Assembly (NCBI GenBank): GCA_044222185.1
Contig: JBGANV010000001.1
Span: 1,789,337 to 1,853,336 of the forward strand
Origin: Planctomycetota bacterium
GTDB taxonomy: Bacteria > Planctomycetota > GCA-002687715 > CAIWVZ01
Direction of reading: 5' to 3'
Length of the DNA: 64,000 bases
Under the pieces are notes generated by a model. It saw nothing but the letters and a program-made list of their open reading frames with translations, was not told the DNA's origin and ran no database searches. This document shows, in pieces, positions 1 to 64,000 of this stretch; positions within the stretch are counted from its first letter, which is position 1; every line of letters starts with the position of its first letter. A program made the position numbers and the translations under genes.

Positions 1-5
1 TATAC

Positions 6-845
6 GTGCCGCGCGTCGGCGGCGGCCTGGGCCTCCCCGCGGGTTCCGTGCTCTCGCGTCTTCGCTACGTCTGCTTCACCGATTGGCGCCGACTCGCGTT
101 CGTCGTCCTGCCCGCCGGCGTCGTCACCATCCCGGCCTTGTTCCTCCATCGCCGGATGGACGCGCCGACACGCGCGCTGGCCTGGGTTTCGCTGGCGTGG
201 GTCGCGTTCTTCTACTTCCCAGGCAACTACGCGCCGCACCACTTCGCTCCGGCGATGGTCCTGCCCGTGATCGTCTACTGGCGGCTCGCGGCCGGCGCGG
301 CCACGGCTGCGGTCCGAGCCCGTCTCGCCGCCATCGGAGTGATGGGCGCGCTCGCGGGGCTGTGGCTCTGCCTTCCCGCGCACGACTCGGTGCCACAGCC
401 GTTCCGCGATGCCGGAGCCGCCGTGAGCGTGCCTGCGGGCGGGCCGCGGCTGGGGTCCGACCTCGCGCCGTTCGCCGTGCTGTCGTCCGTCGTGTCACCG
501 CCGTGGTCGGGCGCCGACCCGCATGCGACGCTCGTCGGCTCGCCGCTGCAGGTCGCGCATTACGCACGGCTCCTTGGGCCACGACCCGACGACCCGTCGT
601 GGACGTATCGGGTCCAGCGCAGCGACGCAGCCCGCGCGCCGGGGGCCGTCGTGCTCGAAGAACGGCCGCCGTGGGTGCTCCTCGCGCGGGATGCATCGGT
701 CGTCCGTCCCGGAGCGGTCGGTCACCTCGCGACGGACTTCCAGCGACCGTGGCTCGTCGTTCCGCCAGAACGGCTCGTCCGCGGAATCCTGGAGAAGCGG
801 CACGCCTACGACGTCGACATACGGGCCCTCGTTGGACGACGCTGA
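6..845 (+). CDS. Polytopic membrane protein, probably the C-terminal part of a larger GT-C-like or membrane protein. Its 5' end is likely cut by the window edge.
   Basis: The ORF opens at the window edge with GTG. Its N-terminal half has several hydrophobic helices and the rest is soluble. It is co-directional and abutting (4 nt) with the next membrane-protein ORF. Confidence 0.4.
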   Translation: MPRVGGGLGLPAGSVLSRLRYVCFTDWRRLAFVVLPAGVVTIPALFLHRRMDAPTRALAWVSLAWVAFFYFPGNYAPHHFAPAMVLPVIVYWRLAAGAATAAVRARLAAIGVMGALAGLWLCLPAHDSVPQPFRDAGAAVSVPAGGPRLGSDLAPFAVLSSVVSPPWSGADPHATLVGSPLQVAHYARLLGPRPDDPSWTYRVQRSDAARAPGAVVLEERPPWVLLARDASVVRPGAVGHLATDFQRPWLVVPPERLVRGILEKRHAYDVDIRALVGRR

Positions 846-848
846 ACC

Positions 849-1340
849 ATGACTCATCTGCGCGCTCCCCTGCTCTGGCCGGTTCTCGCTGGCGGCGTCG
901 CTGCCGCTGCGGGGTCGGTCTGGGTCGCCTGCAGTTTCACGCACAAGGCGTATGCGCTGGGCTACCACGTGCCTCTCGCGTTCCTCACGACGGCCGTCCT
1001 CGTCGATTGCATCGTCCAGGCGCGATCGACGCGCCAACTCGGGATCTTCTGGGCGGGCGCCCTCGCCGCCGGACTGATCACGGGACGGATGATCCACGAC
1101 TGGCCCTGGTCGGGGCACGGAATCCTGGGGGCGCTTTACGCCGCATCACCGCTGCGGCCGGGATGGCGGATCCTCGGGGCCGCGACGATCATTCAGTCGG
1201 CGATCACGAAGTCCGTCCGCGGAGAACGGCCGCTCGATGCCCTCTGGGGCGCATGCGTCGGCGTGGCGCTTCACCTCGTTGCGGTCGTCGTCGACCGTCG
1301 CCGCACGGCGATCATCCCGAAGACCGGCGCGAAGCCGTGA
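849..1340 (+). CDS. Small integral membrane protein (~5 TM), function unknown
   Basis: 163-aa ORF with repeated hydrophobic segments. It starts 4 nt after the previous ORF's stop. A WSGH string is present, but PAP2 motifs are not in canonical order. Confidence 0.45.
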   Translation: MTHLRAPLLWPVLAGGVAAAAGSVWVACSFTHKAYALGYHVPLAFLTTAVLVDCIVQARSTRQLGIFWAGALAAGLITGRMIHDWPWSGHGILGALYAASPLRPGWRILGAATIIQSAITKSVRGERPLDALWGACVGVALHLVAVVVDRRRTAIIPKTGAKP

Positions 1341-2337
1341 GCGCGAACTGGACGCGCACGATCACGAACGTCGCCGCGGAGTAGAAGTAATAGAGCCAAT
1401 GCACGGGGATCGCTCGGAGCATGAACCACAGCCCCCGGCGCTTCAGGAAGAACGTGTAAAGGTCGGCATTCAACGCCAGGAGAAGGACCACGAGAGTCGC
1501 CAGCACGAGTCCCCCGGAACCGGCGGGCCACGCCCACCCGAGGGCGCACGTGATCGCCAGGCAGGCCGTGGCCGCGACGAGGAGCCCGACCAGTCCCGCC
1601 GAGATGCGGTGGTGCGGTCGCAGGTTCAAGTCCGGAGGAACGGACCCGCGCTCGAGCATCAGGCGCGTCCACGGTACGGCGCGCTTGAACACGTCGACGC
1701 GAATCATCTCCACGAGCGTCCAGGCCTTCAGGTGGCAGACCTGCAGCGATGGGTCGAGCTCGATGACCATGTCGCGATCCGTCATGCGGTATCCAAGATC
1801 GATGTCCTCGACCGACGGCACGTCGAACCGCCGGGTATCGAACCCGCCGACCGACAGGAACGACGACTTGCGAACCGCGCCGCAGCCCGCCCAGAACGTC
1901 ATGGCCCGGCGGCGTGCGCCTTGGTGAATGAAGTGGTGGACGAGGTTCTTGTACTGCGCCGTGAACGTTCGCGCGTGGGGCTCCTCGTCGTACGAGCCGA
2001 AGAGCGCGTCGGGTGCGTCGGGCTGCGCGAATCGGGCCGCCACGCGGCCGATCGTGTCGCGATGGATCACGACGTCGCTGTCGATGAACAAGACGACGTC
2101 GTTGCGCGCCGTTGCCACGCCGTCGTTGCGGCCGGCGCCGGGACCGCCGCGCACGGTGCGGCGCAGGAACTCGAAGCCGTATTCCGCGACGATCGGTTCG
2201 AGGGAACGCGGCGACTCGTCATCGACGACGATGATCTGGTCCGCTCCGGGCTCGGCATCCCGTAGCGCGTCGAGCGACAACCGGAGCTGCCCCTCGTTTC
2301 CGCGTGCGGGTACGACGACCGTCACCGGAACCTTCAT
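1312..2337 (-). CDS. GT2 glycosyltransferase with C-terminal TM helices (polyprenyl-phosphate sugar transferase, ArnC/GtrB/DPM1-like)
   Basis: N-terminal KVPVTVVVPARGNEG and DD motifs typical of GT2. The C-terminal 100 aa form hydrophobic helices. Start chosen at the internal MKVPV. ATGA overlap with the upstream deacetylase gene. Confidence 0.75.
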   Translation of the reverse strand: MKVPVTVVVPARGNEGQLRLSLDALRDAEPGADQIIVVDDESPRSLEPIVAEYGFEFLRRTVRGGPGAGRNDGVATARNDVVLFIDSDVVIHRDTIGRVAARFAQPDAPDALFGSYDEEPHARTFTAQYKNLVHHFIHQGARRRAMTFWAGCGAVRKSSFLSVGGFDTRRFDVPSVEDIDLGYRMTDRDMVIELDPSLQVCHLKAWTLVEMIRVDVFKRAVPWTRLMLERGSVPPDLNLRPHHRISAGLVGLLVAATACLAITCALGWAWPAGSGGLVLATLVVLLLALNADLYTFFLKRRGLWFMLRAIPVHWLYYFYSAATFVIVRVQFALTASRRSSG

Positions 2338-3107
2338 GAGGATGCTCCGTTGGCAAGTGCGGAGCGGACGGCCCGCCCCGCACGCCGCACGGCGAGCCAG
2401 GCGCGCACCCACGAAGCATCCAGATCACCGCGATCTGCGAGGAAACCCAGGTAGAAGGCATCCAGTCGCGGAAGGCGCGCCGGTTCCATCCCGGGCCGAA
2501 CCTCGGCCAATTCCGTCGTGAAGCAGCCCTCGTAGACGCGGATCGCCTCGTTGGCGACGCGGACGTCCAACGCGCCGAACGGGTATGCAAACAGCGGCAC
2601 CGGCGCGCCGATCTCCGCTTCGATTCGTTCGCGGGATCCGCGCAGCTCGGCGACGAGTTCGTCGTCGGCGCAGTGCCGCAGGTCGACGTGGTGGCAGGCA
2701 TGGGATCCGATCTCGATCCCTCGACTTCGGAGCTGGCGGATCTCGTCCCAGGTCAGCGCCGCCTGGCGCGGGCACGCGGCGTCGCGCGGGAAGATCACCG
2801 GTCGCCCGACGAGATCCGTCGACACGAAGAGGATGGCGCCGAACCCGAGTTCGAAGAGGATCGGAGTCGCGTCCCGCAGCACGGACGCATACCCGTCGTC
2901 GAACGTGATCACGAACGACCGTTCCGGGATCGGTGTCTCCCCGCGAATGCAGCTCAGAAACGCGGCCACACTCAGCGTCGACCATCCGCGTGAAGCGAGG
3001 CGCCGCATGAGTCGTGCGAAGCGCTGAGCCGGGAACGCGACCGGTGACCGGTCGTCGGCCAACGCATGGAAGGTGAGGACGGGAACTCTCGGCTTCAGCG
3101 ACATGCC
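2334..3107 (-). CDS. NodB-family polysaccharide deacetylase (ArnD-like deformylase/deacetylase candidate)
   Basis: TFDDGY motif and H-x-x-x-H motifs (GSHACHHVDL). Start chosen at MSLKPRVPVLTFHAL. Translationally coupled to the GT2 below. Confidence 0.75.
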   Translation of the reverse strand, partial: GMSLKPRVPVLTFHALADDRSPVAFPAQRFARLMRRLASRGWSTLSVAAFLSCIRGETPIPERSFVITFDDGYASVLRDATPILFELGFGAILFVSTDLVGRPVIFPRDAACPRQAALTWDEIRQLRSRGIEIGSHACHHVDLRHCADDELVAELRGSRERIEAEIGAPVPLFAYPFGALDVRVANEAIRVYEGCFTTELAEVRPGMEPARLPRLDAFYLGFLADRGDLDASWVRAWLAVRRAGRAVRSALANGASS

Positions 3108-3339
3108 CCAGGCCCGAGAATCGGGCGCCAGACTATAGACGTCGGCGAATCGGTCACGACGCCTTGACGCAGGTTTGCGCCAGCTGCGGCCCCACGGACG
3201 GGGACGCCGTCGCAACACCGCCCCGGGGCTCGATCGTCCCGGTCCGTGACGTCCATTCCTCGTGAACCACCTCGAACTGGAGCCCGCGAGATTCGTAGAC
3301 TGCCGTCCCCATCAGCGCAGCTCTCCAAACAGGAGTTCC

Positions 3340-4134
3340 AACATGAGGTGGTCGAAGACACCCTTCTCGAACGGGATTCGGTGGTCGGTCGCGAGCGTGA
3401 TTCTCTGCGGGGCGCTCGTCGCCCAGACCCCGGTCTTGTCGCGCGTACTCCCGGAGGCCGCCTCGCCGGGAGATCTCGTCATCCTCGTGGGAACCAATCT
3501 CGCGAACACGAACGACGTCACCTTCGTGGCGGCCGTCGGCGGGTTCGCCGGGGTTCACACCATCCACCAACCGGTCGTTTCCGTCAGCGCGACGCAGGTC
3601 CGCGTGCTCATGCCGACCGTCGGCAACTTCCTCCCGCCGAACGTCCAGGGGAGCAGCCCGATCGGGTCGATCGCCGTGCGAACCGTGGGCGGTGTGACGA
3701 GCGCGCCACTCACCTTCTATTTCATGGAGCAGACGGCGGGGCGCGTACACACGGCCGGAATCGGAACGACACAGGCGAACCCGGGCCAGGGGCGCCCGGT
3801 GATCTCGTTCCCGCCCACGTCCGCTCCCATCGCCGGAAACACGGCGTCCATCATCCGCGTCGCCAACGGCACCGTGGGGCTCCAGGCGGACCTCGTGATC
3901 GGGACGCCGATCGCGACGCCCTTCATCGCGGTCGGTGACGGGCTCGTGGCCATCGACGTGCTCGGCGCGCCATTCTTCGCCGTGACGGCACCCGTTCCCG
4001 TGGATGCGCTCGGGGACGCAAGCCTCACGTTCAACATCCCACCCAGCGCCTCGGGGCTGACCGTCGCCTTGCAGTGGGCGACCTCGACGACGGGGTTCCT
4101 GTTCATCTCCAACGGGCTCGTCGTCACTCTCTGA
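3340..4134 (+). CDS. Secreted protein with probable IPT/TIG-like beta-sandwich region
   Basis: Start at MRWSKTPF with a hydrophobic signal peptide. AGGAG lies 7 nt upstream of ATG. Gly/Thr/Val-rich beta-type sequence. Confidence 0.55.
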   Translation, partial: NMRWSKTPFSNGIRWSVASVILCGALVAQTPVLSRVLPEAASPGDLVILVGTNLANTNDVTFVAAVGGFAGVHTIHQPVVSVSATQVRVLMPTVGNFLPPNVQGSSPIGSIAVRTVGGVTSAPLTFYFMEQTAGRVHTAGIGTTQANPGQGRPVISFPPTSAPIAGNTASIIRVANGTVGLQADLVIGTPIATPFIAVGDGLVAIDVLGAPFFAVTAPVPVDALGDASLTFNIPPSASGLTVALQWATSTTGFLFISNGLVVTL

Positions 4135-4161
4135 GGAGCGCCACGCCCGGCCTCGTTCCCC

Positions 4162-4551
4162 ATGACCTCGGGTGAAGCACACAGGCTCAGTGCCCGCGAA
4201 CGCCAGATGATGGACGTCGTCTGGCAGCGCGGTGAGGCCACGGCGCAGGAGATCCGCGACGCGATCCCCGAGCCACCGAGCTACTCCGCAGTCCGCGCCA
4301 CGCTGGCGATCCTCGAGCGCAAGGGACACCTGCGTCACCGGATCGATGGCGCGCGCTACATCTACATTCCCGTCGAGTCGACGACGTCGGCCGGGCGCCA
4401 GGCCTTGATGCGCGTCGTCGACACTTTCTTCGAGGGTTCGCCCGAGCGGGCCGTCGCCGCGTTGCTGAAAAAGCAGTCTGGCGCACTGGACGCGCGGGAC
4501 GTCGCGCGGTTGAAGAAGCTCATCGACCAGTCGCGCCGCAAGGGACGATGA
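4162..4551 (+). CDS. BlaI/MecI/CopY-family winged-helix transcriptional repressor
   Basis: 129 aa. The N-terminal DVVW..GEATAQEI...SYSAVRATLAILERKG pattern is typical of the penicillinase-repressor family. Its 4-nt overlap with the downstream M56 sensor gene is the classic blaI-blaR1-type pairing. Confidence 0.85.
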   Translation: MTSGEAHRLSARERQMMDVVWQRGEATAQEIRDAIPEPPSYSAVRATLAILERKGHLRHRIDGARYIYIPVESTTSAGRQALMRVVDTFFEGSPERAVAALLKKQSGALDARDVARLKKLIDQSRRKGR

Positions 4552-5804
4552 ACGTGGCGGCGGCCTGCGTCTTCCTGTTGGACTGGATCGCACGCTCCGC
4601 GGTCGTGGCGATTGCAGCGCTCGCTCTCAGGGCCGCCGCTCCGACACGCTCGGCGGCCTTGCGGCACGCGATCCTGCGCTGCGCCCTCATCCTCGTCGTC
4701 GCCCTCCCCTTCGTGCCGGTGCCGCCGACGGTCGTCGAGCTCGCGATCGACCCGGGGCCTTTCGCCGAAGACGGCCCACGCAATCCGACCCCGGACCGTG
4801 GCCTCGCGTCGTCGCTCGCGCTCGTCGTCTGGGCCGTCGGTGCGACGCTGTCGGTGATTCGCCTGGCGATGAGCGCGCGGCCGCCGCGCGCCGATCGATC
4901 CCAGGCCGTCGCACCGGCCGTCATCGGCGCATTCAAACTCGCGTGTTTCGACGCGGGGATCCGGCGGCACGTCACGCTGTCCATCTCGAACGAGACACGG
5001 ACGCCGAGCACGCATGGGTGGCTCCGCCCCTGCGTCGTCGTCCCGCGGAGCGCGACGCACTGGCCAGGGCCGACGCTCGCAGCCGCCCTGCGACACGAAG
5101 CGGCGCACGTCAGGCGAGCCGATTGGCTCGTCTTCGTCCTGGCACGCCTCGTCGCATGCCTCCATTGGCCAAACCCGATCATGGGCCGACTGGCGAGAGA
5201 CCTCGAGCGTGACGCGGAGGATGCCTGCGACGACGACGCCCTGTCCCAGGGTGCGGTCCCGAGCGAACTCGCCTCGGCGCTCCTCGCGACCGGGACGCGC
5301 CAGAACGTCTCGATGGCAGGATTGGGATCCAGCCTCGTCGCCCGCCGCATCGAGCGCGTGCTGGCCGACGTCCCCCGTGCCGGCGACGTGTCTCGCTTCG
5401 TGATGCTGCCGATCGTGCTGGCCCTGGCCAGCGTCGCCGTCAGCGTCCGGATCTCCGCTCCGGTCGAGCGCTCCGCCCTGGCCGAGGCCACGTCCGCAAC
5501 GCCGGCGGCAGCCCTGTCCATCGCCCCGGCCGCACCGCCGGCCGCACCGTCGCCGCCGGCGCCACGAGCCGCCGAAGCGCCGGCGCCCCTGCCGAGTCGC
5601 GACACGTCCATCGTCGGCCCGGAGCAGCAACCCGCACCGCATTCGCAGGACGTCTCCGCGCCCCCCGCCCGGCGACCCGAGGTGCGACCGGCTTTGCCGT
5701 CGGGCCCCCGATCGTGGTCGGGAATGCTCTTCCCGGGCGTCTCCCTGCGCGTGATCTCCGTCCAGGTCCGGATTCCCGTCGGTTCGCCCCGACGCGAGCG
5801 CTGA
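4548..5804 (+). CDS. BlaR1/MecR1-like M56 peptidase signal transducer. Its C-terminus is Pro/Ala-rich and not a penicillin-binding domain.
   Basis: N-terminal TM helices and HEAAH zinc-metalloprotease motif (ALRHEAAHVRRAD). Long low-complexity P/A-rich C-terminal tail. Confidence 0.8.
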   Translation: MNVAAACVFLLDWIARSAVVAIAALALRAAAPTRSAALRHAILRCALILVVALPFVPVPPTVVELAIDPGPFAEDGPRNPTPDRGLASSLALVVWAVGATLSVIRLAMSARPPRADRSQAVAPAVIGAFKLACFDAGIRRHVTLSISNETRTPSTHGWLRPCVVVPRSATHWPGPTLAAALRHEAAHVRRADWLVFVLARLVACLHWPNPIMGRLARDLERDAEDACDDDALSQGAVPSELASALLATGTRQNVSMAGLGSSLVARRIERVLADVPRAGDVSRFVMLPIVLALASVAVSVRISAPVERSALAEATSATPAAALSIAPAAPPAAPSPPAPRAAEAPAPLPSRDTSIVGPEQQPAPHSQDVSAPPARRPEVRPALPSGPRSWSGMLFPGVSLRVISVQVRIPVGSPRRER

Positions 5805-5884
5805 TCCTCCCCGTCGTGACGAATCGGACATCGGGCCTCAGTGCTAGAAATTTGGCAATGAACCGCGCGAACCCACGGGCGTCT

Positions 5885-5902
5885 ATGCTAAGGAATTAGC
5901 AT
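5885..5902. promoter_or_regulatory. AT-rich perfect inverted repeat ATGCTAA-GGAA-TTAGCAT inside an AT-rich island. Candidate operator upstream of the 5948 gene.
   Basis: 7-4-7 palindrome in a ~70 bp AT-rich patch (5840-5910), within an otherwise very GC-rich window. It lies 45 bp upstream of a start codon and immediately downstream of the BlaI/BlaR1 pair. Confidence 0.3.
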
Positions 5903-5947
5903 GACGCCGCGACCCAGGGAGCGGGGCACGGCGACGGAGGTCCCGCA

Positions 5948-7576
5948 ATGACTCGCCCGATGATGATCACGGTTCTCGCCTTCGCCCTGGCGGCTCGTGC
6001 CCGCGCGGACGGCGTCTCCGCAGGCCCGATCCAGACGCTCGTCGCTCAGGTGGCCGCGGCCACCGGAATCGAACCGCGCGTCGCCTCGACGCGCGACGGC
6101 GCCACGCTCGTCGCTTGGATCGAAACCGTGAACGGGTCGTCGCAAATCCGCTACCGCGCATTCGATCGGAGCGGTGTGGCAGTCGGCGTGCCGCACACGA
6201 TCAACGGCAGCGGGCTGCTCTCGCTCGATGCCGCCGGAGGTGGGTCGCGATTCATGGTCAGTTGGGAGGATTCGCCGGGTGCGGGTGCATCCCACCACGA
6301 CCTGCGGTTCCGGATCCTCGATTGGTCCGGCGCGACGATCGCATCTGGGAACGGTGAGCCCGCGTCGCTCGCTCCGATCTGGACGTCGAGCGACTCGGCC
6401 TGCACCGCGACACCCTACGACGGCTTCGCATTGACCTGGATCCGCCGCGATGCCAACGGGATCGCGCAGCAAGTCGTCGTGCGGCGCTTCGACGCGTTCG
6501 GTGGTTCGCCAGACCCGGTTCCGCTGACGGTCGAGACGGCGAACCAGGGCTTCGGCGCCGAGCGGACGACTGCCTGCGCGCTGTGGCCCGACGGTCACAT
6601 GCTGGTCGCCTGGGTCGACGGGCCCCAGGGTGCGGGCCCGAGCGTACCGTCGCCCGACGGCTACGGCGCCGCCGTCGTCGGGGTCTACTTCGCCACGGGA
6701 CCCACTGTGATCTCGGGGATGCTGCTCATCGCCGGCGAAACGGCGGGTGACCAGACGTCCCCGCGGCTGGCCGCGAGCTATCGAGAAATCGCCGTACTGG
6801 GATTCACGAGCACGGCGACGGGCGTCTCGGAAGCGAGCGTCGCCCGCCTGACGAGTACTGGCCAGATCTACGATCCGTCGGGCCTCACACTGACTGCGAC
6901 CCGTGCAGGCCCACAGGTCCTCACCGACGTGGCCGTCGCGGCGAGCGGCGAGTCCGCCATCGCGTTCGTCGACGCCGCGCCCACGGCCTCCGCGGCGCCG
7001 CGGGCGGGATTCGTTCGCTTGCGCTCCCCGATCGGCTACGCGGGGCCGGCGATCATCGAAACGGGACTCCTCGACGCATCGCCCGCTCCTCAGGGGCGAG
7101 CGTCCGTGGCGCTCGACTCGTTCGGAGGCGTGAAAGCGGCGTGGACCTCGAGCCCCGGCGCCGCGGACGAGCTACGGTTTCGCACGCTCGATCGCTCCCA
7201 GGTCGTGTTTCTCGCGACCCCGACGCGGGGAGCCGTGGTGCCCATCCTCCTCGACAGCCCTTCGGACCCTGCGTTCACCTACTTCCTGATCGCCTCCACG
7301 AACCTCGGCCCGACGGCGGTCGACGACCGCATCATTCGCCTGGGATACGACCCGCTCGCGCAATGGATCCTCTCCGGGCCGCAGCCGAACTTCCCGGGGT
7401 TCGCGGGCACGCTCGACTCGACGGGCCGGTCGGCGGCCCCGGCGCTCGTCATCCCGAACCTCACCTGGCTCGCCGGACAAACTCTTCATTTCGCGTTCGT
7501 CACGGTCGATCCTTTTGGATTGGCGCCCAGCGGTCTGAACACGATCTCGGAGTCCACGACGGTCGTCATCCAGTGA
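5948..7576 (+). CDS. Secreted hypothetical protein (542 aa) with signal peptide
   Basis: MTRPMMITVLAFALAARARADG signal peptide. GGAGG lies 8 nt upstream. Repetitive Gly/Ala/Ser/Thr-rich sequence with no recognisable catalytic motifs. Confidence 0.55.
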   Translation: MTRPMMITVLAFALAARARADGVSAGPIQTLVAQVAAATGIEPRVASTRDGATLVAWIETVNGSSQIRYRAFDRSGVAVGVPHTINGSGLLSLDAAGGGSRFMVSWEDSPGAGASHHDLRFRILDWSGATIASGNGEPASLAPIWTSSDSACTATPYDGFALTWIRRDANGIAQQVVVRRFDAFGGSPDPVPLTVETANQGFGAERTTACALWPDGHMLVAWVDGPQGAGPSVPSPDGYGAAVVGVYFATGPTVISGMLLIAGETAGDQTSPRLAASYREIAVLGFTSTATGVSEASVARLTSTGQIYDPSGLTLTATRAGPQVLTDVAVAASGESAIAFVDAAPTASAAPRAGFVRLRSPIGYAGPAIIETGLLDASPAPQGRASVALDSFGGVKAAWTSSPGAADELRFRTLDRSQVVFLATPTRGAVVPILLDSPSDPAFTYFLIASTNLGPTAVDDRIIRLGYDPLAQWILSGPQPNFPGFAGTLDSTGRSAAPALVIPNLTWLAGQTLHFAFVTVDPFGLAPSGLNTISESTTVVIQ

Positions 7577-7606
7577 GTCGGACGCGGGCGCGGATAGACT
7601 CCGCCG

Positions 7607-8845
7607 ATGCGTCCGCTCCGGTTTTGCATGATCACGACCTTCTACCCGCCACAGAACTTCGGCGGGGACGGGATCTTCATCCACCGGCTGAACAACGAGC
7701 TCGCGAAGGCGGGCCATCGCGTCGACGTCGTCCACTGCACGGACTCCTACCACATGCTCGGGGGCACCAACGACCGCCCGGTCGAGCATCACCCCAACGT
7801 GACGACGTTCCCGTTGGCGAGCCCGGCGGGAAGGCTCTCGCCTCTCCTGACGCAACAGACCGGCGCCCCATGGCTCAAGCGCCGCCGCATTTCCGAGGTG
7901 CTCGCGCGGGGCCACGACGTCGTCCACTTCCACAACGTCTCGCTCGTGGGTGGCCCCAAGGTCCTCCGCATGGGTTCGGGGATCAAGCTCTACACGACGC
8001 ACGAGCACTGGCTCGTGTGTCCGACTCACGTCCTGTTCCGATACAACCGCGAGCCGTGTTTCGAGAAGGACTGCCTGCGATGCATCCTCGCACACAAGCG
8101 ACCGCCGCAGCTGTGGCGCTACACGGGACTGATTCCCCGCATGCTGAAGCACGTCGACGGCTTCATCTCCCCGAGCGCGTTCACGATGCGCCGTCACGCG
8201 GAACTGAACCTGGACATGCAGGTCATCCCCTACTTTCTCCCCGAACTCGAACCCGCGGATGACGCGGCAACGGCGAAGGGACGCACGATCGTGGCCGAGC
8301 AGAAGGCCCGGCAGTTCTTCCTGTTCGTAGGCCGTCTCGAGAAGCTCAAGGGCCTGCAAGAGATCCTCCCCGTGTTCCGCAAGCGGACCGACCTGCGCCT
8401 CCTCGTCGCTGGCGAGGGCGCGTTCGGGGACGAGCTCCGCGCGCAGGCCGCGGGCCTCGACAACGTGGTCTTCCTCGGCTCACTGGATCGCCGCAACCTC
8501 CAGGTGCTCTACGAACACGCTCTCGCCGTGCTCGTTCCATCGATCTGCTTCGAGGTGCTCGGCCAGATCATCATCGAGGGATTCGCCGTGAAGACGCCCT
8601 CGATCGTCTGCCCGCTCGGCGCCCCGCCGGACATCATCCGCGAGAGCAACGGCGGGTTCGTCTACGAAGACCTCGAGGAATTCGAACGAGCGCTGGACGC
8701 CATCGCGCGGGACCCGGCCCTGAGGGCGCGGCTCGGCGAGAACGGCTTCAGGTACTTCCAGGAGCACTTCACGAGAGATGCTCACTTCAAGAAGTACTTC
8801 GGCCTCATCGATTCGATCGCGAAGCGCAAGGGGATCACGCTGTGA
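7607..8845 (+). CDS. GT4-family (GT-B fold) glycosyltransferase
   Basis: C-terminal EGFA...P...ESNGGFVYED pattern characteristic of GT1/GT4 'glycos_transf_1' domains. 412 aa. Confidence 0.8.
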   Translation: MRPLRFCMITTFYPPQNFGGDGIFIHRLNNELAKAGHRVDVVHCTDSYHMLGGTNDRPVEHHPNVTTFPLASPAGRLSPLLTQQTGAPWLKRRRISEVLARGHDVVHFHNVSLVGGPKVLRMGSGIKLYTTHEHWLVCPTHVLFRYNREPCFEKDCLRCILAHKRPPQLWRYTGLIPRMLKHVDGFISPSAFTMRRHAELNLDMQVIPYFLPELEPADDAATAKGRTIVAEQKARQFFLFVGRLEKLKGLQEILPVFRKRTDLRLLVAGEGAFGDELRAQAAGLDNVVFLGSLDRRNLQVLYEHALAVLVPSICFEVLGQIIIEGFAVKTPSIVCPLGAPPDIIRESNGGFVYEDLEEFERALDAIARDPALRARLGENGFRYFQEHFTRDAHFKKYFGLIDSIAKRKGITL

Positions 8846-10392
8846 CGGTCCTGCGAAGCCGGCTCCTCGCACCCCTGGCGTCGACCCGCGGACGCATCTT
8901 CGTGACGTGCTGGATCCTCTTCGCAGTGCACTTCGCGCCGAACGTCGTGCGTGAGCACTACCCCGCATTCGCCCTGGTCTCGAACGGGAACTACCGGCTC
9001 GACGAGTACGTCGGCTTCCACTCCGACATCTTCGTGCACCAGGGTGACGGCCACGCCTACATCAACAACAACGTCGGCGCCTCCGTCGTCGCCGCCATAC
9101 CGTTGTTGATCTTCAGGCCCGTGCTCGACGCCCTCGAAGCCCACTCCAAGCGCCTCCTGAAGGACCATCCCGCCGCCGCCGACCCGCCGTTCGTGACCAA
9201 GTATCCCAATCGCGAGAAGTTCATGCGCATCGTGCGCGAGCACGGCCTGGACCTGCGATTCGGAGCCGCGGCCGCCATCACGGCGACGCTGGTCATGGCG
9301 CCGCTTTCGGCCTTGATGGCGCTCTTCATCTTCGACCAACTCAGGCGACGCGGCGTCTCCGTGAACCGCGCGACGATCCTCTCGTTCGTCTTCGCCTTCG
9401 GGACGCCGGTCTTCTTCCGCACGGCACACCTGAACCACAACATGATGGTCATGTACGGCACGTTCGGGGCGTTCTGTGCCCTTGCAACGGCTCTCGAAGG
9501 GACGACCCCGCTGACGGATCGGCGCGCGTTCGTCGCCGGGGTCCTGTGCGGCGCCGGAACCATGTGCGACTACAGCGGCACCATCCCGACAGCCGTGTTC
9601 GGCCTGGCCGTTCTGAAGCTCTCGTGGGCCGAGGGCCTTGGGACCGCAATCCGACGTGGAGCCGTGTACTCCCTGGGCGCACTCCTCCTGATCGCCATTC
9701 AGCTCCATTCCCAGTGGGCGTGCTTCGGTTCGTGGATCCATCCGCCCCAGACCTGGATGGCCGCGGCGAACTTCACGGACCTCGGATATCGGGGGTTCGC
9801 GCCGCCGGCCCCCGATCTTCTCCTCGACAACCTCTTCGAGCACCGCTGGGGGTTGTTCGCCTACGGTCCGATCCTCGTCCTCGGGCTGTGGCCGCCGCGT
9901 CGCGCCCCGGACGCCGCTCCCGGCCTCGCGAGGCGGACGTGGGTGTTCGCCATGTCGTTTGCACTGCCGTTCATGCTGTTCTGCGCGTCGAACCAATACG
10001 CGCGGATGCAATGGAACACGGGTGTGCGCTACCTGCTGCCGCTCGTGCCGTTCCTGTTCCTCGGCGCGGCGAACGTGCTCGCGCGCCTGCCGGGCTGGCT
10101 CCTCGCGGCCATCGCCGTACCCGCCGTCCTCCACGAATGGGTCCTCTGCCTTCGGCGCGACTGCGACATCCCGGGAGATTGGGCCCAGTTCCTTCAGGCA
10201 GGTCCCCGCCTGCCGTGGCTCGACGTCCTCTCGCGATCGCCGGCAGGTCGCACGTTCGCGCCGGAGGGCTCGATGCCCGCCATGGTCGTTCTCGCACTGA
10301 CGCTGGCCGCGATCACCGGGCTGTGGTGGCTTGGCCGGAAGGCCGAGGCTCGCCGCGCCGCGACGGCTTCAACAGGAACCACAGCAGCGTGA
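8842..10392 (+). CDS. Large polytopic membrane protein, function unknown (possible polysaccharide polymerase or glycosyltransferase-associated)
   Basis: GTG start overlapping the GT4 stop (GTGA). About 12 hydrophobic helices. Located inside the polysaccharide locus. Confidence 0.55.
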   Translation: MTVLRSRLLAPLASTRGRIFVTCWILFAVHFAPNVVREHYPAFALVSNGNYRLDEYVGFHSDIFVHQGDGHAYINNNVGASVVAAIPLLIFRPVLDALEAHSKRLLKDHPAAADPPFVTKYPNREKFMRIVREHGLDLRFGAAAAITATLVMAPLSALMALFIFDQLRRRGVSVNRATILSFVFAFGTPVFFRTAHLNHNMMVMYGTFGAFCALATALEGTTPLTDRRAFVAGVLCGAGTMCDYSGTIPTAVFGLAVLKLSWAEGLGTAIRRGAVYSLGALLLIAIQLHSQWACFGSWIHPPQTWMAAANFTDLGYRGFAPPAPDLLLDNLFEHRWGLFAYGPILVLGLWPPRRAPDAAPGLARRTWVFAMSFALPFMLFCASNQYARMQWNTGVRYLLPLVPFLFLGAANVLARLPGWLLAAIAVPAVLHEWVLCLRRDCDIPGDWAQFLQAGPRLPWLDVLSRSPAGRTFAPEGSMPAMVVLALTLAAITGLWWLGRKAEARRAATASTGTTAA

Positions 10393-11629
10393 CCATGACC
10401 CAGTTGGTTGCTTCGGCGCCCACGAAGACGAGCGCCGCGCGCGGGGGATCGAGGTCACGGCCCGCGGCCGCGTAGCAGCAGATGCCGGCGGCCGTCGCCA
10501 CGAGTGCGCCGACCATCTCGCCGCGCAGCTGTCCGCGAGCGACGAGTCCGAACCGCATGTTGCCGCTGAGGAACGCGATCGCCGGCACGAGACACATGAC
10601 TTTCAGGTGACCGGCGGCAGCGGCGAAGTCCGGTCCGCCGAGGATCCCCGTAACCACTCCCGCCAGCGCGAGGACTCCGGCAATCAGTCCCACGGCGAAT
10701 CCCCCCGTGATCAGGGTCGATCGCCAGACGGCGCGCGAGAGTCGTTCGCCGCCGTCGGTTTCGTCACCGTGGGCGAGCCGGGACCACGTGGGCAGGAGGT
10801 TGAAGAACCAAAGCCACACGACGGCATGCATGGCGACGACGAGGCGGTGCGCCGCACCGAACGCGCCGATGTCGGCCGACGGGTTCGCCAGTCCGAGAGC
10901 GACCGGAGGTGCGAAGAAACGCGCGGCCCAGGCGATCGTGCTCAACGACAACGGCCACGCCTCTGCGGCGATGGCTCGCGCACCGCGCGCGGCGCCCGAG
11001 AAATCCATGGGGCCGGTGCGCAGCCGGCCGGCGATCCGATGAAACGCGACGACGATTCCACAGGCCCCGGCCTGGATGAACGGTACGCGGAGTACGTCCT
11101 GTGGTGCTCGGACGAAGAGGTTCACGCCGAGGACCATCACCGCCTGCTCCAGAAGATTGCCCAGGACGACCGTCCCCATCTCACCGCGTCCTTGGAACAG
11201 CCATTCCGTGAGGGCCGCGCGCGCCACGAGGTAGAGGGGGTAGACGAGCAGCAGACTCGTCGCGGTTGGCGAGAGGCGACCGCTCGCGGCGATCACCAGG
11301 CACGTGCCGGCGGCGACCGCGACGAGGAGCCCGCGCAGGAGCGTGATGCGGGCCACGAGCCGCGCGGCATCCGCCGGCACCCTCGCGACGGCACGCGCCC
11401 CGAACGGGCCCAGACCCGATTCGATGACGAGGGCAGCCCCGAACGTCACGTTGAATGCCACCTCGAACTGCCCGTAAACCTGGCTGCCAAGAGCTGCCGT
11501 CAAGCTGTGCAGGATGGCGTAGAACCACACCAGCTTCCCCGCCACGTCGCCCGCCACGAGGAGGACGAAACCGCGCCGAAGCCTCCGGCCGGCTGCGTTT
11601 TCCGTGGGTTGCGACGATGGATCCTGCAT
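10313..11629 (-). CDS. Wzx-like oligosaccharide flippase (MOP/polysaccharide biosynthesis protein family)
   Basis: 438 aa with ~12 TM helices. Overall architecture and context match polysaccharide-biosynthesis flippases. Its 3' end overlaps the convergent gene by 80 nt. Confidence 0.65.
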   Translation of the reverse strand: MQDPSSQPTENAAGRRLRRGFVLLVAGDVAGKLVWFYAILHSLTAALGSQVYGQFEVAFNVTFGAALVIESGLGPFGARAVARVPADAARLVARITLLRGLLVAVAAGTCLVIAASGRLSPTATSLLLVYPLYLVARAALTEWLFQGRGEMGTVVLGNLLEQAVMVLGVNLFVRAPQDVLRVPFIQAGACGIVVAFHRIAGRLRTGPMDFSGAARGARAIAAEAWPLSLSTIAWAARFFAPPVALGLANPSADIGAFGAAHRLVVAMHAVVWLWFFNLLPTWSRLAHGDETDGGERLSRAVWRSTLITGGFAVGLIAGVLALAGVVTGILGGPDFAAAAGHLKVMCLVPAIAFLSGNMRFGLVARGQLRGEMVGALVATAAGICCYAAAGRDLDPPRAALVFVGAEATNWVMVTLLWFLLKPSRRGEPRPSGQATTAR

Positions 11630-11836
11630 GGGGCGGGAGGATAACCGGGACCGCGCGCACCGGCCCCGTCATGGCCCGGCCGGGTTGTTCCGCGGGGTCG
11701 TTCCCGATTACGCTCTTCGGGTCACCCGGGCACGCAGGTGAAGCGATGCTGCGCCGCAGCGTCACGTGCCCGCGACTCGATCCGAAACGGATTGGGCCCC
11801 GGACTTCCAGTTCCGCGAGCCCCCCGGAGATTCAGC

Positions 11837-13117
11837 ATGAAGCGTCTGATCCTCCTTTGCGCCCTCGTCACGCCGATCACGTTCGGCCAGATCGTCTACG
11901 CGCCGAACACGTGCGCCGCGCCCTATCAGATCTTCGACGGCATCAATCCCCAGCCCGCCGTCAGCGGTTACGTGTTCTCGAACGCGGCCTCGCTCCCTGG
12001 CAACGAACCGGGCTTCAGCTCGGCGAGCTGCGGCTTCGGCGGCAACCCCGGGTCCCGTGACGTCTTCTTCACCTACACGGCGACGGCGTCGGGGACCATC
12101 GCGTTCCAGACCTGCACGCCGCCGGGCTTCACCGCGGGGACGTTGTCCAACACGCAAGTGACCGTCCACGACACGTCATGCCCGGGCACGCTCACGAACC
12201 TCGCCTGCAACGACGACTCCTGCGGACTCCTGTCGTCCGCGAGCCTGTCCGTCGTGTCGGGGACGACGTACTTCGTGCGCGTCGCGGGCTACGTCGGCGC
12301 CACGGGAACGTTCTACCTGACCGTCACGCCCGCCCAGCCGCCACCCGCGAACGACGCGTGTGCGAACGCGATTCCGATCACGGACGGTCTGACCACGAGC
12401 ACCTGCGTGGGTGCCGCCACGGAAGCCGGGCTCCCCGCCGCCTGCGCGACGTTCACCTCGGACGTCTGGTTCTCGTACACGAACCCCTCGTCCACCTGCC
12501 CGGCGAGCGTGACGATCGACATGTGCACCGTCACGACGAATGCCTTCGACTCCGTGCTCGTCGTGTGGACCGGCACCTGTGGGAGCCTCACGCAGCTGGC
12601 CTGCAACGATGACTTCTGCGCAGCATCAGGGGCGCCGTCGCACGTCGTCTTCGCGCTCACGCCCGGCCAGACGGTGCTGATCTCGGTGGGGGCCTGGTCG
12701 AATTCCCAGGCGTACCCCTTCGCGATGAACGTGACGCACCACACCGCCGTGACCCAGGTCGTCGGAACGAGCTGCCCGAACTCGGGAATCTCGTTCTCGA
12801 CCACGCTTCCCGTGCTGGGGCAGACGTCGACGATCTCGCTCACGGGGGCCACGCCGTCCGTGTTCGGGTCGATGTTCGTGAGCCTCCCGACGCCGGCCTA
12901 CACGCCCATCGGAGCGTGCAACGTCTACGTCGACGTCTTCACCATGTTCGAGCTGCTGCAGTTCGCCACGGACACGGCCGGCGCGCTGACGCTGACGGTC
13001 CCGCTCCCGAACGACCCGCTCCTCGAGTGCGCGAGCGTCCACCTCCAGTGCGTCGATTTCGGCGGCAGCGCCGGGTTCGAGCTCTCGAACGGCGTGCTCG
13101 TGACCTTGGGCTTCTGA
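11837..13117 (+). CDS. Secreted protein with two tandem Cys-containing repeat domains (conserved LACNDD-x-C motif)
   Basis: Signal peptide MKRLILLCALVTPITFGQ. Internal duplication of ~150 aa, each copy ending in a LACNDDSC/LACNDDFC motif followed by a short beta-rich segment. Confidence 0.55.
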   Translation: MKRLILLCALVTPITFGQIVYAPNTCAAPYQIFDGINPQPAVSGYVFSNAASLPGNEPGFSSASCGFGGNPGSRDVFFTYTATASGTIAFQTCTPPGFTAGTLSNTQVTVHDTSCPGTLTNLACNDDSCGLLSSASLSVVSGTTYFVRVAGYVGATGTFYLTVTPAQPPPANDACANAIPITDGLTTSTCVGAATEAGLPAACATFTSDVWFSYTNPSSTCPASVTIDMCTVTTNAFDSVLVVWTGTCGSLTQLACNDDFCAASGAPSHVVFALTPGQTVLISVGAWSNSQAYPFAMNVTHHTAVTQVVGTSCPNSGISFSTTLPVLGQTSTISLTGATPSVFGSMFVSLPTPAYTPIGACNVYVDVFTMFELLQFATDTAGALTLTVPLPNDPLLECASVHLQCVDFGGSAGFELSNGVLVTLGF

Positions 13118-13139
13118 GCCGCGTGATGGAGAGTCGGGC

Positions 13140-14084
13140 GTGAACGCGCCCGACTCCGAGCACGACCTGCCCGCACTCTCGGTGATCCTCACCGTCGTCA
13201 GCGGGCTCCCGTCCGTGCGACGCACGCTTTCGGCGCTGGCACCGATCGCCGGCGACGTCGAAATCCTCGTCCCGGTCGAGTCGGAGCGGCGAGACGTGCT
13301 GGACCTCGCCGCCCAGTTCCCCGGGGTCCGATTCCTCGACCTGGGCGTCCTCCCGCTCGACGCCCGCAACCCGGGGCCCGAGCGCGAGCACGAGTGCTAC
13401 GACCGCCGCCGCGCCGCGGGCGTCCTCGCCTCACGAGGCTCCGTGATCGCGATCCTCGAGGACCACGGGACGCCGGCACCAGGCTGGGCCGAAGCCGTGA
13501 TCGCAGCCCATCGCCGCCTCCCGCACGCGGCCATCGGCGGCGTGGTCACCAACGCGATCCACAGGCCGCGACAGGACGCGCTGTGGCTTTGCGACTTCCA
13601 CCGCTACGCCCCCCCAAGGCCGCCCGGGCCCACCAACGCGCTGACGGACGTGAACGTCTCGTACAAGCGCCCCCCGCTGTTCGCTCTGAAAGCGTGTTGG
13701 CATGACCGCTACCACGAACCCGTCGTCCACTCCGGCCTTCTGCAAGGCGGCGAAATCCTCTGGCTGGATCCGCAGCTCGTCATCGCCCAGGAACGACCGG
13801 AGCGGAGCCTCGGCGCACTCGTCGCCGAGCGGTACGCCTGGGGTCGCCTTTTCGGCGTCATCCGTGCGGGCATCCTCCCGAGATACGCGTCCAGACTGAT
13901 GGGCGTGGCCGCGCTCGCGCTCCCACCGCTGCTTTTGTGGCGAATCCTGCGGTCGGCCCCCGGTCGGATCCCGTTCGGGCGTCTCCTTCGCGCGCTCCCG
14001 TGGCTGAGCCTGCTCGTCACCGCCTGGTCGGTCGGCGAGTCGGCGGGCTGCCTTCGCGGCCGGTCTCGGGACTCCCTCCCTTGA
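13140..14084 (+). CDS. Divergent GT2-like glycosyltransferase
   Basis: N-terminal LSVILTVVSG...DVEILVPVES resembles the GT2 Rossmann-like start. The rest is weakly similar and the C-terminus is hydrophobic. Confidence 0.5.
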   Translation: MNAPDSEHDLPALSVILTVVSGLPSVRRTLSALAPIAGDVEILVPVESERRDVLDLAAQFPGVRFLDLGVLPLDARNPGPEREHECYDRRRAAGVLASRGSVIAILEDHGTPAPGWAEAVIAAHRRLPHAAIGGVVTNAIHRPRQDALWLCDFHRYAPPRPPGPTNALTDVNVSYKRPPLFALKACWHDRYHEPVVHSGLLQGGEILWLDPQLVIAQERPERSLGALVAERYAWGRLFGVIRAGILPRYASRLMGVAALALPPLLLWRILRSAPGRIPFGRLLRALPWLSLLVTAWSVGESAGCLRGRSRDSLP

Positions 14085-14119
14085 GCCCGCTACAATCCCC
14101 GGCCGATCAAAGAGATGCG

Positions 14120-15028
14120 ATGAGTGCAGCGAAGTCGGAAGAGGGCCGGCCTCACCCGGAGGTCACCGTCGTGATCCCTGCCTACAACGAGCGGGACGGG
14201 ATTGCGCGGACGGTCCGCGAGATCAACTCCGTCCTTTCGGGGGCGGGGATCGCGTTCGAGGTCATCGTCGTCGACGACGGCTCGACCGACGGCACCCCCG
14301 AGGCCGCGGAGGCCGAGGCCTGTCGCGTGATCCGCGCCCACCGGAACTCGGGGTACGGGGCGTCCCTGAAGCGTGGGATCGCGGCGGCGCATTCGGACCG
14401 CATCGCGATCATCGACGCCGACGGCACCTACCCGGCGACGGCGTTGCCCGAACTCGTGCGGCGCTCGCGCACCGTCGACATGGTCGTCGGCGCCCGGACG
14501 GGGCAGAACGTCAACATCCCGCTCCAGCGTCGACCCGCGAAGGCGTTCATCACGTGGCTCGCGGGCTACCTCTGCGGGCGGCACATCCCCGATCTGAACT
14601 CCGGGCTGCGCATCTTCCGTCGCAAGCACGCGCTGCGGTTCGCGCGCATCCTGCCCGCCGGCTTCTCCTTCACGACGACGATCACGCTCGCGCTGCTCTG
14701 CAACGACTACGCCGTCGACTACGTGAGCATCGATTATCACAAGCGGATCGGGACGTCGAAGATCCGCGCACGCCACGCCTACGACTTCACGCTCCTGATC
14801 CTCCGGTGCATCGTCCTCTTCAATCCGCTGAAGGTCTTCCTGCCCGTCGGCGCCGTGCTCGCGATCCTCGGGTTCGCGAAGTTCATCTACGACTGCATGA
14901 AGGAGAATCTCAGCGAGAGCGCCGTCATGTGCATCCTCGGCGCCATCATCGTCTGGTGCGTGGGCCTGCTCGCCGACCAGAACACGCGCCTCGGGCTGGA
15001 CCCCCGCGCGTGGGACGAAGAGGACTGA
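14120..15028 (+). CDS. Polyprenyl-phosphate sugar synthase-type GT2 (GtrB/ArnC/DPM1-like) with C-terminal TM helices
   Basis: VTVVIPAYNE, VVDDGSTDGT and IIDADGTYP motifs. Two C-terminal TM helices. Start chosen at MSAAKSEE after the upstream stop. Confidence 0.8.
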   Translation: MSAAKSEEGRPHPEVTVVIPAYNERDGIARTVREINSVLSGAGIAFEVIVVDDGSTDGTPEAAEAEACRVIRAHRNSGYGASLKRGIAAAHSDRIAIIDADGTYPATALPELVRRSRTVDMVVGARTGQNVNIPLQRRPAKAFITWLAGYLCGRHIPDLNSGLRIFRRKHALRFARILPAGFSFTTTITLALLCNDYAVDYVSIDYHKRIGTSKIRARHAYDFTLLILRCIVLFNPLKVFLPVGAVLAILGFAKFIYDCMKENLSESAVMCILGAIIVWCVGLLADQNTRLGLDPRAWDEED

Positions 15029-15034
15029 CGGGCC

Positions 15035-16012
15035 ATGCCGAGTCGCCGCGCCCTGAAGGTCGGGATCAAGCTCGTGCTCACGGCCGTCGCCCTCGTCGTC
15101 GTGCTCCGATGGGTGGGTGCGGACAACGTGCGGCAACTGCTGCGGTCGGTTTCCGTCGTCGACTGGACGATCAGCCTGGCGCTCTTCTGCACGATCCACG
15201 CGGTCGCCAGCCTCAAATGGCGGCTGTTCATCGGACTGTGCGGAGGTCGACTCTCGGTCGGGGCCACGTTGCGCTGCTACGCCGCGGGGCTGTTCGCAAA
15301 CCTCTGCCTGCCGTCCATGATCGGTGGTGACGTCATGCGCGCGGGTCTCGCGGCGAAGGCGAACAAGCGGAAGGAAGCCGTCGTCCTCGGAAGCCTCGTC
15401 GATCGATTCTCCGATTTCGTCGGTCTCGCGCTCATCGCGGTCTGGGGACTCCTCCTCGCGATCTCCGGCTCGACCGGAAGCCAGGGCTCCATCGACACGG
15501 GAAAGAACACCCTCGTCGCGTTCTTCGTCAGCGCGGCGGCCCTCGTCGTCGGGGTCGTCATCCTGACACGACTCCGCCCCAAGCCTTCGTGGCCCCCCAG
15601 GGTCCGGTTCGCCATGCTTCGCGGCGCGCTCGCGGTGAGGAAGCTGCGGCGTCGCGGCCTGACGGCGGCTCTCGGCCTCTGCGCATCGGCAGCGTTGCAG
15701 GTGGCACTGCTCCTCGTCCACCGGCGACTGGCCGTCACCATGGGGATGCCCGCGAGTCTCCCGGCATGGTTGTTCGTCTGGCCACTCGCGAAGATCGCAG
15801 CCATGCTGCCGCTCAGCCTGGGCGGTCTCGGTGTCCGCGAGGCGGCGTTTGCGTCGCTCGGAGCCGGCATGGGGTTCCCGAAGGATCTCGCGGTTGCGTG
15901 CTCACTCGCCTGGCAGTGCGTTCTGATCAGCGGAGGACTCGTCGGAGGTGCCATCTGGGGTCTCTACCGCGAGCCGTCGCGCCGCGCGCAGGCGGAGGTC
16001 GCGACACCATGA
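15035..16012 (+). CDS. UPF0104/YbhN-family membrane protein (lysyl-PG-synthase TM-region-like, flippase-like)
   Basis: 325 aa with ~8 TM helices. Its sequence character is that of the family often paired with GtrB-like GT2 enzymes. ATGA overlap with the next gene. Confidence 0.6.
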   Translation: MPSRRALKVGIKLVLTAVALVVVLRWVGADNVRQLLRSVSVVDWTISLALFCTIHAVASLKWRLFIGLCGGRLSVGATLRCYAAGLFANLCLPSMIGGDVMRAGLAAKANKRKEAVVLGSLVDRFSDFVGLALIAVWGLLLAISGSTGSQGSIDTGKNTLVAFFVSAAALVVGVVILTRLRPKPSWPPRVRFAMLRGALAVRKLRRRGLTAALGLCASAALQVALLLVHRRLAVTMGMPASLPAWLFVWPLAKIAAMLPLSLGGLGVREAAFASLGAGMGFPKDLAVACSLAWQCVLISGGLVGGAIWGLYREPSRRAQAEVATP

Positions 16013-17433
16013 GCGAACCGCACGTCGTCATCCTCGGCAGCGGGCCCGCGGGACTCGGTGCCGCCTACCGCCTTCGGCGCGACCTCGGAGTCCGCGCAAC
16101 GGTGCTCGAGCAGGCCCCGAGCGTCGGCGGATGCGCCGGCGGTTTCGAGTTCGAAGGCATCCACTGCGACTTCGGAAGCCATCGGCTCCACCCGAGCACG
16201 CCGCCGGACGTCATGGCCGACATCCGGTCCCTCCTGGGTCCGGACCTCCTCGATCGGCCGCGCCATGGACGGATCCGTCTCATGGGTCGCTGGATCCACT
16301 TCCCGTTGAAGCCCCTCGACCTGGCGCTCCGAGCGCATCCGCGATTCGGGCTGGGCGTCGTGAAGGACGGCCTCACGAAAGCCCTCGGCAGGCGCGCGAG
16401 CGCATCCCCGGAGACGTTCGCATCGATCCTCGAGTCGGGCCTCGGCTCCACGATCTGCCGCCAGTTCTACTTCCCCTACGCATGGAAGATGTGGGGGCAG
16501 GACCCGGTGACACTCTCTCCGATCCAGGCGCGCAAACGTGTCTCCGCAGGCTCACTCGGCCGCATGGTGAAACGGATCCTGGGCGCAGTGCCCGGGTTCA
16601 AGAAGCCAGGCTCGGGGCGATTCTTCTACCCGAAGCAGGGCTTCGGTCAGATCTGTCGTGCCTACCACGAAGCGGCGACGCGGCTTGGGGCCGAGTTCAC
16701 GATGAAGGCTCGAGTCACCGCCATCGATCGCGACGCACGCGGCGTGACCGGAGTGCGCTACGAGTCCGAAGGCGTCGAGCGCAGGATCGACACCGGGCAC
16801 GTCTGGTCGACGATCCCGATCACGCGGCTTGCGTCCATGCTTGCGCCTCCGCCGCCTGGCGAGATCGTGCGCGCCGCCAGCGCGATCACGTTCCGCTCCA
16901 TGGTGCTCGCGTACCTGGTGGTGCCCGTGAGCCAGTTCACCGAGTTCGACGCCCATTATTTTCCGGAGACGGAGATCCCGTTCACGCGGCTGTCTGAACC
17001 GAAGAATTACTCGGTGAGCACGGAGCCGCCCAAGACCACCATCCTGTGCGCGGAGATCCCGTGCGCGCGAACCGACGCCGTGTGGACCATGTCGGATGAG
17101 GACCTGGGCCGGCTCGTCTCCGACGGACTGGCGAAGGCCGGACTTCGACTGCCGGCGCCTCCCATCCGCGTGGCATCACGCCGACTCGAGAACGCCTACC
17201 CGATCTACGGCATCGGCTACGAGCAGGCGTTCGACGCGCTCGATGCGTGGGTGGCGGAGATCCCAGGCCTGCTGAGCTTCGGTCGCCTCGGCTTGTTCGC
17301 ACACGACAACACTCATCACGCTCTGCACATGGCGTACGCAGCGACGAGCTGCCTCGCCCGCGACGGACGATTCGATACAAAAGCGTGGGCCGGACACCGT
17401 GACGCATTCCGTGCGCACGTCGTCGAGGACTGA
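16009..17433 (+). CDS. FAD-dependent flavoenzyme of the UDP-galactopyranose mutase-like type (NDP-sugar pyranose/furanose mutase candidate)
   Basis: N-terminal VVILGSGPAGLGAAYRL Rossmann motif. YAWKMWG matches the YTxKQWG signature of UDP-galactopyranose mutases (I recall E. coli Glf as GYTEKQWG). PFTRLSEPKNY matches the PYTRIIEHKHF pattern that I recall in Glf. Confidence 0.55.
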   Translation: MSEPHVVILGSGPAGLGAAYRLRRDLGVRATVLEQAPSVGGCAGGFEFEGIHCDFGSHRLHPSTPPDVMADIRSLLGPDLLDRPRHGRIRLMGRWIHFPLKPLDLALRAHPRFGLGVVKDGLTKALGRRASASPETFASILESGLGSTICRQFYFPYAWKMWGQDPVTLSPIQARKRVSAGSLGRMVKRILGAVPGFKKPGSGRFFYPKQGFGQICRAYHEAATRLGAEFTMKARVTAIDRDARGVTGVRYESEGVERRIDTGHVWSTIPITRLASMLAPPPPGEIVRAASAITFRSMVLAYLVVPVSQFTEFDAHYFPETEIPFTRLSEPKNYSVSTEPPKTTILCAEIPCARTDAVWTMSDEDLGRLVSDGLAKAGLRLPAPPIRVASRRLENAYPIYGIGYEQAFDALDAWVAEIPGLLSFGRLGLFAHDNTHHALHMAYAATSCLARDGRFDTKAWAGHRDAFRAHVVED

Positions 17434-17449
17434 CGCTGGAGACGCTCTC

Positions 17450-18430
17450 ATGAAGATCCTGATCACCGGCGGTGCCGGATTCGTAGGCTCGCATCTCTGC
17501 GAAACGCTCGTCGCACGCGGGCACGAACTCGTGGTCATCGACGACCTCTCGACGGGTCGGATCGAGAACATCGCCCACCTGGAGAAGAGCGGGAAGGTCC
17601 GCATCGTCGTCGACAGCGTCGCCCGCGAATCGCTCGTCGAGGAACTGGTGCGCGCGACTGACAAGGTTTTCCACCTCGCCGCCGCCGTCGGCGTCAGACT
17701 GATCCTCGAACAGCCGACTCACACGATCGAGACGAACATCGCGGGAACGGAGGTCGTCCTCCGCTACGCGTCGCGCTATCGCCGGCCCGTGCTGATCACT
17801 TCCACGTCCGAGGTCTACGGAAAGAGCGAGCACGTCCCCTTCCGCGAGGAGGACGACGTGCTGCTCGGGCCGACGAACCGCCAACGCTGGGCGTATGCGG
17901 CATCGAAGATGGTCGACGAGTTTCTCGCGCTCGCGTACTGGCAGGAAAAGCGCCTCCCGGTCGTGATCGCACGGCTTTTCAACACCGTGGGCCCGCGCCA
18001 GACCGGCCGCTACGGCATGGTCATTCCGCGGCTCGCGGCCCAGGCCATCGCTGGCGAGCCCCTCACCGTTTACGGCGACGGCGAGCAGAGCCGCTGCTTT
18101 GGCTCCGTGCGCGACGTCGTCGAGGGTCTCGCTCGACTCATGGACTGCGAAGGCGCCATCGGCGAGGTCGTGAACCTGGGCAACCCCCAGGAAGTGACGA
18201 TCAACGAGCTCGCACGGTTGATCATCGAGATCGCAGGCAGCCGCTCCGAAGTCCGGCACATCCCGTACGACCAGGCCTTCGCGGCCGGATTCGAGGACAT
18301 GCGGCGGCGCATTCCCGACATCACCAAGGCCCGGCGACTGATCGGATTCGAGCCGAAGGACGACCTGCGAAGCATCATCACGGCCGTGGTCGCCGATCAG
18401 CGCAAGCGCGGTCGCAACCATGACGGCTGA
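17450..18430 (+). CDS. UDP-glucuronate decarboxylase (UDP-xylose synthase, UXS-type extended SDR)
   Basis: ILITGGAGFVGSHL, STSEVYG, ARLFNTVGPR, LTVYGDGEQSRCF and VNLGNPQE align closely with eukaryotic and bacterial UXS enzymes. Confidence 0.8.
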   Translation: MKILITGGAGFVGSHLCETLVARGHELVVIDDLSTGRIENIAHLEKSGKVRIVVDSVARESLVEELVRATDKVFHLAAAVGVRLILEQPTHTIETNIAGTEVVLRYASRYRRPVLITSTSEVYGKSEHVPFREEDDVLLGPTNRQRWAYAASKMVDEFLALAYWQEKRLPVVIARLFNTVGPRQTGRYGMVIPRLAAQAIAGEPLTVYGDGEQSRCFGSVRDVVEGLARLMDCEGAIGEVVNLGNPQEVTINELARLIIEIAGSRSEVRHIPYDQAFAAGFEDMRRRIPDITKARRLIGFEPKDDLRSIITAVVADQRKRGRNHDG

Positions 18431-19910
18431 GACGCCGCCCGCCGCGCCGGCCGCGAACGCTCACACGCCGTTGCGGGACGCGCGGGTCCGCGCGGTGCTC
18501 GCGGACGGGGGCTGGGCATTGGCCATCATCGTCGGCGCGGCGCTCGCGCTGAGGATCTTCCAGCTCGGCACGCAACTTTGGCTCGATGAAGTGCTCATGC
18601 TCGGCGAGCTCGTACGCAAGCCGTTCGGCGAGATGATCACGAGCTATCGCACGGACAACCAGCACCCGCTGTACACGGCCCTCGCCTGGGTTTCGGTCCG
18701 GATGTTCGGCGAAGCGGCGTGGGCTCTCCGCCTGCCTGCGGCCCTCTTTGGGACCGCAGCCGTCGCCGCGTCGTTCGTGTTCGTCAGGCGCGTCGCCGAC
18801 CGAGGCATCGCGCTGCTGGTCGCCGCCGTGATGGCGGTCTGGTACCACCAGATCTGGTTCAGCCAGAACGCCCGCGCGTACACGGCGCTCCTCTTCTTCG
18901 CGCTGCTGTCGGTGGGCCGCTGGCGCGATCTCTGGCGTGGGGATCGGGGCGCCCTCCCCTGGTACGCGGCGTGGACGGCTCTCGCCGCGTACTCGCACCT
19001 GACGGGGGCGTTCCTGGCCGTCGGCGCCTTGCTCGCATGGGTCGTCGGCCGCGTGCGAGCGAGAACCGGGTGGCTGCCGCTGGCCGGCATCGTCCTCGCG
19101 GGCGCGGGCGCGCTCGCGCTGCACGGCCCCATGCTCGGCGAGATGTGGCATTTCTTCGCCGGGCGGCCGGACCGCGTCGCCAAGGCTTCCGAGTGGAAGA
19201 GCCCGCTGTGGACCCTCACGACCCTCGTGCAGGGACTCGGCGCGCGGTCACTCGCCCTGGCAGCCGTTCCCGGACTCATCGCGGTCGTGGCACTTCTGCA
19301 CGGGATGCGCCGCGTGGCGCGGCGTGATCCCGGGACGGTGCTCGCCATGATCCTTCCCGGCGTCGTCGGCGCCGCCGTCACGCTCGGGCTCGGTCGGCAC
19401 CTGTGGCCTCGGTTCTTCGTGTTCCAATCGACGTTCGTCCTCTGGCTGGGGCTCGAAGGCGTGAGGCCAGCATTCGAAGCGATCGTCGGGAGGATCGCGG
19501 GCGCCGGTGCCCGTGCGTCGTGGATCAAGACGACAGCGGCGACACTCGTCGTCGTCGCGGGCCTGGTCACCGCGCGGAACGTCTACGAGACCAAGCAGGA
19601 CTTCGAGAGCCCGCGCGAGTACGTGCGCTCCCACCGTGCCCCCGACGAACCCGTGTTCACGGCGGGGCTCGCAACCTGGCCGTATCAGTACCTCTACGCG
19701 CCCGAGTTCGAGCCTGTCCAAGACGCCGCCGAGTTCGAACCCGCGCTCGGTCGGCCTTCACGCGCGTGGCTGATCTACGCCTCCGAGATCTTCATGAAGG
19801 CGAATCGGCCGGCCGTGTGGGAGGTCGTCGCATCCCGCTTCGAGGTCGTGCAGCGCTGGCCCAGCTCGCTTGGCGAAGTCGTGCTGTGCCGCGAGAAGTC
19901 CGAGCGATGA
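18420..19910 (+). CDS. GT-C fold glycosyltransferase of the ArnT/PMT (GT39/GT83) type
   Basis: 496 aa, ~11 TM helices. N-terminal loop with a DE-containing motif (WLDEVLM) after the first TM, as in ArnT/PMT proteins. 11-nt overlap with the UXS gene. Confidence 0.65.
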   Translation: MTAETPPAAPAANAHTPLRDARVRAVLADGGWALAIIVGAALALRIFQLGTQLWLDEVLMLGELVRKPFGEMITSYRTDNQHPLYTALAWVSVRMFGEAAWALRLPAALFGTAAVAASFVFVRRVADRGIALLVAAVMAVWYHQIWFSQNARAYTALLFFALLSVGRWRDLWRGDRGALPWYAAWTALAAYSHLTGAFLAVGALLAWVVGRVRARTGWLPLAGIVLAGAGALALHGPMLGEMWHFFAGRPDRVAKASEWKSPLWTLTTLVQGLGARSLALAAVPGLIAVVALLHGMRRVARRDPGTVLAMILPGVVGAAVTLGLGRHLWPRFFVFQSTFVLWLGLEGVRPAFEAIVGRIAGAGARASWIKTTAATLVVVAGLVTARNVYETKQDFESPREYVRSHRAPDEPVFTAGLATWPYQYLYAPEFEPVQDAAEFEPALGRPSRAWLIYASEIFMKANRPAVWEVVASRFEVVQRWPSSLGEVVLCREKSER

Positions 19911-19919
19911 CCCGCCGAC

Positions 19920-20987
19920 TCACGACTCCTTCGCGAGAGTCCGGAGGATCGCTGCGGCGCACTGATCGAGCGGGACGACTTCTTCCGCGCCGCCAAGGGC
20001 GATCGCTTCCTTCGGCATCCCGAACACGACGCAGCTCGCCTCGTCCTGGGCGAAGGTGTGAGCCCCGGCCTTGCGCATCGCGAGTAGCCCCTTCGCGCCG
20101 TCGTTTCCCATCCCGGTGAGGATCGCGCCCACGGCGTTGCGCCCGAGGAACTGCGCGCACGAATCGAAGAGCACGTCCACGGACGGGCGGTGGTGATTCA
20201 CTGGCGCGCCCTCGAAGACGCGCACCGAATAGTGGGCACCGCTGCGCTCGACGGCCATGTGGAAGTTGCCCGGCGCGATCAACGCCTGGCCGGGAATGAT
20301 GCGATCCCCGTTCGCCGCCTCCCGGACACGGATCTTGCACAGCCCGTCCAGTCGTTCGGCAAACCACTTGGTGAACTTCTCGGGCATGTGCTGGACGATG
20401 ACGATGCCGGGGCAGTCTGCCGGAACGCGCGTGAGGACCTCGCGGAGGGCTTCCGTCCCACCGGTCGAGGCGCCGATGGCGATGACCTTGTCGGTGCTTC
20501 GGATGAGCGCGCCCGACGGCGCCGGCGCGGACGGCGCCACATCACCGACGGTGCGAACGATCGACGGTCGCGAGCGCGGCCGAAGCCGAGCCGTCGCTGC
20601 ACTCTTCACCTTGGCGACGATCTCTCCCGCCAGGTCCACGGTGCCGGCGCGAACGTCGATCTTCGGTTTCGTGACGAAGTCGACGGCGCCGAGCTCCAAC
20701 GCGCGCAGCGTCGTCTCGCACGAGCGCTCCGTGAGCGAAGAAATCATGACGACCGGCATGGGATAGGCGCGCATGAGCTTCTCGAGGAAGCTCAAACCGT
20801 CCATGCGTGGCATCTCCACGTCCAGCGTCAGCACGTCGGGCTTCAGCTGCCGGATCTTGTCGACGGCCGCCACCGGATCGGGGGCCGACCCCACGACTTC
20901 GAGATCCGAATCGCGCGCCAGGATGTCCGTCAGGAGCTGGCGAACCAGGGCCGAGTCGTCGATGACCAGAACTTTCGTCTTCGCCAT
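19920..20987 (-). CDS. cheB: Chemotaxis response regulator protein-glutamate methylesterase CheB
   Basis: REC domain ([13 protein letters not shown]...DVEMPRMDG) plus C-terminal methylesterase with GASTGG and the catalytic His/Asp region. Confidence 0.9.
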
Positions 20988-21012
20988 GTTCGGGAATCCG
21001 TTCGGTTTCGAC

Positions 21013-22785
21013 TCAAGGCAGATGGACTTCGGGGTCCCTCTGCCACTGGAATTCGGCCACGACCTCGTTGCCCGCACCACGGAAGGCCACGCTGCGGCAG
21101 ATGGATGCCACGAGCGCGATCCCTCGCCCGCTGGGCGCCGTGAGCGAACACTCGGCGATCGCCTTCAGGGACGAGTAGTCGAATCCCTTGCCGCTGTCCT
21201 TGATGGAGATGGTGAGCAGGCCGCCGCCCTCGACCGTGACGTGATCGAGCTTGATCTTGACGCTCCCGGACTTGAGCTTGGCGAGCGCCGCCGCGCGAGC
21301 GGTGAAGTACTTCTCGAACCCATCGGGTTCGCCCTTCAGGTTCGAACTGAGCCCGAGGACCCCGTGATCGATCGCGTTGCTGACGAGCTCGGCGAGTACG
21401 AGGAACAGGGTCTCCTTCTGCCCCTCGAATCCCTGGAGGTCCGTCACGAGACGGCCCAGCAAAGGGAGAGGGTCCGTGGACTGGATCGCGTCTGCGTGGA
21501 GCTCGAGCTCCACGGTCCAGTGCGTTGACGGCCGCACACCCGGACCGAGCCCACGCGGCGAGCGACGCTTGCCTTGGATGGCCGCGTCTGCTCGAAGCTC
21601 GATCAGGGTCTGATCGTCCGCCTGGGCCTGGCTCTCGCCGAATGCCGTCACGGCTTCGATCAGGGCCTCGAAGGCCCGCTCCGGGTCCTCCTGCGCAGTG
21701 AGGATGGCAGCGATGCGATCCATCCCGAACATCTCTCCCGCGCGATTCGACGCCTCCGGAAGGCCGTCCGAGAAGAAGTAGATCCGATCACCGTCCTTGA
21801 TGCTGACGGTTTCGGTTTCGAGGTTCAGCGCCGTGTCGTCCAGGATGCCGAGCGGCGGCTGGAGCGATCGGAAACTTGCGACGGCCCCCGCCCTCGGACG
21901 AACGATCATTCCGTCGGGCACACCGGCATTCAGCACGGTGAGCGCGCCGCCCACCGCGTCCAACTCGATCAGGCATGCAGCGAGGAACAGGCCGGCGGGC
22001 ATGACCGCCTTCAGCCTGCGGTTGATCTCGCGCGCGATGTCGAGGATCGAGAAGCCGCGCTCCGTCATGCTGTAGAAGATCTCGGCGACTGACAGCGTGC
22101 CCGTCGCGGCCGGCAACCCGTGACCGGCGAAGTCCCCGATGAGAGCGTTCTGCGCACCGTTGGGACGCCAGGCTGCCAGGAGGAGGTCTCCGTGAAACAC
22201 CTCCGCGGGCGCCAGCAGGTACTTGATGTTGGGGGCGTCCAGGTTCCCCGTGCGTACGAGTCGTTTGAACAGGTCGCGAGCAACCTCCTGCTCGCGGCGG
22301 ACACGCGCGCCGTGTCGGTTGAGTTCGTCGTTCTGCGCGATGATCCGGTCGTTCAGCCGGCTGATCCGGACCATGGCAGCCATCTTCGCCTCGAGCACCG
22401 TCGGGCGGAGCGGCTTCGAGAGGAAGTCGTCTCCCCCGGCTTCGACGCACTTGGCGATGCGCGCATCGCTGAGCGTGTTCGTCACGAAGATGATCGGCAC
22501 GAACCGAGCGCCGGAGATCGCCTTGATGCGCCGGGCGGACTCGAACCCGTCCATGACGGGCATTTCGCAATCCAGGATCACGCAGTCCGGCTGGTGGAGC
22601 TGGTAGAGGACCACCGCCTCCGCGCCGTTCTTGCTCTCCACGACGTCGCAGTTCTGCGAACGGAGCATGGCCACGAGGATCATGCGATCCGCGCGGTCAT
22701 CCTCGGCGATGACGACCTTCAGGCGCTTGCGGGGCGCCGCCCTCACGAGGTCGCACGTCCCGGGAATCGTCGCAGTCCCGCTCAT
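21013..22785 (-). CDS. Tripartite receiver - PP2C (SpoIIE/RsbU-like) phosphatase - RsbW-like GHKL serine kinase/anti-sigma domain protein
   Basis: N-terminal REC ([11 protein letters not shown]...DCEMPVMDG). Central PP2C-like region (GDFAGHG, FFSDG). C-terminal HATPase-like boxes ([25 protein letters not shown]). Confidence 0.8.
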
Positions 22786-22798
22786 GGGAGCGTCGCCC

Positions 22799-23104
22799 TC
22801 AGGCGATCTTGAAGAGCTTCTGGAAGTTGGCGACGTTCAAGATCTTCGCCACGTTGGGCTTCGCCCGGGCGAGCGTGACGTCAGCACCGTCACCGCCCGC
22901 ATCCTGCTTGAGAAGCAAGAGCATGCCGAGCGCTGAGCTGTCCATGTACTCGGTCCGTGACAGGTCGACGACGACCCGGCGCGGCTTCGGCTGAACGTCG
23001 GCGTACGCGTGGCGGAATTCGTTGTGGACGCTGAAATCGAATCGACCTTCGACTCCGATCGTGATCACGCCGCCGTCCGGCGACACCGTTGCACTGATAG
23101 CCAT
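22799..23104 (-). CDS. STAS-domain anti-sigma-factor antagonist (SpoIIAA/RsbV-like)
   Basis: 101 aa. DLSRTEYMDSSALGMLL motif with the conserved phosphorylatable Ser context. Confidence 0.8.
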   Translation of the reverse strand: MAISATVSPDGGVITIGVEGRFDFSVHNEFRHAYADVQPKPRRVVVDLSRTEYMDSSALGMLLLLKQDAGGDGADVTLARAKPNVAKILNVANFQKLFKIA

Positions 23105-23137
23105 GGCCTTCTCTTCGTCCGATTCGGGGTTTGCGGA

Positions 23138-24778
23138 TCAGAACAATGTGACGTTGTCCGCCGGCGCGGCCTCGGCAGGCTTGGCCGCCACGTGGCAGTA
23201 CTCCGACTCCTGCGCGAGGACCGACGTGAGGTTGACCGCACCGCGAGCTGCGACCTGGGCGCGGCCCGTGTGCGTGTAGAAGCGCACTTCGAGGGGGAAC
23301 GTTCCCCCGAGTTTCTCGCTGTGGATCGGGATCTTCTCGGTCGACAGGAACTGTTTGATGAACTCGGCGTTCTTCTCACCGACCTTCGAAGACATGACTT
23401 TTGCGTCGATGACGTGAGCGCCGCCGAACACCTTGGCGACGAAGCGGCGCCGATCGCCGCCGAGTTTCATGATCTCGTTGATGAGGACTTCCATCGCGTT
23501 GATCCCGAAACGCGTCGGCATGCCGTAGTCGTCGCCGCCATCCGGTAGGAGGAAGTGATTCATGCCTCCGACCTTCTTCTCGGGATCGAACAGGCACGCA
23601 GCGATGCAGGACCCCAGCAGCGTCTTCACGACTGCCGGCTCCCGACTCGCAAAGACGCCGCCAATCTCGATGCGCTTCTCGAGGATCTTCGGCTCGGTCG
23701 GCGTCGCCAAAGGACGGTTGGCCAGGCTCGCCAACGTGGGCAGCGGCGCCCCCGCTCGCGGGCTCGCCGGGACCGTGGGCGCCGGGCGGGACGCGGGCTT
23801 GTCCGCGCGGCGCTCCAGGCCTGGCGGGCGCTTCAACGCGGCCGGAGCCTGCGGAGCCACCTCCGGTCCCGCGCCGTCAGTCGGCGTCCGCGAGTAGATC
23901 GTCGGGCCCGCCGGCTTGTAGAGCTCCGGCATCCAGTGGAGCGTTTCCGAGTGCCCGATGATCAGGAACCCCGTGGGGTCGAGGAGCGTCGAGAACCGTT
24001 TGAAGAGGGTCTCCTGCGTGGGCCGGTCGAAATAGATGACGACGTTGCGGCAGAAGATCAGGTCGAACGGACCGCGGACGGGCCACGTCGGCGCGATCAG
24101 GTTTGCCTGGCGGAAGGTGATCAGGCGCTTCACCTCGGGGCGGATCTTGAACAGCCCGTCGGACTTGCCGGTCCCGCGAAGGAGGTACTTCGCCTGCAGC
24201 GCCTGCGGGATCTCGGCGATCGTCTCGGCCGGATAGACGCCGGCCTCGGCCTTCGCGAGCACCTCGGTGTCGATGTCCGTGGCGACGATGCTCACGTCCC
24301 AGCCACGCGTCGCGTTCGCCTGCTCGAGCAGCGTCATGGCGAGCGTGTAGGGCTCTTGTCCGGTGGAGCACGCCGCGCTCCAGATCTGCAAACGCTTCGG
24401 ACCACCGCTTCGCGCCCGCTCCGCGATCGCCGGGATCACCGTGTCCGCGACGAACTTGAAGTGATGCGGCTCGCGGAAGAAGCCGGTCTTGTTCGTCGTG
24501 AGCGCGTTGATGAACTCGCGCATCTCCGCCGAGTCCGTCGCCTGCTTCTCGAGCAACCGGTGGTAGGCCCCGTAGGTATCCACGCCGTTCTCGCGGAGTC
24601 GCGAGCGAAGTCGCGACGCCACCAGCACCTGCTTGGCGTCGGGCAGAGAAATCCCGAAGACGCGGTAGGCCAACGCACGAAGGGCCACGAACTCCTCGTA
24701 GTGCAGGGCCGGCCCACCGCCGAACTCGACGGTCGCACCAGGCTGCGCACTCTGCTTGTCGTCGCCACTCACGTCCAC
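23138..24778 (-). CDS. CheR methyltransferase fused to CheD chemoreceptor glutamine deamidase
   Basis: Residues ~90-290 match CheR (FFREPHHF, IWSAACSTGQEPY, IFCRNVVIYFD). After a P/A-rich linker, residues ~370-520 match CheD (LGSCIAACLFD, GGMNHFLLP). Confidence 0.85.
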   Translation of the reverse strand: MDVSGDDKQSAQPGATVEFGGGPALHYEEFVALRALAYRVFGISLPDAKQVLVASRLRSRLRENGVDTYGAYHRLLEKQATDSAEMREFINALTTNKTGFFREPHHFKFVADTVIPAIAERARSGGPKRLQIWSAACSTGQEPYTLAMTLLEQANATRGWDVSIVATDIDTEVLAKAEAGVYPAETIAEIPQALQAKYLLRGTGKSDGLFKIRPEVKRLITFRQANLIAPTWPVRGPFDLIFCRNVVIYFDRPTQETLFKRFSTLLDPTGFLIIGHSETLHWMPELYKPAGPTIYSRTPTDGAGPEVAPQAPAALKRPPGLERRADKPASRPAPTVPASPRAGAPLPTLASLANRPLATPTEPKILEKRIEIGGVFASREPAVVKTLLGSCIAACLFDPEKKVGGMNHFLLPDGGDDYGMPTRFGINAMEVLINEIMKLGGDRRRFVAKVFGGAHVIDAKVMSSKVGEKNAEFIKQFLSTEKIPIHSEKLGGTFPLEVRFYTHTGRAQVAARGAVNLTSVLAQESEYCHVAAKPAEAAPADNVTLF

Positions 24779-24846
24779 GTCCTCCCCAGCGTCACGATCC
24801 CGGAGTCTCTTCGATCTGCCGATGCCGCCGACGCGTCACCACTCCC

Positions 24847-26388
24847 TCAGCCCTGCGTGTCGACCTTGAACTGGCCGACGAGCTGGTCGAGCTCCCGCGA
24901 CTGCGTGGAGAGCGCCGATGCCGTGCCGGAGATCTCCTCCGCCTGGCTCGCGTTCGCCTGGGTGATCTTGTCGATGTCGGAAACGGCATGGTTGATCTGG
25001 CCGACGCCCGTCGCCTGCTCCTTCGACGCTGCGGCGATCTCGGCGACGATGGCCGTGACGCGTTTGACGGCGTCCACGATCTCCGTGAGGGTCGACCCCG
25101 AGCGGTTGACCAATTCCGTGCCGGCTCCGATCTTGGAGACCGAATCCTGGATGAGTCCCTTGATCTCGCGCGCCGCGCTCGCGCTTCGCTGCGCAAGACT
25201 GCGAACCTCGGCCGCCACAACGGCGAAACCCCGACCCTGCTCGCCGGCGCGCGCAGCTTCCACCGCCGCGTTCAACGCCAGGAGGTTCGTCTGGAACGCG
25301 ATCTCGTCGATCGTCGTGATGATGTCGGCGATCTTCCGGGAGGACTGATTGATCTCGGACATGGCCGAGACCGCGCTGCCGACGACCGAGCCACCGGCTT
25401 CGGCGACCGTGCGGGCTCCGTCGGCGAGCTGGTTCGCCTGGCTGGCGCTGTCGGCATTCTTGCGAACGGTCTGCGTGAGCCGCTCGAGGTTCGCCGCGGT
25501 TTCCTCCAGTCCGGACGCCTGACGCTGGGCGCCGTCCGAGATCTGCGACGTTGCTGCCGAGAGTTCCGTTGCCGCGACGCCGACGCTTCTCGACGCGTTC
25601 CGCAGGTCGAGCATGATCTTGTGGAGGTGCGTCATGAAGACGTCGAACCACTTGCTCAACTCGCCGATCTCGTCGGTGCGTTGAAGCGCCAGGCGCTTCG
25701 TCAGATCCCCTTCGCCCTCGGCGATGTCTCGAAGCTGCTCGACGACGTGACTCAACGGACGGGTGATGCTGCGCGCCACGAAGTACGCGAGACCTGCGAG
25801 GATGGCAGCGGTTGCCGTCACGATGGTGAGCAGCAGGACGTTCGCATGATTCTGGACTTCGGCGGCGTGCTCGGACGCCTTCGTCGCGGACTTCTCGATC
25901 AGATCGCTGAGAGAACTCATCCGTCCCTCGAGGACTCCGAACGTCTCGAGGAACTTGGGAAGCTCCGCCTTGGCCGCATTGGCGTCGGAGACGGCGAGCT
26001 TGACGGTCTTCTCCGCGTGTGCGATGTAGGATTCGAGTTCGGGCTTGACCCCGTTCAGAGCCGAGTGGAGCTCGGCATCCAGCGGGAGTTTGGCGTTCTC
26101 CTCCAGCTCATCACGGAAGTGCCCGGCGTGCTCCGCGAGGTCCTTTGCCACGGCCTCGTGCTCCTCGGGAGACTGGGCGAGGATCGCGGCCAGCACGTCC
26201 GCGCGGAGCGCGTCGTGCATCATGTCGCTCTCCATGTGGTGCCGGATGGCCGATGTCGTCGTGTTCACGGCTTCCGTGCCATCGGCGACGGACTCGAGCC
26301 CCCACCACGAGGTGCCGCCCAGGACGAGCGCGAGCACCAGGCCGGACATCCCGATTCCGAATAGCTTCGTTCGAATCTTGAGCTGCAT
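24847..26388 (-). CDS. Methyl-accepting chemotaxis protein (2 TM, HAMP, MCP signalling domain)
   Basis: Conserved MCP signalling-domain core ([41 protein letters not shown]). Confidence 0.85.
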
Positions 26389-26506
26389 ATCACCCTCGTA
26401 TCGACCTGCGATCCCAAACCATGAGTCTCATCCTTTGCGAGCCGCCCGTCGCGTGGGGCGGCTCGGCGGTTCGACGGACTCGATGACCCTGCCCGCTCGA
26501 CTCGAC

Positions 26507-28366
26507 TCAGAAGTCCTCGAACGTCAGATCCGACGGGTTGCTCGTCGAATCGCCCTGCATGTCGCGTCCGAGAGCCGCGAGTCCGGATTCGACCTGCGCT
26601 GCGTTGTCCTGGAACCTCGGCTTCGACGCCGGCACCGAAGACGCGGCGGCACGAGGTGCCTGGCTCGGAGCCTTCGCCGCGGCGTCTCGAGCCTTGGGCG
26701 ACGGATTCACCGGGCGCGCCCTCGGCGCCTCGTGAGCCGGCGGCGGCGTTGGGGCGGCGCCGTCCAGGTCCACTCGGAACCGGGCGACGATCCCGCGGAG
26801 TTGCTCCGATTGCTGGGCGAGCGACTCTGCCGTCCCGGACATCTCCTCCGTCTGCGACGCGTTCGACTGCGTGACGCTGTCCATCTGCGAGACCGCGCGG
26901 TTCACCTGCTCGACGCCCGTCGCCTGCTCGCGCGATGCGGAGGCGATCTCCGAGATGATGTCCGTGACCCGCTTGACGGCCGTCACGATCTCGTTCAGCG
27001 TCGCGCCCGACTTGTTGACGAGCTCGGATCCGCCCTCGACCTTCTGGACGGAATCCTGGATGAGGCCTTTGATCTCCTTGGCCGCGGTCGCGCTGCGCTG
27101 CGCCAGGTTGCGGACCTCGGAAGCGACGACGGCGAACCCACGTCCCTGTTCACCGGCGCGCGCCGCCTCGACGGCGGCATTCAGCGCCAGCAGGTTCGTC
27201 TGGAACGCGATCTCGTCGATCGTCGTGATGATCTCTGCGATCTTCTTCGATGCCGTGTTGATCTCGCCCATGGCCGTGACGGCCTCGTTGACGACGCGCC
27301 CGCCGTTCTCGGCGACGTCGCGTGCTGCGCCGGCGAGCTGGCTCGCTTGCTGCGCGTTGTCGGCGTTTGCCTTCACGGTCGAGGTCATCTCTTCGAGCGT
27401 GGCGGCCGTCTGTTCCAGGCTCGACGCCTGTTCCTGGGCGCCAGCCGAGATCTGCGTGCTGGCCGCCGAGAGTTCACGCGACGCGGTCGCCACACCCTCT
27501 GCAGTGGACCGCACCTGGCAAAGCGTCGTGCGCATGGACGAAATGGCGTCGTTCAGTGCGCTCGACATGCGACCGACCTCGTCCGTCGTCTTGATCTGAA
27601 GCGACGACGTGAAGTCGCCCTGTGCGACGTGCGACAGGACCTCCGCGGCGCGACCCAGAGGGCGGGCGATCTGCGTCGAGATCAGCGTCCCGAGAAGCAA
27701 CCCGCCGATGATCATCAAGACGGTCGCGATGATGCTCGTCTGGATGGCGCCGCGTGCCTCGGCGCGGCCGTCCTCGTTCATGTCGCTCGCGACCGCACCG
27801 ACGGTCGTGACCAGTTCCTCGAGACTCGAGGCGGCGACCTCCAGGGCCGCCCGCGTCGAGACGATGCCCTTGTGAACGCCGGCCTCGACGGCTTGATGCT
27901 CCTCGGGAGTCGTGGCCGTCCAACGCTGCGCGGTCTTCGCCGCGACGTTCGCCCCCTGCTCGAAGTAGCTGGCGACCGCCTTGCGAACGGACTCCAGGTC
28001 GTGTGTCTCGCTGCGGCCGGAACGCGAGACACGCAGAACGGTCGCGGCGTAGGCATCGAGCGACGCGGTCACCGCCTTGCGGATCTGCTCCTGGGCCGCG
28101 ACCGCCTTGTCGCAGCCGGCGCGGTCCGTGGACTCGGCCACCACCTCCGTGGCGTCCACGAAATGCGCGAGGTTCGCGGCCGCCTTCGCCAGGTCGTTGC
28201 TCGCGACGGTGTAGTCTTCGTACACGACCCGGAGTGACTCCTGGACGTGAAGAATGTCGATGCACGTGACCGCACCGCCCACCGCGGCGATCACGCAGAC
28301 CGACGCGAACGACAGCATCAACTTCGCTTTGGTGTTGAGATTCCAGAACCAGCTCATTGCATCCAA
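26507..28366 (-). CDS. Methyl-accepting chemotaxis protein (larger periplasmic domain, HAMP, MCP signalling domain)
   Basis: Same conserved signalling core ([41 protein letters not shown]). N-terminal TM helix. Confidence 0.85.
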
Positions 28367-28408
28367 CCCTCTCGTCCTGACCGTTCTCTCATCGCCTCGG
28401 CGGCGCCA

Positions 28409-28927
28409 TCACTCCGCGGCCATTCCACTCGCCGGCAAGTCGATCCCGAGCCCCGCGACCTTGTCGATGTCGAGCAGCGCGATGAGACGATCGCCGGACT
28501 TGGCCAGTCCCCGCAGGAACGACACGTCAGCACCGCCCATCTCGGGCGCGGGGTCGATGTCGTTCGCCGGAACGTCCAGCACGTCGGACACCGCGTCGAC
28601 GACCAACCCGGTGACCTTCGATCCGACGTTGACCACGATGATCACCGTGAATTGGTTGTAGTCCGCCTTCGCGAGCGCGAACTTCATTCGCAGGTCGAGG
28701 ACCGGCACCACCGTCCCGCGGAGGTTCATCACCCCTTTGATGTGCGGCGGGGTATTGGGAATGGGGGTTATCGCGGAGAACCCTTTGATCTCCTGCACGC
28801 GCAGGATCTCGAGGCCGTATTCCTCGGACCCGAGCATGAAAGTGAGGTACTGGTTGATCGCCTCATGACGATCGGCCACCTGCGTCACCAATTCCGTTGT
28901 CTGCTTCACGTTTCCATCCCCCCTCAC
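28409..28927 (-). CDS. cheW: Chemotaxis coupling protein CheW
   Basis: 172 aa single CheW domain (YLTFMLGSEEYGLEILRVQEI...). ATGA overlap with cheA. Confidence 0.9.
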   Translation of the reverse strand: MRGDGNVKQTTELVTQVADRHEAINQYLTFMLGSEEYGLEILRVQEIKGFSAITPIPNTPPHIKGVMNLRGTVVPVLDLRMKFALAKADYNQFTVIIVVNVGSKVTGLVVDAVSDVLDVPANDIDPAPEMGGADVSFLRGLAKSGDRLIALLDIDKVAGLGIDLPASGMAAE

Positions 28928-31017
28928 GCCACACCAACCGGGACATTCACCTCGGATTCGACGCCGCGCACGACTCCCGTGCCCGTCGATTGAGCGATAC
29001 GTACCAGCCCACCCACGTCGAGGATGAGCGCCACACGCCCATCACCCATGATCGTCGCGCCCATCACGCCTTCGACGCGACGGAAGTTCGTGTCGAGTGT
29101 CTTGATCACGACCTGCTGCTGACCGAGAAGCTCGTCCACCAGGATCGCGACGCGGTCGCCCTGGTTCTCGACGATGACCACGATCCCGTCGGATGGATTC
29201 TCCGACCGCGGTGGAACACCGAGCACGCGGTGGAGCCGGACGAGGGCTCGCGCCTCGCCCCGGACCATCACGACCTGACCGCGTCCGAGCACGGACTTGA
29301 TCTGCTCGGGCCGTGGCCGCAGCGATTCGACGATCGACACGAGCGGCAGTACGAACGACTGATCACCGACGGCCAGCGTCAATCCGTCGAGGATCGCCAG
29401 CGTCAGCGGGAGCTTGATCACGAATCGCGACCCTTCGCCCTTGCGCGTGACGATGCTCACGGTGCCGTTGAGGGCCTCCACGTTCTTCTTGACGACGTCC
29501 ATGCCGACCCCGCGCCCCGACACGTCCGTGACTTTGTCCGCCGTCGAGAACGCCGGCTCGAAGATCATCTGGTGAATCTGCTCGTCGCTCACCTGGTCGT
29601 CGGGCCGCAACAGTCCGCGCTCGATGCCCTTCTTGCGGATGCGCTCCGTGTTCAGCCCACGGCCGTCGTCGGAGACCTCGATGACCACGGTGCCACCTTG
29701 CGTGGATGCCGCGAGCCGGATGGTTCCCTCTTCGCGCTTTCCAGACGCCAGCCGGTCCTCGGGCCCCTCGATGCCGTGATCCAGCGCGTTGCGGATCAAG
29801 TGCGTCAGTGGGTCGCCGATGCGTTCGACAACGCCCTTGTCGAGCTCCGTCTCCTCACCGGCCATCACCAGGTTGACCTTCTTGTTCAGCGTGCCGGCGA
29901 GATCCCGCACGACTCGGGGGAAGCGGCTGAAGATGCTGCCGATCGGCACCATCCGCACGGACATCACGCGCTCCTGCAGCTCGCGCGTGTTTCGCTCCAT
30001 CTGGGCGACGGCCTCGTTCAGCCGCGCCAGCTTCTCCGTCGTGAAGTGAGTCACGACGTCGGACACCATGGACTGAGAGATCACGAGCTCGCCGACCAGG
30101 TTGATGAGCTTGTCGATCTTGTCGACCGCGACCCGGATGGATGCGCCGTCACCGGCGGGGGTTCGTGGAGTCGGCTCGCCCGTCTTCGCAGGCGGAGCCT
30201 TTTCGCTCCGCAGCACGAGTGACGCGTCATCCGCAGCCACCGGCTTCTTCGCTTCGGCCGCGGGTGCGGCGACGACGGGAATCTCCTGCGCCGGAGCCAT
30301 TCCGCAGCATTCGATCTTGATCTCGGCCCCGTCTTCCACGAACGCGAAGGCGTCGCGAATGCGTTGCTCGTCGACCCGCCCCTCGAGCCGCAGGCTCCAG
30401 CTCAAATGGCAATCGAGCGGCTCCAGATCATCGAGGGCGGGGATGCGAGCGAGATCGAGGGTCACGTCGGACAACGTTCCGAGCTCTCCGATCTCGCGGA
30501 GCACCAGCAGGGGATCCATGCCCTGCGTGAAGATGTTTCGGGCAGGGCGAAAGGAGATCTTCCAGGTCGAAGCGCCCGTCGCCGTGGGCCTGGCGGCGCC
30601 GGCCACCGATGCCCCGTGCGTGGGCGCACCGTGCTTCGCCAGCACCCCGTCGATTTCGCCCAGCACCTGGTCGACGTTGGACGGCGGCGCGGTGCCTTCC
30701 TTCGCCGACACGAGGAGCTCCAGGAGAACGTCTCGCGAGCGCAGGACGAGGTCGATGAGCGGCTTCGTCGCCGCGATCTCGCCTTCACGCATCTTGTCGA
30801 GCAGGCTCTCCAGCGAGTGGGTGAATCGGGTGACGCCCTCGAGCCCGAACGTTCCGCTCCCGCCCTTGATGGAGTGGGCAGCGCGGAAGATCTCGTTCAG
30901 GAGCTCCCGGTCGTCGGGGCTGGTCTCGAGCTTGAGGAGCGCCGTCTCCATGTTGGCGACGTGCTCGTTCGCTTCTTCGAAGAACGCTTCTCGGAACCGA
31001 TTGAGATCGATCTGCAT
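28924..31017 (-). CDS. cheA: Chemotaxis histidine kinase CheA
   Basis: Hpt domain with HSIKGGSGTFG. Dimerisation and HATPase domains (NALDHGIE, DDGRGL, GRGVGMDVV). C-terminal CheW-like domain. Confidence 0.9.
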   Translation of the reverse strand: MQIDLNRFREAFFEEANEHVANMETALLKLETSPDDRELLNEIFRAAHSIKGGSGTFGLEGVTRFTHSLESLLDKMREGEIAATKPLIDLVLRSRDVLLELLVSAKEGTAPPSNVDQVLGEIDGVLAKHGAPTHGASVAGAARPTATGASTWKISFRPARNIFTQGMDPLLVLREIGELGTLSDVTLDLARIPALDDLEPLDCHLSWSLRLEGRVDEQRIRDAFAFVEDGAEIKIECCGMAPAQEIPVVAAPAAEAKKPVAADDASLVLRSEKAPPAKTGEPTPRTPAGDGASIRVAVDKIDKLINLVGELVISQSMVSDVVTHFTTEKLARLNEAVAQMERNTRELQERVMSVRMVPIGSIFSRFPRVVRDLAGTLNKKVNLVMAGEETELDKGVVERIGDPLTHLIRNALDHGIEGPEDRLASGKREEGTIRLAASTQGGTVVIEVSDDGRGLNTERIRKKGIERGLLRPDDQVSDEQIHQMIFEPAFSTADKVTDVSGRGVGMDVVKKNVEALNGTVSIVTRKGEGSRFVIKLPLTLAILDGLTLAVGDQSFVLPLVSIVESLRPRPEQIKSVLGRGQVVMVRGEARALVRLHRVLGVPPRSENPSDGIVVIVENQGDRVAILVDELLGQQQVVIKTLDTNFRRVEGVMGATIMGDGRVALILDVGGLVRIAQSTGTGVVRGVESEVNVPVGVA

Positions 31018-31034
31018 GGGCGCACCTCAACGGT

Positions 31035-31403
31035 TCAGGGAACGACCTTCTTGATGACCTGGAGGAGCTGATCAGGGTTGAACGGCTTGACGATCCAACC
31101 GGTCGCGCCTGCCGCCTTCCCCTCCTGCTTCTTCGTGTCGTTCGTCTCAGTGGTCAGCATCAGCACTGGCGTGAACTTGCACGCCGCACGGGTCCTGACC
31201 TGCTTGATGAACTGGATCCCGTCCATGACGGGCATGTTCAGGTCCGTGATGATGAGATCGACCTTCTGCTGTTTCTCGAGCTGGTCGATCCCTTCCTGCC
31301 CGTTGCCGCCCTCGAAGACGGTGAAGCCCGCCTCCTTGAGGGTGAAGGCCACCATCTGTCGCATGGTTGTCGAATCGTCGACGATCAGCGCCGCTTTGCT
31401 CAC
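31035..31403 (-). CDS. cheY: CheY-like single-domain response regulator
   Basis: GTG start preceded by GGAGAG. ALIVDDSTTMRQ...DLNMPVMDG...K motifs. 122 aa. Confidence 0.8.
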   Translation of the reverse strand: MSKAALIVDDSTTMRQMVAFTLKEAGFTVFEGGNGQEGIDQLEKQQKVDLIITDLNMPVMDGIQFIKQVRTRAACKFTPVLMLTTETNDTKKQEGKAAGATGWIVKPFNPDQLLQVIKKVVP

Positions 31404-31419
31404 GTCATGCTCTCCGCGC

Positions 31420-32526
31420 TCAGAACAGCTCGATGTCGCTCCCCGAATCGGCCGGCACTTCGCTGGTCGACCCGAGCGCCTGGGAAAGGATTTGCCGCTC
31501 CTGTTCCATCGTGTACCCGGCACGCAAACGGGCGACGAGTTCCTCCTGCCGGTTCTCGACCCAGATGGGGCGGGTCGGCAGGAGCGCCTCGAGGGGACCG
31601 TCGAGCGCCTGTTTCATCGAATCGAGTGCGCGCACGACGTGGTCGATGCGCTGATTGACTCGATCCTGGAATTGCATGGCCATGACGGCGCCCGCCACTT
31701 CGCCGGCGAGATCCTCGCCACGTTGCGAAGCCGTGCGGAGGGAGTCCTCCATGGCCTGGTGCGTCTCGCTGAGGATGCCGAAGGTGTTCTCCACTTCCGT
31801 CCGGCTCAGCAGAACTTCATTCATGTCTTCCGACGCGAGGACGCGAAGGTCCTCTACCGTCTCCTGAACCTCGTGCCCGACCTCGCCGATGATGTCGCGA
31901 ATGAGGCGAGCGATGTCGTCCGACCGCCGTGCGAGGCTCGAGATCTCGTCCGCGACGACGGAGAATCCCTTCCCCATCTCGCCGACGTGGACGGCCTGGA
32001 TCTTCGCGTTGATGGCGAGCACGCGAGTGACGTTGGCGATCTCGTTGACCTGGTCGAGCGTCTGAACGATCCGCTTCATTCCCGACGCGACGTCGTCCAT
32101 GCGGTAGACGACCTTCATCGAGAGCTGGCTGCCCTTCAGGATCCGCTCCATCAGGTGTTCCAGCGTGCTGCGGGTCGTGTTGATCAGCTTGTCGACGCCG
32201 CGCTTGTCGCCTCCACCTGACGCGCTGGGTTCGGCGCTGAGGACCTTGCGAGCCTCGGAGACGGACTCGCGGGCCCGCTTTGCCATTCCCTGGAAGTTGT
32301 TGCAGACGCCGACGACGGCCTGCTCGATCTGGCCTGCGGTCTGGCGGAGTTGCTCCGCGAGCACACTGAGGATGGGGCTGTGGGCCGCGGCCTCGGCTTC
32401 CAGGCTCTGCAGAAGCTGGGCGCGATCCGTGCCGGACGTCGAGTCCGCCACCAGCGTCCCCCCTGCGTCGTCGATCGGGGCATGGCTCGCATCGCCATGG
32501 GTGCCCGGTTCCTGCCGAGATGTCAT
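31420..32526 (-). CDS. Soluble (no TM) methyl-accepting chemotaxis-like protein
   Basis: MCP signalling-domain core variant (NEIANVTRVLAINAKIQAVHVGEMGKGFSVVADEISSLARRS). No hydrophobic segments. AGGAG RBS before MTSRQ. Confidence 0.7.
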   Translation of the reverse strand: MTSRQEPGTHGDASHAPIDDAGGTLVADSTSGTDRAQLLQSLEAEAAAHSPILSVLAEQLRQTAGQIEQAVVGVCNNFQGMAKRARESVSEARKVLSAEPSASGGGDKRGVDKLINTTRSTLEHLMERILKGSQLSMKVVYRMDDVASGMKRIVQTLDQVNEIANVTRVLAINAKIQAVHVGEMGKGFSVVADEISSLARRSDDIARLIRDIIGEVGHEVQETVEDLRVLASEDMNEVLLSRTEVENTFGILSETHQAMEDSLRTASQRGEDLAGEVAGAVMAMQFQDRVNQRIDHVVRALDSMKQALDGPLEALLPTRPIWVENRQEELVARLRAGYTMEQERQILSQALGSTSEVPADSGSDIELF

Positions 32527-32616
32527 CCTCTCGCTCTCCTTCGATCGCCTGAATCGCACTTACGAGCTATCGCACTCCGTTCGTCGTATCCCGAACGGCG
32601 AACCCACCGCGCCGGA

Positions 32617-32949
32617 CTACTCCAGATGCGAAAGGAAGCCGAGGCCGGCCATCCTCATCGCATCCGAAACCAGGCGGCTCGCCGGCCCCACGTGGAGCTT
32701 GCGTCCGTGCTTCTCGAGCGCCTGCTTGAGCGCGATCACCAGCTGGAATGCGCTGGCATCGAGCCGTTCGGCCTGCTCCCACTCCAGTTCCGTCTTGCCC
32801 TCGGAATCCAGCATTCCGATCGCTGCGCGCCGAAGCTCTTCGGCGTGGTCGAACGTCACCGATCCCGAAAGAACGAGCCGGATCCCTCCCGCGGGAAGGG
32901 GAACCACGCGCACGGGCGCATCCAGAGTTGCAGGTGTTGTCGGCTCCAT
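32617..32949 (-). CDS. STAS-domain protein (second anti-sigma antagonist-like protein)
   Basis: 110 aa. Its size and the ...DASAFQLVIAL... region are consistent with the STAS/SpoIIAA fold. It is the first gene of the che operon. Confidence 0.6.
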   Translation of the reverse strand: MEPTTPATLDAPVRVVPLPAGGIRLVLSGSVTFDHAEELRRAAIGMLDSEGKTELEWEQAERLDASAFQLVIALKQALEKHGRKLHVGPASRLVSDAMRMAGLGFLSHLE

Positions 32950-33091
32950 GATCGCAGGGTCAGTATCGTCCGCACCTGCATGCTGGATTCAGTGCGGTCG
33001 ACCCGGCCATTCCGCGAGTGGATATTCGATCGCCACCAAGTTCGGGCTTTTCACGGGGGTCCGAACCGATGATGATCCTGGCGATCCATCC

Positions 33092-34678
33092 GTGAAACGC
33101 GTGCCACCATCCCCTGAAACTCGTCGCGAACCGGAGCCCCTGCTGAAGCCGCGAACCGGCGTCCTCGTCGCCGTCGGCCTCCTCATCGCTCTGCGCGTCT
33201 GGCAGGCCTCGAACACCAGTCTCTGGCTCGATGAACTCCACTCGCTCGCCCATGCGGCGCCGGCCGACGTCTCCAGTGTCCTCGAACATACGCACTGGGA
33301 CTTCCATCCCCCTCTCTTCTATCTCGCGCTCCACGCGCTCGGGGCGTTCGAACGCGCCGCGTGGCTCCGGATCGTCCCCATACTCGCGAACCTGCTCACG
33401 TTGCTGCCGCTGGCGATCTTCGCCCGCAGGACGCGCGGCAAGGACGACGGCTTCGTCCTCGCCGGCCTGGCCTTCGCCGCCATCCCGGCCTGCGTGCATT
33501 ACGGGACCGAGTTGCGGCCCTACGCATGGCTCACGCTGTTCAGCTCGCTGGCAGCCGCGTGCGCGTTCTCGGATGCGGGCCCGAAGCCGCTCCGCTGGGT
33601 CGGTTTCTGCCTCGCCACTGCGGCCGGGGTCCTCACTCATTACCTGATGGCGCCCATCATCGCAGCGATCGGCGCCGCACGCGTCGTCGTTGGAGTGATC
33701 CTCCGCCGACGGGGTGACGACGGCCGCATCGAACTGGGACGACTGCTTTCGCTGCCCTGGCTGATCGCAGCCGGTGCGCTCGGGGCGTGCGCATTCATCC
33801 CCTGGCTCATGGCCTACGCGGATTGGATGGTGAACCGCCCGCAGGAACTCGTACCCCCGGCGTCCCAGGGACGCGACGCGGGAGGATCGATCTGGCGTGA
33901 AGCCCTCGAGGGCCCCCTGAAGACTCTCGTGCCCATGGTGAATTCGCTGGGCCGACCGTGGTCGATCCTCGCCCTGGTCGGCTGCGTCGGACTGGCGCTC
34001 GCGGTCGTGAGCCTCGTCGCGGCGCGCTGGGCGGAGCGTCGCAGTGCCGGGCGTGGCCGGGCATCACCATCCACGGTCTCGGCGTGCACGTTCGCCGTCA
34101 TCCTCTTCCTCCTCACCATCGCGCTGTCGATCCTCGGCTGGCAACGCGTCCACGTGCGATATCTCGCGACGGCCTCGTGGGTCTGGCCCATCGTGTTCGC
34201 CGACGCCCTGGGCAGGCTTCGCGGCAGTCGGTGGTTCAGACCGATCGCCGGCACGTTCATCGGCGTCCTCCTCGCGCTGGGCGTGGCGCACGCTGGCGGC
34301 AACTCCCGCGAGAACGTGCGCGCGGCCGTCGAGGTCGCGCGCGCCGTCGGAGGTGCGGCGTCGGGAGACGCGATCTACACCGCACTCCTGCGTCAACCGT
34401 TGCGCTTCGAGAACGTCACGCCGTACTGGGCGTACGCCAAGGACATCTCGCCGGTCGAGCCGAGGGACCTCCCGCTCCCCACGACGCCCGAAGGACGACG
34501 TCCCGTCGTCGTCATCACCCGCTGGTACCGCGACCTGGATTCGGACCAGGCATTGGCCGCGGCGAAGGCCCAGGGTCCCACGGGATACTCCTACGTCCGT
34601 CTGCGCGACGGCCGACGCGTCGTCAAACGCATCGACGTCGACTCGACGATGACCGTGTGGCTCCTGGTCCCGCGATAG
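33092..34678 (+). CDS. Second ArnT/PMT-like GT-C glycosyltransferase
   Basis: ~11 TM helices with a WLDELHS loop motif after TM1, as in 18420..19910. GTG start chosen downstream of the divergent STAS gene, and the start is uncertain. Confidence 0.6.
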   Translation: MKRVPPSPETRREPEPLLKPRTGVLVAVGLLIALRVWQASNTSLWLDELHSLAHAAPADVSSVLEHTHWDFHPPLFYLALHALGAFERAAWLRIVPILANLLTLLPLAIFARRTRGKDDGFVLAGLAFAAIPACVHYGTELRPYAWLTLFSSLAAACAFSDAGPKPLRWVGFCLATAAGVLTHYLMAPIIAAIGAARVVVGVILRRRGDDGRIELGRLLSLPWLIAAGALGACAFIPWLMAYADWMVNRPQELVPPASQGRDAGGSIWREALEGPLKTLVPMVNSLGRPWSILALVGCVGLALAVVSLVAARWAERRSAGRGRASPSTVSACTFAVILFLLTIALSILGWQRVHVRYLATASWVWPIVFADALGRLRGSRWFRPIAGTFIGVLLALGVAHAGGNSRENVRAAVEVARAVGGAASGDAIYTALLRQPLRFENVTPYWAYAKDISPVEPRDLPLPTTPEGRRPVVVITRWYRDLDSDQALAAAKAQGPTGYSYVRLRDGRRVVKRIDVDSTMTVWLLVPR

Positions 34679-34691
34679 CTCGCAGGTCCGG

Positions 34692-35165
34692 TCAGGGGTT
34701 CTCGCTCGGCGCCAGGAGGATCGGCGTCACGCGGACGCGGTAGGGCGAGGGGACGGCATCGGGTGCCGTCACGTCGAGCGTGAACGCCGCCCCGTCTTCG
34801 AGCCCCGGAGCGCGGAAGCGGACCAGCTGCGTGTTGCCCTGCGTGGTCACGCTGTCGACCGCCACGCCTTCACCCGTCACGACGACGGTCGGCGCGTCTG
34901 CCGTCGGAGCCCCGCTCTCGCTCGTGACGACGACCCGCACTGCGGGCACGACGCTCCCCCGGCTCCTGACGGTCGCGTCGAGCTGCACGGACCTGCCCTC
35001 GGTCCCGGGCCAGAACAACGAACTCATCGTGGTGCCGTCGAGCCGCATCGCCTCGCGGCTGCCCGGCGGATCGGACGCGCAGCCGGTCGCCAGCATGAGG
35101 AGCGCCGCCAACGAGACGAGCGTGAGCTTGCAGGAGCTTCGTGCGTGCAGGGGGTATGCCTTCAT
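34692..35165 (-). CDS. Lipoprotein, function unknown
   Basis: Signal peptide with lipobox LATGC. 157 aa. Confidence 0.5.
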   Translation of the reverse strand: MKAYPLHARSSCKLTLVSLAALLMLATGCASDPPGSREAMRLDGTTMSSLFWPGTEGRSVQLDATVRSRGSVVPAVRVVVTSESGAPTADAPTVVVTGEGVAVDSVTTQGNTQLVRFRAPGLEDGAAFTLDVTAPDAVPSPYRVRVTPILLAPSENP

Positions 35166-35176
35166 GCGATTGTTCC

Positions 35177-36211
35177 TCAGGAGGAGGTCTTCGGCGCGCT
35201 GCCCGAGCGGCGGAGGCGCGAGCGGATCGACTCGACGACGCGTTCCGCCACGGCCATGGCCTGAACGCCGTGCTCGCCCGTGACGCTCGGGGCGCGCCCC
35301 TCGCGGATCGCCGTGACGAACTCCGTGTCCTCACGCTTCAGCGGCTCGAACTCCTGGATCTCGAGCTTCTCGATCCGAAGCATGTCTTTCAGCATGATGT
35401 CGAGCGGATTGATCTTCGACAGGTCGAGCGTTCGCGCAGCGATCCTGGATTTCAGGTCCTCGCCCGGCCGGATGATCTGACCGGTCTTCTTGTAGAAGTC
35501 GAGCGTGACGTAGCCCTCGGGGGCGAACATCCGCATCTTGCGCTCGGTCTTCAGCGCGAGCCGCGACGCGGTGACGTTGGCCACGGCCCCGTTCTCGAAG
35601 GTGATGCGCGCGTTCGCCAGGTCCTCGAGGTCGCCCACGACTCCCACCCCGACGGCATCCACCGTCTCGACCGGCGACTGGGCCAGGTAGAGGATGATGT
35701 CGATGTCGTGGATCATCATGTCGAGTACGACCGAGATGTCCTGCGAGCGGAAGCTGAACGGCGACACTCGCTGAGCCTCGATGAATCGCGGCACGATGCG
35801 CCGTTCGAGGATCGCGACGATCGCGGGGTTGAAGCGCTCGACGTGTCCCACCATCAAGACCGTCCCCGCGCGGCGCGCGCGGTCGACGAGGTCCGTGGCC
35901 TCCGCGAGCGTCGATGCGAGAGGTTTCTCGACCATGCAGGCGATGCCGCGATCGAGGAGCCGACCTGCGACTGCGTGGTGATGGATCGTTGGAGTGGCGA
36001 CGACCGCGGCACGCACGCTCGGGGGGAGCTGATCCGGAGAGGTCAGCGCCGCGCACTTCGAGGCCTTGGCGATCTCCTGGGCACGCGCTCCGTCCTGGTC
36101 GACGACGGCCACGAGGCGGCACGTGGGGATCTCCGACAGGATTCGCGCATGGATCTTGCCCAGGTGTCCCACGCCGACGACGGCGACGTCGATGCGATCC
36201 CCCGAGGTCAC
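35177..36211 (-). CDS. Gfo/Idh/MocA-family NAD-dependent oxidoreductase (GnnA-like candidate)
   Basis: N-terminal IDVAVVGVGHLGKIHA Rossmann motif plus the EKP motif. The GTG start forms a GTGA overlap with the lpxA stop. Confidence 0.75.
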   Translation of the reverse strand: MTSGDRIDVAVVGVGHLGKIHARILSEIPTCRLVAVVDQDGARAQEIAKASKCAALTSPDQLPPSVRAAVVATPTIHHHAVAGRLLDRGIACMVEKPLASTLAEATDLVDRARRAGTVLMVGHVERFNPAIVAILERRIVPRFIEAQRVSPFSFRSQDISVVLDMMIHDIDIILYLAQSPVETVDAVGVGVVGDLEDLANARITFENGAVANVTASRLALKTERKMRMFAPEGYVTLDFYKKTGQIIRPGEDLKSRIAARTLDLSKINPLDIMLKDMLRIEKLEIQEFEPLKREDTEFVTAIREGRAPSVTGEHGVQAMAVAERVVESIRSRLRRSGSAPKTSS

Positions 36212-37032
36212 GACGGGTCCCGCGCCCGTCCGAAGGCCCCGCGCTCCGTTCGTCTGAGGAACTCGACCAGGTCGCCGACCTCCGCCGTCACGTTCGGCTG
36301 CAAAGCCACCTCGTCCAGGATCTGGGTGCGAGGACGCTTGCTCCGGAACACCGTGCGGTGGGCCTCGCGCAGCGCCGCGATCTGGTCTTCCGAATAGCCG
36401 TTGCGCTGAAGCCCGACGACGTTGACCTTCCACACCTTCGCCGGGTTGCCCTCGACGATCATGTAGGGCGGTACGTCCTGCACGATTCGCGTGAGTCCGC
36501 CGACGTACGCGAGGCGGCCGATCGTCGTGAATTGCTGGACGCAGGCGGCGCCGTTAAGGATCGCGCCGTCGTCGATCATCACGTGACCAGCGATCAGGAC
36601 GTTGTTCGCCATCACGACCTGGTCGCCGACGACGCAATCGTGCGCTACGTGGCAGCACGCCATGAGGAGGTTCCGGCTCCCGATGCGGGTGTAGCCGTCG
36701 CCTTTCATGGTGCCGCGGTTCAGAGTCACGAACTCGCGGATCTGGTTGTTGTCGCCGAGCGTGAGCCAGGTGATCTCGCCCTTGTACAGTCGATCCTGGG
36801 GATCGCCGCCGACGGCCGCGTGGTGGTGGATGACGTTGTCGGAACCCAAACGCGTGAACGGGCCGATGCTGCAGTTCGAACCGATGCGCGTGCGGTCTCC
36901 GATCTCGCACGCTTCGTTCACGACCGTGTACGGACCGATCGTCACTCCGGCGCCGATCACGGCAGTCGGGTGGATGACGGCGGTCGGATGGATCTCCACG
37001 GTTGCGCTCACGAGTGGAATCGCCTCACGCAT
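36208..37032 (-). CDS. lpxA: Acyl-ACP--UDP-N-acetylglucosamine O-acyltransferase LpxA
   Basis: IHPTAVI hexapeptide repeats and the C-terminal helical domain typical of LpxA. The start could be 7 codons downstream. Confidence 0.9.
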   Translation of the reverse strand: MREAIPLVSATVEIHPTAVIHPTAVIGAGVTIGPYTVVNEACEIGDRTRIGSNCSIGPFTRLGSDNVIHHHAAVGGDPQDRLYKGEITWLTLGDNNQIREFVTLNRGTMKGDGYTRIGSRNLLMACCHVAHDCVVGDQVVMANNVLIAGHVMIDDGAILNGAACVQQFTTIGRLAYVGGLTRIVQDVPPYMIVEGNPAKVWKVNVVGLQRNGYSEDQIAALREAHRTVFRSKRPRTQILDEVALQPNVTAEVGDLVEFLRRTERGAFGRARDPS

Positions 37033-38323
37033 CCATCAGCATGAACTTCATGATCGCCTCGCACGTCAGCTCGTCGTTGACGCTCGCGCGGCCGTAGACC
37101 TTCGCGGACTTCGCACGGATGGAGAGCGTTTCGCACTCCAGACGAAGCTGGTCGCCCGGCACCACGGGCCGGCGGAACTTGATGCGATCGATGGAAAGCA
37201 GCACGGCGACCTTGGCCGTGTTCAACAGTCTGCGCAGAAGCAGGACGCCTGAGAGCTGAGCCAAGGCCTCCACCTGCACGACTCCCGGAAGGATCGGCTG
37301 TCCCGGCCAGTGCCCTTCGAAGAACGGCTCGTTGATGGAGACGTTCTTCACTCCGACGGCGCGCTGGTATCCCTCGAGCGCCAGCACCCGGTCCACGAAG
37401 AGGAACGGGAACCGGTGCGGGATGATCTTCATGATCTCCTTGATGTCGAGGGCGGTCTCCGACGCCACCATCCCCTGCACCTCGAGCATCTTCAGCCGCG
37501 CAGCCAGGCGGGTGACGAGCTCGAGGTTCATCCGATGGCCGGTCTTCGTGGCGACGATGTGCGCCTCGAGGTCCGCATCGAGCATGGTCAGGTCACCGAG
37601 CAGGTCCAGCACCTTGTGCCGCGCGGGCTCGTTGTCGAGCCGGAAGGTGTTGTCGACGACGCCGGACTCGCCGATCACGAGCGTGTTCTTCGTGTTGGCT
37701 CCCAGGCCGAGCCCCATCTCCTGGAGCTTGCGCGCCTCGACCTCGAGGCAGAACGTGCGCGCCGGTGCGATCTGCGTGAGGAACTTCTCCTCGTTGACGT
37801 CGACGGTGACGAACTGTGGTTTGAGCCCCGGCGCGTTGCCGTAGTCGAGCGTGTAGGAGATGCGCAACGCGGCGGGGTGAGGGAAGGCCGTCAGCGTCGC
37901 GTCACCCTCGGCGACCGCGACCGGCTGATCGAGCTGGAAGACCTTGCGCGGCGCCTTCTGCTCCTGGCGCCCGGCGTCGCGGAGCCCCTCGGCGTACGGG
38001 AGTGCCGAGCCGTCCAGCCCCGGAAGCTCGGATCCGTCGATCTCCACCTGCACGTTGTCGATCCCGAGTACGTAGAGGCCGGCGGCGAGGTGCTCGACCG
38101 TCCCGATCTCGAGTTCGCCGTTGCTGATCGCCGACTGCCGATCGCGCTTGACCGCCAGGTCGCGCCGGAGCGGGATCCGCGGTTTGCCGGGCACGTCCGT
38201 GCGGATGAAGACGACGCCCGTGTCGGGCTCACCCGGCTTCACGACGACCGTGACCTCGCGCCCCGTGTGCAGCCCGATACCGCGGAAAGTGACGGAGTTG
38301 CGGACGGTGCGTTGATTTCTCAC
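37025..38323 (-). CDS. lpxC: Bifunctional LpxC (UDP-3-O-acyl-GlcNAc deacetylase) / FabZ (3-hydroxyacyl-ACP dehydratase) fusion
   Basis: N-terminal ~290 aa match LpxC ([21 protein letters not shown]..., [10 protein letters not shown]). C-terminal ~140 aa match FabZ ([13 protein letters not shown]...[15 protein letters not shown]). Confidence 0.85.
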
Positions 38324-39381
38324 GTCTTGTCACGAGCGTCGGAACGGCGTCCGAGCTCCTCCTCGATTTGATCCAGTCTCTTCGAGACCTCGCGCAGCTT
38401 GTGGTGCATCTCAGGGAGCTTGGTCTGGAGGACGCGCGCCCGTTGGCCGGCTCCGTATGGGATCGCTGGAATCCCGAGGAACTGGCCCCCGGCCTCCAGG
38501 TCCTTGCTGACCCCGCTCATGGCCGAAACCTGCGCCCTGTCGCCGATGTGGACGTGGCCCGCGACACCGACCTTCGCCGCGAGCACCACGTGGTGGCCCA
38601 GCGACGACGAGCCGGCGATGCCGGCCTGCGCGACGATGATGCAGTGCGGTCCGATGATGACGTTGTGTGCGACCTGGACGAGGTTGTCGATCTTCGTCCC
38701 CTTGCCGATCCGCGTTTCGGCGAACCGCGCGCGATCGACGCAGACGTTGGCGCCGATCTCCACGTCGTCTTCGATGACGACGGTGCCGATCTGGGGAATC
38801 TTGTGGTGAGTGCCCCCATCGTCCGTTGCGTAGCCGAACCCGTCCGATCCGATGACCGTGCCGGCGTGGATGATGACGCGGTCGCCGAGACGGACCTGAT
38901 CGAGCAGCGAGGCGTTGGGATGGACGAGGCAGTCGGACCCGATGACGACGTCGCTACCGATCACGGCGTTCGCCGAGATGATCGTGCGAGCGCCGATCCG
39001 GGACCGGGCGCCCACGACGGCGCCAGCGCGAATGGACGCCGTCACGTCGATGACCGCCGCCGGATCCACGATTGCGCGAGCGTGAACGCCACCCTCACCG
39101 CGCGCACGCGTACGCTGCCAGTAGTCCACGAGCTTCGCGAACGCGAGGTTGGCGTCCGGAACGACGATCTGTGTCGCGCGGCACCCCGCATGCTCTCGAT
39201 CGACGACGACGACCGAAGCCAGCGTCGAAGGGAGCAATGCGAAGAACTTCTCCTGCGCTACGAAGGTGACGTCACCCGCAGCCGCAATCTCGACGCCATT
39301 CACGTTCGAGACGAGGGCGGACGGGTCGCCGACCACCCGCCCTTGAAGCAGTGTCGCCAGTTCGCTGGCCGCGATCTTCAC
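38320..39381 (-). CDS. lpxD: UDP-3-O-acylglucosamine N-acyltransferase LpxD
   Basis: Long left-handed beta-helix hexapeptide repeat region with the characteristic LpxD N-terminal domain. ATGA overlap with lpxC-fabZ. Confidence 0.9.
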
Positions 39382-39388
39382 GCGCGGA

Positions 39389-39934
39389 TCACTTGTTCAG
39401 GCGTGCGACGACGTCGGAGGTGATGTCCCAGTCAGGCACGTAGAAGAGGACCGGGCGCACCATGATGTTGTTCATCACGTCGCGTTTGTTGTCGCCTTCG
39501 ATGCTGCCCGAGACGTACATGAACACCGCCTTGCACCCCTTGGCTTCGGCGACGGCCTTCACCTCGCGACGCACGTCGTCGTAGAGCTTGGAAAGCTCGG
39601 TGGCGAGCGTCTTCGACGTCTTGTACGTGATCGACGCTTCCTCGAGGTCCGCCTCGGCTTCAGCGAGCCGGATCTTCTTCTGCTGCTCGATCCACGGCTC
39701 GGAGCCCTTGGTGTAGAGGTCCAGAGTCTCCTTCAGCGCCGCGATCTTGCGCCGATCTTCGGTGAGGCTGCGCACCTTCTCGTCGACCTGGGTCTTGATC
39801 TGGTCCGAGAGCGTGACGGCTTTCTTGTATTCCTTCAGGCAACGCTCGACGTCCACGAACGCGAGCATTTGCTGGCCAAAGGCCGGAACGATCAACGCCA
39901 CGAAGGTTGCGAGAACGAGAGCAGCTCGCTTCAT
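39389..39934 (-). CDS. skp: Periplasmic chaperone Skp/OmpH
   Basis: Signal peptide followed by a Lys/Glu-rich coiled-coil. Canonical position between bamA and lpxD. Confidence 0.8.
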
Positions 39935-39978
39935 GAGGACTCCTCGATTGACAATTCCGCGGCTCGCCGCGGGCTCCA

Positions 39979-42462
39979 TCAGAAATTCGAACCGAAGCTG
40001 AAGGAGAGCACCCTCTCCTCGTCGCCGTCCTGACTCACGAACGGGAAGCCGAAGTCGAATGCAAGCGGCCGCGAGCCGAGGAACGGTATCACGATGCGTA
40101 AGCCGAAGCCACCGCTGACCCGTACGTCCCCGATCGCCGAATCGCTCCAACTCAGCGCGAGCGACCCCGAGTCGACGAACACGACGCCACGCAGACTCGG
40201 CTCGCCAGGACGCGCGGTGCCCACGAGCGGGAACGAGTACTCGGCGTTCGCCAGCCACAGCGCCTTGCCACCGATCGGGTCGCCGTTGTCGCGAGGGCCG
40301 ATGCCGCGGAATTGGAAACCGCGTAGCGAGTTGGCCCCGCCCGCGAAAAACCGTTCGTAGATCGGAATGTCGCGCGTGTCCCCGAACTCGTGGGCCCACC
40401 CGACGGTGCCCTTGAAGCGAAGCACGTGCCACCGCTCTTCTGCGTCCTCATGGAGCGGGACGTAGTACTCGCCCGTCGCGAGAACCTGGTTGAAGTCGAT
40501 GTCGCCCCAAAGGCCGGCGTGCTCCCACGAGACGTTCAGGATGTAGCCGTCGGTCGGGTCGACGAAGTTGTCGACGCGCAGCAGACGCCAGTCGAGCTGA
40601 AGCGACGACAGCAGACGCTCGCCCTCGAAGTCGAACACGAGCTGCGGCGCATCGTGCGAGATGTCGTTGATCTCGATCAGCTCGTTCCGCATGGTGATCG
40701 ACGCGAACATGTCCTCGCCGAGCTTGCGGCCGATCGTCGTGCGCTCGCCGATGCGGTCCTCGCGCCACGACTCGCGGAATGCGAACGACAGGTAGCCGTC
40801 CTGACGGAACGAGAAGTCCGAGTCCCACACTCGCGGGTTGTAGTACGAGCCCACGATGCGCGTCAGCCGCGTTCCGGGCTGCACCGACAACGTGAGCCTC
40901 TGCCCGCCACCGGTGAACGCGTCGAAGAAATCCCCGGGTGATTCCGGCAGATCCGTGGGATCGAAGTTGTCCTTCTCGTACGTGATGTCGCCGATCACGC
41001 CGTTGTTGGAGCCCACGCCGACGGCGAACCTGATGCTCCCGGTATCGCGCTCCTTCACCGAGAAGATGACGTCCTTCACGTTCTCGCGCTTCGTATCCCG
41101 AAGCGTGACGTAGGCCTCCCGGTAGTTCTGAAAGCGCGCGTTCGTGATGTCCGTGTAATCGCCGCTGAACCCGTCGGGGCCCTGAGCCCAGTACTGGAGG
41201 TTGAAGATCCGGCGCTTCGCCTTCTCGAACTTCTTCTCGTCCAGCGGCTCGCCCGTGAAGATCTCGATCTCGCGGCGGATGACGTTGTCCTTCGTCTCGA
41301 TGTTCCCCTTGATCTCCACTTCGCCGACGTAGATCCGCTCGCCTTCGACGATTTTCAGGATGACGTCCACCTCGTTCTTCTCGAGGTCGATCACCGAGGA
41401 ACCGGATTCGCGGATGTCGCAGTCGATGAACGCCCGCTCCTTGTAGCGGTCGAGGAGCTTCTTGATGTCGCGGCCCAGGTCGACGCCGGGGCGGTACCGG
41501 CCACCGACCTTCGTCTCCATCTCCTGCATCACCTCGTTGGGGTCGAAGAGTGTCATGCCTTCGATCGTCAAGCTGCGAACCATGTATGGCTCGCCTTCCT
41601 TCACGCCGATGCGCAGAGAGACTTCCGTGAAATCCTTGTTGGGCTCCCAGCCGAGAAGCGTCACCTCCGCGTCCAGGTAGCCCTCCTGGTGGTAGAAGCG
41701 CGTGAGCTGGACGACGTCGCGCTGCACCTCCGTGAGCACGAACGGTGCGTCCTTGAAGAGGCCGGATTCGTTCACCTTCGGCATGGCCTTGAGCAGATCG
41801 TCGTTCGAGAACGCGTGGTTGCCCTCGAACGCCACGTGCTCGATCTCGACCTCGGGGCCCTCGGTGATCTTGAAGACGATCACGAGCCCTTCCACGCCCT
41901 CGAGCTTGTCCTGCTCCACGGAAACCTGGACGAAGTGGAATCCCTTCTGACGGTACCAGTCGATGATCGCCTGCCGGTCGACGTCCAACGTGAACTGGTC
42001 GACGAGCCCGCCCGCGACCGTCTTGATGAGAGGCATGAGCTCTTCGCGTGTGCCGGTGACGAGGCCGAAGAAACTCACCTCGAGCACGCGGACGTTCTCT
42101 TCACCGAGGATGGAGACGGCGACGCCGTCTTCGAACGGCCGCACGCGGAAGCTCTGGATGTTGAAGAAGATCTTGTCGGCGACGAGGGACTTCACGTCCG
42201 CGCGCATGGCGTCCGCCTGGAACGGCTTCCCTTCCTTGATCGACATGCGAGCTCGCACGGCATCGGGCGTCAGACGGACGAGCCCGATGAACTCGATCTT
42301 CTTCACGACGCGCCCGTTGTACTGTTCGGCGTCCTGTGCGAGCGCCGGCATCGCGAGCGCGAGGATGGCGCACGAAAGCAGGATGCACTGAAGAGGACGC
42401 ACGCGAGCGGCGGGGTTCCAAGAACGACTCCGGCCGCGCACTGGACTGGCGTTGGCAATCAC
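39979..42462 (-). CDS. bamA: Outer membrane protein assembly factor BamA (Omp85)
   Basis: Signal peptide, five POTRA-like repeats and a C-terminal beta-barrel ending in an aromatic residue (FSFGSNF). ATGA overlap with the dnaB stop. Confidence 0.9.
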   Translation of the reverse strand: MIANASPVRGRSRSWNPAARVRPLQCILLSCAILALAMPALAQDAEQYNGRVVKKIEFIGLVRLTPDAVRARMSIKEGKPFQADAMRADVKSLVADKIFFNIQSFRVRPFEDGVAVSILGEENVRVLEVSFFGLVTGTREELMPLIKTVAGGLVDQFTLDVDRQAIIDWYRQKGFHFVQVSVEQDKLEGVEGLVIVFKITEGPEVEIEHVAFEGNHAFSNDDLLKAMPKVNESGLFKDAPFVLTEVQRDVVQLTRFYHQEGYLDAEVTLLGWEPNKDFTEVSLRIGVKEGEPYMVRSLTIEGMTLFDPNEVMQEMETKVGGRYRPGVDLGRDIKKLLDRYKERAFIDCDIRESGSSVIDLEKNEVDVILKIVEGERIYVGEVEIKGNIETKDNVIRREIEIFTGEPLDEKKFEKAKRRIFNLQYWAQGPDGFSGDYTDITNARFQNYREAYVTLRDTKRENVKDVIFSVKERDTGSIRFAVGVGSNNGVIGDITYEKDNFDPTDLPESPGDFFDAFTGGGQRLTLSVQPGTRLTRIVGSYYNPRVWDSDFSFRQDGYLSFAFRESWREDRIGERTTIGRKLGEDMFASITMRNELIEINDISHDAPQLVFDFEGERLLSSLQLDWRLLRVDNFVDPTDGYILNVSWEHAGLWGDIDFNQVLATGEYYVPLHEDAEERWHVLRFKGTVGWAHEFGDTRDIPIYERFFAGGANSLRGFQFRGIGPRDNGDPIGGKALWLANAEYSFPLVGTARPGEPSLRGVVFVDSGSLALSWSDSAIGDVRVSGGFGLRIVIPFLGSRPLAFDFGFPFVSQDGDEERVLSFSFGSNF

Positions 42463-43805
42463 TCGATTCCCTCGGCGTAGTTCTCGAACCTCAGCCGGTT
42501 TGGGAAGAACAGCAGTTCAACCTTCCCCGTCGGTCCGTTTCGCTGCTTCCCGATGATGACTTCCGTCTTGCGTCCCTGGTCCGGTGCCTGGGCTTCGCCT
42601 GAATAGTAGTCCTCGCGGTGGAGGAAGACGATGAGGTCCGCGTCCTGCTCGATGGCGCCCGACTCTCGGAGGTCGGAGAGCTGGGGACGATGATCCTTGC
42701 GGCTCTCGAGGGCCCGGTTGAGCTGCGACAGTGCGAGGACCGGGCACTCCAGCTCTCGGGCCAGCCCCTTCAGCGCCCGCGAGATCATGGCGATCTCCTG
42801 CTGGCGCGACTCGGCTGACGGAGTCCCCATCATCTGCAGGTAGTCGACGATGATGAGGTCGAGCTTCCCGCGGCGGGCCTTCACTCGGCGCGCCTTCGTG
42901 CGGATGGACATGGGGGTCACGCCCGAGGACGTGTCGATGAGGAACGGCGCGCCGTGCAGCCGCGTGGCGGCGTCGTGGAGCTTGTCCCAGTCGGGCTTCG
43001 AGAGCTGGCCGCGCCGCAAACGGCTCGCATCGACGCTCGCCGTCGCGCAGAGCATGTTCGTGAGGATCTGCTCGGCACCCATTTCGAGGCTGAAGAACAG
43101 GACCGTGGAGCCGTCTCCGAGACACGCGTTCAGCGCGCAGTTGATCGCGAACGTCGTCTTTCCCATGGACGGGCGCGCAGCGATGATCACGAGGTCCCCG
43201 CGCTGGAAGCCGCCCGTTCGGTCGTTCAGGCGGTAGTAGCCCGTGTCGATCCCGGTGATACCGCCTCGGGCGCCCTGCATGGCGCCGATCTTCTCCACGG
43301 TCTCCGCCAGGATGTCTCCGACCTCCACGGTCTCGTTCTTCCCGTCCTCGTTGGAGATCTCGAAGATCCGTTGTTCGGCCAGGTCCACGAGGTTTTCGCA
43401 GTCGAGGCGCCCGGTCATGCTCTCTGCGCGGATCTCGTCGCACGTGCGCATGAGGCGCCGACGGATTGCACATTCCTTGACGAGCTTCGCGTGCGCCAGC
43501 ACGTGAGCCGTCGACGGCAGCGTCTGGAGGAGCGACGCCAGGTACGCCTTCCCGCCGACCTCGTCGACGATGGATTCGCGAACGAGTCGGGCGTGGAGCG
43601 TCACCGCGTCCACCTTGTCCTCCTCGTTGGCGAGTTGGAGGATCGTCCGGAAGAGGAGTTGGTGCGGACGCCGGTAGAAGTCCTCCGGCTTGAGAATGGT
43701 TCCCAGCTCGGGAACGATCTCGCTGTCGAGGAGGACGGCCCCGAGAACGCTCATCTCGGCGTCCAGATTGTGGGGCGGAACGAGCTCCTCGATTCCCTTC
43801 TCCAC
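42459..43805 (-). CDS. dnaB: Replicative DNA helicase DnaB
   Basis: Walker A (ARPSMGKT) and RecA-like C-terminal domain. N-terminal DnaB domain. 448 aa. Confidence 0.9.
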   Translation of the reverse strand: MEKGIEELVPPHNLDAEMSVLGAVLLDSEIVPELGTILKPEDFYRRPHQLLFRTILQLANEEDKVDAVTLHARLVRESIVDEVGGKAYLASLLQTLPSTAHVLAHAKLVKECAIRRRLMRTCDEIRAESMTGRLDCENLVDLAEQRIFEISNEDGKNETVEVGDILAETVEKIGAMQGARGGITGIDTGYYRLNDRTGGFQRGDLVIIAARPSMGKTTFAINCALNACLGDGSTVLFFSLEMGAEQILTNMLCATASVDASRLRRGQLSKPDWDKLHDAATRLHGAPFLIDTSSGVTPMSIRTKARRVKARRGKLDLIIVDYLQMMGTPSAESRQQEIAMISRALKGLARELECPVLALSQLNRALESRKDHRPQLSDLRESGAIEQDADLIVFLHREDYYSGEAQAPDQGRKTEVIIGKQRNGPTGKVELLFFPNRLRFENYAEGIE

Positions 43806-43896
43806 GTCCCTTCAGCTCCCGGAGCCGCGCGCCGTCCGCCACGCGAGGTGGCAGCGACGCGCGAACGAAATCACACCGGGCACTGGCGCCCAGCGA

Positions 43897-44406
43897 TCAC
43901 GTCTTCGGAGTCTCGGCCTCCGCCGTCTTCTTCAGCGTCTGGCCCGGCTCCCAATCCTCGAATCCCTCGGCGCGCACCTTGACCGGCATGTACAGCTCCA
44001 CATCCGAGTGGAGGTGGATGCGCACGTCGTAGTTCCCGATGTCGCGGATCGGCGCATCGAGGCGCACGACGCGGGGATCGAGGTCGAAGCCCTTGCCCTT
44101 CAGTGCGGCGGCGACGACCTTGTCGTTCACCGACCCGTACAGGCGGCCTTCGTCCGATGCCTTCTCGACGATCATCAGGCTGATCGGCTTGAGCAGGTCC
44201 GCCAGGGCCTTCGCCTGGCTGACGATCTTGGCCTCTTCGGCGAGCCATTGCTTGCGGCTGGCTGCGACGCGCCGCTCGTTCGCGACGGTCGGCAGGATGG
44301 CGAAGCCGAGGGGCAGGAGAAAATTGCGCGCATAGCCGGGCTTGACGGCGACACGGTCACCGCGCTTGCCGAGCTTGTCGACGTCCTTGATGAGGAGAAT
44401 GTCCAT
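43897..44406 (-). CDS. rplI: 50S ribosomal protein L9
   Basis: MDILLIKDVDKLGKRGD... N-terminal L9 signature. 169 aa. Confidence 0.9.
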   Translation of the reverse strand: MDILLIKDVDKLGKRGDRVAVKPGYARNFLLPLGFAILPTVANERRVAASRKQWLAEEAKIVSQAKALADLLKPISLMIVEKASDEGRLYGSVNDKVVAAALKGKGFDLDPRVVRLDAPIRDIGNYDVRIHLHSDVELYMPVKVRAEGFEDWEPGQTLKKTAEAETPKT

Positions 44407-44468
44407 GATGATGACGGCCGGAGCATCCCGGCCATGATTTCAGCACGTTGTGTGGGATGGTACCGCGC

Positions 44469-44771
44469 TCACCCGACGTAGGGCATGAGCGCGAGGAAGC
44501 GGGCGTACTTGATGGCGAACTTCAACGCCCGCTGGTGACTGCCGCAGTTGCCCGACCGCTTTCGGGAGAAGATCTTCCCTTGCGGCGTGACGAAGCGCTG
44601 GAGGAGGTCGATGTTCTTGTAGTCGACCGGCGGATAGCTGGGAGGAGCGTTCGGGTCCTTCTCCTGCTTCTTGTCGTTGCGGCACCAGCGGCACGGTCCC
44701 CGCTCGGTGAGCTTCTTCAGGCGCTTCTTCTTTTCCTTCGCCTTCAACTTCGCTTGGCTGATCGATGCCAT
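44469..44771 (-). CDS. rpsR: 30S ribosomal protein S18
   Basis: Conserved ...DYKNIDLLQRFVTPQGKI...KRSGNC...HQRALKFAIKYARFLALMPY region. Confidence 0.9.
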   Translation of the reverse strand: MASISQAKLKAKEKKKRLKKLTERGPCRWCRNDKKQEKDPNAPPSYPPVDYKNIDLLQRFVTPQGKIFSRKRSGNCGSHQRALKFAIKYARFLALMPYVG

Positions 44772-44782
44772 GGGTGTCTCCT

Positions 44783-45217
44783 TCAGACGAGCTCGTCCAG
44801 TGCCTCTTCGTCGCGATTGCGGCGACCGCGGTCGCCGTCATCACGCCGCCCGCCTTCGTCCGAGCGCTCGTCGTCCTCGCGCTTGGGCCGAAGGGCCTCG
44901 TACTGCGACGCCGTCATGAACGTCGGGAACTCCTCCTCGATGTGGAGGATGAGCGACCGGAGGATGTCCTCGTTCAGGCTGACGGCTGCGCGCAGATCCG
45001 TCATCGCCTTCGCGTCCATCTCGAAGTGGGTGAGCACGTAGCTGCCGCGCTTCTGGCCCTTGATCTCGTAGGCGAGCTTGCGCTCGTCCCAGCGGTCGAT
45101 CTTGACGACCGACGCTCCGTGCTTCTTCAGCACCTCGTTGATGACACCCGTGCTCTCTGGCGCGTCGGGCTTGACCCGACTGTTGTCCAGAAGAAACAGA
45201 CCTTCGTACTTCGCCAC
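44783..45217 (-). CDS. rpsF: 30S ribosomal protein S6 (with acidic C-terminal tail)
   Basis: MAKYEGLFLLD...GVINEVLKKHGASV...DRWDERKLAYEI S6 fold. Confidence 0.9.
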   Translation of the reverse strand: MAKYEGLFLLDNSRVKPDAPESTGVINEVLKKHGASVVKIDRWDERKLAYEIKGQKRGSYVLTHFEMDAKAMTDLRAAVSLNEDILRSLILHIEEEFPTFMTASQYEALRPKREDDERSDEGGRRDDGDRGRRNRDEEALDELV

Positions 45218-45236
45218 GGAAGACCCCCGAATGGGT

Positions 45237-45899
45237 TCAGTCCCCCCGCTCCCCGCGGTCAGGCGGGCCGTCGCAGCCCTCGCTGCGAACCCCGGCGTCG
45301 CCAGTCCCGGGATTGGGCACCCCGGGAGAGGAGCGGTTCGTTTCGGCCGCGATCCGCTGGACGGCCGTCCCCATCAGGAACTGCCGCACACCGTCCGCTG
45401 CCCGGAGCACGCTCGTATCGATCTCGAGTCGTTCCGCCGGAGAGAACGGCGAGAGCACATGCTCGCGCCAGCTCTCGGCTGGTACCGACCCGATTCCGAT
45501 CCGAAGGCGTGGCACCGACTCGGTCTGCAGCGCGTCGATGACGGACCGCAGACCGTTGTGACCACCGTGGCTGCCGCCCGCTCGAAAGCGCACGCGACCG
45601 GGAGCCAGCGCCATGTCGTCGAGGACCACGAGGACGCCATCCGGCGTTGCCTGGCACTCGTCGAGCATGGCTCGCACGGCCGGACCCGTGAGATTCACGT
45701 AGGTGTCCGGCTTCAGCAGCACGAAGGGCTCGCCACCGAGCTGCCCTCGCGCCACCCATCCGCGGCCCGCCTCGTGTGTGAACACGAGACGGAGCAGCGT
45801 CGCCACCTTGTCCACCACTTCGAACCCGACGTTGTGTCGGGTCCCTTCGTATCTGGCACCCGGGTTTCCGATCCCGACGACCAGCCGTGGGTGGCCCAA
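45237..45899 (-). CDS. pth: Peptidyl-tRNA hydrolase
   Basis: LVVGIGNPGARYEGTRHNVGF and the HNG..S motif (GGHNGLRS). Confidence 0.85.
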   Translation of the reverse strand: MGHPRLVVGIGNPGARYEGTRHNVGFEVVDKVATLLRLVFTHEAGRGWVARGQLGGEPFVLLKPDTYVNLTGPAVRAMLDECQATPDGVLVVLDDMALAPGRVRFRAGGSHGGHNGLRSVIDALQTESVPRLRIGIGSVPAESWREHVLSPFSPAERLEIDTSVLRAADGVRQFLMGTAVQRIAAETNRSSPGVPNPGTGDAGVRSEGCDGPPDRGERGD

Positions 45900-45917
45900 G
45901 GGAGGCCCTCGAGAGAA

Positions 45918-46580
45918 CTACTTCTTGTCCTTCTCCGCCTTCGCGTCGGCCGCGCCTTCCTCTGGCTTCTTCTCCTTGAGGACGACGGGCTCGGCGGCCG
46001 CAGCGTCCGCCGGTGTACCGGCCGGGGCTTCGGCTTCGACGTGGCGGTAGTGGTACGAGGCGAGGGTCTTCTTCGGGTCGTCCGAAAGGCTCACGCCTGC
46101 CGGGAGCTTCAGGTCCTTCGCATCGACGTGTTCGCCGATCTTCAGACCTTCGAGGTTGACCGTGATCGTCTTCGGAATCTCGGTCGGGAGGCACTCGACG
46201 AAAACGTCCTCGCTGACGTGATCGAGAACCGAACCGGCGACCATCTCAGGATGCCCTGAGAACGCCAGAGGAACGGAGACGCGAACGCGCGCGGTCAGGT
46301 CGATCCGGACGAAGTCGACGTGGATCATCTCCTTGCCGAACGTGTCCCACTGGACGTCCTTCAGCAGGGCAGCCTCCGTCTTGCCGGCGATCTCGAGCTT
46401 GAAGGTCTTGTTGCCTTCGTGGAACTCGTGATCGAAGACGTGATAGTCGACCGAGCAGGCGTGTGGGTCGCGGCCCAGGCCATAGACGACGGCCGGAACC
46501 TGCCCGCTGCGACGAACGCGACGTGACTCGGCGCTGCCCAGTTTCGGGCGCGGCTGCGTCTTCAGAATCGTGAGTTCCAT
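45918..46580 (-). CDS. rplY: 50S ribosomal protein L25 / general stress protein Ctc
   Basis: L25 N-terminal beta-barrel (GQVPAVVYG) plus C-terminal Ctc-type extension with a Lys/Ala/Glu-rich tail. Confidence 0.85.
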   Translation of the reverse strand: MELTILKTQPRPKLGSAESRRVRRSGQVPAVVYGLGRDPHACSVDYHVFDHEFHEGNKTFKLEIAGKTEAALLKDVQWDTFGKEMIHVDFVRIDLTARVRVSVPLAFSGHPEMVAGSVLDHVSEDVFVECLPTEIPKTITVNLEGLKIGEHVDAKDLKLPAGVSLSDDPKKTLASYHYRHVEAEAPAGTPADAAAAEPVVLKEKKPEEGAADAKAEKDKK

Positions 46581-47920
46581 CAGTGTCTTCCTGTCTTGTT
46601 CGATGAGTTCCTGGTCGATCGTGCGCGCGTCTTCCCACGTCGTTCGAGGCCCCGAGCCGGCACTCCGACGACCGTTCCGCCCGGCGGAACGTCGCGGCCT
46701 GCCGTCACGACGGCTCCGGCACCCGTCGTGGCACGATCACCCACGGTGATCGGTGCGACGAGGACAGTGCCCGAACCGATGAATGCCTCCGAACCGATCT
46801 GCGTCCGATGCTTCGTGCGGCCGTCGTAGTTGGCCGTGATCGTCCCGGCGCCGATGTTCGTGTCGGATCCGACGTCCGCGTCCCCGAGGTAGGTCAGGTG
46901 ACGCGCGAGCGTGCGAGCGCCGATACGGGAGGCCTTCACCTCGACGAAATTGCCGACCTGCGATCCCTCCTCCATCACGGTCCCGGAACGGACGTGAGCG
47001 AAGGGTCCAACCCGACAATGGGCGGCGATGCTAACAGCCGTCCGAATCACCACAAAGGGTTCGACGATCGTGCCCGCCCCGATGGAACACCCCACTTCGA
47101 TGTGGGTTAGGTGCGGTGCGACGATGCGTACGCCGTTCTCCATGTGCTCGGCCACGAGGCGATCGTGGAGCATGGTCTGGGCCCGAACGAGTTCGAGCGG
47201 TCGGTTGATCCCGGAGACCTCCTCGAGGGCCGCCGTCAGATGTGTCGCGACCTTCCCGCGGTCCCCGAGCTCGAGCCCCAGCACGTCCGTCAGGTAGTAC
47301 TCACCCTGGGCGTTCGCTCGGCCGACCTTGGGAAGCTGGCGGCGGAGGACGGCGGACCGGAACACGTAGATCCCCGCGTTGATCTCCCGGATCGCCCGGA
47401 TCTGGTCGGTGGCGTCCTTCTCCTCGACGATTCGCGAGAAGGCGCCGCGCGAGTCGCGAACGATGCGCCCGAGGCCCGTCGGGTCCGGCACGACCCCGGT
47501 CAGCGCCGTGATGCTCGCCTTGGCGCGCCGGTGCTCCGTCACGATCGCCGCGAGCGTCGCCGGTCGGATCAACGGGACATCCCCAGAGAGGACGAGCACG
47601 TCCGAGTCGCCCTTGGGCAGCGCCGCCAGTCCGAACTTCACCGCATGCGCCGTCCCGAGCGGCTTCGGTTGTTTCGCGAAGCTCAGGTCGGACGCCGGGC
47701 CCAGGGTCTTCCTGATGAGCGGCAGGTGGCGCCCGGCGATGACGACGAGGCTTCGCGGCTTCAGCGTCCGGGCCGCTTCGATGACATGGCCGAGGAGCGG
47801 TCGCCCGAGCAGATCCACGAGCACCTTCGGCAGCGGGCTCTTCATCCGCTTGCCCTCGCCAGCCGCGAGGATGAGCACGTCCAATGGGCGCTTCAGGGCG
47901 AGTCTCCGTGCCGGGTTCAA
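46580..47920 (-). CDS. glmU: Bifunctional UDP-N-acetylglucosamine pyrophosphorylase / glucosamine-1-phosphate N-acetyltransferase GlmU
   Basis: N-terminal LILAAGEGKRMKS nucleotidyltransferase motif. C-terminal hexapeptide-repeat acetyltransferase domain. Confidence 0.9.
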   Translation of the reverse strand: MNPARRLALKRPLDVLILAAGEGKRMKSPLPKVLVDLLGRPLLGHVIEAARTLKPRSLVVIAGRHLPLIRKTLGPASDLSFAKQPKPLGTAHAVKFGLAALPKGDSDVLVLSGDVPLIRPATLAAIVTEHRRAKASITALTGVVPDPTGLGRIVRDSRGAFSRIVEEKDATDQIRAIREINAGIYVFRSAVLRRQLPKVGRANAQGEYYLTDVLGLELGDRGKVATHLTAALEEVSGINRPLELVRAQTMLHDRLVAEHMENGVRIVAPHLTHIEVGCSIGAGTIVEPFVVIRTAVSIAAHCRVGPFAHVRSGTVMEEGSQVGNFVEVKASRIGARTLARHLTYLGDADVGSDTNIGAGTITANYDGRTKHRTQIGSEAFIGSGTVLVAPITVGDRATTGAGAVVTAGRDVPPGGTVVGVPARGLERRGKTRARSTRNSSNKTGRH

Positions 47921-47963
47921 AGAAGAAGACCCGAGAGCACGCTCCCGGGTCTTCGACGCATCA

Positions 47964-48035
47964 TTACCCTGCTAGGACTCGAACCTAGAATTGCAGGGCC
48001 AGAACCTGCCGTGTTACCAATTACACCACAGGGTA
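47964..48035 (-). tRNA. tRNA-Gln (anticodon CUG)
   Basis: Hand-folded cloverleaf: U1:A72 acceptor pair typical of tRNA-Gln, D arm GTGTAATTGGTAACAC, anticodon loop TTCTGGC, T arm CTAGGTTCGAGTCCTAG. CCA is not encoded. Confidence 0.75.
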
Positions 48036-48136
48036 GTGGTGGCGCGGGAGACGAGCCCCCGCCCGCGATCGAGCGAGACTGTATCGGTGGCCGAACGTGA
48101 TTCAACGGGACGCCATCGGGAGCGACCGCGCCGAAG

Positions 48137-48208
48137 TTACCCCGCCAGGACTCGAACCTGGAATAACAGGACCAAAACCTGCTGTGTTACCAATTACACC
48201 ACGGGGTA
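48137..48208 (-). tRNA. tRNA-Gln (anticodon UUG)
   Basis: Near-identical to the neighbouring tRNA-Gln, but with anticodon loop TTTTGGT and a compensating acceptor-stem change (CCCCG/CGGGG). Confidence 0.75.
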
Positions 48209-48281
48209 GCGGGGCCACGTTGTACCACAGCAGGTGCGTGCGCAAACACCGCGCGGAGCGGCTGAAAATGAGGTCGACCCC

Positions 48282-49304
48282 GTGATCCGAGCACGCACCT
48301 TCTCGCTTGCCGCCCTCTCCCTCCTGGTGCTCTCCGGATGCGACACTTCGGCGCCGCTCGCGGTCTTCGCGCGGGACGAGGGCCTGGTCGCCCTGGCGAC
48401 GGGTCAGCCCGGCGACGAGTTCGCGCTGTTCGCCGGTCCCGCGAACGGACCGCATCACCTGGGGAACGGTCGCGTGTGGACGACCGTCGGCAGCGAGCAG
48501 CCTGTACCGAAGGGGTCGGGCCGCGAACTGGGGCATGGCGTCTTTCCGGCGGCGGATGACCACGGGATCGCGGTCGTGACCCTCGTCGTTCCCTGGGACA
48601 AGCTCCCGGAGGACGTGGTCGTCGTCCAAGGCGTCGTCTTCGTCGGTGCCGACCGCCGGCAGGCCCCTCGCGGAGTGACAGCGGCGTACGCCGTGCGGGG
48701 CCCCCCCAATCCGCGTGAGGTCTGGCAGCACTGGCTCTTCACGCTCCTGTGGCCGCTGCGATGGCGGTGGCTGGTCCTTCCCGCGCTCGCGATCGTGGTT
48801 CTCGGGCTTCGTCGGGTACGGATCGCGCCAGCTCCCCGGATCTGGCGGATCGCGGCGCTGCTCGCCTGCGCGGTCTGGCTCCTCGGCGAGCGCGGCGACG
48901 TGCCCCGAGCGAAATTCGCTCAAACCGGTTCCGATCGGGCCATGCCGCTGATCTGGCCGCGGGGCGATCAACGGCAGGCCTCGCCCTCGAGCCCGGTCGA
49001 CCGACTCATGCGACCGGGAGTCGAGGCGCTCATCACCGCCACACGTGAACTCGTGCCGCCCACCGCGTCGCTCGTGGTCGTCCCCAGATCCTCCGACGGA
49101 CCGGCGCAGCGCGAGGCCATGGAGGCGAACTGGATGCTCTGGCCGCGCGTTCGGGCGGCGGCGCTGCCGAACGAATCGTGGCGCACGGCCGCCGAGTACG
49201 CGCTCGTGTTCACTCCTCCGACGCCTGCCGACTCGACGGCGACCGCGGTCTTCAAGAACGATGCCGGCGTGATCCTGCGACTGAAGACGGAGGAGCCGCG
49301 GTGA
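48282..49304 (+). CDS. Lipoprotein/membrane protein, function unknown
   Basis: A GTG start yields the signal peptide MIRARTFSLAALSLLVLSGC with a lipobox. An alternative GTG start lies at 48234. Two internal hydrophobic helices. Confidence 0.5.
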   Translation: MIRARTFSLAALSLLVLSGCDTSAPLAVFARDEGLVALATGQPGDEFALFAGPANGPHHLGNGRVWTTVGSEQPVPKGSGRELGHGVFPAADDHGIAVVTLVVPWDKLPEDVVVVQGVVFVGADRRQAPRGVTAAYAVRGPPNPREVWQHWLFTLLWPLRWRWLVLPALAIVVLGLRRVRIAPAPRIWRIAALLACAVWLLGERGDVPRAKFAQTGSDRAMPLIWPRGDQRQASPSSPVDRLMRPGVEALITATRELVPPTASLVVVPRSSDGPAQREAMEANWMLWPRVRAAALPNESWRTAAEYALVFTPPTPADSTATAVFKNDAGVILRLKTEEPR

Positions 49305-50761
49305 TCAGCGATACCCACCTCTTCTCGTCCGCCGCCATGCTCCTCCTCGCGTGGCCTCTCGGCTGGCTCGCGTCGGCCTTCCTCCCGAGCCCCACGTCGC
49401 GCATCGCACGCGGTGGCACCACGCTCCTCGCTGGGCTTGCCGGTTCGGCCGCGATTCTCAACGCGCTCCTCTGCCTGGGATTCACCGCCGGGACGGGCGG
49501 CGTGATCTGTGCGACCGCGGGCGTGCTCGGCGCGAGCGCACGGGTCGTGTCGATGAGACGCACGAAGGGGATCGTCACGAGCGAGCCTGGACCGCCCGTT
49601 GCGACGCGTGTCTTCGCGGAGTTCGCCGCCGTCGTCACCGTGGGGCTGGTCTGCGCCACGCCGGCGTTTCACGTTCACGACGTGATCGTCCACGACCACG
49701 ACGCCGTGTACATCTGGGCACCGAAGATCGCGCGTGCGTTGACGGAAGCGCCACCGCGTCTGAGCGACATCTCAGTGCAGTTCCATCCCGAGTATCCGCG
49801 CGGCCTGGCCGTCCTGACCGCCGCAGTCGGTGCCGCGTTCCAGCCCATCGACCCGAGACTCCCGCGCGCAGTGCCCCTCGTCATCTTCGCGGCGATGCTG
49901 CTCGCCGTGTTCGATGCCTTGGCCTGCCGCCGCAACGTCACAGGCGGAGCACTCGCGGTGCTGATCCTCGGCGCGCTTCCGCTCCTCGTCCACTACGGCA
50001 TCTCGGGGTTGTGCGACGTGCCGCTGGCCGCGTGCATGGTCCTCGTCACGATGGGGCTCGCGCCCACGGCGACGGGCGCGCGCGCCTGGCCGCTCGCGCT
50101 CGCGGGCGCCCTCGGGGCCGCGTCTCTGAAGGACGAAGGAATGATCGCCGCCGTCGCGTCCGTGGCGGTGATGCTCGTCTGGGCACTTCGCCAGCGCCGC
50201 GTTGGAGTCACGCTGGGAGTCGTCGCGGCCTGCGTCGCCGTGCTCGGGCCGTGGCTCATGCTGAAGCGGCAACTCATGCAAGAGCTGCTGAAGGACGACC
50301 CGATCCGCGGCCTCAGTGGGTTCGCGAGCATGGGCCGCAGCTTCTTCATGCTCGACAGCGGCCGGCAGAACCTGGGAATGCTCCTGCTTCGCGTCGATCA
50401 ACTCGTCCGCGAAGTGGCACACCTTCTCCTCGGCTTCCCCGACCCGTCGCCGGGCGGAGTCGCAATGCCCATGGTGACGCCGGGCGCGAACACGGCCGGG
50501 CACGTGGCCCTCGTCGCCATGGGAATCCTGGTCGTCGGACGGCAGCGCGTATTCCCGATATTGCCCGTGGGGATTCTCCTCGCAGCGCACTTCGTCGTCG
50601 TTGCGATCACTCCCGAGCCACTCGATTGGCAGGTGATGACCGCCTACGATCGGCTGCTGCTCCAGGCGACGCCCGCTCTGGTCCTGGCGGCCATCCACCG
50701 CCTGACGGCGCCGGTGTCTCAGCCGGCGACCGTAGGCACGAGCGGCAACCCGAGCACGTGA
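49301..50761 (+). CDS. Polytopic membrane protein (~12 TM), function unknown
   Basis: GTG start forming a GTGA overlap with the upstream stop. AGGAG lies 5 nt upstream. Highly hydrophobic throughout. Confidence 0.55.
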   Translation: MISDTHLFSSAAMLLLAWPLGWLASAFLPSPTSRIARGGTTLLAGLAGSAAILNALLCLGFTAGTGGVICATAGVLGASARVVSMRRTKGIVTSEPGPPVATRVFAEFAAVVTVGLVCATPAFHVHDVIVHDHDAVYIWAPKIARALTEAPPRLSDISVQFHPEYPRGLAVLTAAVGAAFQPIDPRLPRAVPLVIFAAMLLAVFDALACRRNVTGGALAVLILGALPLLVHYGISGLCDVPLAACMVLVTMGLAPTATGARAWPLALAGALGAASLKDEGMIAAVASVAVMLVWALRQRRVGVTLGVVAACVAVLGPWLMLKRQLMQELLKDDPIRGLSGFASMGRSFFMLDSGRQNLGMLLLRVDQLVREVAHLLLGFPDPSPGGVAMPMVTPGANTAGHVALVAMGILVVGRQRVFPILPVGILLAAHFVVVAITPEPLDWQVMTAYDRLLLQATPALVLAAIHRLTAPVSQPATVGTSGNPST

Positions 50762-51990
50762 CGTCGGATCAGATCCAACGCACGCTCGCGTGCGTAGAGT
50801 CGGATCGCTTGCCGGTCGCCGACGAATCCGTGCCGGATCGCGACGGTCCCGCGCGCATCGGCCAGAGCGAACCAGGTCGTACCGACGGGCTTCGCATCCG
50901 AGCCGCCGCTCGGGCCCGCGATGCCCGAGACAGACAGCGCGAGGTCCGCGCGTCCGCGTGTGCGCGCGCCCTCGGCCATGGCGCGGACGCACGCCTCCGA
51001 CACGGCGCCCGATGTCGCCAGCGTCTCGGGCATGACACCCAGCAGGTCGACCTTCGCCTCGTTCGCATACGTCACGAACCCGGCCTTGAAGATCTGGGAG
51101 ATCCCCGGGACCTCCACGAGCGCGTCGGCGATCATGCCGCCGGTGATGGACTCGGCCAGCGCAAGCGTGATGTTCCGTTTCAGCAGCAGCTCGCCGACGC
51201 AGACGTTCATGGGGACGTCTCCGTCCGCGACGACGGCATCACCCAGGCGGCGACGGATCTCGGCCACGTCGTCATCGAGCTTGCGCGACGCCCGCGCGCC
51301 GTCCGGGTCGCGTGACTCGAGGGCGAGGACCACGCGGCCGAGCTTGGGATAACTGCCGATTTGCGGATCGCGTCCGCGGGCCATGAGGTCGGCGACGAGT
51401 TGGCCGACCCGAACCTCGGGGACGCCCGCGATCGTCACCTGCCTCGCCGCGGGCGCGGGGCCGCGCGCGGCGCGGGCGCGGATGCGCGGGATGAGCTCCG
51501 TCTCCGCGATGACGCGGAACTCCGAGGGGACGCCGGGCAGGACGATCAGGAGCCCCTTCGCGTCGTCGAGCAGAATCGCGGGCGCGGTGCCGACGGGATT
51601 CGCGACCATCTTCGTCCCCAGGGGGAGATCCGCCTGGACGAGACTCCCTTCCGGCATGGGACGGTTGCGCCTCGCGTAGATGTCCTCGAGGAAGGCGACG
51701 GCGGCGGGGTCGCGACCCAGCGTCACGCCCATGGCGAGAGCCAGCCCCTCACGCGTCAGGTCGTCCCGCGTCGGTCCCAGCCCCCCGCCGACGACGACCA
51801 CGTCCGCACGGGATCGCGCGTCGGTGATGGCGGCGGCGATGGCGCCGACGTCATCCTCCACGGTCGCGCGGAACGTCACGGGGAATCCGTTCGACCGAAG
51901 CAGGCTGCTCAACCAATGGGCATTCAGGTCGACGACCCGCCCAGCCAGGAGTTCGTCGCCCACGCTGATGATGGCCGCGCCGGACTTCAT
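50719..51990 (-). CDS. cinA: CinA-family competence/damage-inducible protein (MoCF-binding N-domain plus C-terminal CinA nicotinamide-nucleotide amidase domain)
   Basis: N-terminal AAIISVGDELLAGRVVDLN and C-terminal LALAESITGGMIADAL motifs. ATGA overlap with the tatC stop. Confidence 0.85.
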   Translation of the reverse strand: MKSGAAIISVGDELLAGRVVDLNAHWLSSLLRSNGFPVTFRATVEDDVGAIAAAITDARSRADVVVVGGGLGPTRDDLTREGLALAMGVTLGRDPAAVAFLEDIYARRNRPMPEGSLVQADLPLGTKMVANPVGTAPAILLDDAKGLLIVLPGVPSEFRVIAETELIPRIRARAARGPAPAARQVTIAGVPEVRVGQLVADLMARGRDPQIGSYPKLGRVVLALESRDPDGARASRKLDDDVAEIRRRLGDAVVADGDVPMNVCVGELLLKRNITLALAESITGGMIADALVEVPGISQIFKAGFVTYANEAKVDLLGVMPETLATSGAVSEACVRAMAEGARTRGRADLALSVSGIAGPSGGSDAKPVGTTWFALADARGTVAIRHGFVGDRQAIRLYARERALDLIRRHVLGLPLVPTVAG

Positions 51991-53354
51991 CGGGGGCTCC
52001 GCCGCGAATCGCCCGCGGTATCGGGTTGGATGAACGATTCGGCGCCATGCACGCCGACCCAATCCTGTGCGGCCTTCAGTGCGGCGTCGCGATCGTCCGG
52101 AAGCCGGGTGTGCATGAGGATCTCGAAGACGCGCCGGGCGAACGCCCGCGTGTCGGAGCCGCCGGATTCCAACGCCGTGAGGACGGCGCGGAGCGTTTGG
52201 GAAAGCGGGAGGTTCGCGGGGGTGGAGATGTCCCACACGGTGGCGCCGGCCTGAATGCTCATCGCGCGGTATCCACCGCTGCGGACTTCGACGGCCACGG
52301 CCTTCTCGTCCGACGGATTGAACTGCAGGCACGCGAGGCGATCGCCCGCCGTGATGAGCATCAGAGGTGAATTCACCGCCTCCCCCACCTGCATGGCGCC
52401 GTCGGCTCGAACACCGAACACGTTTCGTCCGAGTTCCCGCCACGGCAGATTCCCGTCCGTCGCCATCTCGACGCGGCGATCGGCCTGCATTCCCGCCCAG
52501 AACCGCTCGAGGCGGCTACGCAGCAGGATCAGGACGATGAGCACACCGGCGATGATGCGCGCCCGCTTGCGCCAGAGGTCCCACCGCACGGGCGGGCGAT
52601 CCTGGCCCTGGGCAAGCCAGCACAGGAGGATCCCCATCTCGAAGAGGAAGCACAGCGGAAGTGCGACGAGCGACTGAGTGATCGGGTCCGGCGGCGTGAT
52701 GACCCCCGAGACCACGAAGATGATGAGGATCGTGATGCGTCGCTTCTTGCGGAACGTCTCGGGCGTGAAGATCCCGGCCTTCACCAAGCCGATCATCACG
52801 ACCGGAAACTGGAATGCGACTCCCACCAAGAGCGTGAGCGTGGAGAAGAACGAGAGGTACTCGCCGAGCTGGATCCAGCTCTGGATGATCGCGGGGTCGG
52901 CGAAGCGAAGGAGGTACCCGAGTCCGACGGGAAGCAGGGTCAGGTAACCGAACACGGTGCCGGCGATGAACAGGAACAGTGAAAGCGGCGCGAACCGATA
53001 GACCCAGCGCTTCTCGCGGTCGTAGAGGCCGGCGGCGATGAAAGCCCAAAGCTGGTAGAGCCAGACCGGCGCGGCCGTCGCGAGCCCGACGATGAGCCCG
53101 ATCTTGAAGTAGGTGACGAAGGTCTCGGTCACCCCGGCGACCTTCAGCGTCGGGTCCGCGTGCAACGCCCGCATCGCCGACTGGTAGGGGGCGACGATCA
53201 CCTCCATCAGCTCGGACGCGAAGCATGACGCGACGACCGTCGTGACGAGCGTCGCGAGCAGCGAACGGATCAGCCGAGTTCGAAGCTCGTCCAGATGCTC
53301 GCCAAACGTCATCCGGGATCGGTCGAGAGGGTCAGGCGTCGTGGCGTCACCCAT
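51987..53354 (-). CDS. tatC: Sec-independent translocase TatC with ~190-aa C-terminal extension (extra TM helix plus soluble domain)
   Basis: Residues ~14-265 form a canonical six-TM TatC (FGEHLDELRTRLIRS...). The ORF then continues in frame through an additional hydrophobic helix and ~150 more residues. Confidence 0.8.
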   Translation of the reverse strand: MGDATTPDPLDRSRMTFGEHLDELRTRLIRSLLATLVTTVVASCFASELMEVIVAPYQSAMRALHADPTLKVAGVTETFVTYFKIGLIVGLATAAPVWLYQLWAFIAAGLYDREKRWVYRFAPLSLFLFIAGTVFGYLTLLPVGLGYLLRFADPAIIQSWIQLGEYLSFFSTLTLLVGVAFQFPVVMIGLVKAGIFTPETFRKKRRITILIIFVVSGVITPPDPITQSLVALPLCFLFEMGILLCWLAQGQDRPPVRWDLWRKRARIIAGVLIVLILLRSRLERFWAGMQADRRVEMATDGNLPWRELGRNVFGVRADGAMQVGEAVNSPLMLITAGDRLACLQFNPSDEKAVAVEVRSGGYRAMSIQAGATVWDISTPANLPLSQTLRAVLTALESGGSDTRAFARRVFEILMHTRLPDDRDAALKAAQDWVGVHGAESFIQPDTAGDSRRSPR

Positions 53355-53469
53355 GGGCGCGGCCAGCGTGGCACGAACTGCGCCGGCGCAGAAGAGGCGT
53401 CACCCCCAGGAACGAAAGCACCCCGTCTCCGGCGTGCGGAGGACGGGGTGTTCGGTGCGACGAGCGAGG

Positions 53470-54744
53470 TCAGTTCGAGAGGTACGTTTCGAGATCGCGC
53501 GAGCGGATGACCTCGATGCCCCACGCCTGCGCCTGCTTGTAGTCGGCCGACTCGGTCAGTTCCGGTGCATCCGGGGCTTCCTTGAGTCCGAGGACGACGA
53601 AGTCCGTCTCGACCGTGACCTTGTCATCGACCTTGGCGCCCGACTGCTCGAGCATGCGCTTGGCGACTTCCTTGTTGTATCGGCCCGTGAGCTCGCCGAG
53701 GAACACGAAGCGGGTCGCGCGGGTCGGGTCGAAGAAGGGATTGGTGATCCAATCGCCCTCGGCGATGCCAGCCATCGTGGCGTCGGAATCGACGCGGCAC
53801 TCGGACTTGTCGGCCTCGACGCTCGTGACGGTGATGCGCCCCTTCAGGAGCTTCTCGCCGCCCTTGACCGTCTCGTAGACCTTGAAGGTCGTCCCGCGAC
53901 GCAGGCGCTGCTTGCCGCCCACGTTGATCCACAGCGTGCCCATGGCGCGGTTGACGGCGAGAACCTTGCCGTCCGGCTTCTCGGTGTCGCGCTGCGTGCG
54001 GAGGTTCGCCTTCAGCGAATTCACGCTCGCCTCGAGGGTCTTCATCTGGCCCTTGGCGGTGGTGACTTCCTTGTTGGAGGTCTCCTTCGCCTTGCCGACC
54101 TCGTCGGTGAGCTCGCGATTCTTCGCCTGGGCGTCGTCACGCTGGGTGTTCGATTCGTTGAGCTGCTGCGACAGGCGCGCGGTCTGGTTCTCGCGCTCCG
54201 TGTTCAGCTCCTGCTGCTTGGCAGCGGCCGCGGCTTCGGCATCGCTCAACCGCTTGGTGAGGCTGGCGATCTCGGCGTCCTTGGTGTCGACGACGGCCGA
54301 CACGGCGCCCTTGTCGTTCTTGACGGCCTTGTAGCGGCTGGACAGCTTGTCGAGCGCATCGACGAGGATGACCGGTGCAGCCGTCTCCTCCGTCTGCGTC
54401 GCCGCTTCCTTCATCCGCATGCGAACGGCGTCGAGGTGCTTGCCGAGGACTTCCGGGTCCTGGGGAAGGACTGCGCCGCGCTTGTCCCAGTTGTCAGGCT
54501 TGGGGAGTTCGGCCGGAACCGGCGCGCCGATGATCTTGGCGAGTTCCGCGTAGCAACCCTCGGCGAAGCCGAGCTTGTTCTCGCCCGCTTCAGCCTTGGC
54601 CTTCTCGGCTTCGAGCTTCTTGGCGAGGTCGCCGTTGTCCTGCATCTGTGTGAACCACAGGACGGCAAACACCAACATCACGATCACGACGACGATCAGG
54701 AAGACGACGTTGACGGCGCCGCGCTCCAACTTCGCAGATGACAT
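53470..54744 (-). CDS. Membrane-anchored coiled-coil protein with C-terminal BRCT domain
   Basis: N-terminal TM helix (VNVVFLIVVVIVMLVFAVLW), then ~200 aa of K/E/A/Q-rich coiled coil. The C-terminal ~80 aa align convincingly with the LigA-type BRCT domain (FVFLGEL...GAKV...TDFVVLG...AQAWGIEVI...L..YL). Confidence 0.6.
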   Translation of the reverse strand: MSSAKLERGAVNVVFLIVVVIVMLVFAVLWFTQMQDNGDLAKKLEAEKAKAEAGENKLGFAEGCYAELAKIIGAPVPAELPKPDNWDKRGAVLPQDPEVLGKHLDAVRMRMKEAATQTEETAAPVILVDALDKLSSRYKAVKNDKGAVSAVVDTKDAEIASLTKRLSDAEAAAAAKQQELNTERENQTARLSQQLNESNTQRDDAQAKNRELTDEVGKAKETSNKEVTTAKGQMKTLEASVNSLKANLRTQRDTEKPDGKVLAVNRAMGTLWINVGGKQRLRRGTTFKVYETVKGGEKLLKGRITVTSVEADKSECRVDSDATMAGIAEGDWITNPFFDPTRATRFVFLGELTGRYNKEVAKRMLEQSGAKVDDKVTVETDFVVLGLKEAPDAPELTESADYKQAQAWGIEVIRSRDLETYLSN

Positions 54745-55007
54745 CCGCTAATCTCCATCAGGGCGGCCGATTCGGGCGCCCCTGCCCCCAATTGGGCTGT
54801 CCAGTCCAATGTGCGTGACGTCCCCCATGACGCGACAGAACACGGGGTTACCCGTACCATCTTTTTCCTAGGTGAACGAAGCGGCGGGATTCTAAGCGCC
54901 TCGCGGAAGTCACGTCAAGCCGAGGTTTGCGACCGGAGCGGCTTCCCGGGTGCCCGGAGGACGACGTCACTTGCGGACTCCGGCACGTTCCGCGCAGGAT
55001 CCGAGCC

Positions 55008-55664
55008 ATGAATCCTCCGATCCTCCTCGGAATCACAGGCGGCATCGGCAGCGGAAAAACTGCCGTCGCCAGCGGTCTCGCGGCGCAGGGCGCGGCAGTC
55101 ATCGAGGCGGATCGGCTCGTCCACGAGGCCCATGCCAGGCCTGCCATCCGAGACCGGATCGTCGCAGCCCTCGGAAAATCAGTCCTCGACGCCGCCGGAG
55201 GCCTCGATCGCCGTGCGATCGCAGCTCGGGTCTTCGGGCCGGGCGCGGATGCGGAGACGTCGCGCCGGGCCCTCGAGGCGATCCTCCACCCCGCCGTCCG
55301 GGAGATGATCGGCGAACGCCTCGCCGAGCTCGCCTCCGCAGCATCTCCACCGGCAGTCGTCGTGTTGGATGCCCCGCTCGTGGTCGAGGGCCCGCTCCGG
55401 CACGTGTGTGACGCCATCGTTTTCGTCGACGCCCCCGTCGAATTGCGCCGCGCCCGCACGGTCTCGACCCGGGGGTGGGGCCCGGGCGAGCTGGACGTTC
55501 GCGAACGGGCCCAGGCCTCCCTGGACGAGAAGCGCGCGGCGTCGCGGTACGTCATCCGCAACGACGGAGACCCCGCCGGACTTGCGACTCGGTGCGCAAC
55601 CCTCTTCCGTCAGGTGGTCGCCGACTTCCCAGCCGGCGGTCGAGGCGCGCGCCACGGCACCTGA
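55008..55664 (+). CDS. coaE: Dephospho-CoA kinase
   Basis: ILLGITGGIGSGKT P-loop at the N-terminus. ~218 aa. Confidence 0.8.
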   Translation: MNPPILLGITGGIGSGKTAVASGLAAQGAAVIEADRLVHEAHARPAIRDRIVAALGKSVLDAAGGLDRRAIAARVFGPGADAETSRRALEAILHPAVREMIGERLAELASAASPPAVVVLDAPLVVEGPLRHVCDAIVFVDAPVELRRARTVSTRGWGPGELDVRERAQASLDEKRAASRYVIRNDGDPAGLATRCATLFRQVVADFPAGGRGARHGT

Positions 55665-55744
55665 TTGTCCGCCGATCCTCCACGGATAACCTCCTTCGCG
55701 CTCATCGAGGTTCGTTCAACCGACGAGCCCGTCAGCGTCATGCC

Positions 55745-57658
55745 GTGCCCGAGAGTCTGACCTCTCAAATTTCCGTCCCAGCACACCCCGAAGCGCGAGG
55801 AAACGCGCTGATCGGGTTGTCGATCGCCGCACTGGGCGTCGTCTACGGGGACATCGGCACGAGCCCTCTCTACGCGTTCCGCGAGTGCTTCAACGGCCCT
55901 CACGCCACGGCCGTCAGTGCGGAGAGCGTCCTCGGCGTCCTCTCGCTCATGGTGTGGTCGCTGATCACCGTCGTCTGCGCCAAGTACCTCACGCTGCTGA
56001 TGCGCGCCGACAACCACGGTGAAGGCGGGATCTTCGCCCTGCTCGCGCTCCTGGGCCCGAGCCGAGATCCGTCGGTACGGCGGCGCGTGTTGTTCATGGC
56101 GGGGGTCTTCGGCGCGGCGCTCCTCTACGGGGACGGCATGATCACTCCGTCGATCACCGTGCTCGGTGCCGTCGAAGGACTTTCCGAGGCGACGCCGGCC
56201 CTGACGCCCTACGTGGTGCCGATCTCCGTCGTCATCCTCGTCGTTCTGTTCCTCGTTCAGCAGCGCGGCACCGCCAAGGTCGGCGCGATCTTCGGCCCCA
56301 TCTGCATGGTCTGGTTCGCAGCGATCGCCGCCCTGGGCTTGCGCGGAATCGTCGGCGAGCCCAGGGTCCTCGCGGCGTTCAACCCGATCCTCGGGATCAC
56401 GTTCGTCGTCCACCACGGCTTCCACGGATTCCTGCTCTTCGGATCCGTCGTCCTCACGGTCACGGGGGCCGAGGCCCTCTACGCCGACATGGGCCACTTC
56501 GGAAAGTCCCCGATCCGGTGGGCCTGGTACGTGGTGGTGCTCCCGTCGCTCCTGTGCAACTACTTCGGGCAGGGCGCGTGGCTCATCCAGCACCCGGACG
56601 CAGCGACGAACCCCTTCTACGCGCTCGTCCCGTCCTGGGGTCTCTACCCCATGGTCGGGATCGCAACGCTGGCTGCATGCGTGGCGTCACAGGCGCTCAT
56701 CTCCGGGGCCTATTCGTTGACGCAACAAGCGCACCAGCTCGGGTATTCGCCGCGGGTGACGATCGTCCACACCTCGGACGCAAAGGCCGGGCAGATCTAC
56801 ATTCCCGAGGTCAACTACGCGCTGATGCTGGCCTGCGTGGGCTTGACCGTCGGCTTCGGAAGTTCGGCACGGCTCGCTGGCGCCTACGGCCTGGCGGTGA
56901 CAGGAACCATGCTGATCACGACGGCACTCTTCTACACCGTCGCGCGACGACGCTGGATGTGGAGCCGGCCGCTCGCGATGTCCGTCGCCAGTCTCTTCAT
57001 GGTCGTGGACGTGGTCTTCCTCGCCGCCAACGTGCCGAAGATCCCGGACGGGGGTTGGTTCCCGCTCGTGATGGGCGTGGGGATCTTCGTCGTGATGTTC
57101 ACCTGGAAGCAGGGCCGCGACATGCTGGCGCAGTTCGCGCGCACGCACGGCATCGAGACGGAGGCGCTGGTGCGGGACGTCGCCAGCAAGAAGCCCTACC
57201 GGATCCCCGGCACGGCGATCTTCATGAGCTCGGACCCGGAGACCGTGCCGCCGGCGCTGCTTCACCACCTGAAACACAACAAGGTGCTCCACGAGCGGGT
57301 CCTGCTGCTCTCGTTCCTCACGGAGGACGTGCCTCGCGTCGCCGAGCACCGCCGCGTGGAATGCAAGGACCTCGGTGAGGGCTTCTACCAGGTGACCGGG
57401 CACTACGGGTTCGTCGAAACGCCCTACGTTCCCGCCGTGCTGCGCGCACTCAGCGAGTTCAACCTCCGCGTGAAACCAGGTGAGTCGACCTTCTACCTCG
57501 GTCGCCAGACGCTCTTGCCCGTGAAGAAGAAGGGCGGCATGGCGCTGTGGCGCAAGCGGCTCTTCGTGTTCCTGACGCGCAATGCGCCATCGGCGAGCAC
57601 GTTCTTCAGCATCCCGCCCAATCGCGTCGTCGACATGGGGGCGCAAGTCGAAATCTGA
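55745..57658 (+). CDS. kup: Low-affinity K+ uptake transporter Kup (KUP/HAK/KT family)
   Basis: Signature AALGVVYGDIGTSPLY near the N-terminus, ~12 TM helices and a cytoplasmic C-domain. GTG start inferred, and the exact start is uncertain. Confidence 0.85.
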   Translation: MPESLTSQISVPAHPEARGNALIGLSIAALGVVYGDIGTSPLYAFRECFNGPHATAVSAESVLGVLSLMVWSLITVVCAKYLTLLMRADNHGEGGIFALLALLGPSRDPSVRRRVLFMAGVFGAALLYGDGMITPSITVLGAVEGLSEATPALTPYVVPISVVILVVLFLVQQRGTAKVGAIFGPICMVWFAAIAALGLRGIVGEPRVLAAFNPILGITFVVHHGFHGFLLFGSVVLTVTGAEALYADMGHFGKSPIRWAWYVVVLPSLLCNYFGQGAWLIQHPDAATNPFYALVPSWGLYPMVGIATLAACVASQALISGAYSLTQQAHQLGYSPRVTIVHTSDAKAGQIYIPEVNYALMLACVGLTVGFGSSARLAGAYGLAVTGTMLITTALFYTVARRRWMWSRPLAMSVASLFMVVDVVFLAANVPKIPDGGWFPLVMGVGIFVVMFTWKQGRDMLAQFARTHGIETEALVRDVASKKPYRIPGTAIFMSSDPETVPPALLHHLKHNKVLHERVLLLSFLTEDVPRVAEHRRVECKDLGEGFYQVTGHYGFVETPYVPAVLRALSEFNLRVKPGESTFYLGRQTLLPVKKKGGMALWRKRLFVFLTRNAPSASTFFSIPPNRVVDMGAQVEI

Positions 57659-58003
57659 AGTCGGCTGAGCTGGCGTTCGCGGTGGTTGATGATCGCGCGG
57701 TGAACGGGCGCACCGGTGCCGCTCGATCACTACCCGTCGAACGCGAGGGAGCGCCAGTCGTCCCGCCGCGAACGCGGCGGCGCGACTGGCAGGACCGCCG
57801 GACGACCGAGGCGAAGCCGAGGCGTCCGGTCCCACGGGCGTCGATCCGCCAAGGCCCGTTCGACGATCATGCCGATGTTGGTGAACGCGCACCGACCCGC
57901 GAACCGCGCACCTCGGCCCGCGCGAGACGCGCGGCGTTCCGGCCGGTCCCCGCCGAGACGGCGGAGAACCGGCACTCCGCTGGCTTGCGCCGCGAAGGCG
58001 ACG

Positions 58004-61000
58004 TCACTTCGACGGCGAGGATTCGGGCAGCGACGTCGGGCGAGATTCCGGCGGCGCCGGCGGCGGGCCACCGAGCCCTCGGATGAGGCGCTCGTGATTC
58101 GTCTGCGCCCAATGCTCGAACGCATCGCGACGGTCGTTCGCGTCTTCGATCGGCGACGACATCGTCAACGGCGGGAGGCGCTCGTCGGTCAGCGCGCGCA
58201 GCCGGGCATCGACGGCCTCACGCAGAGCCGGGTTGCGCTCCGTGAGCACCTTGAGCAGCACGGCAAAGCCCTTCGCGTCGAGCTTCCCACCACCGAGCCA
58301 TGACTCGAGGAAGACCGTGTCGAGCTTCAGCTCCCGCAGCGCGAGGCGGAACCACTCGCTCCGGTCGAGCTTGCCGAAATCATCGGAGAACTTCTGGTAC
58401 TCGGCACGACGAAGCGCTGGTGCCTTGGCCGTCGAGACGAAGTACGTGAGCTGGTTGAACGCGCGCTCGGCGAACGGGTCCCCTTCGGGGTTCGCCAGCG
58501 CGCGCAAGAGGTGAGGCATCGCCTCCGGCGCACCGAGTCGCGCCAGCGTCAGGACGGCGACGCGGCGCAGGTCTGCGTCATCCGAGTTGAGCGACGGGAG
58601 AAGGTCGGGAACCGCGCCCTCCCCCTTCGACGACGCCAGAGCCTCGATCGCCTGCAACCGCACGTCACGTGACTTGCTTCGGGCGTACGCGTCGGCGATC
58701 TCGGCCGTCGCCTCCGAACCGCCGATTCGCGCGAGCGTCGACAGGGCTTCGCAGCAAACCTGCACGTCCGTGTGCTCCCGGACGATTCCACCGAGGGCGA
58801 CGATGGCGCGCCGCCCACGCGAGGCCGAAAGTCCGCGGAGAACGGCGTAACGATCGTGCACGTCTCCGTCCCGGAAGATCTCCATGAGACGGGCGACGCC
58901 CTGCTCGCGCATGACGGTGCCGATCGCCTCGATGGCCCGCACGCGAAGCGGCTTGTCTGGCGAGTTGATCACCGCCTCGAGCATGGCGGGGACGCGATCG
59001 TCGTCGAACGACGCCAGGGTCCGCACGCAGGCATCGCGCACGCGTGGCTCGTAGTCTTTCAGCCCGTCGATGAGGATCGAAACGACGTCGCGGTCGCCGC
59101 GGAAACGTGCGAGTGCCTCCGCGGCCGCGGCGCGCATGTTCGCCTGCTCCGAACGAAGCGCGGCCATCACGTTGGTCCTGGGCTGTTTCGCGAGGAACTG
59201 GCGCAAGACTTCCGCCGTACGCGCTCCGGGCGAGCGGCCGAGGAACGCGAGCACTTCCTCTCGCACCGGCACCGTATCGACGACCGCAAGCACGTCGATG
59301 AGCCGCGCTGCCGCCTCGGACAGCGTCTTCTCCTCGCGCAGCAACGCGATCAGCCGATCCGCGTTCCGCGCGCGAAACTCGGGTGCGGACACGGACAGCA
59401 GGTCCACGGCGGCGAGCCGGGCGTCCTCGCCGAACAACGGGTAGTTGTCGAGCGCGAGTTGCAGCAGCTTGTCCCGCTGCGCCTCGACCGGTGCGGAATG
59501 GAAGAACTCGGCGTTGTCCGCGAAGTAGCGCGCCCTCCCCTGCGGATCCGTGGGCGCGAACCGCTGCCACGCCAGCGATCGCTTCAGATCGAACAGCGTC
59601 TTCTCGAGCGCGTCGATCTCCGGCGGGAACGGCGCGTAATGACGCCGTGTGAACTCGTCCGGACCCCGGCGCAGAGTGATCTCGATCACGGGATCGGTGC
59701 GCGACGGGTCTTTCGTGTCGCCGCGCACGGCGAAGAACCGCGCGGAGTCCAGAGCCTTCTTGATGGCGTCCCGATCCGGGGCGCCGAGGACGAGGGGCTG
59801 GCCCGGCAGGTTCCGGTCCAGGACCGTGACGTCGCCGGTGAGCAACGCGGCCCGCTCCCCGCCTTCCATCCCGCTCACGCGGATCGACACGGTGCACCTG
59901 GCGAGGTCGTCGACCGTCACCATGCGCAGCTGGCGCCGCGCGACGAATCCGTTCTCGGCACGCTTCCAGTAGGCGCGCCACCGAGATGACGTGGGCCCGT
60001 AGCTCTCGCCGCTGATCAGCTCCATCTTCCGGTAGCCCAGTTCCTCCACCGCGACGTAGTCGTTGAAGAAGCTTCCGCCAGCCACCGTGTCGATGAGGAT
60101 CGGCATCAGGTACTTGTCCGCGATCGCGCGGAGCGTGGCGTCGTCCGTCCGAAACGACACGTTCGCGAGCGCGATGGCCGCGGCACCCCGGTAGAACGGG
60201 TCGTCGCCCTGCAGCATGCGCAGCGCGCGGTCGCGCACCGACTCGTTGTCGGGAATCAACACGACGCCCTTCACGTCCTCCGCCTCCGTCAGCGCGAGCA
60301 ACGCGTACGCCGCCTGCCGCTGCGTGCCCGTGCGGGCGAGGGCCAGGAGTTTCTTGAACTCCGTCTCCGTGCCGTGCCGCGCGACGTGCCGCGCGGCGAC
60401 CGCAGCCACGCCCACCTCCGGGTCGGCGAGTGCATCGATGAACTCGTCGCGCGACGCGGAGTCCGGCACCCGCGTCATGAGGTCCATGGCGACGGCGCGC
60501 GTCTGCGCCGTGCGTGATTTGAACAGCGTGATGAGGTCCGGCATGTACTGCGGATCGAGGACGGCCGGCAGCGCGTTCTGCGCCGCGAGCCGCACACGGC
60601 CGACCTGGTGCGTGAGGAACGGGAGGAGCTGACGGGGCCCCGCGATCGGATCGATGCGAATCAGCGCGGCCATCAAGTCGGCCAGCGCAGCGCCGTTCGT
60701 CGGCTCGCGGATCGCGGCGATCAACGAGGGCGTCGCGGCCTTGGCGCCCATCTCACCGAGCGCGAACGCGCTGGCGGCTTGGACGCGCCAGTCGTTGTTC
60801 CCGAGCCCGGCGATGAGCCGAGGCTCGACGCTCGCGCCCAGACCCGAGAGGGCGATGGCCGCGTCCTTCCCCGGTTTCGCCGGCCAGCGCGACAGCCGTC
60901 CGAAGAGCGTCTCCACGGGATCGCCGCTCGTCGGTGCCGGCGCGTCCTGGGGCGCGGTGGCGGGAGCGTCCGCCGGGCGAGAGTCGGCGGGCTTCGCCAC

Positions 61001-61141
61001 GTCGTCCCCGGGCGAGAAGACGGGCCTCGCGCCGGGCTTCCCGGCGCGAGGCGGGTTGACGTGCGTCGGAGGGTTGTTCTGCGCCGTGAGGACGACCGCG
61101 GCGAGACTCCAAGCGAGGAGCGTGACGACAGACTTGAGCAT
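58004..61141 (-). CDS. Large secreted HEAT/PBS-lyase-like repeat protein (1045 aa)
   Basis: Signal peptide (MLKSVVTLLAWSLAAVVLTAQ). Many ~30-aa repeats of the pattern ..VR..A..ALG.IG...A...L...L.D.... typical of HEAT-like repeats. Confidence 0.65.
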   Translation of the reverse strand: MLKSVVTLLAWSLAAVVLTAQNNPPTHVNPPRAGKPGARPVFSPGDDVAKPADSRPADAPATAPQDAPAPTSGDPVETLFGRLSRWPAKPGKDAAIALSGLGASVEPRLIAGLGNNDWRVQAASAFALGEMGAKAATPSLIAAIREPTNGAALADLMAALIRIDPIAGPRQLLPFLTHQVGRVRLAAQNALPAVLDPQYMPDLITLFKSRTAQTRAVAMDLMTRVPDSASRDEFIDALADPEVGVAAVAARHVARHGTETEFKKLLALARTGTQRQAAYALLALTEAEDVKGVVLIPDNESVRDRALRMLQGDDPFYRGAAAIALANVSFRTDDATLRAIADKYLMPILIDTVAGGSFFNDYVAVEELGYRKMELISGESYGPTSSRWRAYWKRAENGFVARRQLRMVTVDDLARCTVSIRVSGMEGGERAALLTGDVTVLDRNLPGQPLVLGAPDRDAIKKALDSARFFAVRGDTKDPSRTDPVIEITLRRGPDEFTRRHYAPFPPEIDALEKTLFDLKRSLAWQRFAPTDPQGRARYFADNAEFFHSAPVEAQRDKLLQLALDNYPLFGEDARLAAVDLLSVSAPEFRARNADRLIALLREEKTLSEAAARLIDVLAVVDTVPVREEVLAFLGRSPGARTAEVLRQFLAKQPRTNVMAALRSEQANMRAAAAEALARFRGDRDVVSILIDGLKDYEPRVRDACVRTLASFDDDRVPAMLEAVINSPDKPLRVRAIEAIGTVMREQGVARLMEIFRDGDVHDRYAVLRGLSASRGRRAIVALGGIVREHTDVQVCCEALSTLARIGGSEATAEIADAYARSKSRDVRLQAIEALASSKGEGAVPDLLPSLNSDDADLRRVAVLTLARLGAPEAMPHLLRALANPEGDPFAERAFNQLTYFVSTAKAPALRRAEYQKFSDDFGKLDRSEWFRLALRELKLDTVFLESWLGGGKLDAKGFAVLLKVLTERNPALREAVDARLRALTDERLPPLTMSSPIEDANDRRDAFEHWAQTNHERLIRGLGGPPPAPPESRPTSLPESSPSK

Positions 61142-61490
61142 GCTCGGACTCCGCCGATACGAACCGAGATTCAGGGCACGTCGGGCAGGGACAGGAAAGG
61201 CCCCGGTTCTACGGCCTCGGAGGGGGGTCGGTCAACGGGTCGTTGCGTCGGCGGGCACGCGGTGGCGCCCGTCCGCGAATCCGGCCTGGCGACCCATGGC
61301 GCTCAACCCCATGGGATACTGCACGCCTCGCCCGCGCGTGCGGGTTCGCATGGTTCGGGCACCGTGCCAGGCCGATGGAGGAACACGACATGCGGAGCAT
61401 GCGGCTGATCTCGGTCGTGCTGGTCGTCGCACTCGTGGCGCGTTGGATCCGTTTGCTCGACTTTGGATCCTCCCCGAACCCGTCGTCGGC

Positions 61491-61931
61491 GGAGCGCCTG
61501 GCCTCCCGAGTCCGACGAGGAGGCCTGGCTGGATGGCGAGACCTCCGGGCTCGCCAGAGCGTTGAGGTGCCCTGATACTCAGACGGCTGTCGCGCGAGCG
61601 GCCCCGCGACTCGAGATCCGTTGCGAGTTCCCGGCGGGGCGGAGCCCCCGCCGTCCAGCCGCGTAGAACGCGGCGCTCCTGTCGCCGCGATTCCGACGCC
61701 GCATGGCACGCGATTCCGCAATCCGAGATTCGTTGCGAGTCCGCGGAGCGCCTGGCTTCCCGAGTTCGACGAGGAGGCCTGGCAGGGTGGCGAGAACGCC
61801 GGGGTCGCCGGAGTGTGGAGGGGCGTTGAGATTCAGACGGCTGCGGCGCGCGCCGTTCAGCGACGTCAGATCCGGTGCGAGTTCCCGGCGGGGCGGAGCC
61901 CCCACCGTCCAGCCGCGTGAAACGCGGCGCT
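61491..61931. repeat. Two direct copies of a ~186-bp GC-rich element (61491-61676 and 61745-61931). Each ends in two adjacent strong hairpins.
   Basis: Copies share the termini GGAGCGCCTGGC(C/T)TCCCGAG...GAGTTCCCGGCGGGGCGGAGCCCCC(G/A)CCGTCCAGCCGCGT(A/G)(G/A)AACGCGGCGCT. Hairpins are CCGGCGGGGC-gga-GCCCCCGCCG and GCCGCGT-aga-ACGCGGC. The internal stem GGCGAG...CTCGCC is preserved although its loop sequence differs. Confidence 0.5.
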
Positions 61932-61955
61932 TCGGCCATCGGCGCGAAGCGGACG

Positions 61956-63962
61956 TCAGACGCGCGTCACGGCATCCGCCGGCAACTCGGGGACCGAAAG
62001 CCGCAGCGAACATCGCACCAACGCGGCGTCTGGCGCACCGCCCACGAGCGTGAGGCTCGCACGGACCCAGGCCGTTGGAATTGATGTTGCATAGATCGAC
62101 ACGGTCCGTGCGACGTCCGTTCGTTCGACTGCGAGGGTTTGCCAAGTGACCCGATCATCGGACCCATCGATCGACACGTACAGCAGTGGCGTTCCATCGA
62201 GGCGCACGACATCCGCCATCACGGAGACGGCAGCGGGTGCTCGCGCGACCTCCGTGACGTGCAGCACCAAATCGTCGCGTACTGCGTGGCCGACGAGTTG
62301 CAGCATGACGTAGCCCGGAACGACGGCCGCCGGCCGCCCGGGCAGAATCTCGAACACTCGGAGTGAGCGCGCAGGAAGTTCGACATCGAGCCGGATCGCA
62401 CCCGTATTCGTCACGTCGTGAACGTGAACGCGCCTCCCGCCCTCGTTCTCGACGAGAACGCCAAGCTCTGGCATGGGGTATCGGCCCGGCAGCATCCGAA
62501 CGGCTGCCACGCGCGGTTCCGCTGCGGCATTCGTGAGCAGCACTCCAACGTCCGCACCAGACTGCCAGACGGACCCCTGCACCATGAGGTCGCCATCCCA
62601 CCCCGTTCGCTCGAGTGCGTCCTCGAGCATCCCGGGAAGCGGTCGCAACTTCTCCCCGAGGAGCTGAAACCTCCGCGTGACTGGATTCGACCGCACGAGC
62701 GTCCGGATGAAGTCCCAGCTCTCGAAGTGTGGCGTCGACTCGAAGGGCCGCGACAGCAGGTACGCATCGTCGATAGGGTTGATCGGGGCGAGGAGCCGCC
62801 CTCCGTGATAGTGCGTGGCGATCTCCCAGGGCTCCGGCGTGAACGGGATCATCTCCTTGTTCATGAGTCGCTCGGCGACCATGCCGTAGTCGTGGTAGAC
62901 GGTCGAGTACAGAGGTGCTGGGACGAAACTGTCGTAGACCTCGCCCTTCGCCTGGAAGCCGCTCGCGATCTCGATCAGGTCGATGACGCTCTCGTCGACG
63001 AACTCGGACGCGAACGCGAAATCGGGATCCTCGAATCGAACCCCGTTCCACCTCTTGAACTCGGCCTTGAACATCTCGCCCAGAAGCCGCTTTGATTGCT
63101 GCCAATCCGGGCCGCCCGTGCGCGGCAGCTCGGGATTGCCATCGATCTGCGGGGGAAGGCCGATCCAGTGGTCGGTGTAGAGCGCCCGGACGCCGCTCTC
63201 ATCGACGAGCCTCCGCCACGTGGTGATGGCGAGTTCACGGCTCGAGGCGCGCGTCGGGTCGATCGTGACGATCACTTCGCCGTTGAACGGATTGATATCG
63301 AGCACCGGATGGCCGAAGGCGTCCTGCGCGGCTCGGTTTGCTCCGTCAAACGTGCGATACGCCTTTGACGCCGTCGACCACAGGCTGCGCCAGGTGTAGG
63401 GCGTCACCGTGATCCCCTCGTCGGCCAGCCGTTGCACCGCCGCGGGGAACGTCGGCTTCATGGTGTAGTCGGGAAAACTCGTCGCGAACGACTCATAGTT
63501 CCAGGCGCCCCACACCGACGCGATCTTCGCTACCCCCAGGAACTCCTTCACCCGCAGAAGATCCTCGACGAACGGTTCGAAACTCTCGTTCATTTCGTCG
63601 AACGTCCGGCCCCGCAGAGTCGTGAAGTCGGCGTCACGAATGAGGCTGGAGAAGTCGGGCGCCGTCGCGATCGGGCCGCGCTTTCCCCACGGCTGATTCA
63701 ACGCCCAGGTTCTGTAGCGCTTCGCTGCGTCATACCAGCTCCCGCGCATGAGCGAGATGCGGAAGTCGTATGGCATCTCGAAGCTCCAGCCGGACTCCGG
63801 ATCGCCGCCCGCACGCCCGTTGTTGATCGGGTAGTTCGTGAGGGCAAACAGCGTGTTCGTCTTCCCCGCGTACCACTCCATCTCCTTCCGTTGTCCGAGG
63901 CTGTCGGTCGTACGCAGGTATGCCATGGTTCCGCCCGGCGAGTAGTAGGCGAACCACTGCAT
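61956..63962 (-). CDS. Hypothetical protein (668 aa), possibly carbohydrate-active. Its start is at or near the right window edge.
   Basis: Long ORF with Trp/Tyr-rich, non-repetitive sequence. No signal peptide at the annotated Met. No motifs I can assign confidently. Confidence 0.45.
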   Translation of the reverse strand: MQWFAYYSPGGTMAYLRTTDSLGQRKEMEWYAGKTNTLFALTNYPINNGRAGGDPESGWSFEMPYDFRISLMRGSWYDAAKRYRTWALNQPWGKRGPIATAPDFSSLIRDADFTTLRGRTFDEMNESFEPFVEDLLRVKEFLGVAKIASVWGAWNYESFATSFPDYTMKPTFPAAVQRLADEGITVTPYTWRSLWSTASKAYRTFDGANRAAQDAFGHPVLDINPFNGEVIVTIDPTRASSRELAITTWRRLVDESGVRALYTDHWIGLPPQIDGNPELPRTGGPDWQQSKRLLGEMFKAEFKRWNGVRFEDPDFAFASEFVDESVIDLIEIASGFQAKGEVYDSFVPAPLYSTVYHDYGMVAERLMNKEMIPFTPEPWEIATHYHGGRLLAPINPIDDAYLLSRPFESTPHFESWDFIRTLVRSNPVTRRFQLLGEKLRPLPGMLEDALERTGWDGDLMVQGSVWQSGADVGVLLTNAAAEPRVAAVRMLPGRYPMPELGVLVENEGGRRVHVHDVTNTGAIRLDVELPARSLRVFEILPGRPAAVVPGYVMLQLVGHAVRDDLVLHVTEVARAPAAVSVMADVVRLDGTPLLYVSIDGSDDRVTWQTLAVERTDVARTVSIYATSIPTAWVRASLTLVGGAPDAALVRCSLRLSVPELPADAVTRV

Positions 63963-64000
63963 GGCGACTGCGGTCGACGGGTGCGGAAAGTTGTGGCCTC

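Follow-up and report, generated by a model that had tools for sequence, protein, structure and literature searches.

A putative polyprenyl-phosphate-sugar-dependent extracytoplasmic glycosylation locus with a UGM-like flavoenzyme, conserved in several bacterial phyla

Extracytoplasmic addition of a sugar by a GT-C enzyme from a polyprenyl-phosphate donor has been described for Citrobacter youngae O1/O2 (GT136) and for mycobacterial decaprenyl-P-arabinose (PMC11127046). The PRPP-based pathways start from PRPP, use a UbiA-like synthase and a MATE flippase, and epimerise the pentose while it is lipid linked; a mutase or GT2 route is not mentioned in that source (PMC11127046). The UDP-beta-L-arabinofuranose locus of Campylobacter jejuni HS:15 encodes a UXS-type decarboxylase and an FADH2-dependent pyranose mutase, with a UDP-glucose dehydrogenase and a C4-epimerase as further requirements of the pathway (PMC10615251). 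An archaeal neighbourhood combines AglD-like GT2, UPF0104 and PMT-STT3-like genes, the PF03706 protein being a predicted flippase (Makarova et al. 2015, PMC5898192). We examined a block of six genes within a 64-kb stretch of DNA (the window), for which a first-pass annotation had proposed a polyprenyl-phosphate pentose/furanose glycosylation operon.

All six co-directional ORFs of that proposal were found on the plus strand between positions 13140 and 19910, with a spacing of -11 to +35 nt. Third-codon-position G+C values of 0.81 to 0.87, in surrounding DNA of 67% G+C, indicated that the six ORFs are coding. A 35-nt gap separates the first gene (13140-14084) from the second (14120-15028), whose ATG start at 14120 lies outside gene 1, and a gap of 6 nt precedes the third (15035-16012). 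The stop of the third gene and the start of the fourth (16009-17433) share a 4-nt ATGA overlap, a 16-nt gap leads to the fifth (17450-18430), and the stop of the latter overlaps the start of the sixth (18420-19910) by 11 nt. A convergent cheB, ending at 19920, lies directly past the block. No terminator-like or sigma-70-like sites were found within 13140-19910, a scan that constitutes weak evidence. Coordinates, strand and junctions bore out an operon-like arrangement.

The first gene product (GT2a) was only weakly GT2-like, its sub-threshold Pfam GT2 match (E = 0.0063) scoring 16.9 bits where 23.3 bits are required, and no NCBIfam match was obtained; its original labelling as a GT2 was retained in this weaker form. 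The second product (GT2b; Pfam GT2, 3.2e-28) was of the ArnC/DPMS/GtrB type of polyprenyl-phosphate GT2, with two C-terminal hydrophobic helices (residues 223-259 and 263-288). Its best PDB matches were ArnC (2e-18), Pyrococcus furiosus DPMS (6e-15) and GtrB sll0501 (2e-12), in agreement with the GtrB/ArnC-like label that it had been given. NCBIfam matches to AglJ, Dol-P-hexose transferase, ArnC and PpgS, of which the archaeal AglJ and Dol-P-hexose transferases ranked highest, all fell below their equivalog cut-offs. The third product (LPGtm) is an MprF-type flippase-like membrane protein (LPG_synthase_TM/UPF0104; Pfam PF03706, 2.5e-30; TIGR00374, 7.8e-15) with at least six hydrophobic helices; we know of no PF03706 protein with polyprenyl-phosphate flippase activity. 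The sixth product was a GT-C glycosyltransferase of the PMT_2 family (1.7e-6; score 28.8 bits, cut-off 26.1), and the PF03706 and PMT_2 matches thus both exceeded their cut-offs. At least seven hydrophobic helices, a DE pair after TM1 and a weak match to Agl23 (TIGR03663) were detected in this protein, with no PDB sequence match and no ArnT equivalog match; the GT-C part of its earlier description as ArnT-like stood, but it was not recognisable as ArnT. Overall, the Pfam, NCBIfam and PDB matches and the hydrophobic helices supported a three-component logic of GT2, flippase-like protein and GT-C.

The fourth gene encodes a predicted cytoplasmic FAD enzyme (FLAV). It belongs to a UGM-like family, PRK07208 of NCBIfam, that is uncharacterised and labelled "hypothetical". 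Both peptide motifs previously cited as UDP-galactopyranose mutase (UGM) signatures, YFPYAWKMWGQDP and IPFTRLSEPKNYS, were present, and the nearest characterised relatives were eukaryotic-type UGMs. Sequence and profile scores favoured UGM by 8 to 11 orders of magnitude; Foldseek placed PPO level with UGM. The Pfam GLF score of 23.1 fell below the cut-off of 26.3, and the TIGR00031 cut-off was also missed. Residue invariance was read over 55 FLAV family members, with the Aspergillus fumigatus UGM numbering given first. FLAV retained the His loop of UGM, its two diphosphate-binding arginines and the arginine for NADPH, and the invariant residues were His63 = H58, Arg91 = R88, Trp167 = W162, Arg182 = R177, Tyr419 = Y397, Arg447 = R426, Asn457 = N434 and His460 = H437, together with Tyr317, Arg327 and Tyr334 (A. 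fumigatus numbering). Uridine contacts (Y104F, Q107K, N163A) and sugar contacts (F66H, W315A) were replaced, as were two further positions (G62S, Y453H), and the replacements F98, K101, A158, H61, A315 and H432 were invariant in the family when compared with the A. fumigatus and Trypanosoma cruzi UGMs. The enzyme did not fall into an amine-oxidase/CrtI clade devoid of UGM active-site residues, and the conserved residues supported a mutase-like assignment for FLAV.

FLAV is not a canonical UGM, in view of the sub-cut-off GLF score and the replaced uridine and galactose contacts. According to their entry titles, mutant crystal structures of UGM cover H63, F66, Y104, Q107, R182, N207, Y317 and R327, and these eight positions correspond to invariant FLAV-family residues or to nearby positions; complexes with NADPH and NADH were also among the titles. 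A sister family, FLAV2 (hhalign E 2e-56), has the canonical GGH and GRxGxxxYxNQDH motifs, matched the UGM of A. fumigatus at 4e-31 and those of bacteria at 7e-14, and carries C-terminal membrane helices.

Neighbourhoods were counted at 51 fully flanked FLAV loci from at least five phyla (including Acidobacteriota, Gemmatimonadota, Planctomycetota, Chloroflexota and Desulfobacterota). A GT2b orthologue lay upstream of FLAV in 41 of the 51 and a GT-C orthologue was present in 36, while GT2a orthologues (100 to 314 bits) occurred in 21 and also in L087. LPGtm was found in 26 loci and was mutually exclusive with a PEMT/ICMT-like gene that replaced it in the same slot in 13 of the 51 (17 of 66 loci having at least 2.5 kb upstream); one or other gene was present in 38/51. 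This replacement raises the possibility that the slot has a function other than that of a flippase. The conserved same-strand order was GT-C, GT2b, LPGtm or PEMT-like gene, and FLAV, and the recurrence of four of the six genes in the same order and strand beside FLAV in 36 to 41 of the 51 loci indicated an arrangement above chance. The core is conserved over several little-studied bacterial phyla.

The fifth gene encodes an extended SDR with a UDP-uronic-acid decarboxylase (UXS-type) signature. Human UXS1 was the best PDB match (2e-56, 40% identity), ahead of the ArnA C-domain (4e-37), and every UXS1 catalytic residue was kept (T-S-E, YxxxK, FNT and Arg277), within the conserved motifs GGAGFVGS, TSTSEVYG, YAASK, FNTVGPR and QSRCF. 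The UXS-type designation was thereby upheld, and grouping with dTDP-glucose dehydratases (RmlB, 1e-21 to 1e-27) was disfavoured. The SDR lies outside the conserved core module. It adjoins the flavoprotein in only about three lineages and is absent from most FLAV loci, and 76 relatives (53 to 62% identity) sit in unrelated contexts away from FLAV, so that unrelated neighbours, named at the outset as evidence against a common unit, were encountered for this one gene. Fourteen of these 76 adjoin a UDP-HexNAc-type (UDP-ManNAc/GlcNAc-type) 6-dehydrogenase, which suggested that the substrate may not be UDP-GlcA and, together with the prevailing separation from FLAV, that the FLAV link may be incidental. 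A UXS-like SDR was found beside FLAV or FLAV2 plus GT-C in seven loci (L007, L019, L034, L087, L090, L157 and L165), which represent independent lineages. In four acidobacterial loci, a UDP-GlcA 4-epimerase-like SDR lies beside FLAV instead. No C4-epimerase, as needed for an arabino or galacto configuration, was present.

The system extends beyond the six genes, and the limits originally set for it were too narrow. Upstream on the plus strand lie a GT4 glycosyltransferase (7598-8845; Pfam Glycos_transf_1, 3.8e-23, and Glyco_transf_4) and a 516-residue polytopic membrane protein (M516; 8842-10392). GT4 orthologues (335 to 419 bits) were found near the flavoprotein in L016, L020, L034, L049, L050 and L084, and in L157 one adjoins the SDR and FLAV2; the GT4 is probably a member of a wider conserved glycan module. 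M516 had no Pfam family and no PDB sequence match. The top Foldseek hits of its AF2 model (pLDDT 92.1) were all GT-C enzymes (Pmt4, AglB, Pmt1/2, ArnT, ALG9 and STT3; probability 1.00, TM 0.4-0.48), orthologues occurred in 22/51 full loci, and in P0288 and P0325 the protein is fused to a GT2 domain. This modelled GT-C fold suggests that M516 is probably a second polyprenyl-phosphate-sugar-dependent transferase. A Wzx-type flippase gene (10313-11629; Polysacc_synt, 1.1e-13) lies on the opposite strand and was detected in 16/51 related loci. The Cys-rich secreted protein of 459 residues encoded on the plus strand at 11738-13117, ending 22 nt 5' of gene 1, has a hydrophobic N-terminal segment (residues 36-56) and showed a faint GBD_T9SS_assoc match only; no orthologue was found among 160 related loci, and this lineage specificity makes it doubtful as a member of the system. 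The window also encodes LpxA, LpxC-FabZ, LpxD and BamA, indicating that lipid A exists in the organism. The block is best explained as the core of a larger surface-glycan locus that includes the GT4, the second GT-C-fold protein and Wzx.

The reading that we favour, with a confidence somewhat short of even, is a three-component polyprenyl-phosphate-sugar-dependent extracytoplasmic glycosylation system with a UGM-like flavoenzyme. In this lineage, a UDP-pentose would be formed when the SDR decarboxylates a UDP-hexuronic acid, which could be UDP-GlcA or perhaps UDP-GlcNAcA; this step and its coupling to the next are suggested by the SDR and FLAV genes being neighbours in a few lineages. FLAV, with reduced FAD, would then remodel an NDP-sugar in the cytoplasm, most likely by pyranose-to-furanose ring contraction of a substrate that is not UDP-galactose-like, as active-site conservation suggests. 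Family membership and conserved synteny point to the remaining steps, in which GT2b would place the sugar onto polyprenyl phosphate at the inner membrane face, the MprF-like protein would carry the lipid-linked sugar outward, and the PMT_2 GT-C, probably with M516, would transfer it to a periplasmic acceptor. As the SDR lies outside the conserved module, the chain from UDP-pentose through furanose to lipid carrier rests on adjacency in this lineage. The involvement of a pentose and of a furanose is an inference, and lipid A, LPS and protein are only candidate acceptors.

FLAV could instead be a true oxidoreductase that acts after GT2b on a lipid-linked sugar or the polyprenyl carrier, either in a DprE1/DprE2-like pair, in which FLAV would oxidise a hydroxyl and an SDR would then convert the ketone by reduction into the epimer, or as an isoprenoid saturase or desaturase. 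The membrane helices of FLAV2, the tight ATGA junction of FLAV with a membrane-protein gene, the alternation of a PEMT/ICMT/steroid-reductase-clan membrane protein in the adjoining slot, the adjacency of FLAV and SDR in the window and the epimerisation of lipid-linked pentose in PRPP-based systems are consistent with such a role. We consider it unlikely, however, in view of the scores favouring UGM, the nature of the kept residues (the diphosphate-binding, NADPH-binding and His-loop residues of UGM) and an SDR whose Glu and Arg are those specific to decarboxylases and which is not consistently found with FLAV. DprE1 has a VAO-type flavoprotein fold, which differs from that of FLAV.

It is improbable that FLAV is a divergent UGM producing UDP-Galf, with the SDR serving GT4 and GT2a and having no tie to FLAV. 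UGMs are the nearest characterised relatives, the SDR orthogroup is widespread in other contexts, and the locus has further Leloir-type glycosyltransferases needing nucleotide sugars; but the replacements at uridine and galactose contacts are invariant, GLF is below cut-off, FLAV accompanies a polyprenyl-phosphate GT2 and GT-C and not Leloir galactofuranosyltransferases, and several unrelated lineages have a UXS-like SDR next to FLAV or FLAV2. Little credence is likewise given to an Arn/Lgm/Flm-like charge modification, in which polyprenyl phosphate would carry an amino- or N-acetyl-pentose, such as XylNAc formed by the SDR from UDP-GlcNAcA, for transfer to lipid A/LPS, with FLAV as an accessory. 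The 6-dehydrogenase beside 14/76 SDR relatives, deacetylases in eight FLAV loci, ArnC as the best solved relative of GT2b and the existence of lipid A would fit this explanation, as would L157, where the SDR and FLAV2 are accompanied by a polysaccharide deacetylase (ArnD/NaxD-like) and by two half-transporters of the EamA type (ArnE/F-like). However, the window has no deacetylase, aminotransferase, formyltransferase or sugar 6-dehydrogenase (the lack of an aminotransferase and a formyltransferase having been correctly noted at the outset), the GT-C has neither an ArnT equivalog nor a PDB sequence match, and Chloroflexota (Anaerolineae), believed to lack LPS, carry the module as well.

The favoured glycosylation system resembles the GtrA/GtrB/Gtr-type, CsbB/GtcA/YfhO and ArnC/ArnE-F/ArnT systems in that a GT-C and a candidate flippase are encoded together with a polyprenyl-phosphate GT2 that has two helices at its C-terminus. 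It differs from them in that the candidate flippase is of the MprF/UPF0104 type and not GtrA, SMR or EamA, a UGM-like flavoenzyme is conserved as a fourth component, the loci often contain a second GT-C-fold protein, which is unclassified, and every NCBIfam equivalog cut-off is missed. An ArnA-C/UXS-class decarboxylase, an ArnC-like GT2 and a GT-C are shared with the Arn (L-Ara4N) pathway, whereas ArnB aminotransferase, formyltransferase and ArnD deformylase are missing from the window, UXS is the nearer relative of the SDR and the GT-C is not recognisably ArnT. Compared with the eukaryotic-type UGMs of A. fumigatus and T. cruzi, FLAV has about 20% identity and a GLF score under the cut-off, and its family is linked with GT-C/GT2 membrane systems. 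The C. jejuni HS:15 locus likewise has a UXS-type decarboxylase and an FAD mutase-type enzyme, but with a bacterial Glf-type mutase and cytoplasmic Leloir transferases in place of a polyprenyl-phosphate/GT-C route. PRPP-based pentofuranose systems share extracytoplasmic GT-C transfer from a polyprenyl-phosphate donor and cytoplasmic tailoring enzymes, whereas here the sugar would enter by way of a GT2 that depends on a nucleotide sugar, and a UGM-like enzyme takes the tailoring role. The archaeal neighbourhood contains the same triad of GT2, PF03706 membrane protein and GT-C, to which the bacterial locus adds a flavoenzyme, and in both the flippase role is a predicted one.

The six plus-strand genes at 13140-19910 are best read as a three-component lipid-linked glycosylation system that includes an uncharacterised and very widespread flavoenzyme family, FLAV. 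The genes were recovered with a third-position G+C filter and an ORF list in a window of ~67% G+C, and their boundaries agreed with those of the first-pass annotation. The description of six co-directional genes that abut or overlap was confirmed, with junctions of +35, +6, -4, +16 and -11 nt. The start of the second gene, GT2b, was placed at the ATG at 14120, 35 nt past the stop of gene 1, and the -4-nt junction between 15035-16012 and 16009-17433 is an ATGA overlap. The block ends at 19910, and a convergent cheB gene ends at 19920. A sequence scan, which is weak evidence in this respect, detected no terminator-like or promoter-like sites inside the block. A reading of these genes as a hopanoid cluster (HpnA/B/E/L-like) was rejected; the matches scored 15 to 71 bits against cut-offs of 196 to 379 and were mostly partial along each protein, and there was no cyclase.

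Conservation of the module was examined in a survey of FLAV loci using one genome per species, which gave 80 loci with FLAV orthologues of 51 to 63% identity from Acidobacteriota, Gemmatimonadota, Planctomycetota, Chloroflexota, Desulfobacterota and a few other groups. The ORFs of each locus were searched with the window proteins, the neighbours were clustered, and 51 loci in which FLAV had 6 kb or more on each side were taken as a fully flanked set. Orthologues of GT2b were present in 41 of these loci and of the PMT_2 GT-C in 36, while those of M516 (a 516-aa GT-C-fold membrane protein encoded at 8842-10392 on the plus strand) and GT2a were found in 22 and 21, respectively, and Wzx in 16. The usual order on one strand was GT-C, GT2b, a PF03706 or PEMT-like gene, and FLAV. 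A unit of GT2 synthase, flippase candidate and GT-C was observed in same-strand order in 36 to 41 of the 51 loci, spanning at least five phyla, and independent look-ups gave the same arrangement for Desulfogranum japonicum and for two MAGs, one from Gemmatimonadota and one from Anaerolineae. FLAV loci without these orthologues still had other GT-C genes (PMT_2 and YfhO).

The two GT2 proteins differed in how well they could be assigned. GT2a (13140-14084) exhibited a faint similarity to Pfam GT2 (E 0.006, under the cut-off) and no NCBIfam match. GT2b (14120-15028) matched Pfam GT2 at 3e-28, with 99.2 bits against a cut-off of 23.3, and its closest solved relatives in a PDB sequence search were ArnC (2e-18), archaeal DPMS (6e-15) and cyanobacterial GtrB (2e-12). 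A DxD motif (IDADG) was read from the sequence, and two C-terminal hydrophobic helices were located at residues 223-259 and 263-288. As judged from these features, the architecture of GT2b is that of the polyprenyl-phosphate glycosyltransferases of the ArnC/GtrB/DPMS type. No characterised NCBIfam equivalog (ArnC, AglJ, PpgS, PgfS and others) was reached, with scores over cut-offs of 92.9/325, 67.5/529 and 62.5/370.

The third gene (15035-16012) encodes a polytopic protein with at least six hydrophobic helices that matched PF03706 with 106.4 bits (cut-off, 33.4) and TIGR00374 with 55.1 (cut-off, 43.2). This protein is thus assigned to the 'flippase-like' membrane proteins of the MprF type, for which translocation of a polyprenyl-phosphate sugar is a predicted function. 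For an archaeal neighbourhood of GT2, UPF0104 and GT-C genes, Makarova et al. predicted that the PF03706/UPF0104 protein flips lipid-linked sugars (PMC5898192). The slot between GT2b and FLAV was occupied by a PF03706 gene in 26 of the 51 fully flanked loci and by a PEMT/ICMT-like gene in 13, and one or the other was present in 38. The alternative gene encodes a membrane protein of ~200 aa from the PEMT/ICMT/steroid-reductase clan. In the 66 loci that had 2.5 kb or more of upstream sequence, PF03706 and PEMT-like genes were mutually exclusive (33 versus 17 loci, with both present in 1). The occurrence of a PEMT-like gene in the same position either questions the 'flippase' label for this slot or hints at carboxyl methylation or lipid modification.

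The last gene of the block (18420-19910) encodes a protein with at least seven hydrophobic helices and an acidic pair (LWLDEV) after the first helix. It passed the PMT_2 (PF13231) cut-off narrowly, at 28.8 bits versus 26.1, so the GT-C part of its earlier designation as an 'ArnT-like GT-C' was upheld. The likeness to ArnT found no counterpart in detectable similarity, as there was no ArnT NCBIfam match and no PDB sequence match at E <= 10. M516 likewise lacked a Pfam family and a PDB sequence match at E <= 10. Its AF2 model had a pLDDT of 92, and the only high-probability structural matches were GT-C enzymes (Pmt4, AglB, ArnT, ALG9 and STT3). Two related proteins, P0288 and P0325, have M516 fused to a GT2 domain. 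An assignment of this domain as GT2a was rejected; it was weakly GT2b-like, with 28% identity over 111 residues. No sequence similarity was detectable between M516 and the PMT_2 GT-C. M516 is most likely a second polyprenyl-phosphate-sugar-dependent transferase and looks like a member of an unclassified GT-C family.

FLAV (16009-17433) belongs to a large family, with 5,880 relatives at E <= 1e-10 in a word-indexed search and 5,399 at E <= 1e-3 in an exhaustive search of 50%-identity representatives. The best 120 of the 5,880 were 55 to 65% identical and came from several phyla; the only names attached to relatives were 'FAD-dependent oxidoreductase' and 'protoporphyrinogen oxidase'. The Pfam matches were to Amino_oxidase, DAO and NAD_binding_8, and the NCBIfam placement was PRK07208, a 'hypothetical protein'. 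Comparison with solved structures pointed to the UDP-galactopyranose mutases (UGMs): in a phmmer search of the PDB, eukaryotic-type UGMs led at 1e-14, with PPO at 5e-6, and the family profile gave 1e-22 for eukaryotic-type UGMs and 1e-11 for carotene desaturase and PPO.

Active-site residues were mapped by HMMER alignments and a bridging profile of FLAV2, the sister family of FLAV. The residues of Aspergillus fumigatus UGM that were kept (FLAV numbering in parentheses) were H63 (H58), R91 (R88), W167 (W162), R182 (R177), Y317, R327, Y334, Y419 (Y397), R447 (R426), N457 (N434) and H460 (H437). The FAD motif GSGPAG, G56-S57-H58, R177, R327, Y317, Y334, Y397 and R426 were invariant in 55 FLAV sequences, and the histidine loop was GSH rather than GGH. 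In UGMs, the kept residues make up the diphosphate clamp, in which R182 and R327 bind the diphosphate, together with the NADPH site and the histidine loop. The structural matches listed included UGM mutant crystal structures at H63, R182, Y317, R327, F66, Y104, Q107 and N207, together with NADPH and NADH complexes of A. fumigatus UGM. A second set of positions was replaced invariantly or nearly so: G62 (S57), F66 (H61), Y104 (F98), Q107 (K101), N163 (A158), W315 (A315) and Y453 (H432). Of these, Y104, Q107 and N163 face uridine, and F66 and W315 galactose, in A. fumigatus UGM. With the catalytic residues kept and the uridine and galactose contacts replaced, FLAV is UGM-like in its catalytic apparatus and should bind a different sugar; it perhaps also binds a different nucleotide or carrier. 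The proposal of a UGM-like mutase was therefore sustained for the catalytic residues, and both quoted UGM-signature peptide motifs were found in the protein. It did not extend to membership of the family, as FLAV missed the cut-offs for GLF (PF03275; 23.1 bits versus 26.3) and TIGR00031 (18.8 versus 303.75) in addition to having altered substrate contacts. FLAV was not classed as a UGM, and redox-neutral interconversion of pyranose and furanose by its reduced flavin is a predicted property.

FLAV2, at ~615 aa, is paralogous to FLAV (27% identity; hhalign E 2e-56) and has membrane helices at its C terminus. It carries the canonical UGM motifs GGH and GRNGLHRYNNQDH, and its profile scored 4e-31 against A. 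fumigatus UGM and 7e-14 against E. coli UGM. Anchoring in the membrane is unusual for a UGM-like enzyme. FLAV2 genes were located in the related loci L009 (3190-5028), L157 (5486-7333) and L165 (1592-3439) and also in L017, L020, L042, L049 and L062, and they adjoin genes for PMT-type GT-Cs, a 114- to 134-aa protein and a polysaccharide deacetylase. In L157 (1-8956), two GT4 genes, the second of which is orthologous to window 7598-8845, are followed by two EamA half-transporters (ArnE/F-like) and a UXS-like SDR; an IS element (transposase) separates this SDR from FLAV2, after which come a small ORF and a polysaccharide deacetylase. By analogy, this gene set is reminiscent of Arn.

The SDR at 17450-18430 had been annotated as a UDP-glucuronate decarboxylase (UXS), and this was borne out by its signature. 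Human UXS1 was the best solved relative (2e-56; 40% identity), ahead of the ArnA C-domain (4e-37), UDP-GlcA 4-epimerase (3e-32) and the dTDP-glucose dehydratases of the RmlB type (1e-21 to 1e-27); in this ranking by PDB similarity scores, the SDR did not group with the dehydratases. Alignment with human UXS1 indicated retention of GGAGFVGS, the Thr/Ser-Glu pair (TSTSEVYG), YAASK, FNTVGPR and the Arg of QSRCF, and hence of GxxGxxG, the catalytic Thr/Ser-Glu, YxxxK, Asn176 and Arg277 (human UXS1 numbering). The lead of UXS1 and the retained catalytic motifs mark the SDR by signature as a UDP-uronic-acid decarboxylase.

Only three loci had a UXS-type SDR (TSEVYG) close to FLAV: the Planctomycetota locus L007, the Gemmataceae locus L034 and the Bryobacterales locus L019, where the SDR and a PMT_2 GT-C form a unit convergent with FLAV. 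Four acidobacterial loci (L012, L041, L047 and L060) had, in place of the UXS-like SDR, an SSSSVYG SDR ~1.5 kb downstream of FLAV on the opposite strand, whose best PDB matches were 5u4q and the UDP-glucuronate 4-epimerases BcUGAepi and MoeE5. As the motif expression for SDR classes caught only 9 SDRs, the counts of 3 UXS-like and 4 UDP-GlcA-epimerase-like neighbours are lower bounds. Both enzyme types use UDP-GlcA, which hints at sugars derived from uronic acids.

A reverse test started from the window SDR and took its 80 best metagenomic relatives. Four were 75 to 77% identical; three of these (L087, L089 and L090) repeat the cluster, in whole or in part, on short contigs, and the fourth lies on a 1.3-kb contig (L088) with little besides the SDR gene. 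The other 76 (53 to 62% identity) were not in this cluster. Fourteen of the 76 (within L092-L152) had an NDP-sugar 6-dehydrogenase of the UDP-ManNAc/GlcNAc type 1 to 2 kb downstream, nearest to UDP-ManNAc/UDP-GlcNAc dehydrogenases and under their equivalog cut-offs, and two adjoined FLAV2. This association suggests UDP-GlcNAcA as a further possible substrate, in a role like that of a UDP-XylNAc synthase, so that the SDR could act on either UDP-GlcA or UDP-GlcNAcA. The absence of an aminotransferase, remarked on in the first-pass annotation, held across the 64-kb window, in which no sugar dehydrogenase, C4-epimerase or deacetylase was found either, and no nucleotide-sugar 6-dehydrogenase was detected in the window or the FLAV loci. 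The small number of FLAV loci with an SDR and the 76 relatives elsewhere indicated that the SDR, a widespread enzyme, has joined the module in a few lineages and is not one of its core components.

The case for a three-component glycosylation system consists of family membership, active-site conservation and synteny, from which we infer each chemical step. GT2b would attach a sugar to polyprenyl phosphate; exposure of the lipid-linked sugar to the periplasm would fall to the PF03706 protein or to some other factor, and the PMT_2 GT-C and M516 would pass it to a periplasmic acceptor. Preparation of the donor is most likely the task of FLAV, by a flavin-dependent ring contraction of an NDP-sugar, and a UDP-pentose may come from the UXS-like SDR in this lineage. 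Genes for LpxA, an LpxC-FabZ fusion, LpxD and BamA are present at 36208-42516 on the minus strand, which marks the organism as a diderm that makes lipid A, so that both lipid A and LPS are possible acceptors here. Anaerolineae, in which the module also occurs, are not known to have LPS; if they indeed lack it, the general acceptor cannot be LPS. A 459-aa Cys-rich secreted protein with an internal repeat and no Pfam domain is encoded at 11738-13117 (+) and ends 22 nt before gene 1. No orthologue was found in any related locus, and this protein could be a lineage-specific acceptor or unrelated.

Several other features of the window were recorded. A second large secreted protein without Pfam domains flanks the glycan genes at 5900-7576 (+). 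Upstream of the glycan locus, at 1312-2340 (-), 3-845 (+), 846-1340 (+) and 4135-5750 (+), are genes for a GT2 with a C-terminal membrane domain (MftF/EpsD-like, under the cut-offs), two Pfam-less membrane proteins and a BlaI/BlaR1-type repressor-sensor pair. A chemotaxis-like cluster at 19920-32559 (-) encodes CheB, a response regulator-PP2C (SpoIIE)-HATPase protein, a STAS protein, a CheR-CheD fusion, two MCPs, CheA-CheW, CheY and a further MCP-like protein; partner-switching elements (PP2C, an anti-sigma-kinase-like domain and STAS) within a che operon are notable. An 856-aa ORF at 32108-34678 (+), which is G+C-rich at third positions and matches no Pfam family, overlaps the opposite-strand MCP-like gene at 31420-32559. 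Two further ORFs of this kind, 48210-49304 and 49049-50761, lie in 48210-50761 (+); they overlap each other, so gene calls there are uncertain.

A wider reading is possible but doubtful in our judgement. FLAV and the membrane-anchored FLAV2 would form new clades of pyranose-furanose mutases that depend on flavin and are specialised for polyprenyl-phosphate/GT-C glycosylation; these either make an NDP-furanose for the GtrB/ArnC-like GT2 or contract the ring of the lipid-linked sugar, with the MprF-type protein as the flippase. Extracytoplasmic furanosylation would then proceed from nucleotide sugars, by a route separate from those that use PRPP and MTA, and this route would be found widely among Acidobacteriota, Gemmatimonadota, Planctomycetota, Chloroflexota and Desulfobacterota. 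Three-component systems add sugars to LPS, teichoic acids, arabinan and proteins and are a driver of both antigenic variation and antibiotic resistance. A conserved UGM-like enzyme tied to a polyprenyl-phosphate GT2 and GT-Cs would suggest a third route to lipid-linked furanose donors, besides those from PRPP and methylthioadenosine. It would also give the first functional handle on the FLAV family, with its more than 5,000 database relatives (not all of them demonstrated orthologues), and a handle on bacterial PF03706 proteins outside MprF and on a new GT-C-fold family. The carriers belong to phyla that are abundant in soil and sediment and about whose envelope glycans almost nothing is known.

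Among the known lipid-linked pentofuranose donors, some derive from methylthioadenosine. Others are derived from PRPP via UbiA-like synthases and epimerised on the lipid (PMC11127046). Our literature search found no description of the present gene set or of a UGM-like enzyme acting together with a polyprenyl-phosphate GT2 and a GT-C. A UXS and a flavin mutase are known together in C. jejuni, but that pathway needs an epimerase and feeds cytoplasmic transferases (PMC10615251). The logic of the module is that of the Gtr, CsbB-GtcA-YfhO and Arn systems.

Follow-up and report, generated by a model that had tools for sequence, protein, structure and literature searches.

A putative HsbR/CrsR-type receiver-gated STAS kinase/phosphatase in the che operon of a probable planctomycete

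The response regulator encoded on the minus strand at 21013..22785 of the window (the whole stretch of 64,000 nucleotides that was analysed) is predicted to be a new member of the HsbR/CrsR partner-switch family, which has already been characterised, and is located in a known type of genomic context. As judged from its sequence and from analogy with the published systems, it very probably acts as a receiver-gated kinase/phosphatase of the HsbR/CrsR type on the STAS protein encoded upstream. The features of this family, namely the receiver Asp, the PP2C Asp residues, the GHKL boxes, the Ser of the adjacent STAS protein and full-length colinear homology, were all found here, and the STAS-regulator pair is embedded, as in the CrsR type, within an operon bearing cheY, cheA, cheW, MCP, cheR, cheD and cheB genes.

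Domain organisation and the STAS partner

The assignment of the 590-aa target as an HsbR/CrsR-type response regulator is based on an ORF with an ATG start, which runs uninterrupted through 590 codons, on Pfam domains and on homologues. The plus-strand reading of the same interval was rejected, as its translation carries stops. Three domains, all above their Pfam gathering scores, follow each other on the minus strand in the order REC-PP2C-GHKL: Response_reg at aa 24-134 (22384..22716, 82.8 bits against a gathering score of 30.2), SpoIIE/PP2C at aa 212-399 (21589..22152, 133.4 bits against 25) and the RsbW/SpoIIAB-like GHKL domain HATPase_c_2 at aa 456-577 (21055..21420, 35.8 bits against 27.4). 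The GHKL region also matches Pfam HATPase_c with 30 bits. The sequence-only reading, which had described a single polypeptide combining a receiver, a PP2C phosphatase and an RsbW-like serine kinase, is thus confirmed by the Pfam scan for REC, SpoIIE/PP2C and HATPase_c_2, in which all three were detected with thresholds passed. The three GHKL motifs that it quoted were likewise all located in the translation, with [10 protein letters not shown] at residues 466-475, KDSGKGFD at residues 529-536 and GRGIALV at residues 553-559.

An AlphaFold2 model of the target, built on the alignment, showed three folded domains with a mean pLDDT of 82, in which a single helix of ~50 residues (aa 128-178) joins the receiver to the PP2C domain. 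Foldseek matched the REC and PP2C domains with RssB of P. aeruginosa (3f7a, 3eq2), the best structural match for this part, and the PP2C and kinase domains with the RsbU and RsbW domains of Rv1364c (3ke6) over 407 aligned columns, while further matches to the PP2C fold were SiaA, SpoIIE and RsbX. Rv1364c (PDB 3ke6) is also the solved structure that best matches the PP2C domain in sequence. For the C-terminal domain, the best sequence match in the PDB is 9qih, labelled 'SenB' or 'response regulator LvrC from Leptospira', and a literature search on 9qih found nothing.

The predicted substrate is the 101-aa STAS anti-sigma-factor antagonist encoded at 22799..23104, whose stop lies 13 nt upstream of the target start. 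Both Pfam models were matched above the cut-off (STAS_2 with 56.6 bits and STAS with 51.4 bits), and the NCBIfam model TIGR00377 (anti-sigma factor antagonist) was matched with 49.4 bits, just below its cut-off of 53.45. The STAS protein adjacent to the target, which the sequence-only reading had already recognised, is therefore real and lies on the same strand. It carries D55-S56-S57, and this D-S-S motif is the site of the phosphorylated serine in the STAS antagonist class.

Relationship to HsbR, CrsR and other known systems

HsbR of P. aeruginosa, consisting of receiver, PP2C and kinase/anti-sigma domains, determines whether the STAS protein HsbA is phosphorylated, and CrsR of S. oneidensis, built from these domains in the same order, has CrsA as its partner and is able to bind RpoS (PMC6482189). 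When HptB phosphorylates the HsbR receiver, the kinase is repressed and the phosphatase becomes active toward HsbA, in which Ser56 is the phosphorylation site, and the layout in non-aeruginosa pseudomonads is hsbA-hsbR-hptB (PMC5085249). In S. oneidensis, the class F7 locus che1 encodes CheA1, CheY1, CheW1, CheR1, CheD1, CheB1, two MCPs, CrsR and CrsA, and Che1 'could be involved' in the regulation of RpoS in this organism, a link given as possible (PMC9855816). As these three studies already cover both the arrangement and the che context, the novelty suggested in the sequence-only reading, which knew of no characterised example of the three-domain order in a che operon, is not supported, the order being shared by HsbR and CrsR (PMC6482189) and CrsR being located in che1 (PMC9855816).

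In P. putida, one locus (L079) encodes a STAS protein, a REC-SpoIIE-HATPase_c_2 protein, an Hpt protein and then FliK, and owing to this hsbA-hsbR-hptB-fliK synteny the three-domain protein is taken as the HsbR orthologue. The target aligned colinearly with it over 563 residues with 9 gaps (E = 5e-135), the identity to the characterised family being moderate at 38%. The STAS protein at 22799..23104 aligned gap-free with the P. putida HsbA orthologue across its full 101 residues at 48% identity, with the Ser56 positions matching. The target thus shares with HsbR (PA3346) and HsbA (PA3347) the domain order, the upstream STAS gene and Ser56, whereas the Pseudomonas pair is followed by hptB in a flagellar region and the target pair lies in a che operon with no adjoining Hpt gene. 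The likeness to CrsR/CrsA, which is drawn from the published description, covers the three-domain order and the che-locus setting, with the difference that CheD1 and CheR1 are listed as separate proteins in che1 and CheR-CheD is fused in the window.

Several other systems bear part of this organisation. Rv1364c of M. tuberculosis has an N-terminal PAS domain in place of the receiver and a STAS domain fused at the C-terminus, and the domain order of SypE is kinase-REC-PP2C. Like the target, Rv1364c (3ke6) has an RsbU-like PP2C domain followed by a fused RsbW-like kinase. SypE, known for the SypA-SypE kinase relationship in Vibrio fischeri (PMC10120452), resembles the target in uniting an RsbW-like Ser kinase, a receiver and a PP2C domain in one polypeptide with a STAS substrate. 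The target differs from SypE in its REC-PP2C-kinase order, in which the N-terminal kinase and central receiver of the SypE type are not found, and in being located in a che operon instead of a polysaccharide locus. RssB consists of REC and PP2C-like domains and has no kinase domain; the target does not follow this two-domain architecture, as it adds the GHKL domain and retains the PP2C catalytic Asp. With RsbU/RsbW/RsbV and SpoIIE/SpoIIAB/SpoIIAA of B. subtilis, the target shares the logic of a PP2C phosphatase opposing a GHKL Ser kinase on a STAS Ser, but in B. subtilis the activities reside on separate proteins with no receiver, whereas in the target they are fused together with one. The sequence-only reading had presented the separation of phosphatase and kinase as the classical rule, which is true of the Bacillus systems but is no general rule, since HsbR, CrsR, SypE (PMC10120452) and Rv1364c (3ke6) depart from it.

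The che operon around the target

The che-operon setting assumed in the sequence-only reading was borne out by the Pfam annotation of the neighbouring ORFs, which places the STAS protein and the target inside a complete che operon on the minus strand. In the order of transcription, the operon begins with a second STAS protein of 110 aa (32617..32949, STAS_2 with 46.1 bits), followed by a soluble MCP-like protein (31420..32559, MCPsignal), in which the domain scan found no 4HB or HAMP domain, a CheY-like single-domain response regulator (31035..31523 as the longest ORF, with REC from aa 46), CheA with Hpt, H-kinase_dim, HATPase_c and CheW-like domains (28924..31017), CheW (28409..28927) and two MCPs, each with 4HB_MCP_1, HAMP and MCPsignal (26507..28366 and 24847..26388). 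A CheR-CheD fusion of 546 aa (23138..24778, with CheR_N, CheR and CheD in one ORF), the STAS protein and the target come next, and the last gene encodes the CheB methylesterase (19920..20987, CheB_methylest with 227 bits, together with Response_reg). The CheB start at 20987 was taken from the gene call on a Logan contig; the longest ORF reaches 21080 and would overlap the target. All these genes are on the minus strand and tightly spaced, with 33 nt between CheR-CheD and the STAS gene and the 13 nt noted above between the latter and the target, and the genes downstream of the operon, a glycosyltransferase and an epimerase on the opposite strand, are unrelated. No sigma factor gene was found among the ORFs scanned between 11.7 and 42.5 kb of the window.

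Two peculiarities of the operon were observed. CheR and CheD form one ORF with no in-frame stop and a Pro/Ala-rich linker, and the second STAS protein, when aligned to the STAS protein at 22799..23104, has D64-A65-S66 against D-S-S, with Ala at the canonical phospho-serine position.

Distribution of the family

The 120 listed matches of the protein search are all full-length, 115 of them carry all three precomputed domains, and names such as 'fused response regulator/phosphatase' and 'HptB-dependent secretion and biofilm response regulator' occur among the listed homologues. In representative genomes, at least 588 confirmed relatives turned up among the 600 matches listed. In all of the 80 related loci that were kept, a STAS gene is located immediately upstream of the homologue.

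The neighbours in these loci were probed by tblastn with the Che proteins of the window itself, and a locus was counted as che-linked when the CheA, CheW and CheR probes all matched within it. Che linkage was found in 15 of the 80 loci, and the remaining 65 have no che genes nearby. Nine of the che-linked loci share the order CheY-CheA-CheW-MCP-CheR-CheD-CheB-STAS-regulator, five loci of Magnetococcales have the order CheA-CheW-STAS-regulator-CheB-CheR-CheY, and in one (L075) the che cluster is divergently oriented. The order CheY-CheA-CheW-MCP-CheR-CheD in the window resembles that of the nine relatives, with CheB placed before the STAS-regulator pair in the relatives and after it in the window. 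CheR and CheD, fused in the window, are separate genes in these nine relatives. On a crude neighbour-joining tree, which has no support values, the che-linked copies are spread over at least four distinct positions, and the target sits on a long branch beside a homologue from a Planctomycetia MAG. The window, with a GC content of 67%, also encodes an LpxC-FabZ fusion, whose homologues bearing organism names are all from Planctomycetota MAGs (51-63% identity), the closer matches being 66-90% identical. The fusion and the GC content had pointed to Gemmatimonadota or the FCB group, a placement rejected on account of these named homologues, and a planctomycete is the probable, though tentative, host.

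Proposed mechanism and phosphodonor

The sequence-only reading had cast the target as a one-protein, phosphorylation-gated bidirectional switch on the STAS protein, a proposal that homology supports and that would correspond to the published HsbR-HsbA Ser56 model (PMC5085249, PMC6482189). With D72 of the receiver unphosphorylated, the C-terminal GHKL domain would phosphorylate the STAS protein on Ser56, and with D72 phosphorylated the kinase would be repressed and the central PP2C domain would dephosphorylate the phosphorylated STAS protein, with the long helix (aa 128-178) as the probable route of the signal. Which partner the STAS protein binds would then depend on its phosphorylation, and the GHKL domain may in addition hold a sigma factor sequestered, in the way that CrsR sequesters RpoS. 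We infer both the direction of receiver gating and the phosphorylation of Ser56 from the published homologues. HsbR and CrsR are only 25.5% identical to each other and bind different forms of the STAS protein (PMC6482189), and owing to the latter difference the details are not transferable to the target with confidence.

The most likely phosphodonor for the target receiver would be the CheA of the operon, given that a complete set of che genes surrounds the pair; this assignment we infer from the operon context. The chemosensory pathway would then serve the control of transcription or lifestyle rather than, or besides, motility, and the separate CheY of the operon could compete for CheA.

Somewhat unlikely, though to be weighed seriously, is that the target, though of the same family, has its receiver phosphorylated by an Hpt protein or histidine kinase whose gene lies elsewhere, its location among che genes reflecting co-expression or an action of the STAS protein on the chemosensory array. 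The Pseudomonas donor is HptB, encoded beside hsbR (PMC5085249; L079), 65 of the 80 related loci have no che genes nearby, and the operon CheY offers CheA a conventional target. According to a comparative study, moreover, a REC-PP2C-kinase protein of Campylobacterota may act on a chemoreceptor via the STAS protein that it targets (PMC9239204). Against a donor other than CheA, no Hpt-only gene was seen beside the target, whose flanks are CheR-CheD, STAS and CheB, and the pair lies between cheD and cheB at gaps of 13-33 nt. In addition, the recurrence of che linkage in at least four places of the tree argues for a functional link.

Catalytic residues and integrity of the protein

The key residues of the receiver and of both enzymatic domains were examined in an alignment of 27 sequences (A1), comprising the target and 26 homologues that are 38-43% identical to it. 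In the receiver, D29, the phospho-acceptor D72 and T102 are invariant across the 27 sequences and K124 is at least 90% conserved. The metal-binding Asp residues of the PP2C domain, D200, D218 (in GDxxGHG), D340 and D390/D391, are invariant, all four positions being intact in the target. In the GHKL domain, E466 and N470 of the N box, D530-x-G532-x-G534 of the G1 box and G553-R554-G555 of the G2 box are invariant as well, including the glycines of the ATP lid. With the PP2C aspartates and the ATP-lid glycines all present, the reservation of the sequence-only reading that these motifs might be missing falls away. Between these N and G1 boxes, at about aa 476-520, all homologues in the alignment have a conserved insert that is specific to the family.

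The PP2C-like domain of E. coli RssB is a pseudo-enzyme, and by comparison one of the enzymatic domains of the target might be inactive too, leaving a protein that mainly serves as an adaptor or anti-sigma factor. RssB proteins are among the top Foldseek matches, the HATPase_c_2 score is modest at 35.8 bits, and for the third domain of CrsR the published account stresses mainly an anti-sigma role through sigma binding (PMC6482189). This is nevertheless very unlikely and is rejected on sequence grounds, since the PP2C Asp residues and the N, G1 and G2 boxes do not vary among homologues with no more than 38-43% identity to the target, which points to selection on catalysis, and HsbR has been reported with both activities (PMC5085249).

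That the three-domain ORF merely results from a frameshift or misassembly joining two neighbouring genes, a concern raised in the sequence-only reading, found no supporting point, has practically no probability left and is refuted, as the ORF is uninterrupted, the model folds into three domains, the identical protein occurs in the 2.26-Mb NCBI contig and in an independent Logan assembly (run SRR28480390), the 119 listed non-self homologues are all full-length (544-599 aa, query coverage 93-99%), and the domain junctions are gap-free in the colinear alignments with the A1 sequences and with the P. putida HsbR orthologue.

Output and significance

FlgM and HsbD are the known partners of HsbA, and RpoS is a partner of HsbR. 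To our knowledge, RpoS is not expected in Planctomycetota, and the output partner of the target must therefore differ from those of the characterised systems. A tentative and rather doubtful proposal is that, in a planctomycete lacking RpoS, the target links the array to another sigma factor or to a non-sigma target, and that the STAS protein encoded first in the operon could, as a non-phosphorylatable partner, compete for the kinase domain or serve as a decoy for it, forming a two-STAS switch. We know of no description of a two-STAS partner switch for HsbR or CrsR.

For annotation, the target would be best named an HsbR/CrsR-type fused response regulator and STAS kinase/phosphatase instead of a new architecture, which by itself matters little beyond annotation. 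Its presence in a phylum in which RpoS is not expected implies that RpoS cannot be the output of the HsbR/CrsR family everywhere. The che-linked copies are scattered over Oceanospirillales-type genera, Magnetococcales, MAGs labelled Spirochaetaceae, Thiotrichales and Enterobacterales, and now a probable planctomycete, and this scatter lends support to the idea, as yet unproven, that certain chemosensory pathways act on gene expression by way of a partner switch.

Insert in the GHKL domain of the response regulator

In the GHKL (RsbW-like) kinase domain of the HsbR/CrsR-type response regulator, residues ~476-520 (window 21244-21378, minus strand) form an insert that separates the N-box from the G1 box. 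This insert was present and conserved in every homologue, with K484, G489, F490 and Y493 invariant within it. The compact RsbW/SpoIIAB kinases are not known to carry it. PDB chain 9qih, which is listed under two names, SenB and LvrC from Leptospira, aligned across the insert region.

Other genes of the che operon

The first gene of the che operon encodes a second STAS-domain protein of 110 aa (window 32617-32949, minus strand), in which D64-A65-S66 occupies the position of D55-S56-S57 in the STAS partner of the response regulator, therefore placing Ala at the canonical phospho-serine position. This second STAS protein could serve as a non-phosphorylatable binding partner for the kinase domain of the regulator.

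Between this gene and cheY lies the gene of an MCP-like protein (window 31420-32559, minus strand) with an MCPsignal domain only, in which neither a 4HB nor a HAMP domain was detected, and which may be a cytoplasmic receptor. When both are read as their longest ORFs, this gene and cheY share 104 nt, so the true start codon of one or the other probably lies further downstream.

CheR (CheR_N and CheR domains) and CheD are encoded by a single 546-aa ORF (window 23138-24778, minus strand), connected by a Pro/Ala-rich linker of ~70 aa without an in-frame stop. Among the related loci with che genes nearby, cheR and cheD were separate genes in all nine in which both were found, eight times in different frames and once with an intervening stop.

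Genomic surroundings

Outside the operon, the minus strand bears a pair of tRNA-Gln genes, one with a CTG and one with a TTG anticodon, ~100 nt apart (window 47964-48208), and an outer-membrane biogenesis cluster (window 36208-42462) encoding an LpxA-like acyltransferase, an LpxC-FabZ fusion protein (window 37025-38323, minus strand), LpxD, an OmpH/Skp-like protein and BamA. The named homologues of the LpxC-FabZ fusion all came from Planctomycetota MAGs, which gives a clue to the taxonomic placement of the window.

Among the matches listed, the closest named homologue of the response regulator, with 44% identity, was found in Ca. Nitrospira defluvii (related locus L002, 9210-11701), where its neighbours are not che or hptB genes but genes for a type IV prepilin peptidase and for the Flp pilus (RcpC/CpaB). 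These pilus-gene neighbours suggest that the family occurs in a third type of genomic setting, besides che and hptB.

Follow-up and report, generated by a model that had tools for sequence, protein, structure and literature searches.

A low-copy intergenic repeat beside a DUF6259 operon on a planctomycete chromosome: copies, hairpins and probable origin

Bacterial MITEs and long palindromic repeats (Correia/NEMIS, ERIC, RUP and BOX) are non-coding intergenic elements of 100–250 nt, and the terminal inverted repeats of MITEs usually reach at least 10–15 bp. REP, BIME and REPIN sequences form the other class of intergenic repeats with which the present locus was compared. REP families are known as GTAG- and CGTC-tagged (Di Nocera et al. 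2013, PMC3733652), and the roles proposed for REPs are termination and mRNA stabilization. In the CGTC families, the first two stem positions are A/T, the loops have 4–5 nt and a CCA tail is present (PMC3733652).

The locus described here lies in a 64-kb window (the whole stretch of DNA that was analysed) of a GC-rich chromosome (67%), ordinary chromosomal DNA of a diderm with an LpxC-FabZ fusion, LpxD, LpxA, BamA, DnaB, TatC, Kup and two tRNA-Gln genes. Homologues of the neighbouring genes bear names that point to Planctomycetota/Phycisphaerae, and the chromosome is probably that of a Phycisphaerae-like planctomycete. Two copies of a unit slightly longer than 200 nt are found side by side within the 814-nt intergenic gap between the genes of a HEAT-repeat protein and a DUF6259 protein, and at least part of a third copy is found beyond the window end. 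The pair is the sole non-coding repeat of the window. The element is non-coding and probably not a dedicated structured RNA gene, and it is best filed as a minor new example of a familiar class of intergenic repeats, outside any named family. With moderate confidence, it is regarded here as a lineage-specific, low-copy, non-coding repeat made by local copying.

The repeat unit and its three copies

A repeat search of the 64-kb window detected a direct repeat formed by positions 61485–61677 and 61739–61931, with 84% identity and a spacing of 254 nt. Extension by blastn brought the match to 61485–61698 versus 61739–61955 (82% identity, E 5e-58), and the two copies also found each other in an nhmmer self-match (E about 1e-66). 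TRF did not report this array of 1.9 copies, which reflects a limitation of the tool and does not count against the repeat. The features of the region are as follows.

58004–61141, minus strand: HEAT-repeat protein of 1045 aa (Pfam HEAT_2, E 1e-40), with the exact protein on Logan contig L001
61485–61698: repeat copy 1, ~214 nt, defined by its blastn and nhmmer match to copy 2 and by alignments, nearest in sequence to the out-of-window copy 3
61699–61738: spacer between the copies, 40 nt, overlapping an extra copy of a 31-nt sub-module (61716–61746)
61739–61955: repeat copy 2, ~217 nt, 82–84% identical to copy 1, with two stems weakened
61956–64000, minus strand, running off the window end: DUF6259 protein of 861 aa at full length (Pfam DUF6259; P0001 at 100% identity)

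A preliminary description of this DNA had reported two copies with a 254-bp period between two minus-strand genes, on which the repeat search, blastn and nhmmer agree. Its unit of about 186 bp was too short, the unit being ~214 nt by blastn extension. The conserved ends and diverged middle that it described are confirmed by the identity profile of copies 1 and 2, with 90–95% in the 5′ block (61485–61524), 95–100% in the 3′ block (61625–61664) and 70–80% in the middle. Within the units, a 31-nt sub-module, CCGCaATCcGAGATtCGTTGCGAGT, is found three times by repeat search (61604–61634, 61716–61746 and 61858–61888), with recurrences at offsets of 112 and 142 nt; the 254-nt unit therefore carries an older internal duplication.

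A distance of 349 nt separates the left end of copy 1 from the start codon of the HEAT-repeat gene. On the other side, copy 2 ends directly at the stop codon (61956–61958) of the DUF6259 gene, which is not truncated, the C-terminus of its product being full length relative to the orthologue P0002. This gene is the last of a minus-strand operon of six genes (L003 1–6726, virtual coordinates 61956–68681), which also encodes four small proteins without Pfam match and a GT1 glycosyltransferase of 572 aa that carries a methyltransferase domain at its C-terminus. Literature searches for DUF6259 and for sequencing run SRR28480390 found no paper.

The third copy was recognized from Logan contigs (k=31) of run SRR28480390, made from the same sample and located through two window proteins. 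The contig carrying the HEAT gene (L001) stops at window position 61520, and the one carrying the DUF6259 operon (L003) stops at 61527 and reaches 4,681 nt past the window at its other end. L003 begins with 30 nt that match the reverse complement of 61491–61520 exactly and then continues with unrelated sequence. Because the longest exact match between copies 1 and 2 does not exceed 28 nt and no 31-mer of the repeat region recurs within the window, such breaks in k=31 contigs need a third locus. The identity of copies 1 and 3 is observed over at least 30 nt and extends, by assembly-graph logic, over the following stretch.

61491–61556: 66 nt inferred to be identical in copy 3, a shared unitig deduced from the k−1 overlaps of the Logan contigs

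Copy 3 starts at virtual window coordinate ~68652, i.e. 7161 nt to the right of copy 1. It is oriented like copy 1 and lies beyond the DUF6259 operon, ~460 nt upstream of the first operon gene. The left flanks of copies 1 and 3 are unrelated, and the start that the two copies share sets the left end of the element at GGAGCGCC (61491). The search for further copies that had been proposed in the preliminary description thus yielded at least part of one copy 7.16 kb away, but none elsewhere, either in the 64-kb window (blastn and a profile search at maximum sensitivity) or in the 4.7 kb beyond its end. Across the whole genome, the element may be much commoner. Copy 2 stands well apart from the other two copies, and copies 1 and 3 are much more alike. 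Since copy 1 equals copy 3 over their shared stretch and the adjacent copy 2 is 16–18% diverged, recent mobility or gene conversion is suggested over simple old duplications.

The nearest relative found has a DUF6259 protein with 63% identity, encoded on a 118-kb ENA contig (L004). The operon of this relative comprises the same small genes and the DUF6259 gene, the glycosyltransferase gene is missing and the neighbours differ on both sides. At the orthologous locus there is no element, no analogous repeat and no similar DNA. A GH95 gene neighbouring the operon on L004 has no listed orthologue in the source genome.

Broader searches gave equally little. A 22-mer scan of 185,579 species genomes returned one chance match, inside a Kiritimatiellia CDS, and nothing colinear. 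Among metagenome contigs (JGI), a 25-mer from the 5′ block had no match, and a 24-mer from the 3′ block had one, on an unrelated lower-GC contig (L005) without colinear similarity. Two pattern scans of viral contigs were negative, and blastn gave only 39-nt noise in Streptomyces plasmids and nothing in phages. A phage att site was rejected, with no integrase and no viral matches.

The lower-GC metagenome contig (Ga0079218_10006506) deserves a separate mention. At 2590–2705, it has an intergenic, REPIN-like arrangement consisting of an inverted pair of ~43-nt REP-like hairpin units with an AT-rich spacer. Hairpin H3 of the repeat (see below) and one of these units have 24 nt in common, an exact match that is taken as convergence of GC palindromes or as chance.

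Local copying and the mobile-element alternative

In the account favoured here, a hairpin-rich unit of ~210 nt would have been copied locally. An old tandem duplication with a 254-nt period would have produced copies 1 and 2, and later copying or gene conversion would tie copy 1 to copy 3 across the DUF6259 operon. The arrangement of copies 1 and 2 resembles a simple tandem or segmental duplication in its head-to-tail units, its fixed period, the inclusion of flanks and the decay of the older copy, and the internal 31-nt module suggests earlier rounds of local duplication. Copy 3 departs from this simple scheme, however, since a copy identical to copy 1 and 7 kb off needs an extra dispersed duplication or gene conversion.

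The main alternative is mobility. The three copies could be independent or semi-independent insertions of a MITE- or REP/REPIN-like element that is non-autonomous, is one member of a dispersed family and is moved by a transposase acting in trans. At least three copies with differing left flanks have a common left boundary exactly at GGAGCGCC (61491), and the identity of copies 1 and 3 beside an old copy 2 is a multi-generation pattern. The size of ~200 nt and the intergenic site at a gene 3′ end also fit MITE and REP habits (PMC3733652). Still, no further copy is found in 64 kb plus 4.7 kb, no transposase gene is present in the window or on L003, and neither the 185,579 species genomes nor the metagenome collections contain a real match. 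Moreover, copies 1 and 2 are alike beyond the putative ends (61485–61490 and 61681–61698), which points to tandem duplication of a larger block. Mobility of this kind is considered rather unlikely.

The comparison with known MITEs and long palindromic repeats (Correia/NEMIS, ERIC, RUP and BOX) leads in the same two directions. The likeness includes the size, the long imperfect hairpin of copy 1, and the existence of several copies of different ages in different flanks. An 8-nt inverted match, GGAGCGCC (61491–61498) with GGCGCTCC (61673–61680), is present and copy 1 folds end to end, but the match is just 8 nt long in copy 1 and degenerate in copy 2 (GGCGCTTC, 7/8), the right end having been set without the 3′ part of copy 3. 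Furthermore, a consistent target-site duplication is lacking, as the flanks are GTCGGC/GTCGCC for copy 1 (5/6, with an offset of 1 nt) and GTCCGC/ATCGGC for copy 2 (4/6). No sign of dispersal is seen within 69 kb, and the sequence that adjacent copies share past the putative ends favours block duplication.

For comparison with REP sequences, the four local hairpins of the unit have to be considered.

61500–61525: hairpin H1, GGCCTCC(12 nt)GGAGGCC; copy-2 equivalent at 61754–61779, where one C to T change gives a G-U pair (plus-strand reading)
61535–61555: hairpin H2, GGCGAG(9 nt)CTCGCC; copy-2 equivalent at 61789–61809, with 5/6 pairs kept
61632–61653: hairpin H3, CGGCGGGGC-GGA-GCCCC(C)GCCG, with a bulged C; copy-2 equivalent at 61886–61907, with a C-A mismatch
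61658–61674: hairpin H4, GCCGCGT-AGA-ACGCGGC, 7 bp; copy-2 equivalent at 61912–61928, with the loop GAA

These are clustered, intergenic, GC-rich stem-loops of 17–26 nt that closely follow a gene and are flanked by probably convergent units, as in REP, BIME and REPIN arrays. Their position is that expected of REPs, with copy 2 abutting the DUF6259 stop codon and a candidate plus-strand ORF ending inside copy 1. Both family tags can even be read: each copy has a CGTC directly after H3 (GCCGTCC), and the H4 loop of copy 1 includes a GTAG. However, the CGTC overlaps the 3′ end of H3, whose stem is all G/C and whose loop has 3 nt, and the GTAG occurs only in that one loop and is absent from copy 2. 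The element is also unlike REPs in consisting of ~214 nt with four different hairpins, compared with a palindrome of 20–40 nt, and, within the 69 kb covered, in copy number, with three copies within 7.2 kb and no further one in the remaining 61 kb of the window or the 4.7 kb beyond, compared with tens to hundreds. No RAYT gene is seen, and blastn and nhmmer found no separate recurrence of any of the hairpins elsewhere in the window. Thus, the REP/MITE-like repeat of the preliminary description stands as regards its non-coding, repeated nature, a partial third copy and the location at a gene 3′ end, but neither the REP tag and unit nor the target-site duplication of a MITE is found.

A more elaborate version combines an undescribed MITE/REP-like family of a poorly sampled, Phycisphaerae-like planctomycete lineage with a role for its direct copies. 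By bracketing the 7-kb DUF6259/glycosyltransferase operon, these would mark a recombination-mobilized cassette or act as boundary insulator or terminator modules. This combination is judged distinctly improbable. Whatever their origin, perfect direct repeats, at least 66 nt long as inferred, do bracket this glycan-related operon and could mediate its deletion, excision or amplification. Should many copies exist genome-wide, they would constitute a new repeat family, still of a familiar class, in a phylum whose intergenic repeats have hardly been catalogued. On present evidence, the element matters little.

If the locally copied unit has a function, it would be generic. In the manner of REP and BIME sequences, its GC-rich hairpins at 3′ ends may stop or stabilize the transcripts of the DUF6259 operon (minus strand) and the converging transcripts of the small ORF (plus strand). 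Such a role is suggested by position, as the last operon gene ends directly before copy 2 and probably convergent units enclose the repeats. As in intrinsic (Rho-independent) terminators, stable GC-rich stem-loops are found from ~30 nt past the stop codon; unlike in such terminators, none of the stems leads into a T/U run on either strand. The lack of T-runs counts against this part of the local-copying account and leaves a classical terminator role unsupported. The terminator/attenuator array envisaged in the preliminary description likewise finds no backing in its canonical form, as a consensus scan of 60900–62200 on both strands gave no stem-plus-T-run site; the hairpins may nevertheless act at 3′ ends without a U-tract.

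Coding potential of the repeat region

Three ORFs overlap the repeat.

61232–61939, minus strand: 235-aa ORF, annotated as protein P0004 in the source NCBI record, reading copies 2 and 1 in different frames
61390–61575, plus strand: candidate small ORF of 61 aa (MRSMRLISVVLVVALVARW...), with gene-like GC1/GC2/GC3 at 61300–61480, called as a gene by the Logan annotation of L001
61621–61920, plus strand: ORF of 99 aa, with no match among 1.84e9 representatives

Across 61420–61960, the GC content is about equal at the three codon phases; the flanking genes have GC3 values of 0.81–0.90. No Pfam match was found over the repeat region. As 254 nt is no whole number of codons, the frame is broken between copies, and a tandem protein repeat was rejected on the same ground. 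The 235-aa ORF has a flat GC3 plot and, among 5.8e9 proteins, a sole match, which is itself. Because it reads the copies in different frames and has no homologue anywhere, it is probably a spurious call, i.e. an annotation artefact. The annotation of the source record can be corrected accordingly, since the 235-aa protein over the repeat is almost certainly no gene.

The 61-aa ORF has more gene-like attributes. It has a hydrophobic N-terminus, making it a candidate membrane-anchored protein, and GGAGG is located 8 nt upstream of its ATG; it has no Pfam match. If it is real, the repeats probably sit between convergent transcription units. Its last 30 codons are supplied by copy 1. The first six substitutions between copies 1 and 2 (6/6 in the first 58 nt, 61488–61542 versus 61742–61796) all fall at third positions of its frame, with P about 0.004 uncorrected. 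Copies 1 and 2 do not differ in the peptide SAERLASRVRRGGLAGWR, or in its antisense reading, and both have a TGA at the same place. The strand is ambiguous because the same positions are also third positions of the antisense frame. Over the whole unit, the phase bias of substitutions is weak (18/10/10, one-sided P 0.05). The third-position bias hints at some constraint beyond a purely neutral non-coding model; it is taken as unexplained, and not as evidence of coding.

These observations bear on the idea that the unit is a remnant of duplicated coding sequence, in which the 3′ end of the 61390–61575 gene and its downstream region would have been duplicated, copies 2 and 3 being pseudo-copies of the tail. 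The contribution of copy 1 to the 61-aa ORF, the third-position substitutions, the shared peptide and TGA and the gene-like codon-position GC in the N-terminal half of the ORF would all be expected in such a case. Yet no ORF with a start codon enters this frame in copies 2 and 3, the latter having a stop 3 codons upstream. The shared part uses unusual codons (CGA four times, GGA twice; GC3 ~0.63 versus 0.85 genome-wide), ~120 nt of each unit lie past the stop codon, and no protein family matches. With the weak phase bias over the whole unit and third positions common to the antisense frame, this origin is regarded as quite improbable. The preliminary description had named remnants of duplicated coding sequence as an outcome that would overturn its proposal; most of the evidence is otherwise, except that the first 30 codon-equivalents match the 3′ end of a small ORF and differ mainly at third positions.

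The HEAT gene and the small ORF are divergent, and the promoter region between them contains a palindromic motif that forms a short direct repeat (61294–61316, CCCATGG cgctcaac CCCATGGG). The 5′ part of the HEAT-repeat gene contains a GC hairpin at 61024–61052, with a perfect stem of 13 bp and a loop of 3 nt (GCCTCGCGCCGGG ctt CCCGGCGCGAGGC).

Hairpin conservation and the RNA question

The preliminary description had emphasized conservation of pairing rather than of sequence. Its second, 7-bp stem (GCCGCGT/ACGCGGC) is indeed perfect in both copies, with two of the three loop bases differing. Its GC stem of 9–10 bp is present, but actually consists of 5 bp, a bulged C and 4 bp, and copy 2 has a C-A mismatch (G61650 to A). 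The internal stem GGCGAG...CTCGCC is retained with 6 bp in copy 1; in copy 2, it lacks the innermost pair and has 5 bp. Overall, the four local stems comprise 29 pairs on the two-copy alignment, of which 26 are invariant, one becomes a wobble and two are broken in copy 2. No pair shows changes on both sides, a count that has low power with two sequences. The arms are thus conserved as sequence, and the emphasis on pairing does not hold.

Substitutions are nevertheless unevenly distributed, affecting 3/58 stem positions versus 34/155 other positions (Fisher P 0.004), a comparison in which the stems were chosen inside conserved blocks. On both strands, copy 1 exceeds its dinucleotide shuffles in stability (z −3.15 and −3.24), and copy 2 shows no such excess (z −0.87 and −0.63). 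With its lower fold stability and two stem disruptions, copy 2 looks decayed, as expected of a redundant duplicate. RNAalifold on the two sequences finds changes on both sides in 3/69 pairs of the plus strand and 2/56 of the minus strand, which is uninformative.

A structured non-coding RNA or a cis-regulatory RNA (sRNA locus, leader or attenuator), whose function would depend on the conserved hairpins, draws on part of these data, namely the stability of copy 1 on both strands and the scarcity of substitutions in stems. Both single-side changes, in H1 and in the terminal match, yield G-U pairs on the plus-strand reading, and the both-sides changes of the 69-pair RNAalifold model include the outermost stem (GTCGG/CCGAC versus GTCCG/CGGAC). 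Against this, covariations obtained by RNAalifold from two sequences are within what optimization alone yields, compensatory changes are absent from the four local stems, in which copy 2 has two disruptions, and copy 2 is no more stable than its shuffles. The region has no promoter-like or terminator-like sites, and the orthologous locus of the nearest relative found shows no conservation. The Rfam scan that had been recommended matched only two tRNAs in the window with Rfam 15 at the gathering threshold, and a relaxed scan of 61100–62000 (E≤5) gave no family match, only mir-2861 at E 1.5. Without an Rfam family, compensatory changes, a copy 2 distinguishable from shuffles or a counterpart in the nearest relative found, the structured RNA proposed earlier loses its basis, and an RNA function of this kind is considered very improbable.

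A stretch of 17-nt complementarity (16/17) between 61579–61595 and the HEAT coding region at 60887–60903 could be invoked for an RNA that pairs with a neighbouring transcript, but this match has an E value of 0.16 window-wide (blastn). The inverted match links the middle of copy 1 with a site ~240 nt into the HEAT gene; copy 2 matches this site less well. An RNA reading through on the minus strand could pair at 60887–60903 with one G-U.

Other duplications and fusions are seen in the window. Two tandem tRNA-Gln genes (anticodons CTG and TTG; 47964–48208, minus strand) share 84% identity at a distance of 173 nt. Two paralogous genes for methyl-accepting chemotaxis proteins (4HB_MCP-HAMP-MCPsignal; 24847–28366, minus strand) lie next to each other, with ~71% DNA identity. 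Finally, a fused LpxC-FabZ gene (37025–38323, minus strand) belongs to an lpxD / lpxC-fabZ / lpxA cluster beside bamA, which is consistent with a diderm of PVC/FCB type.
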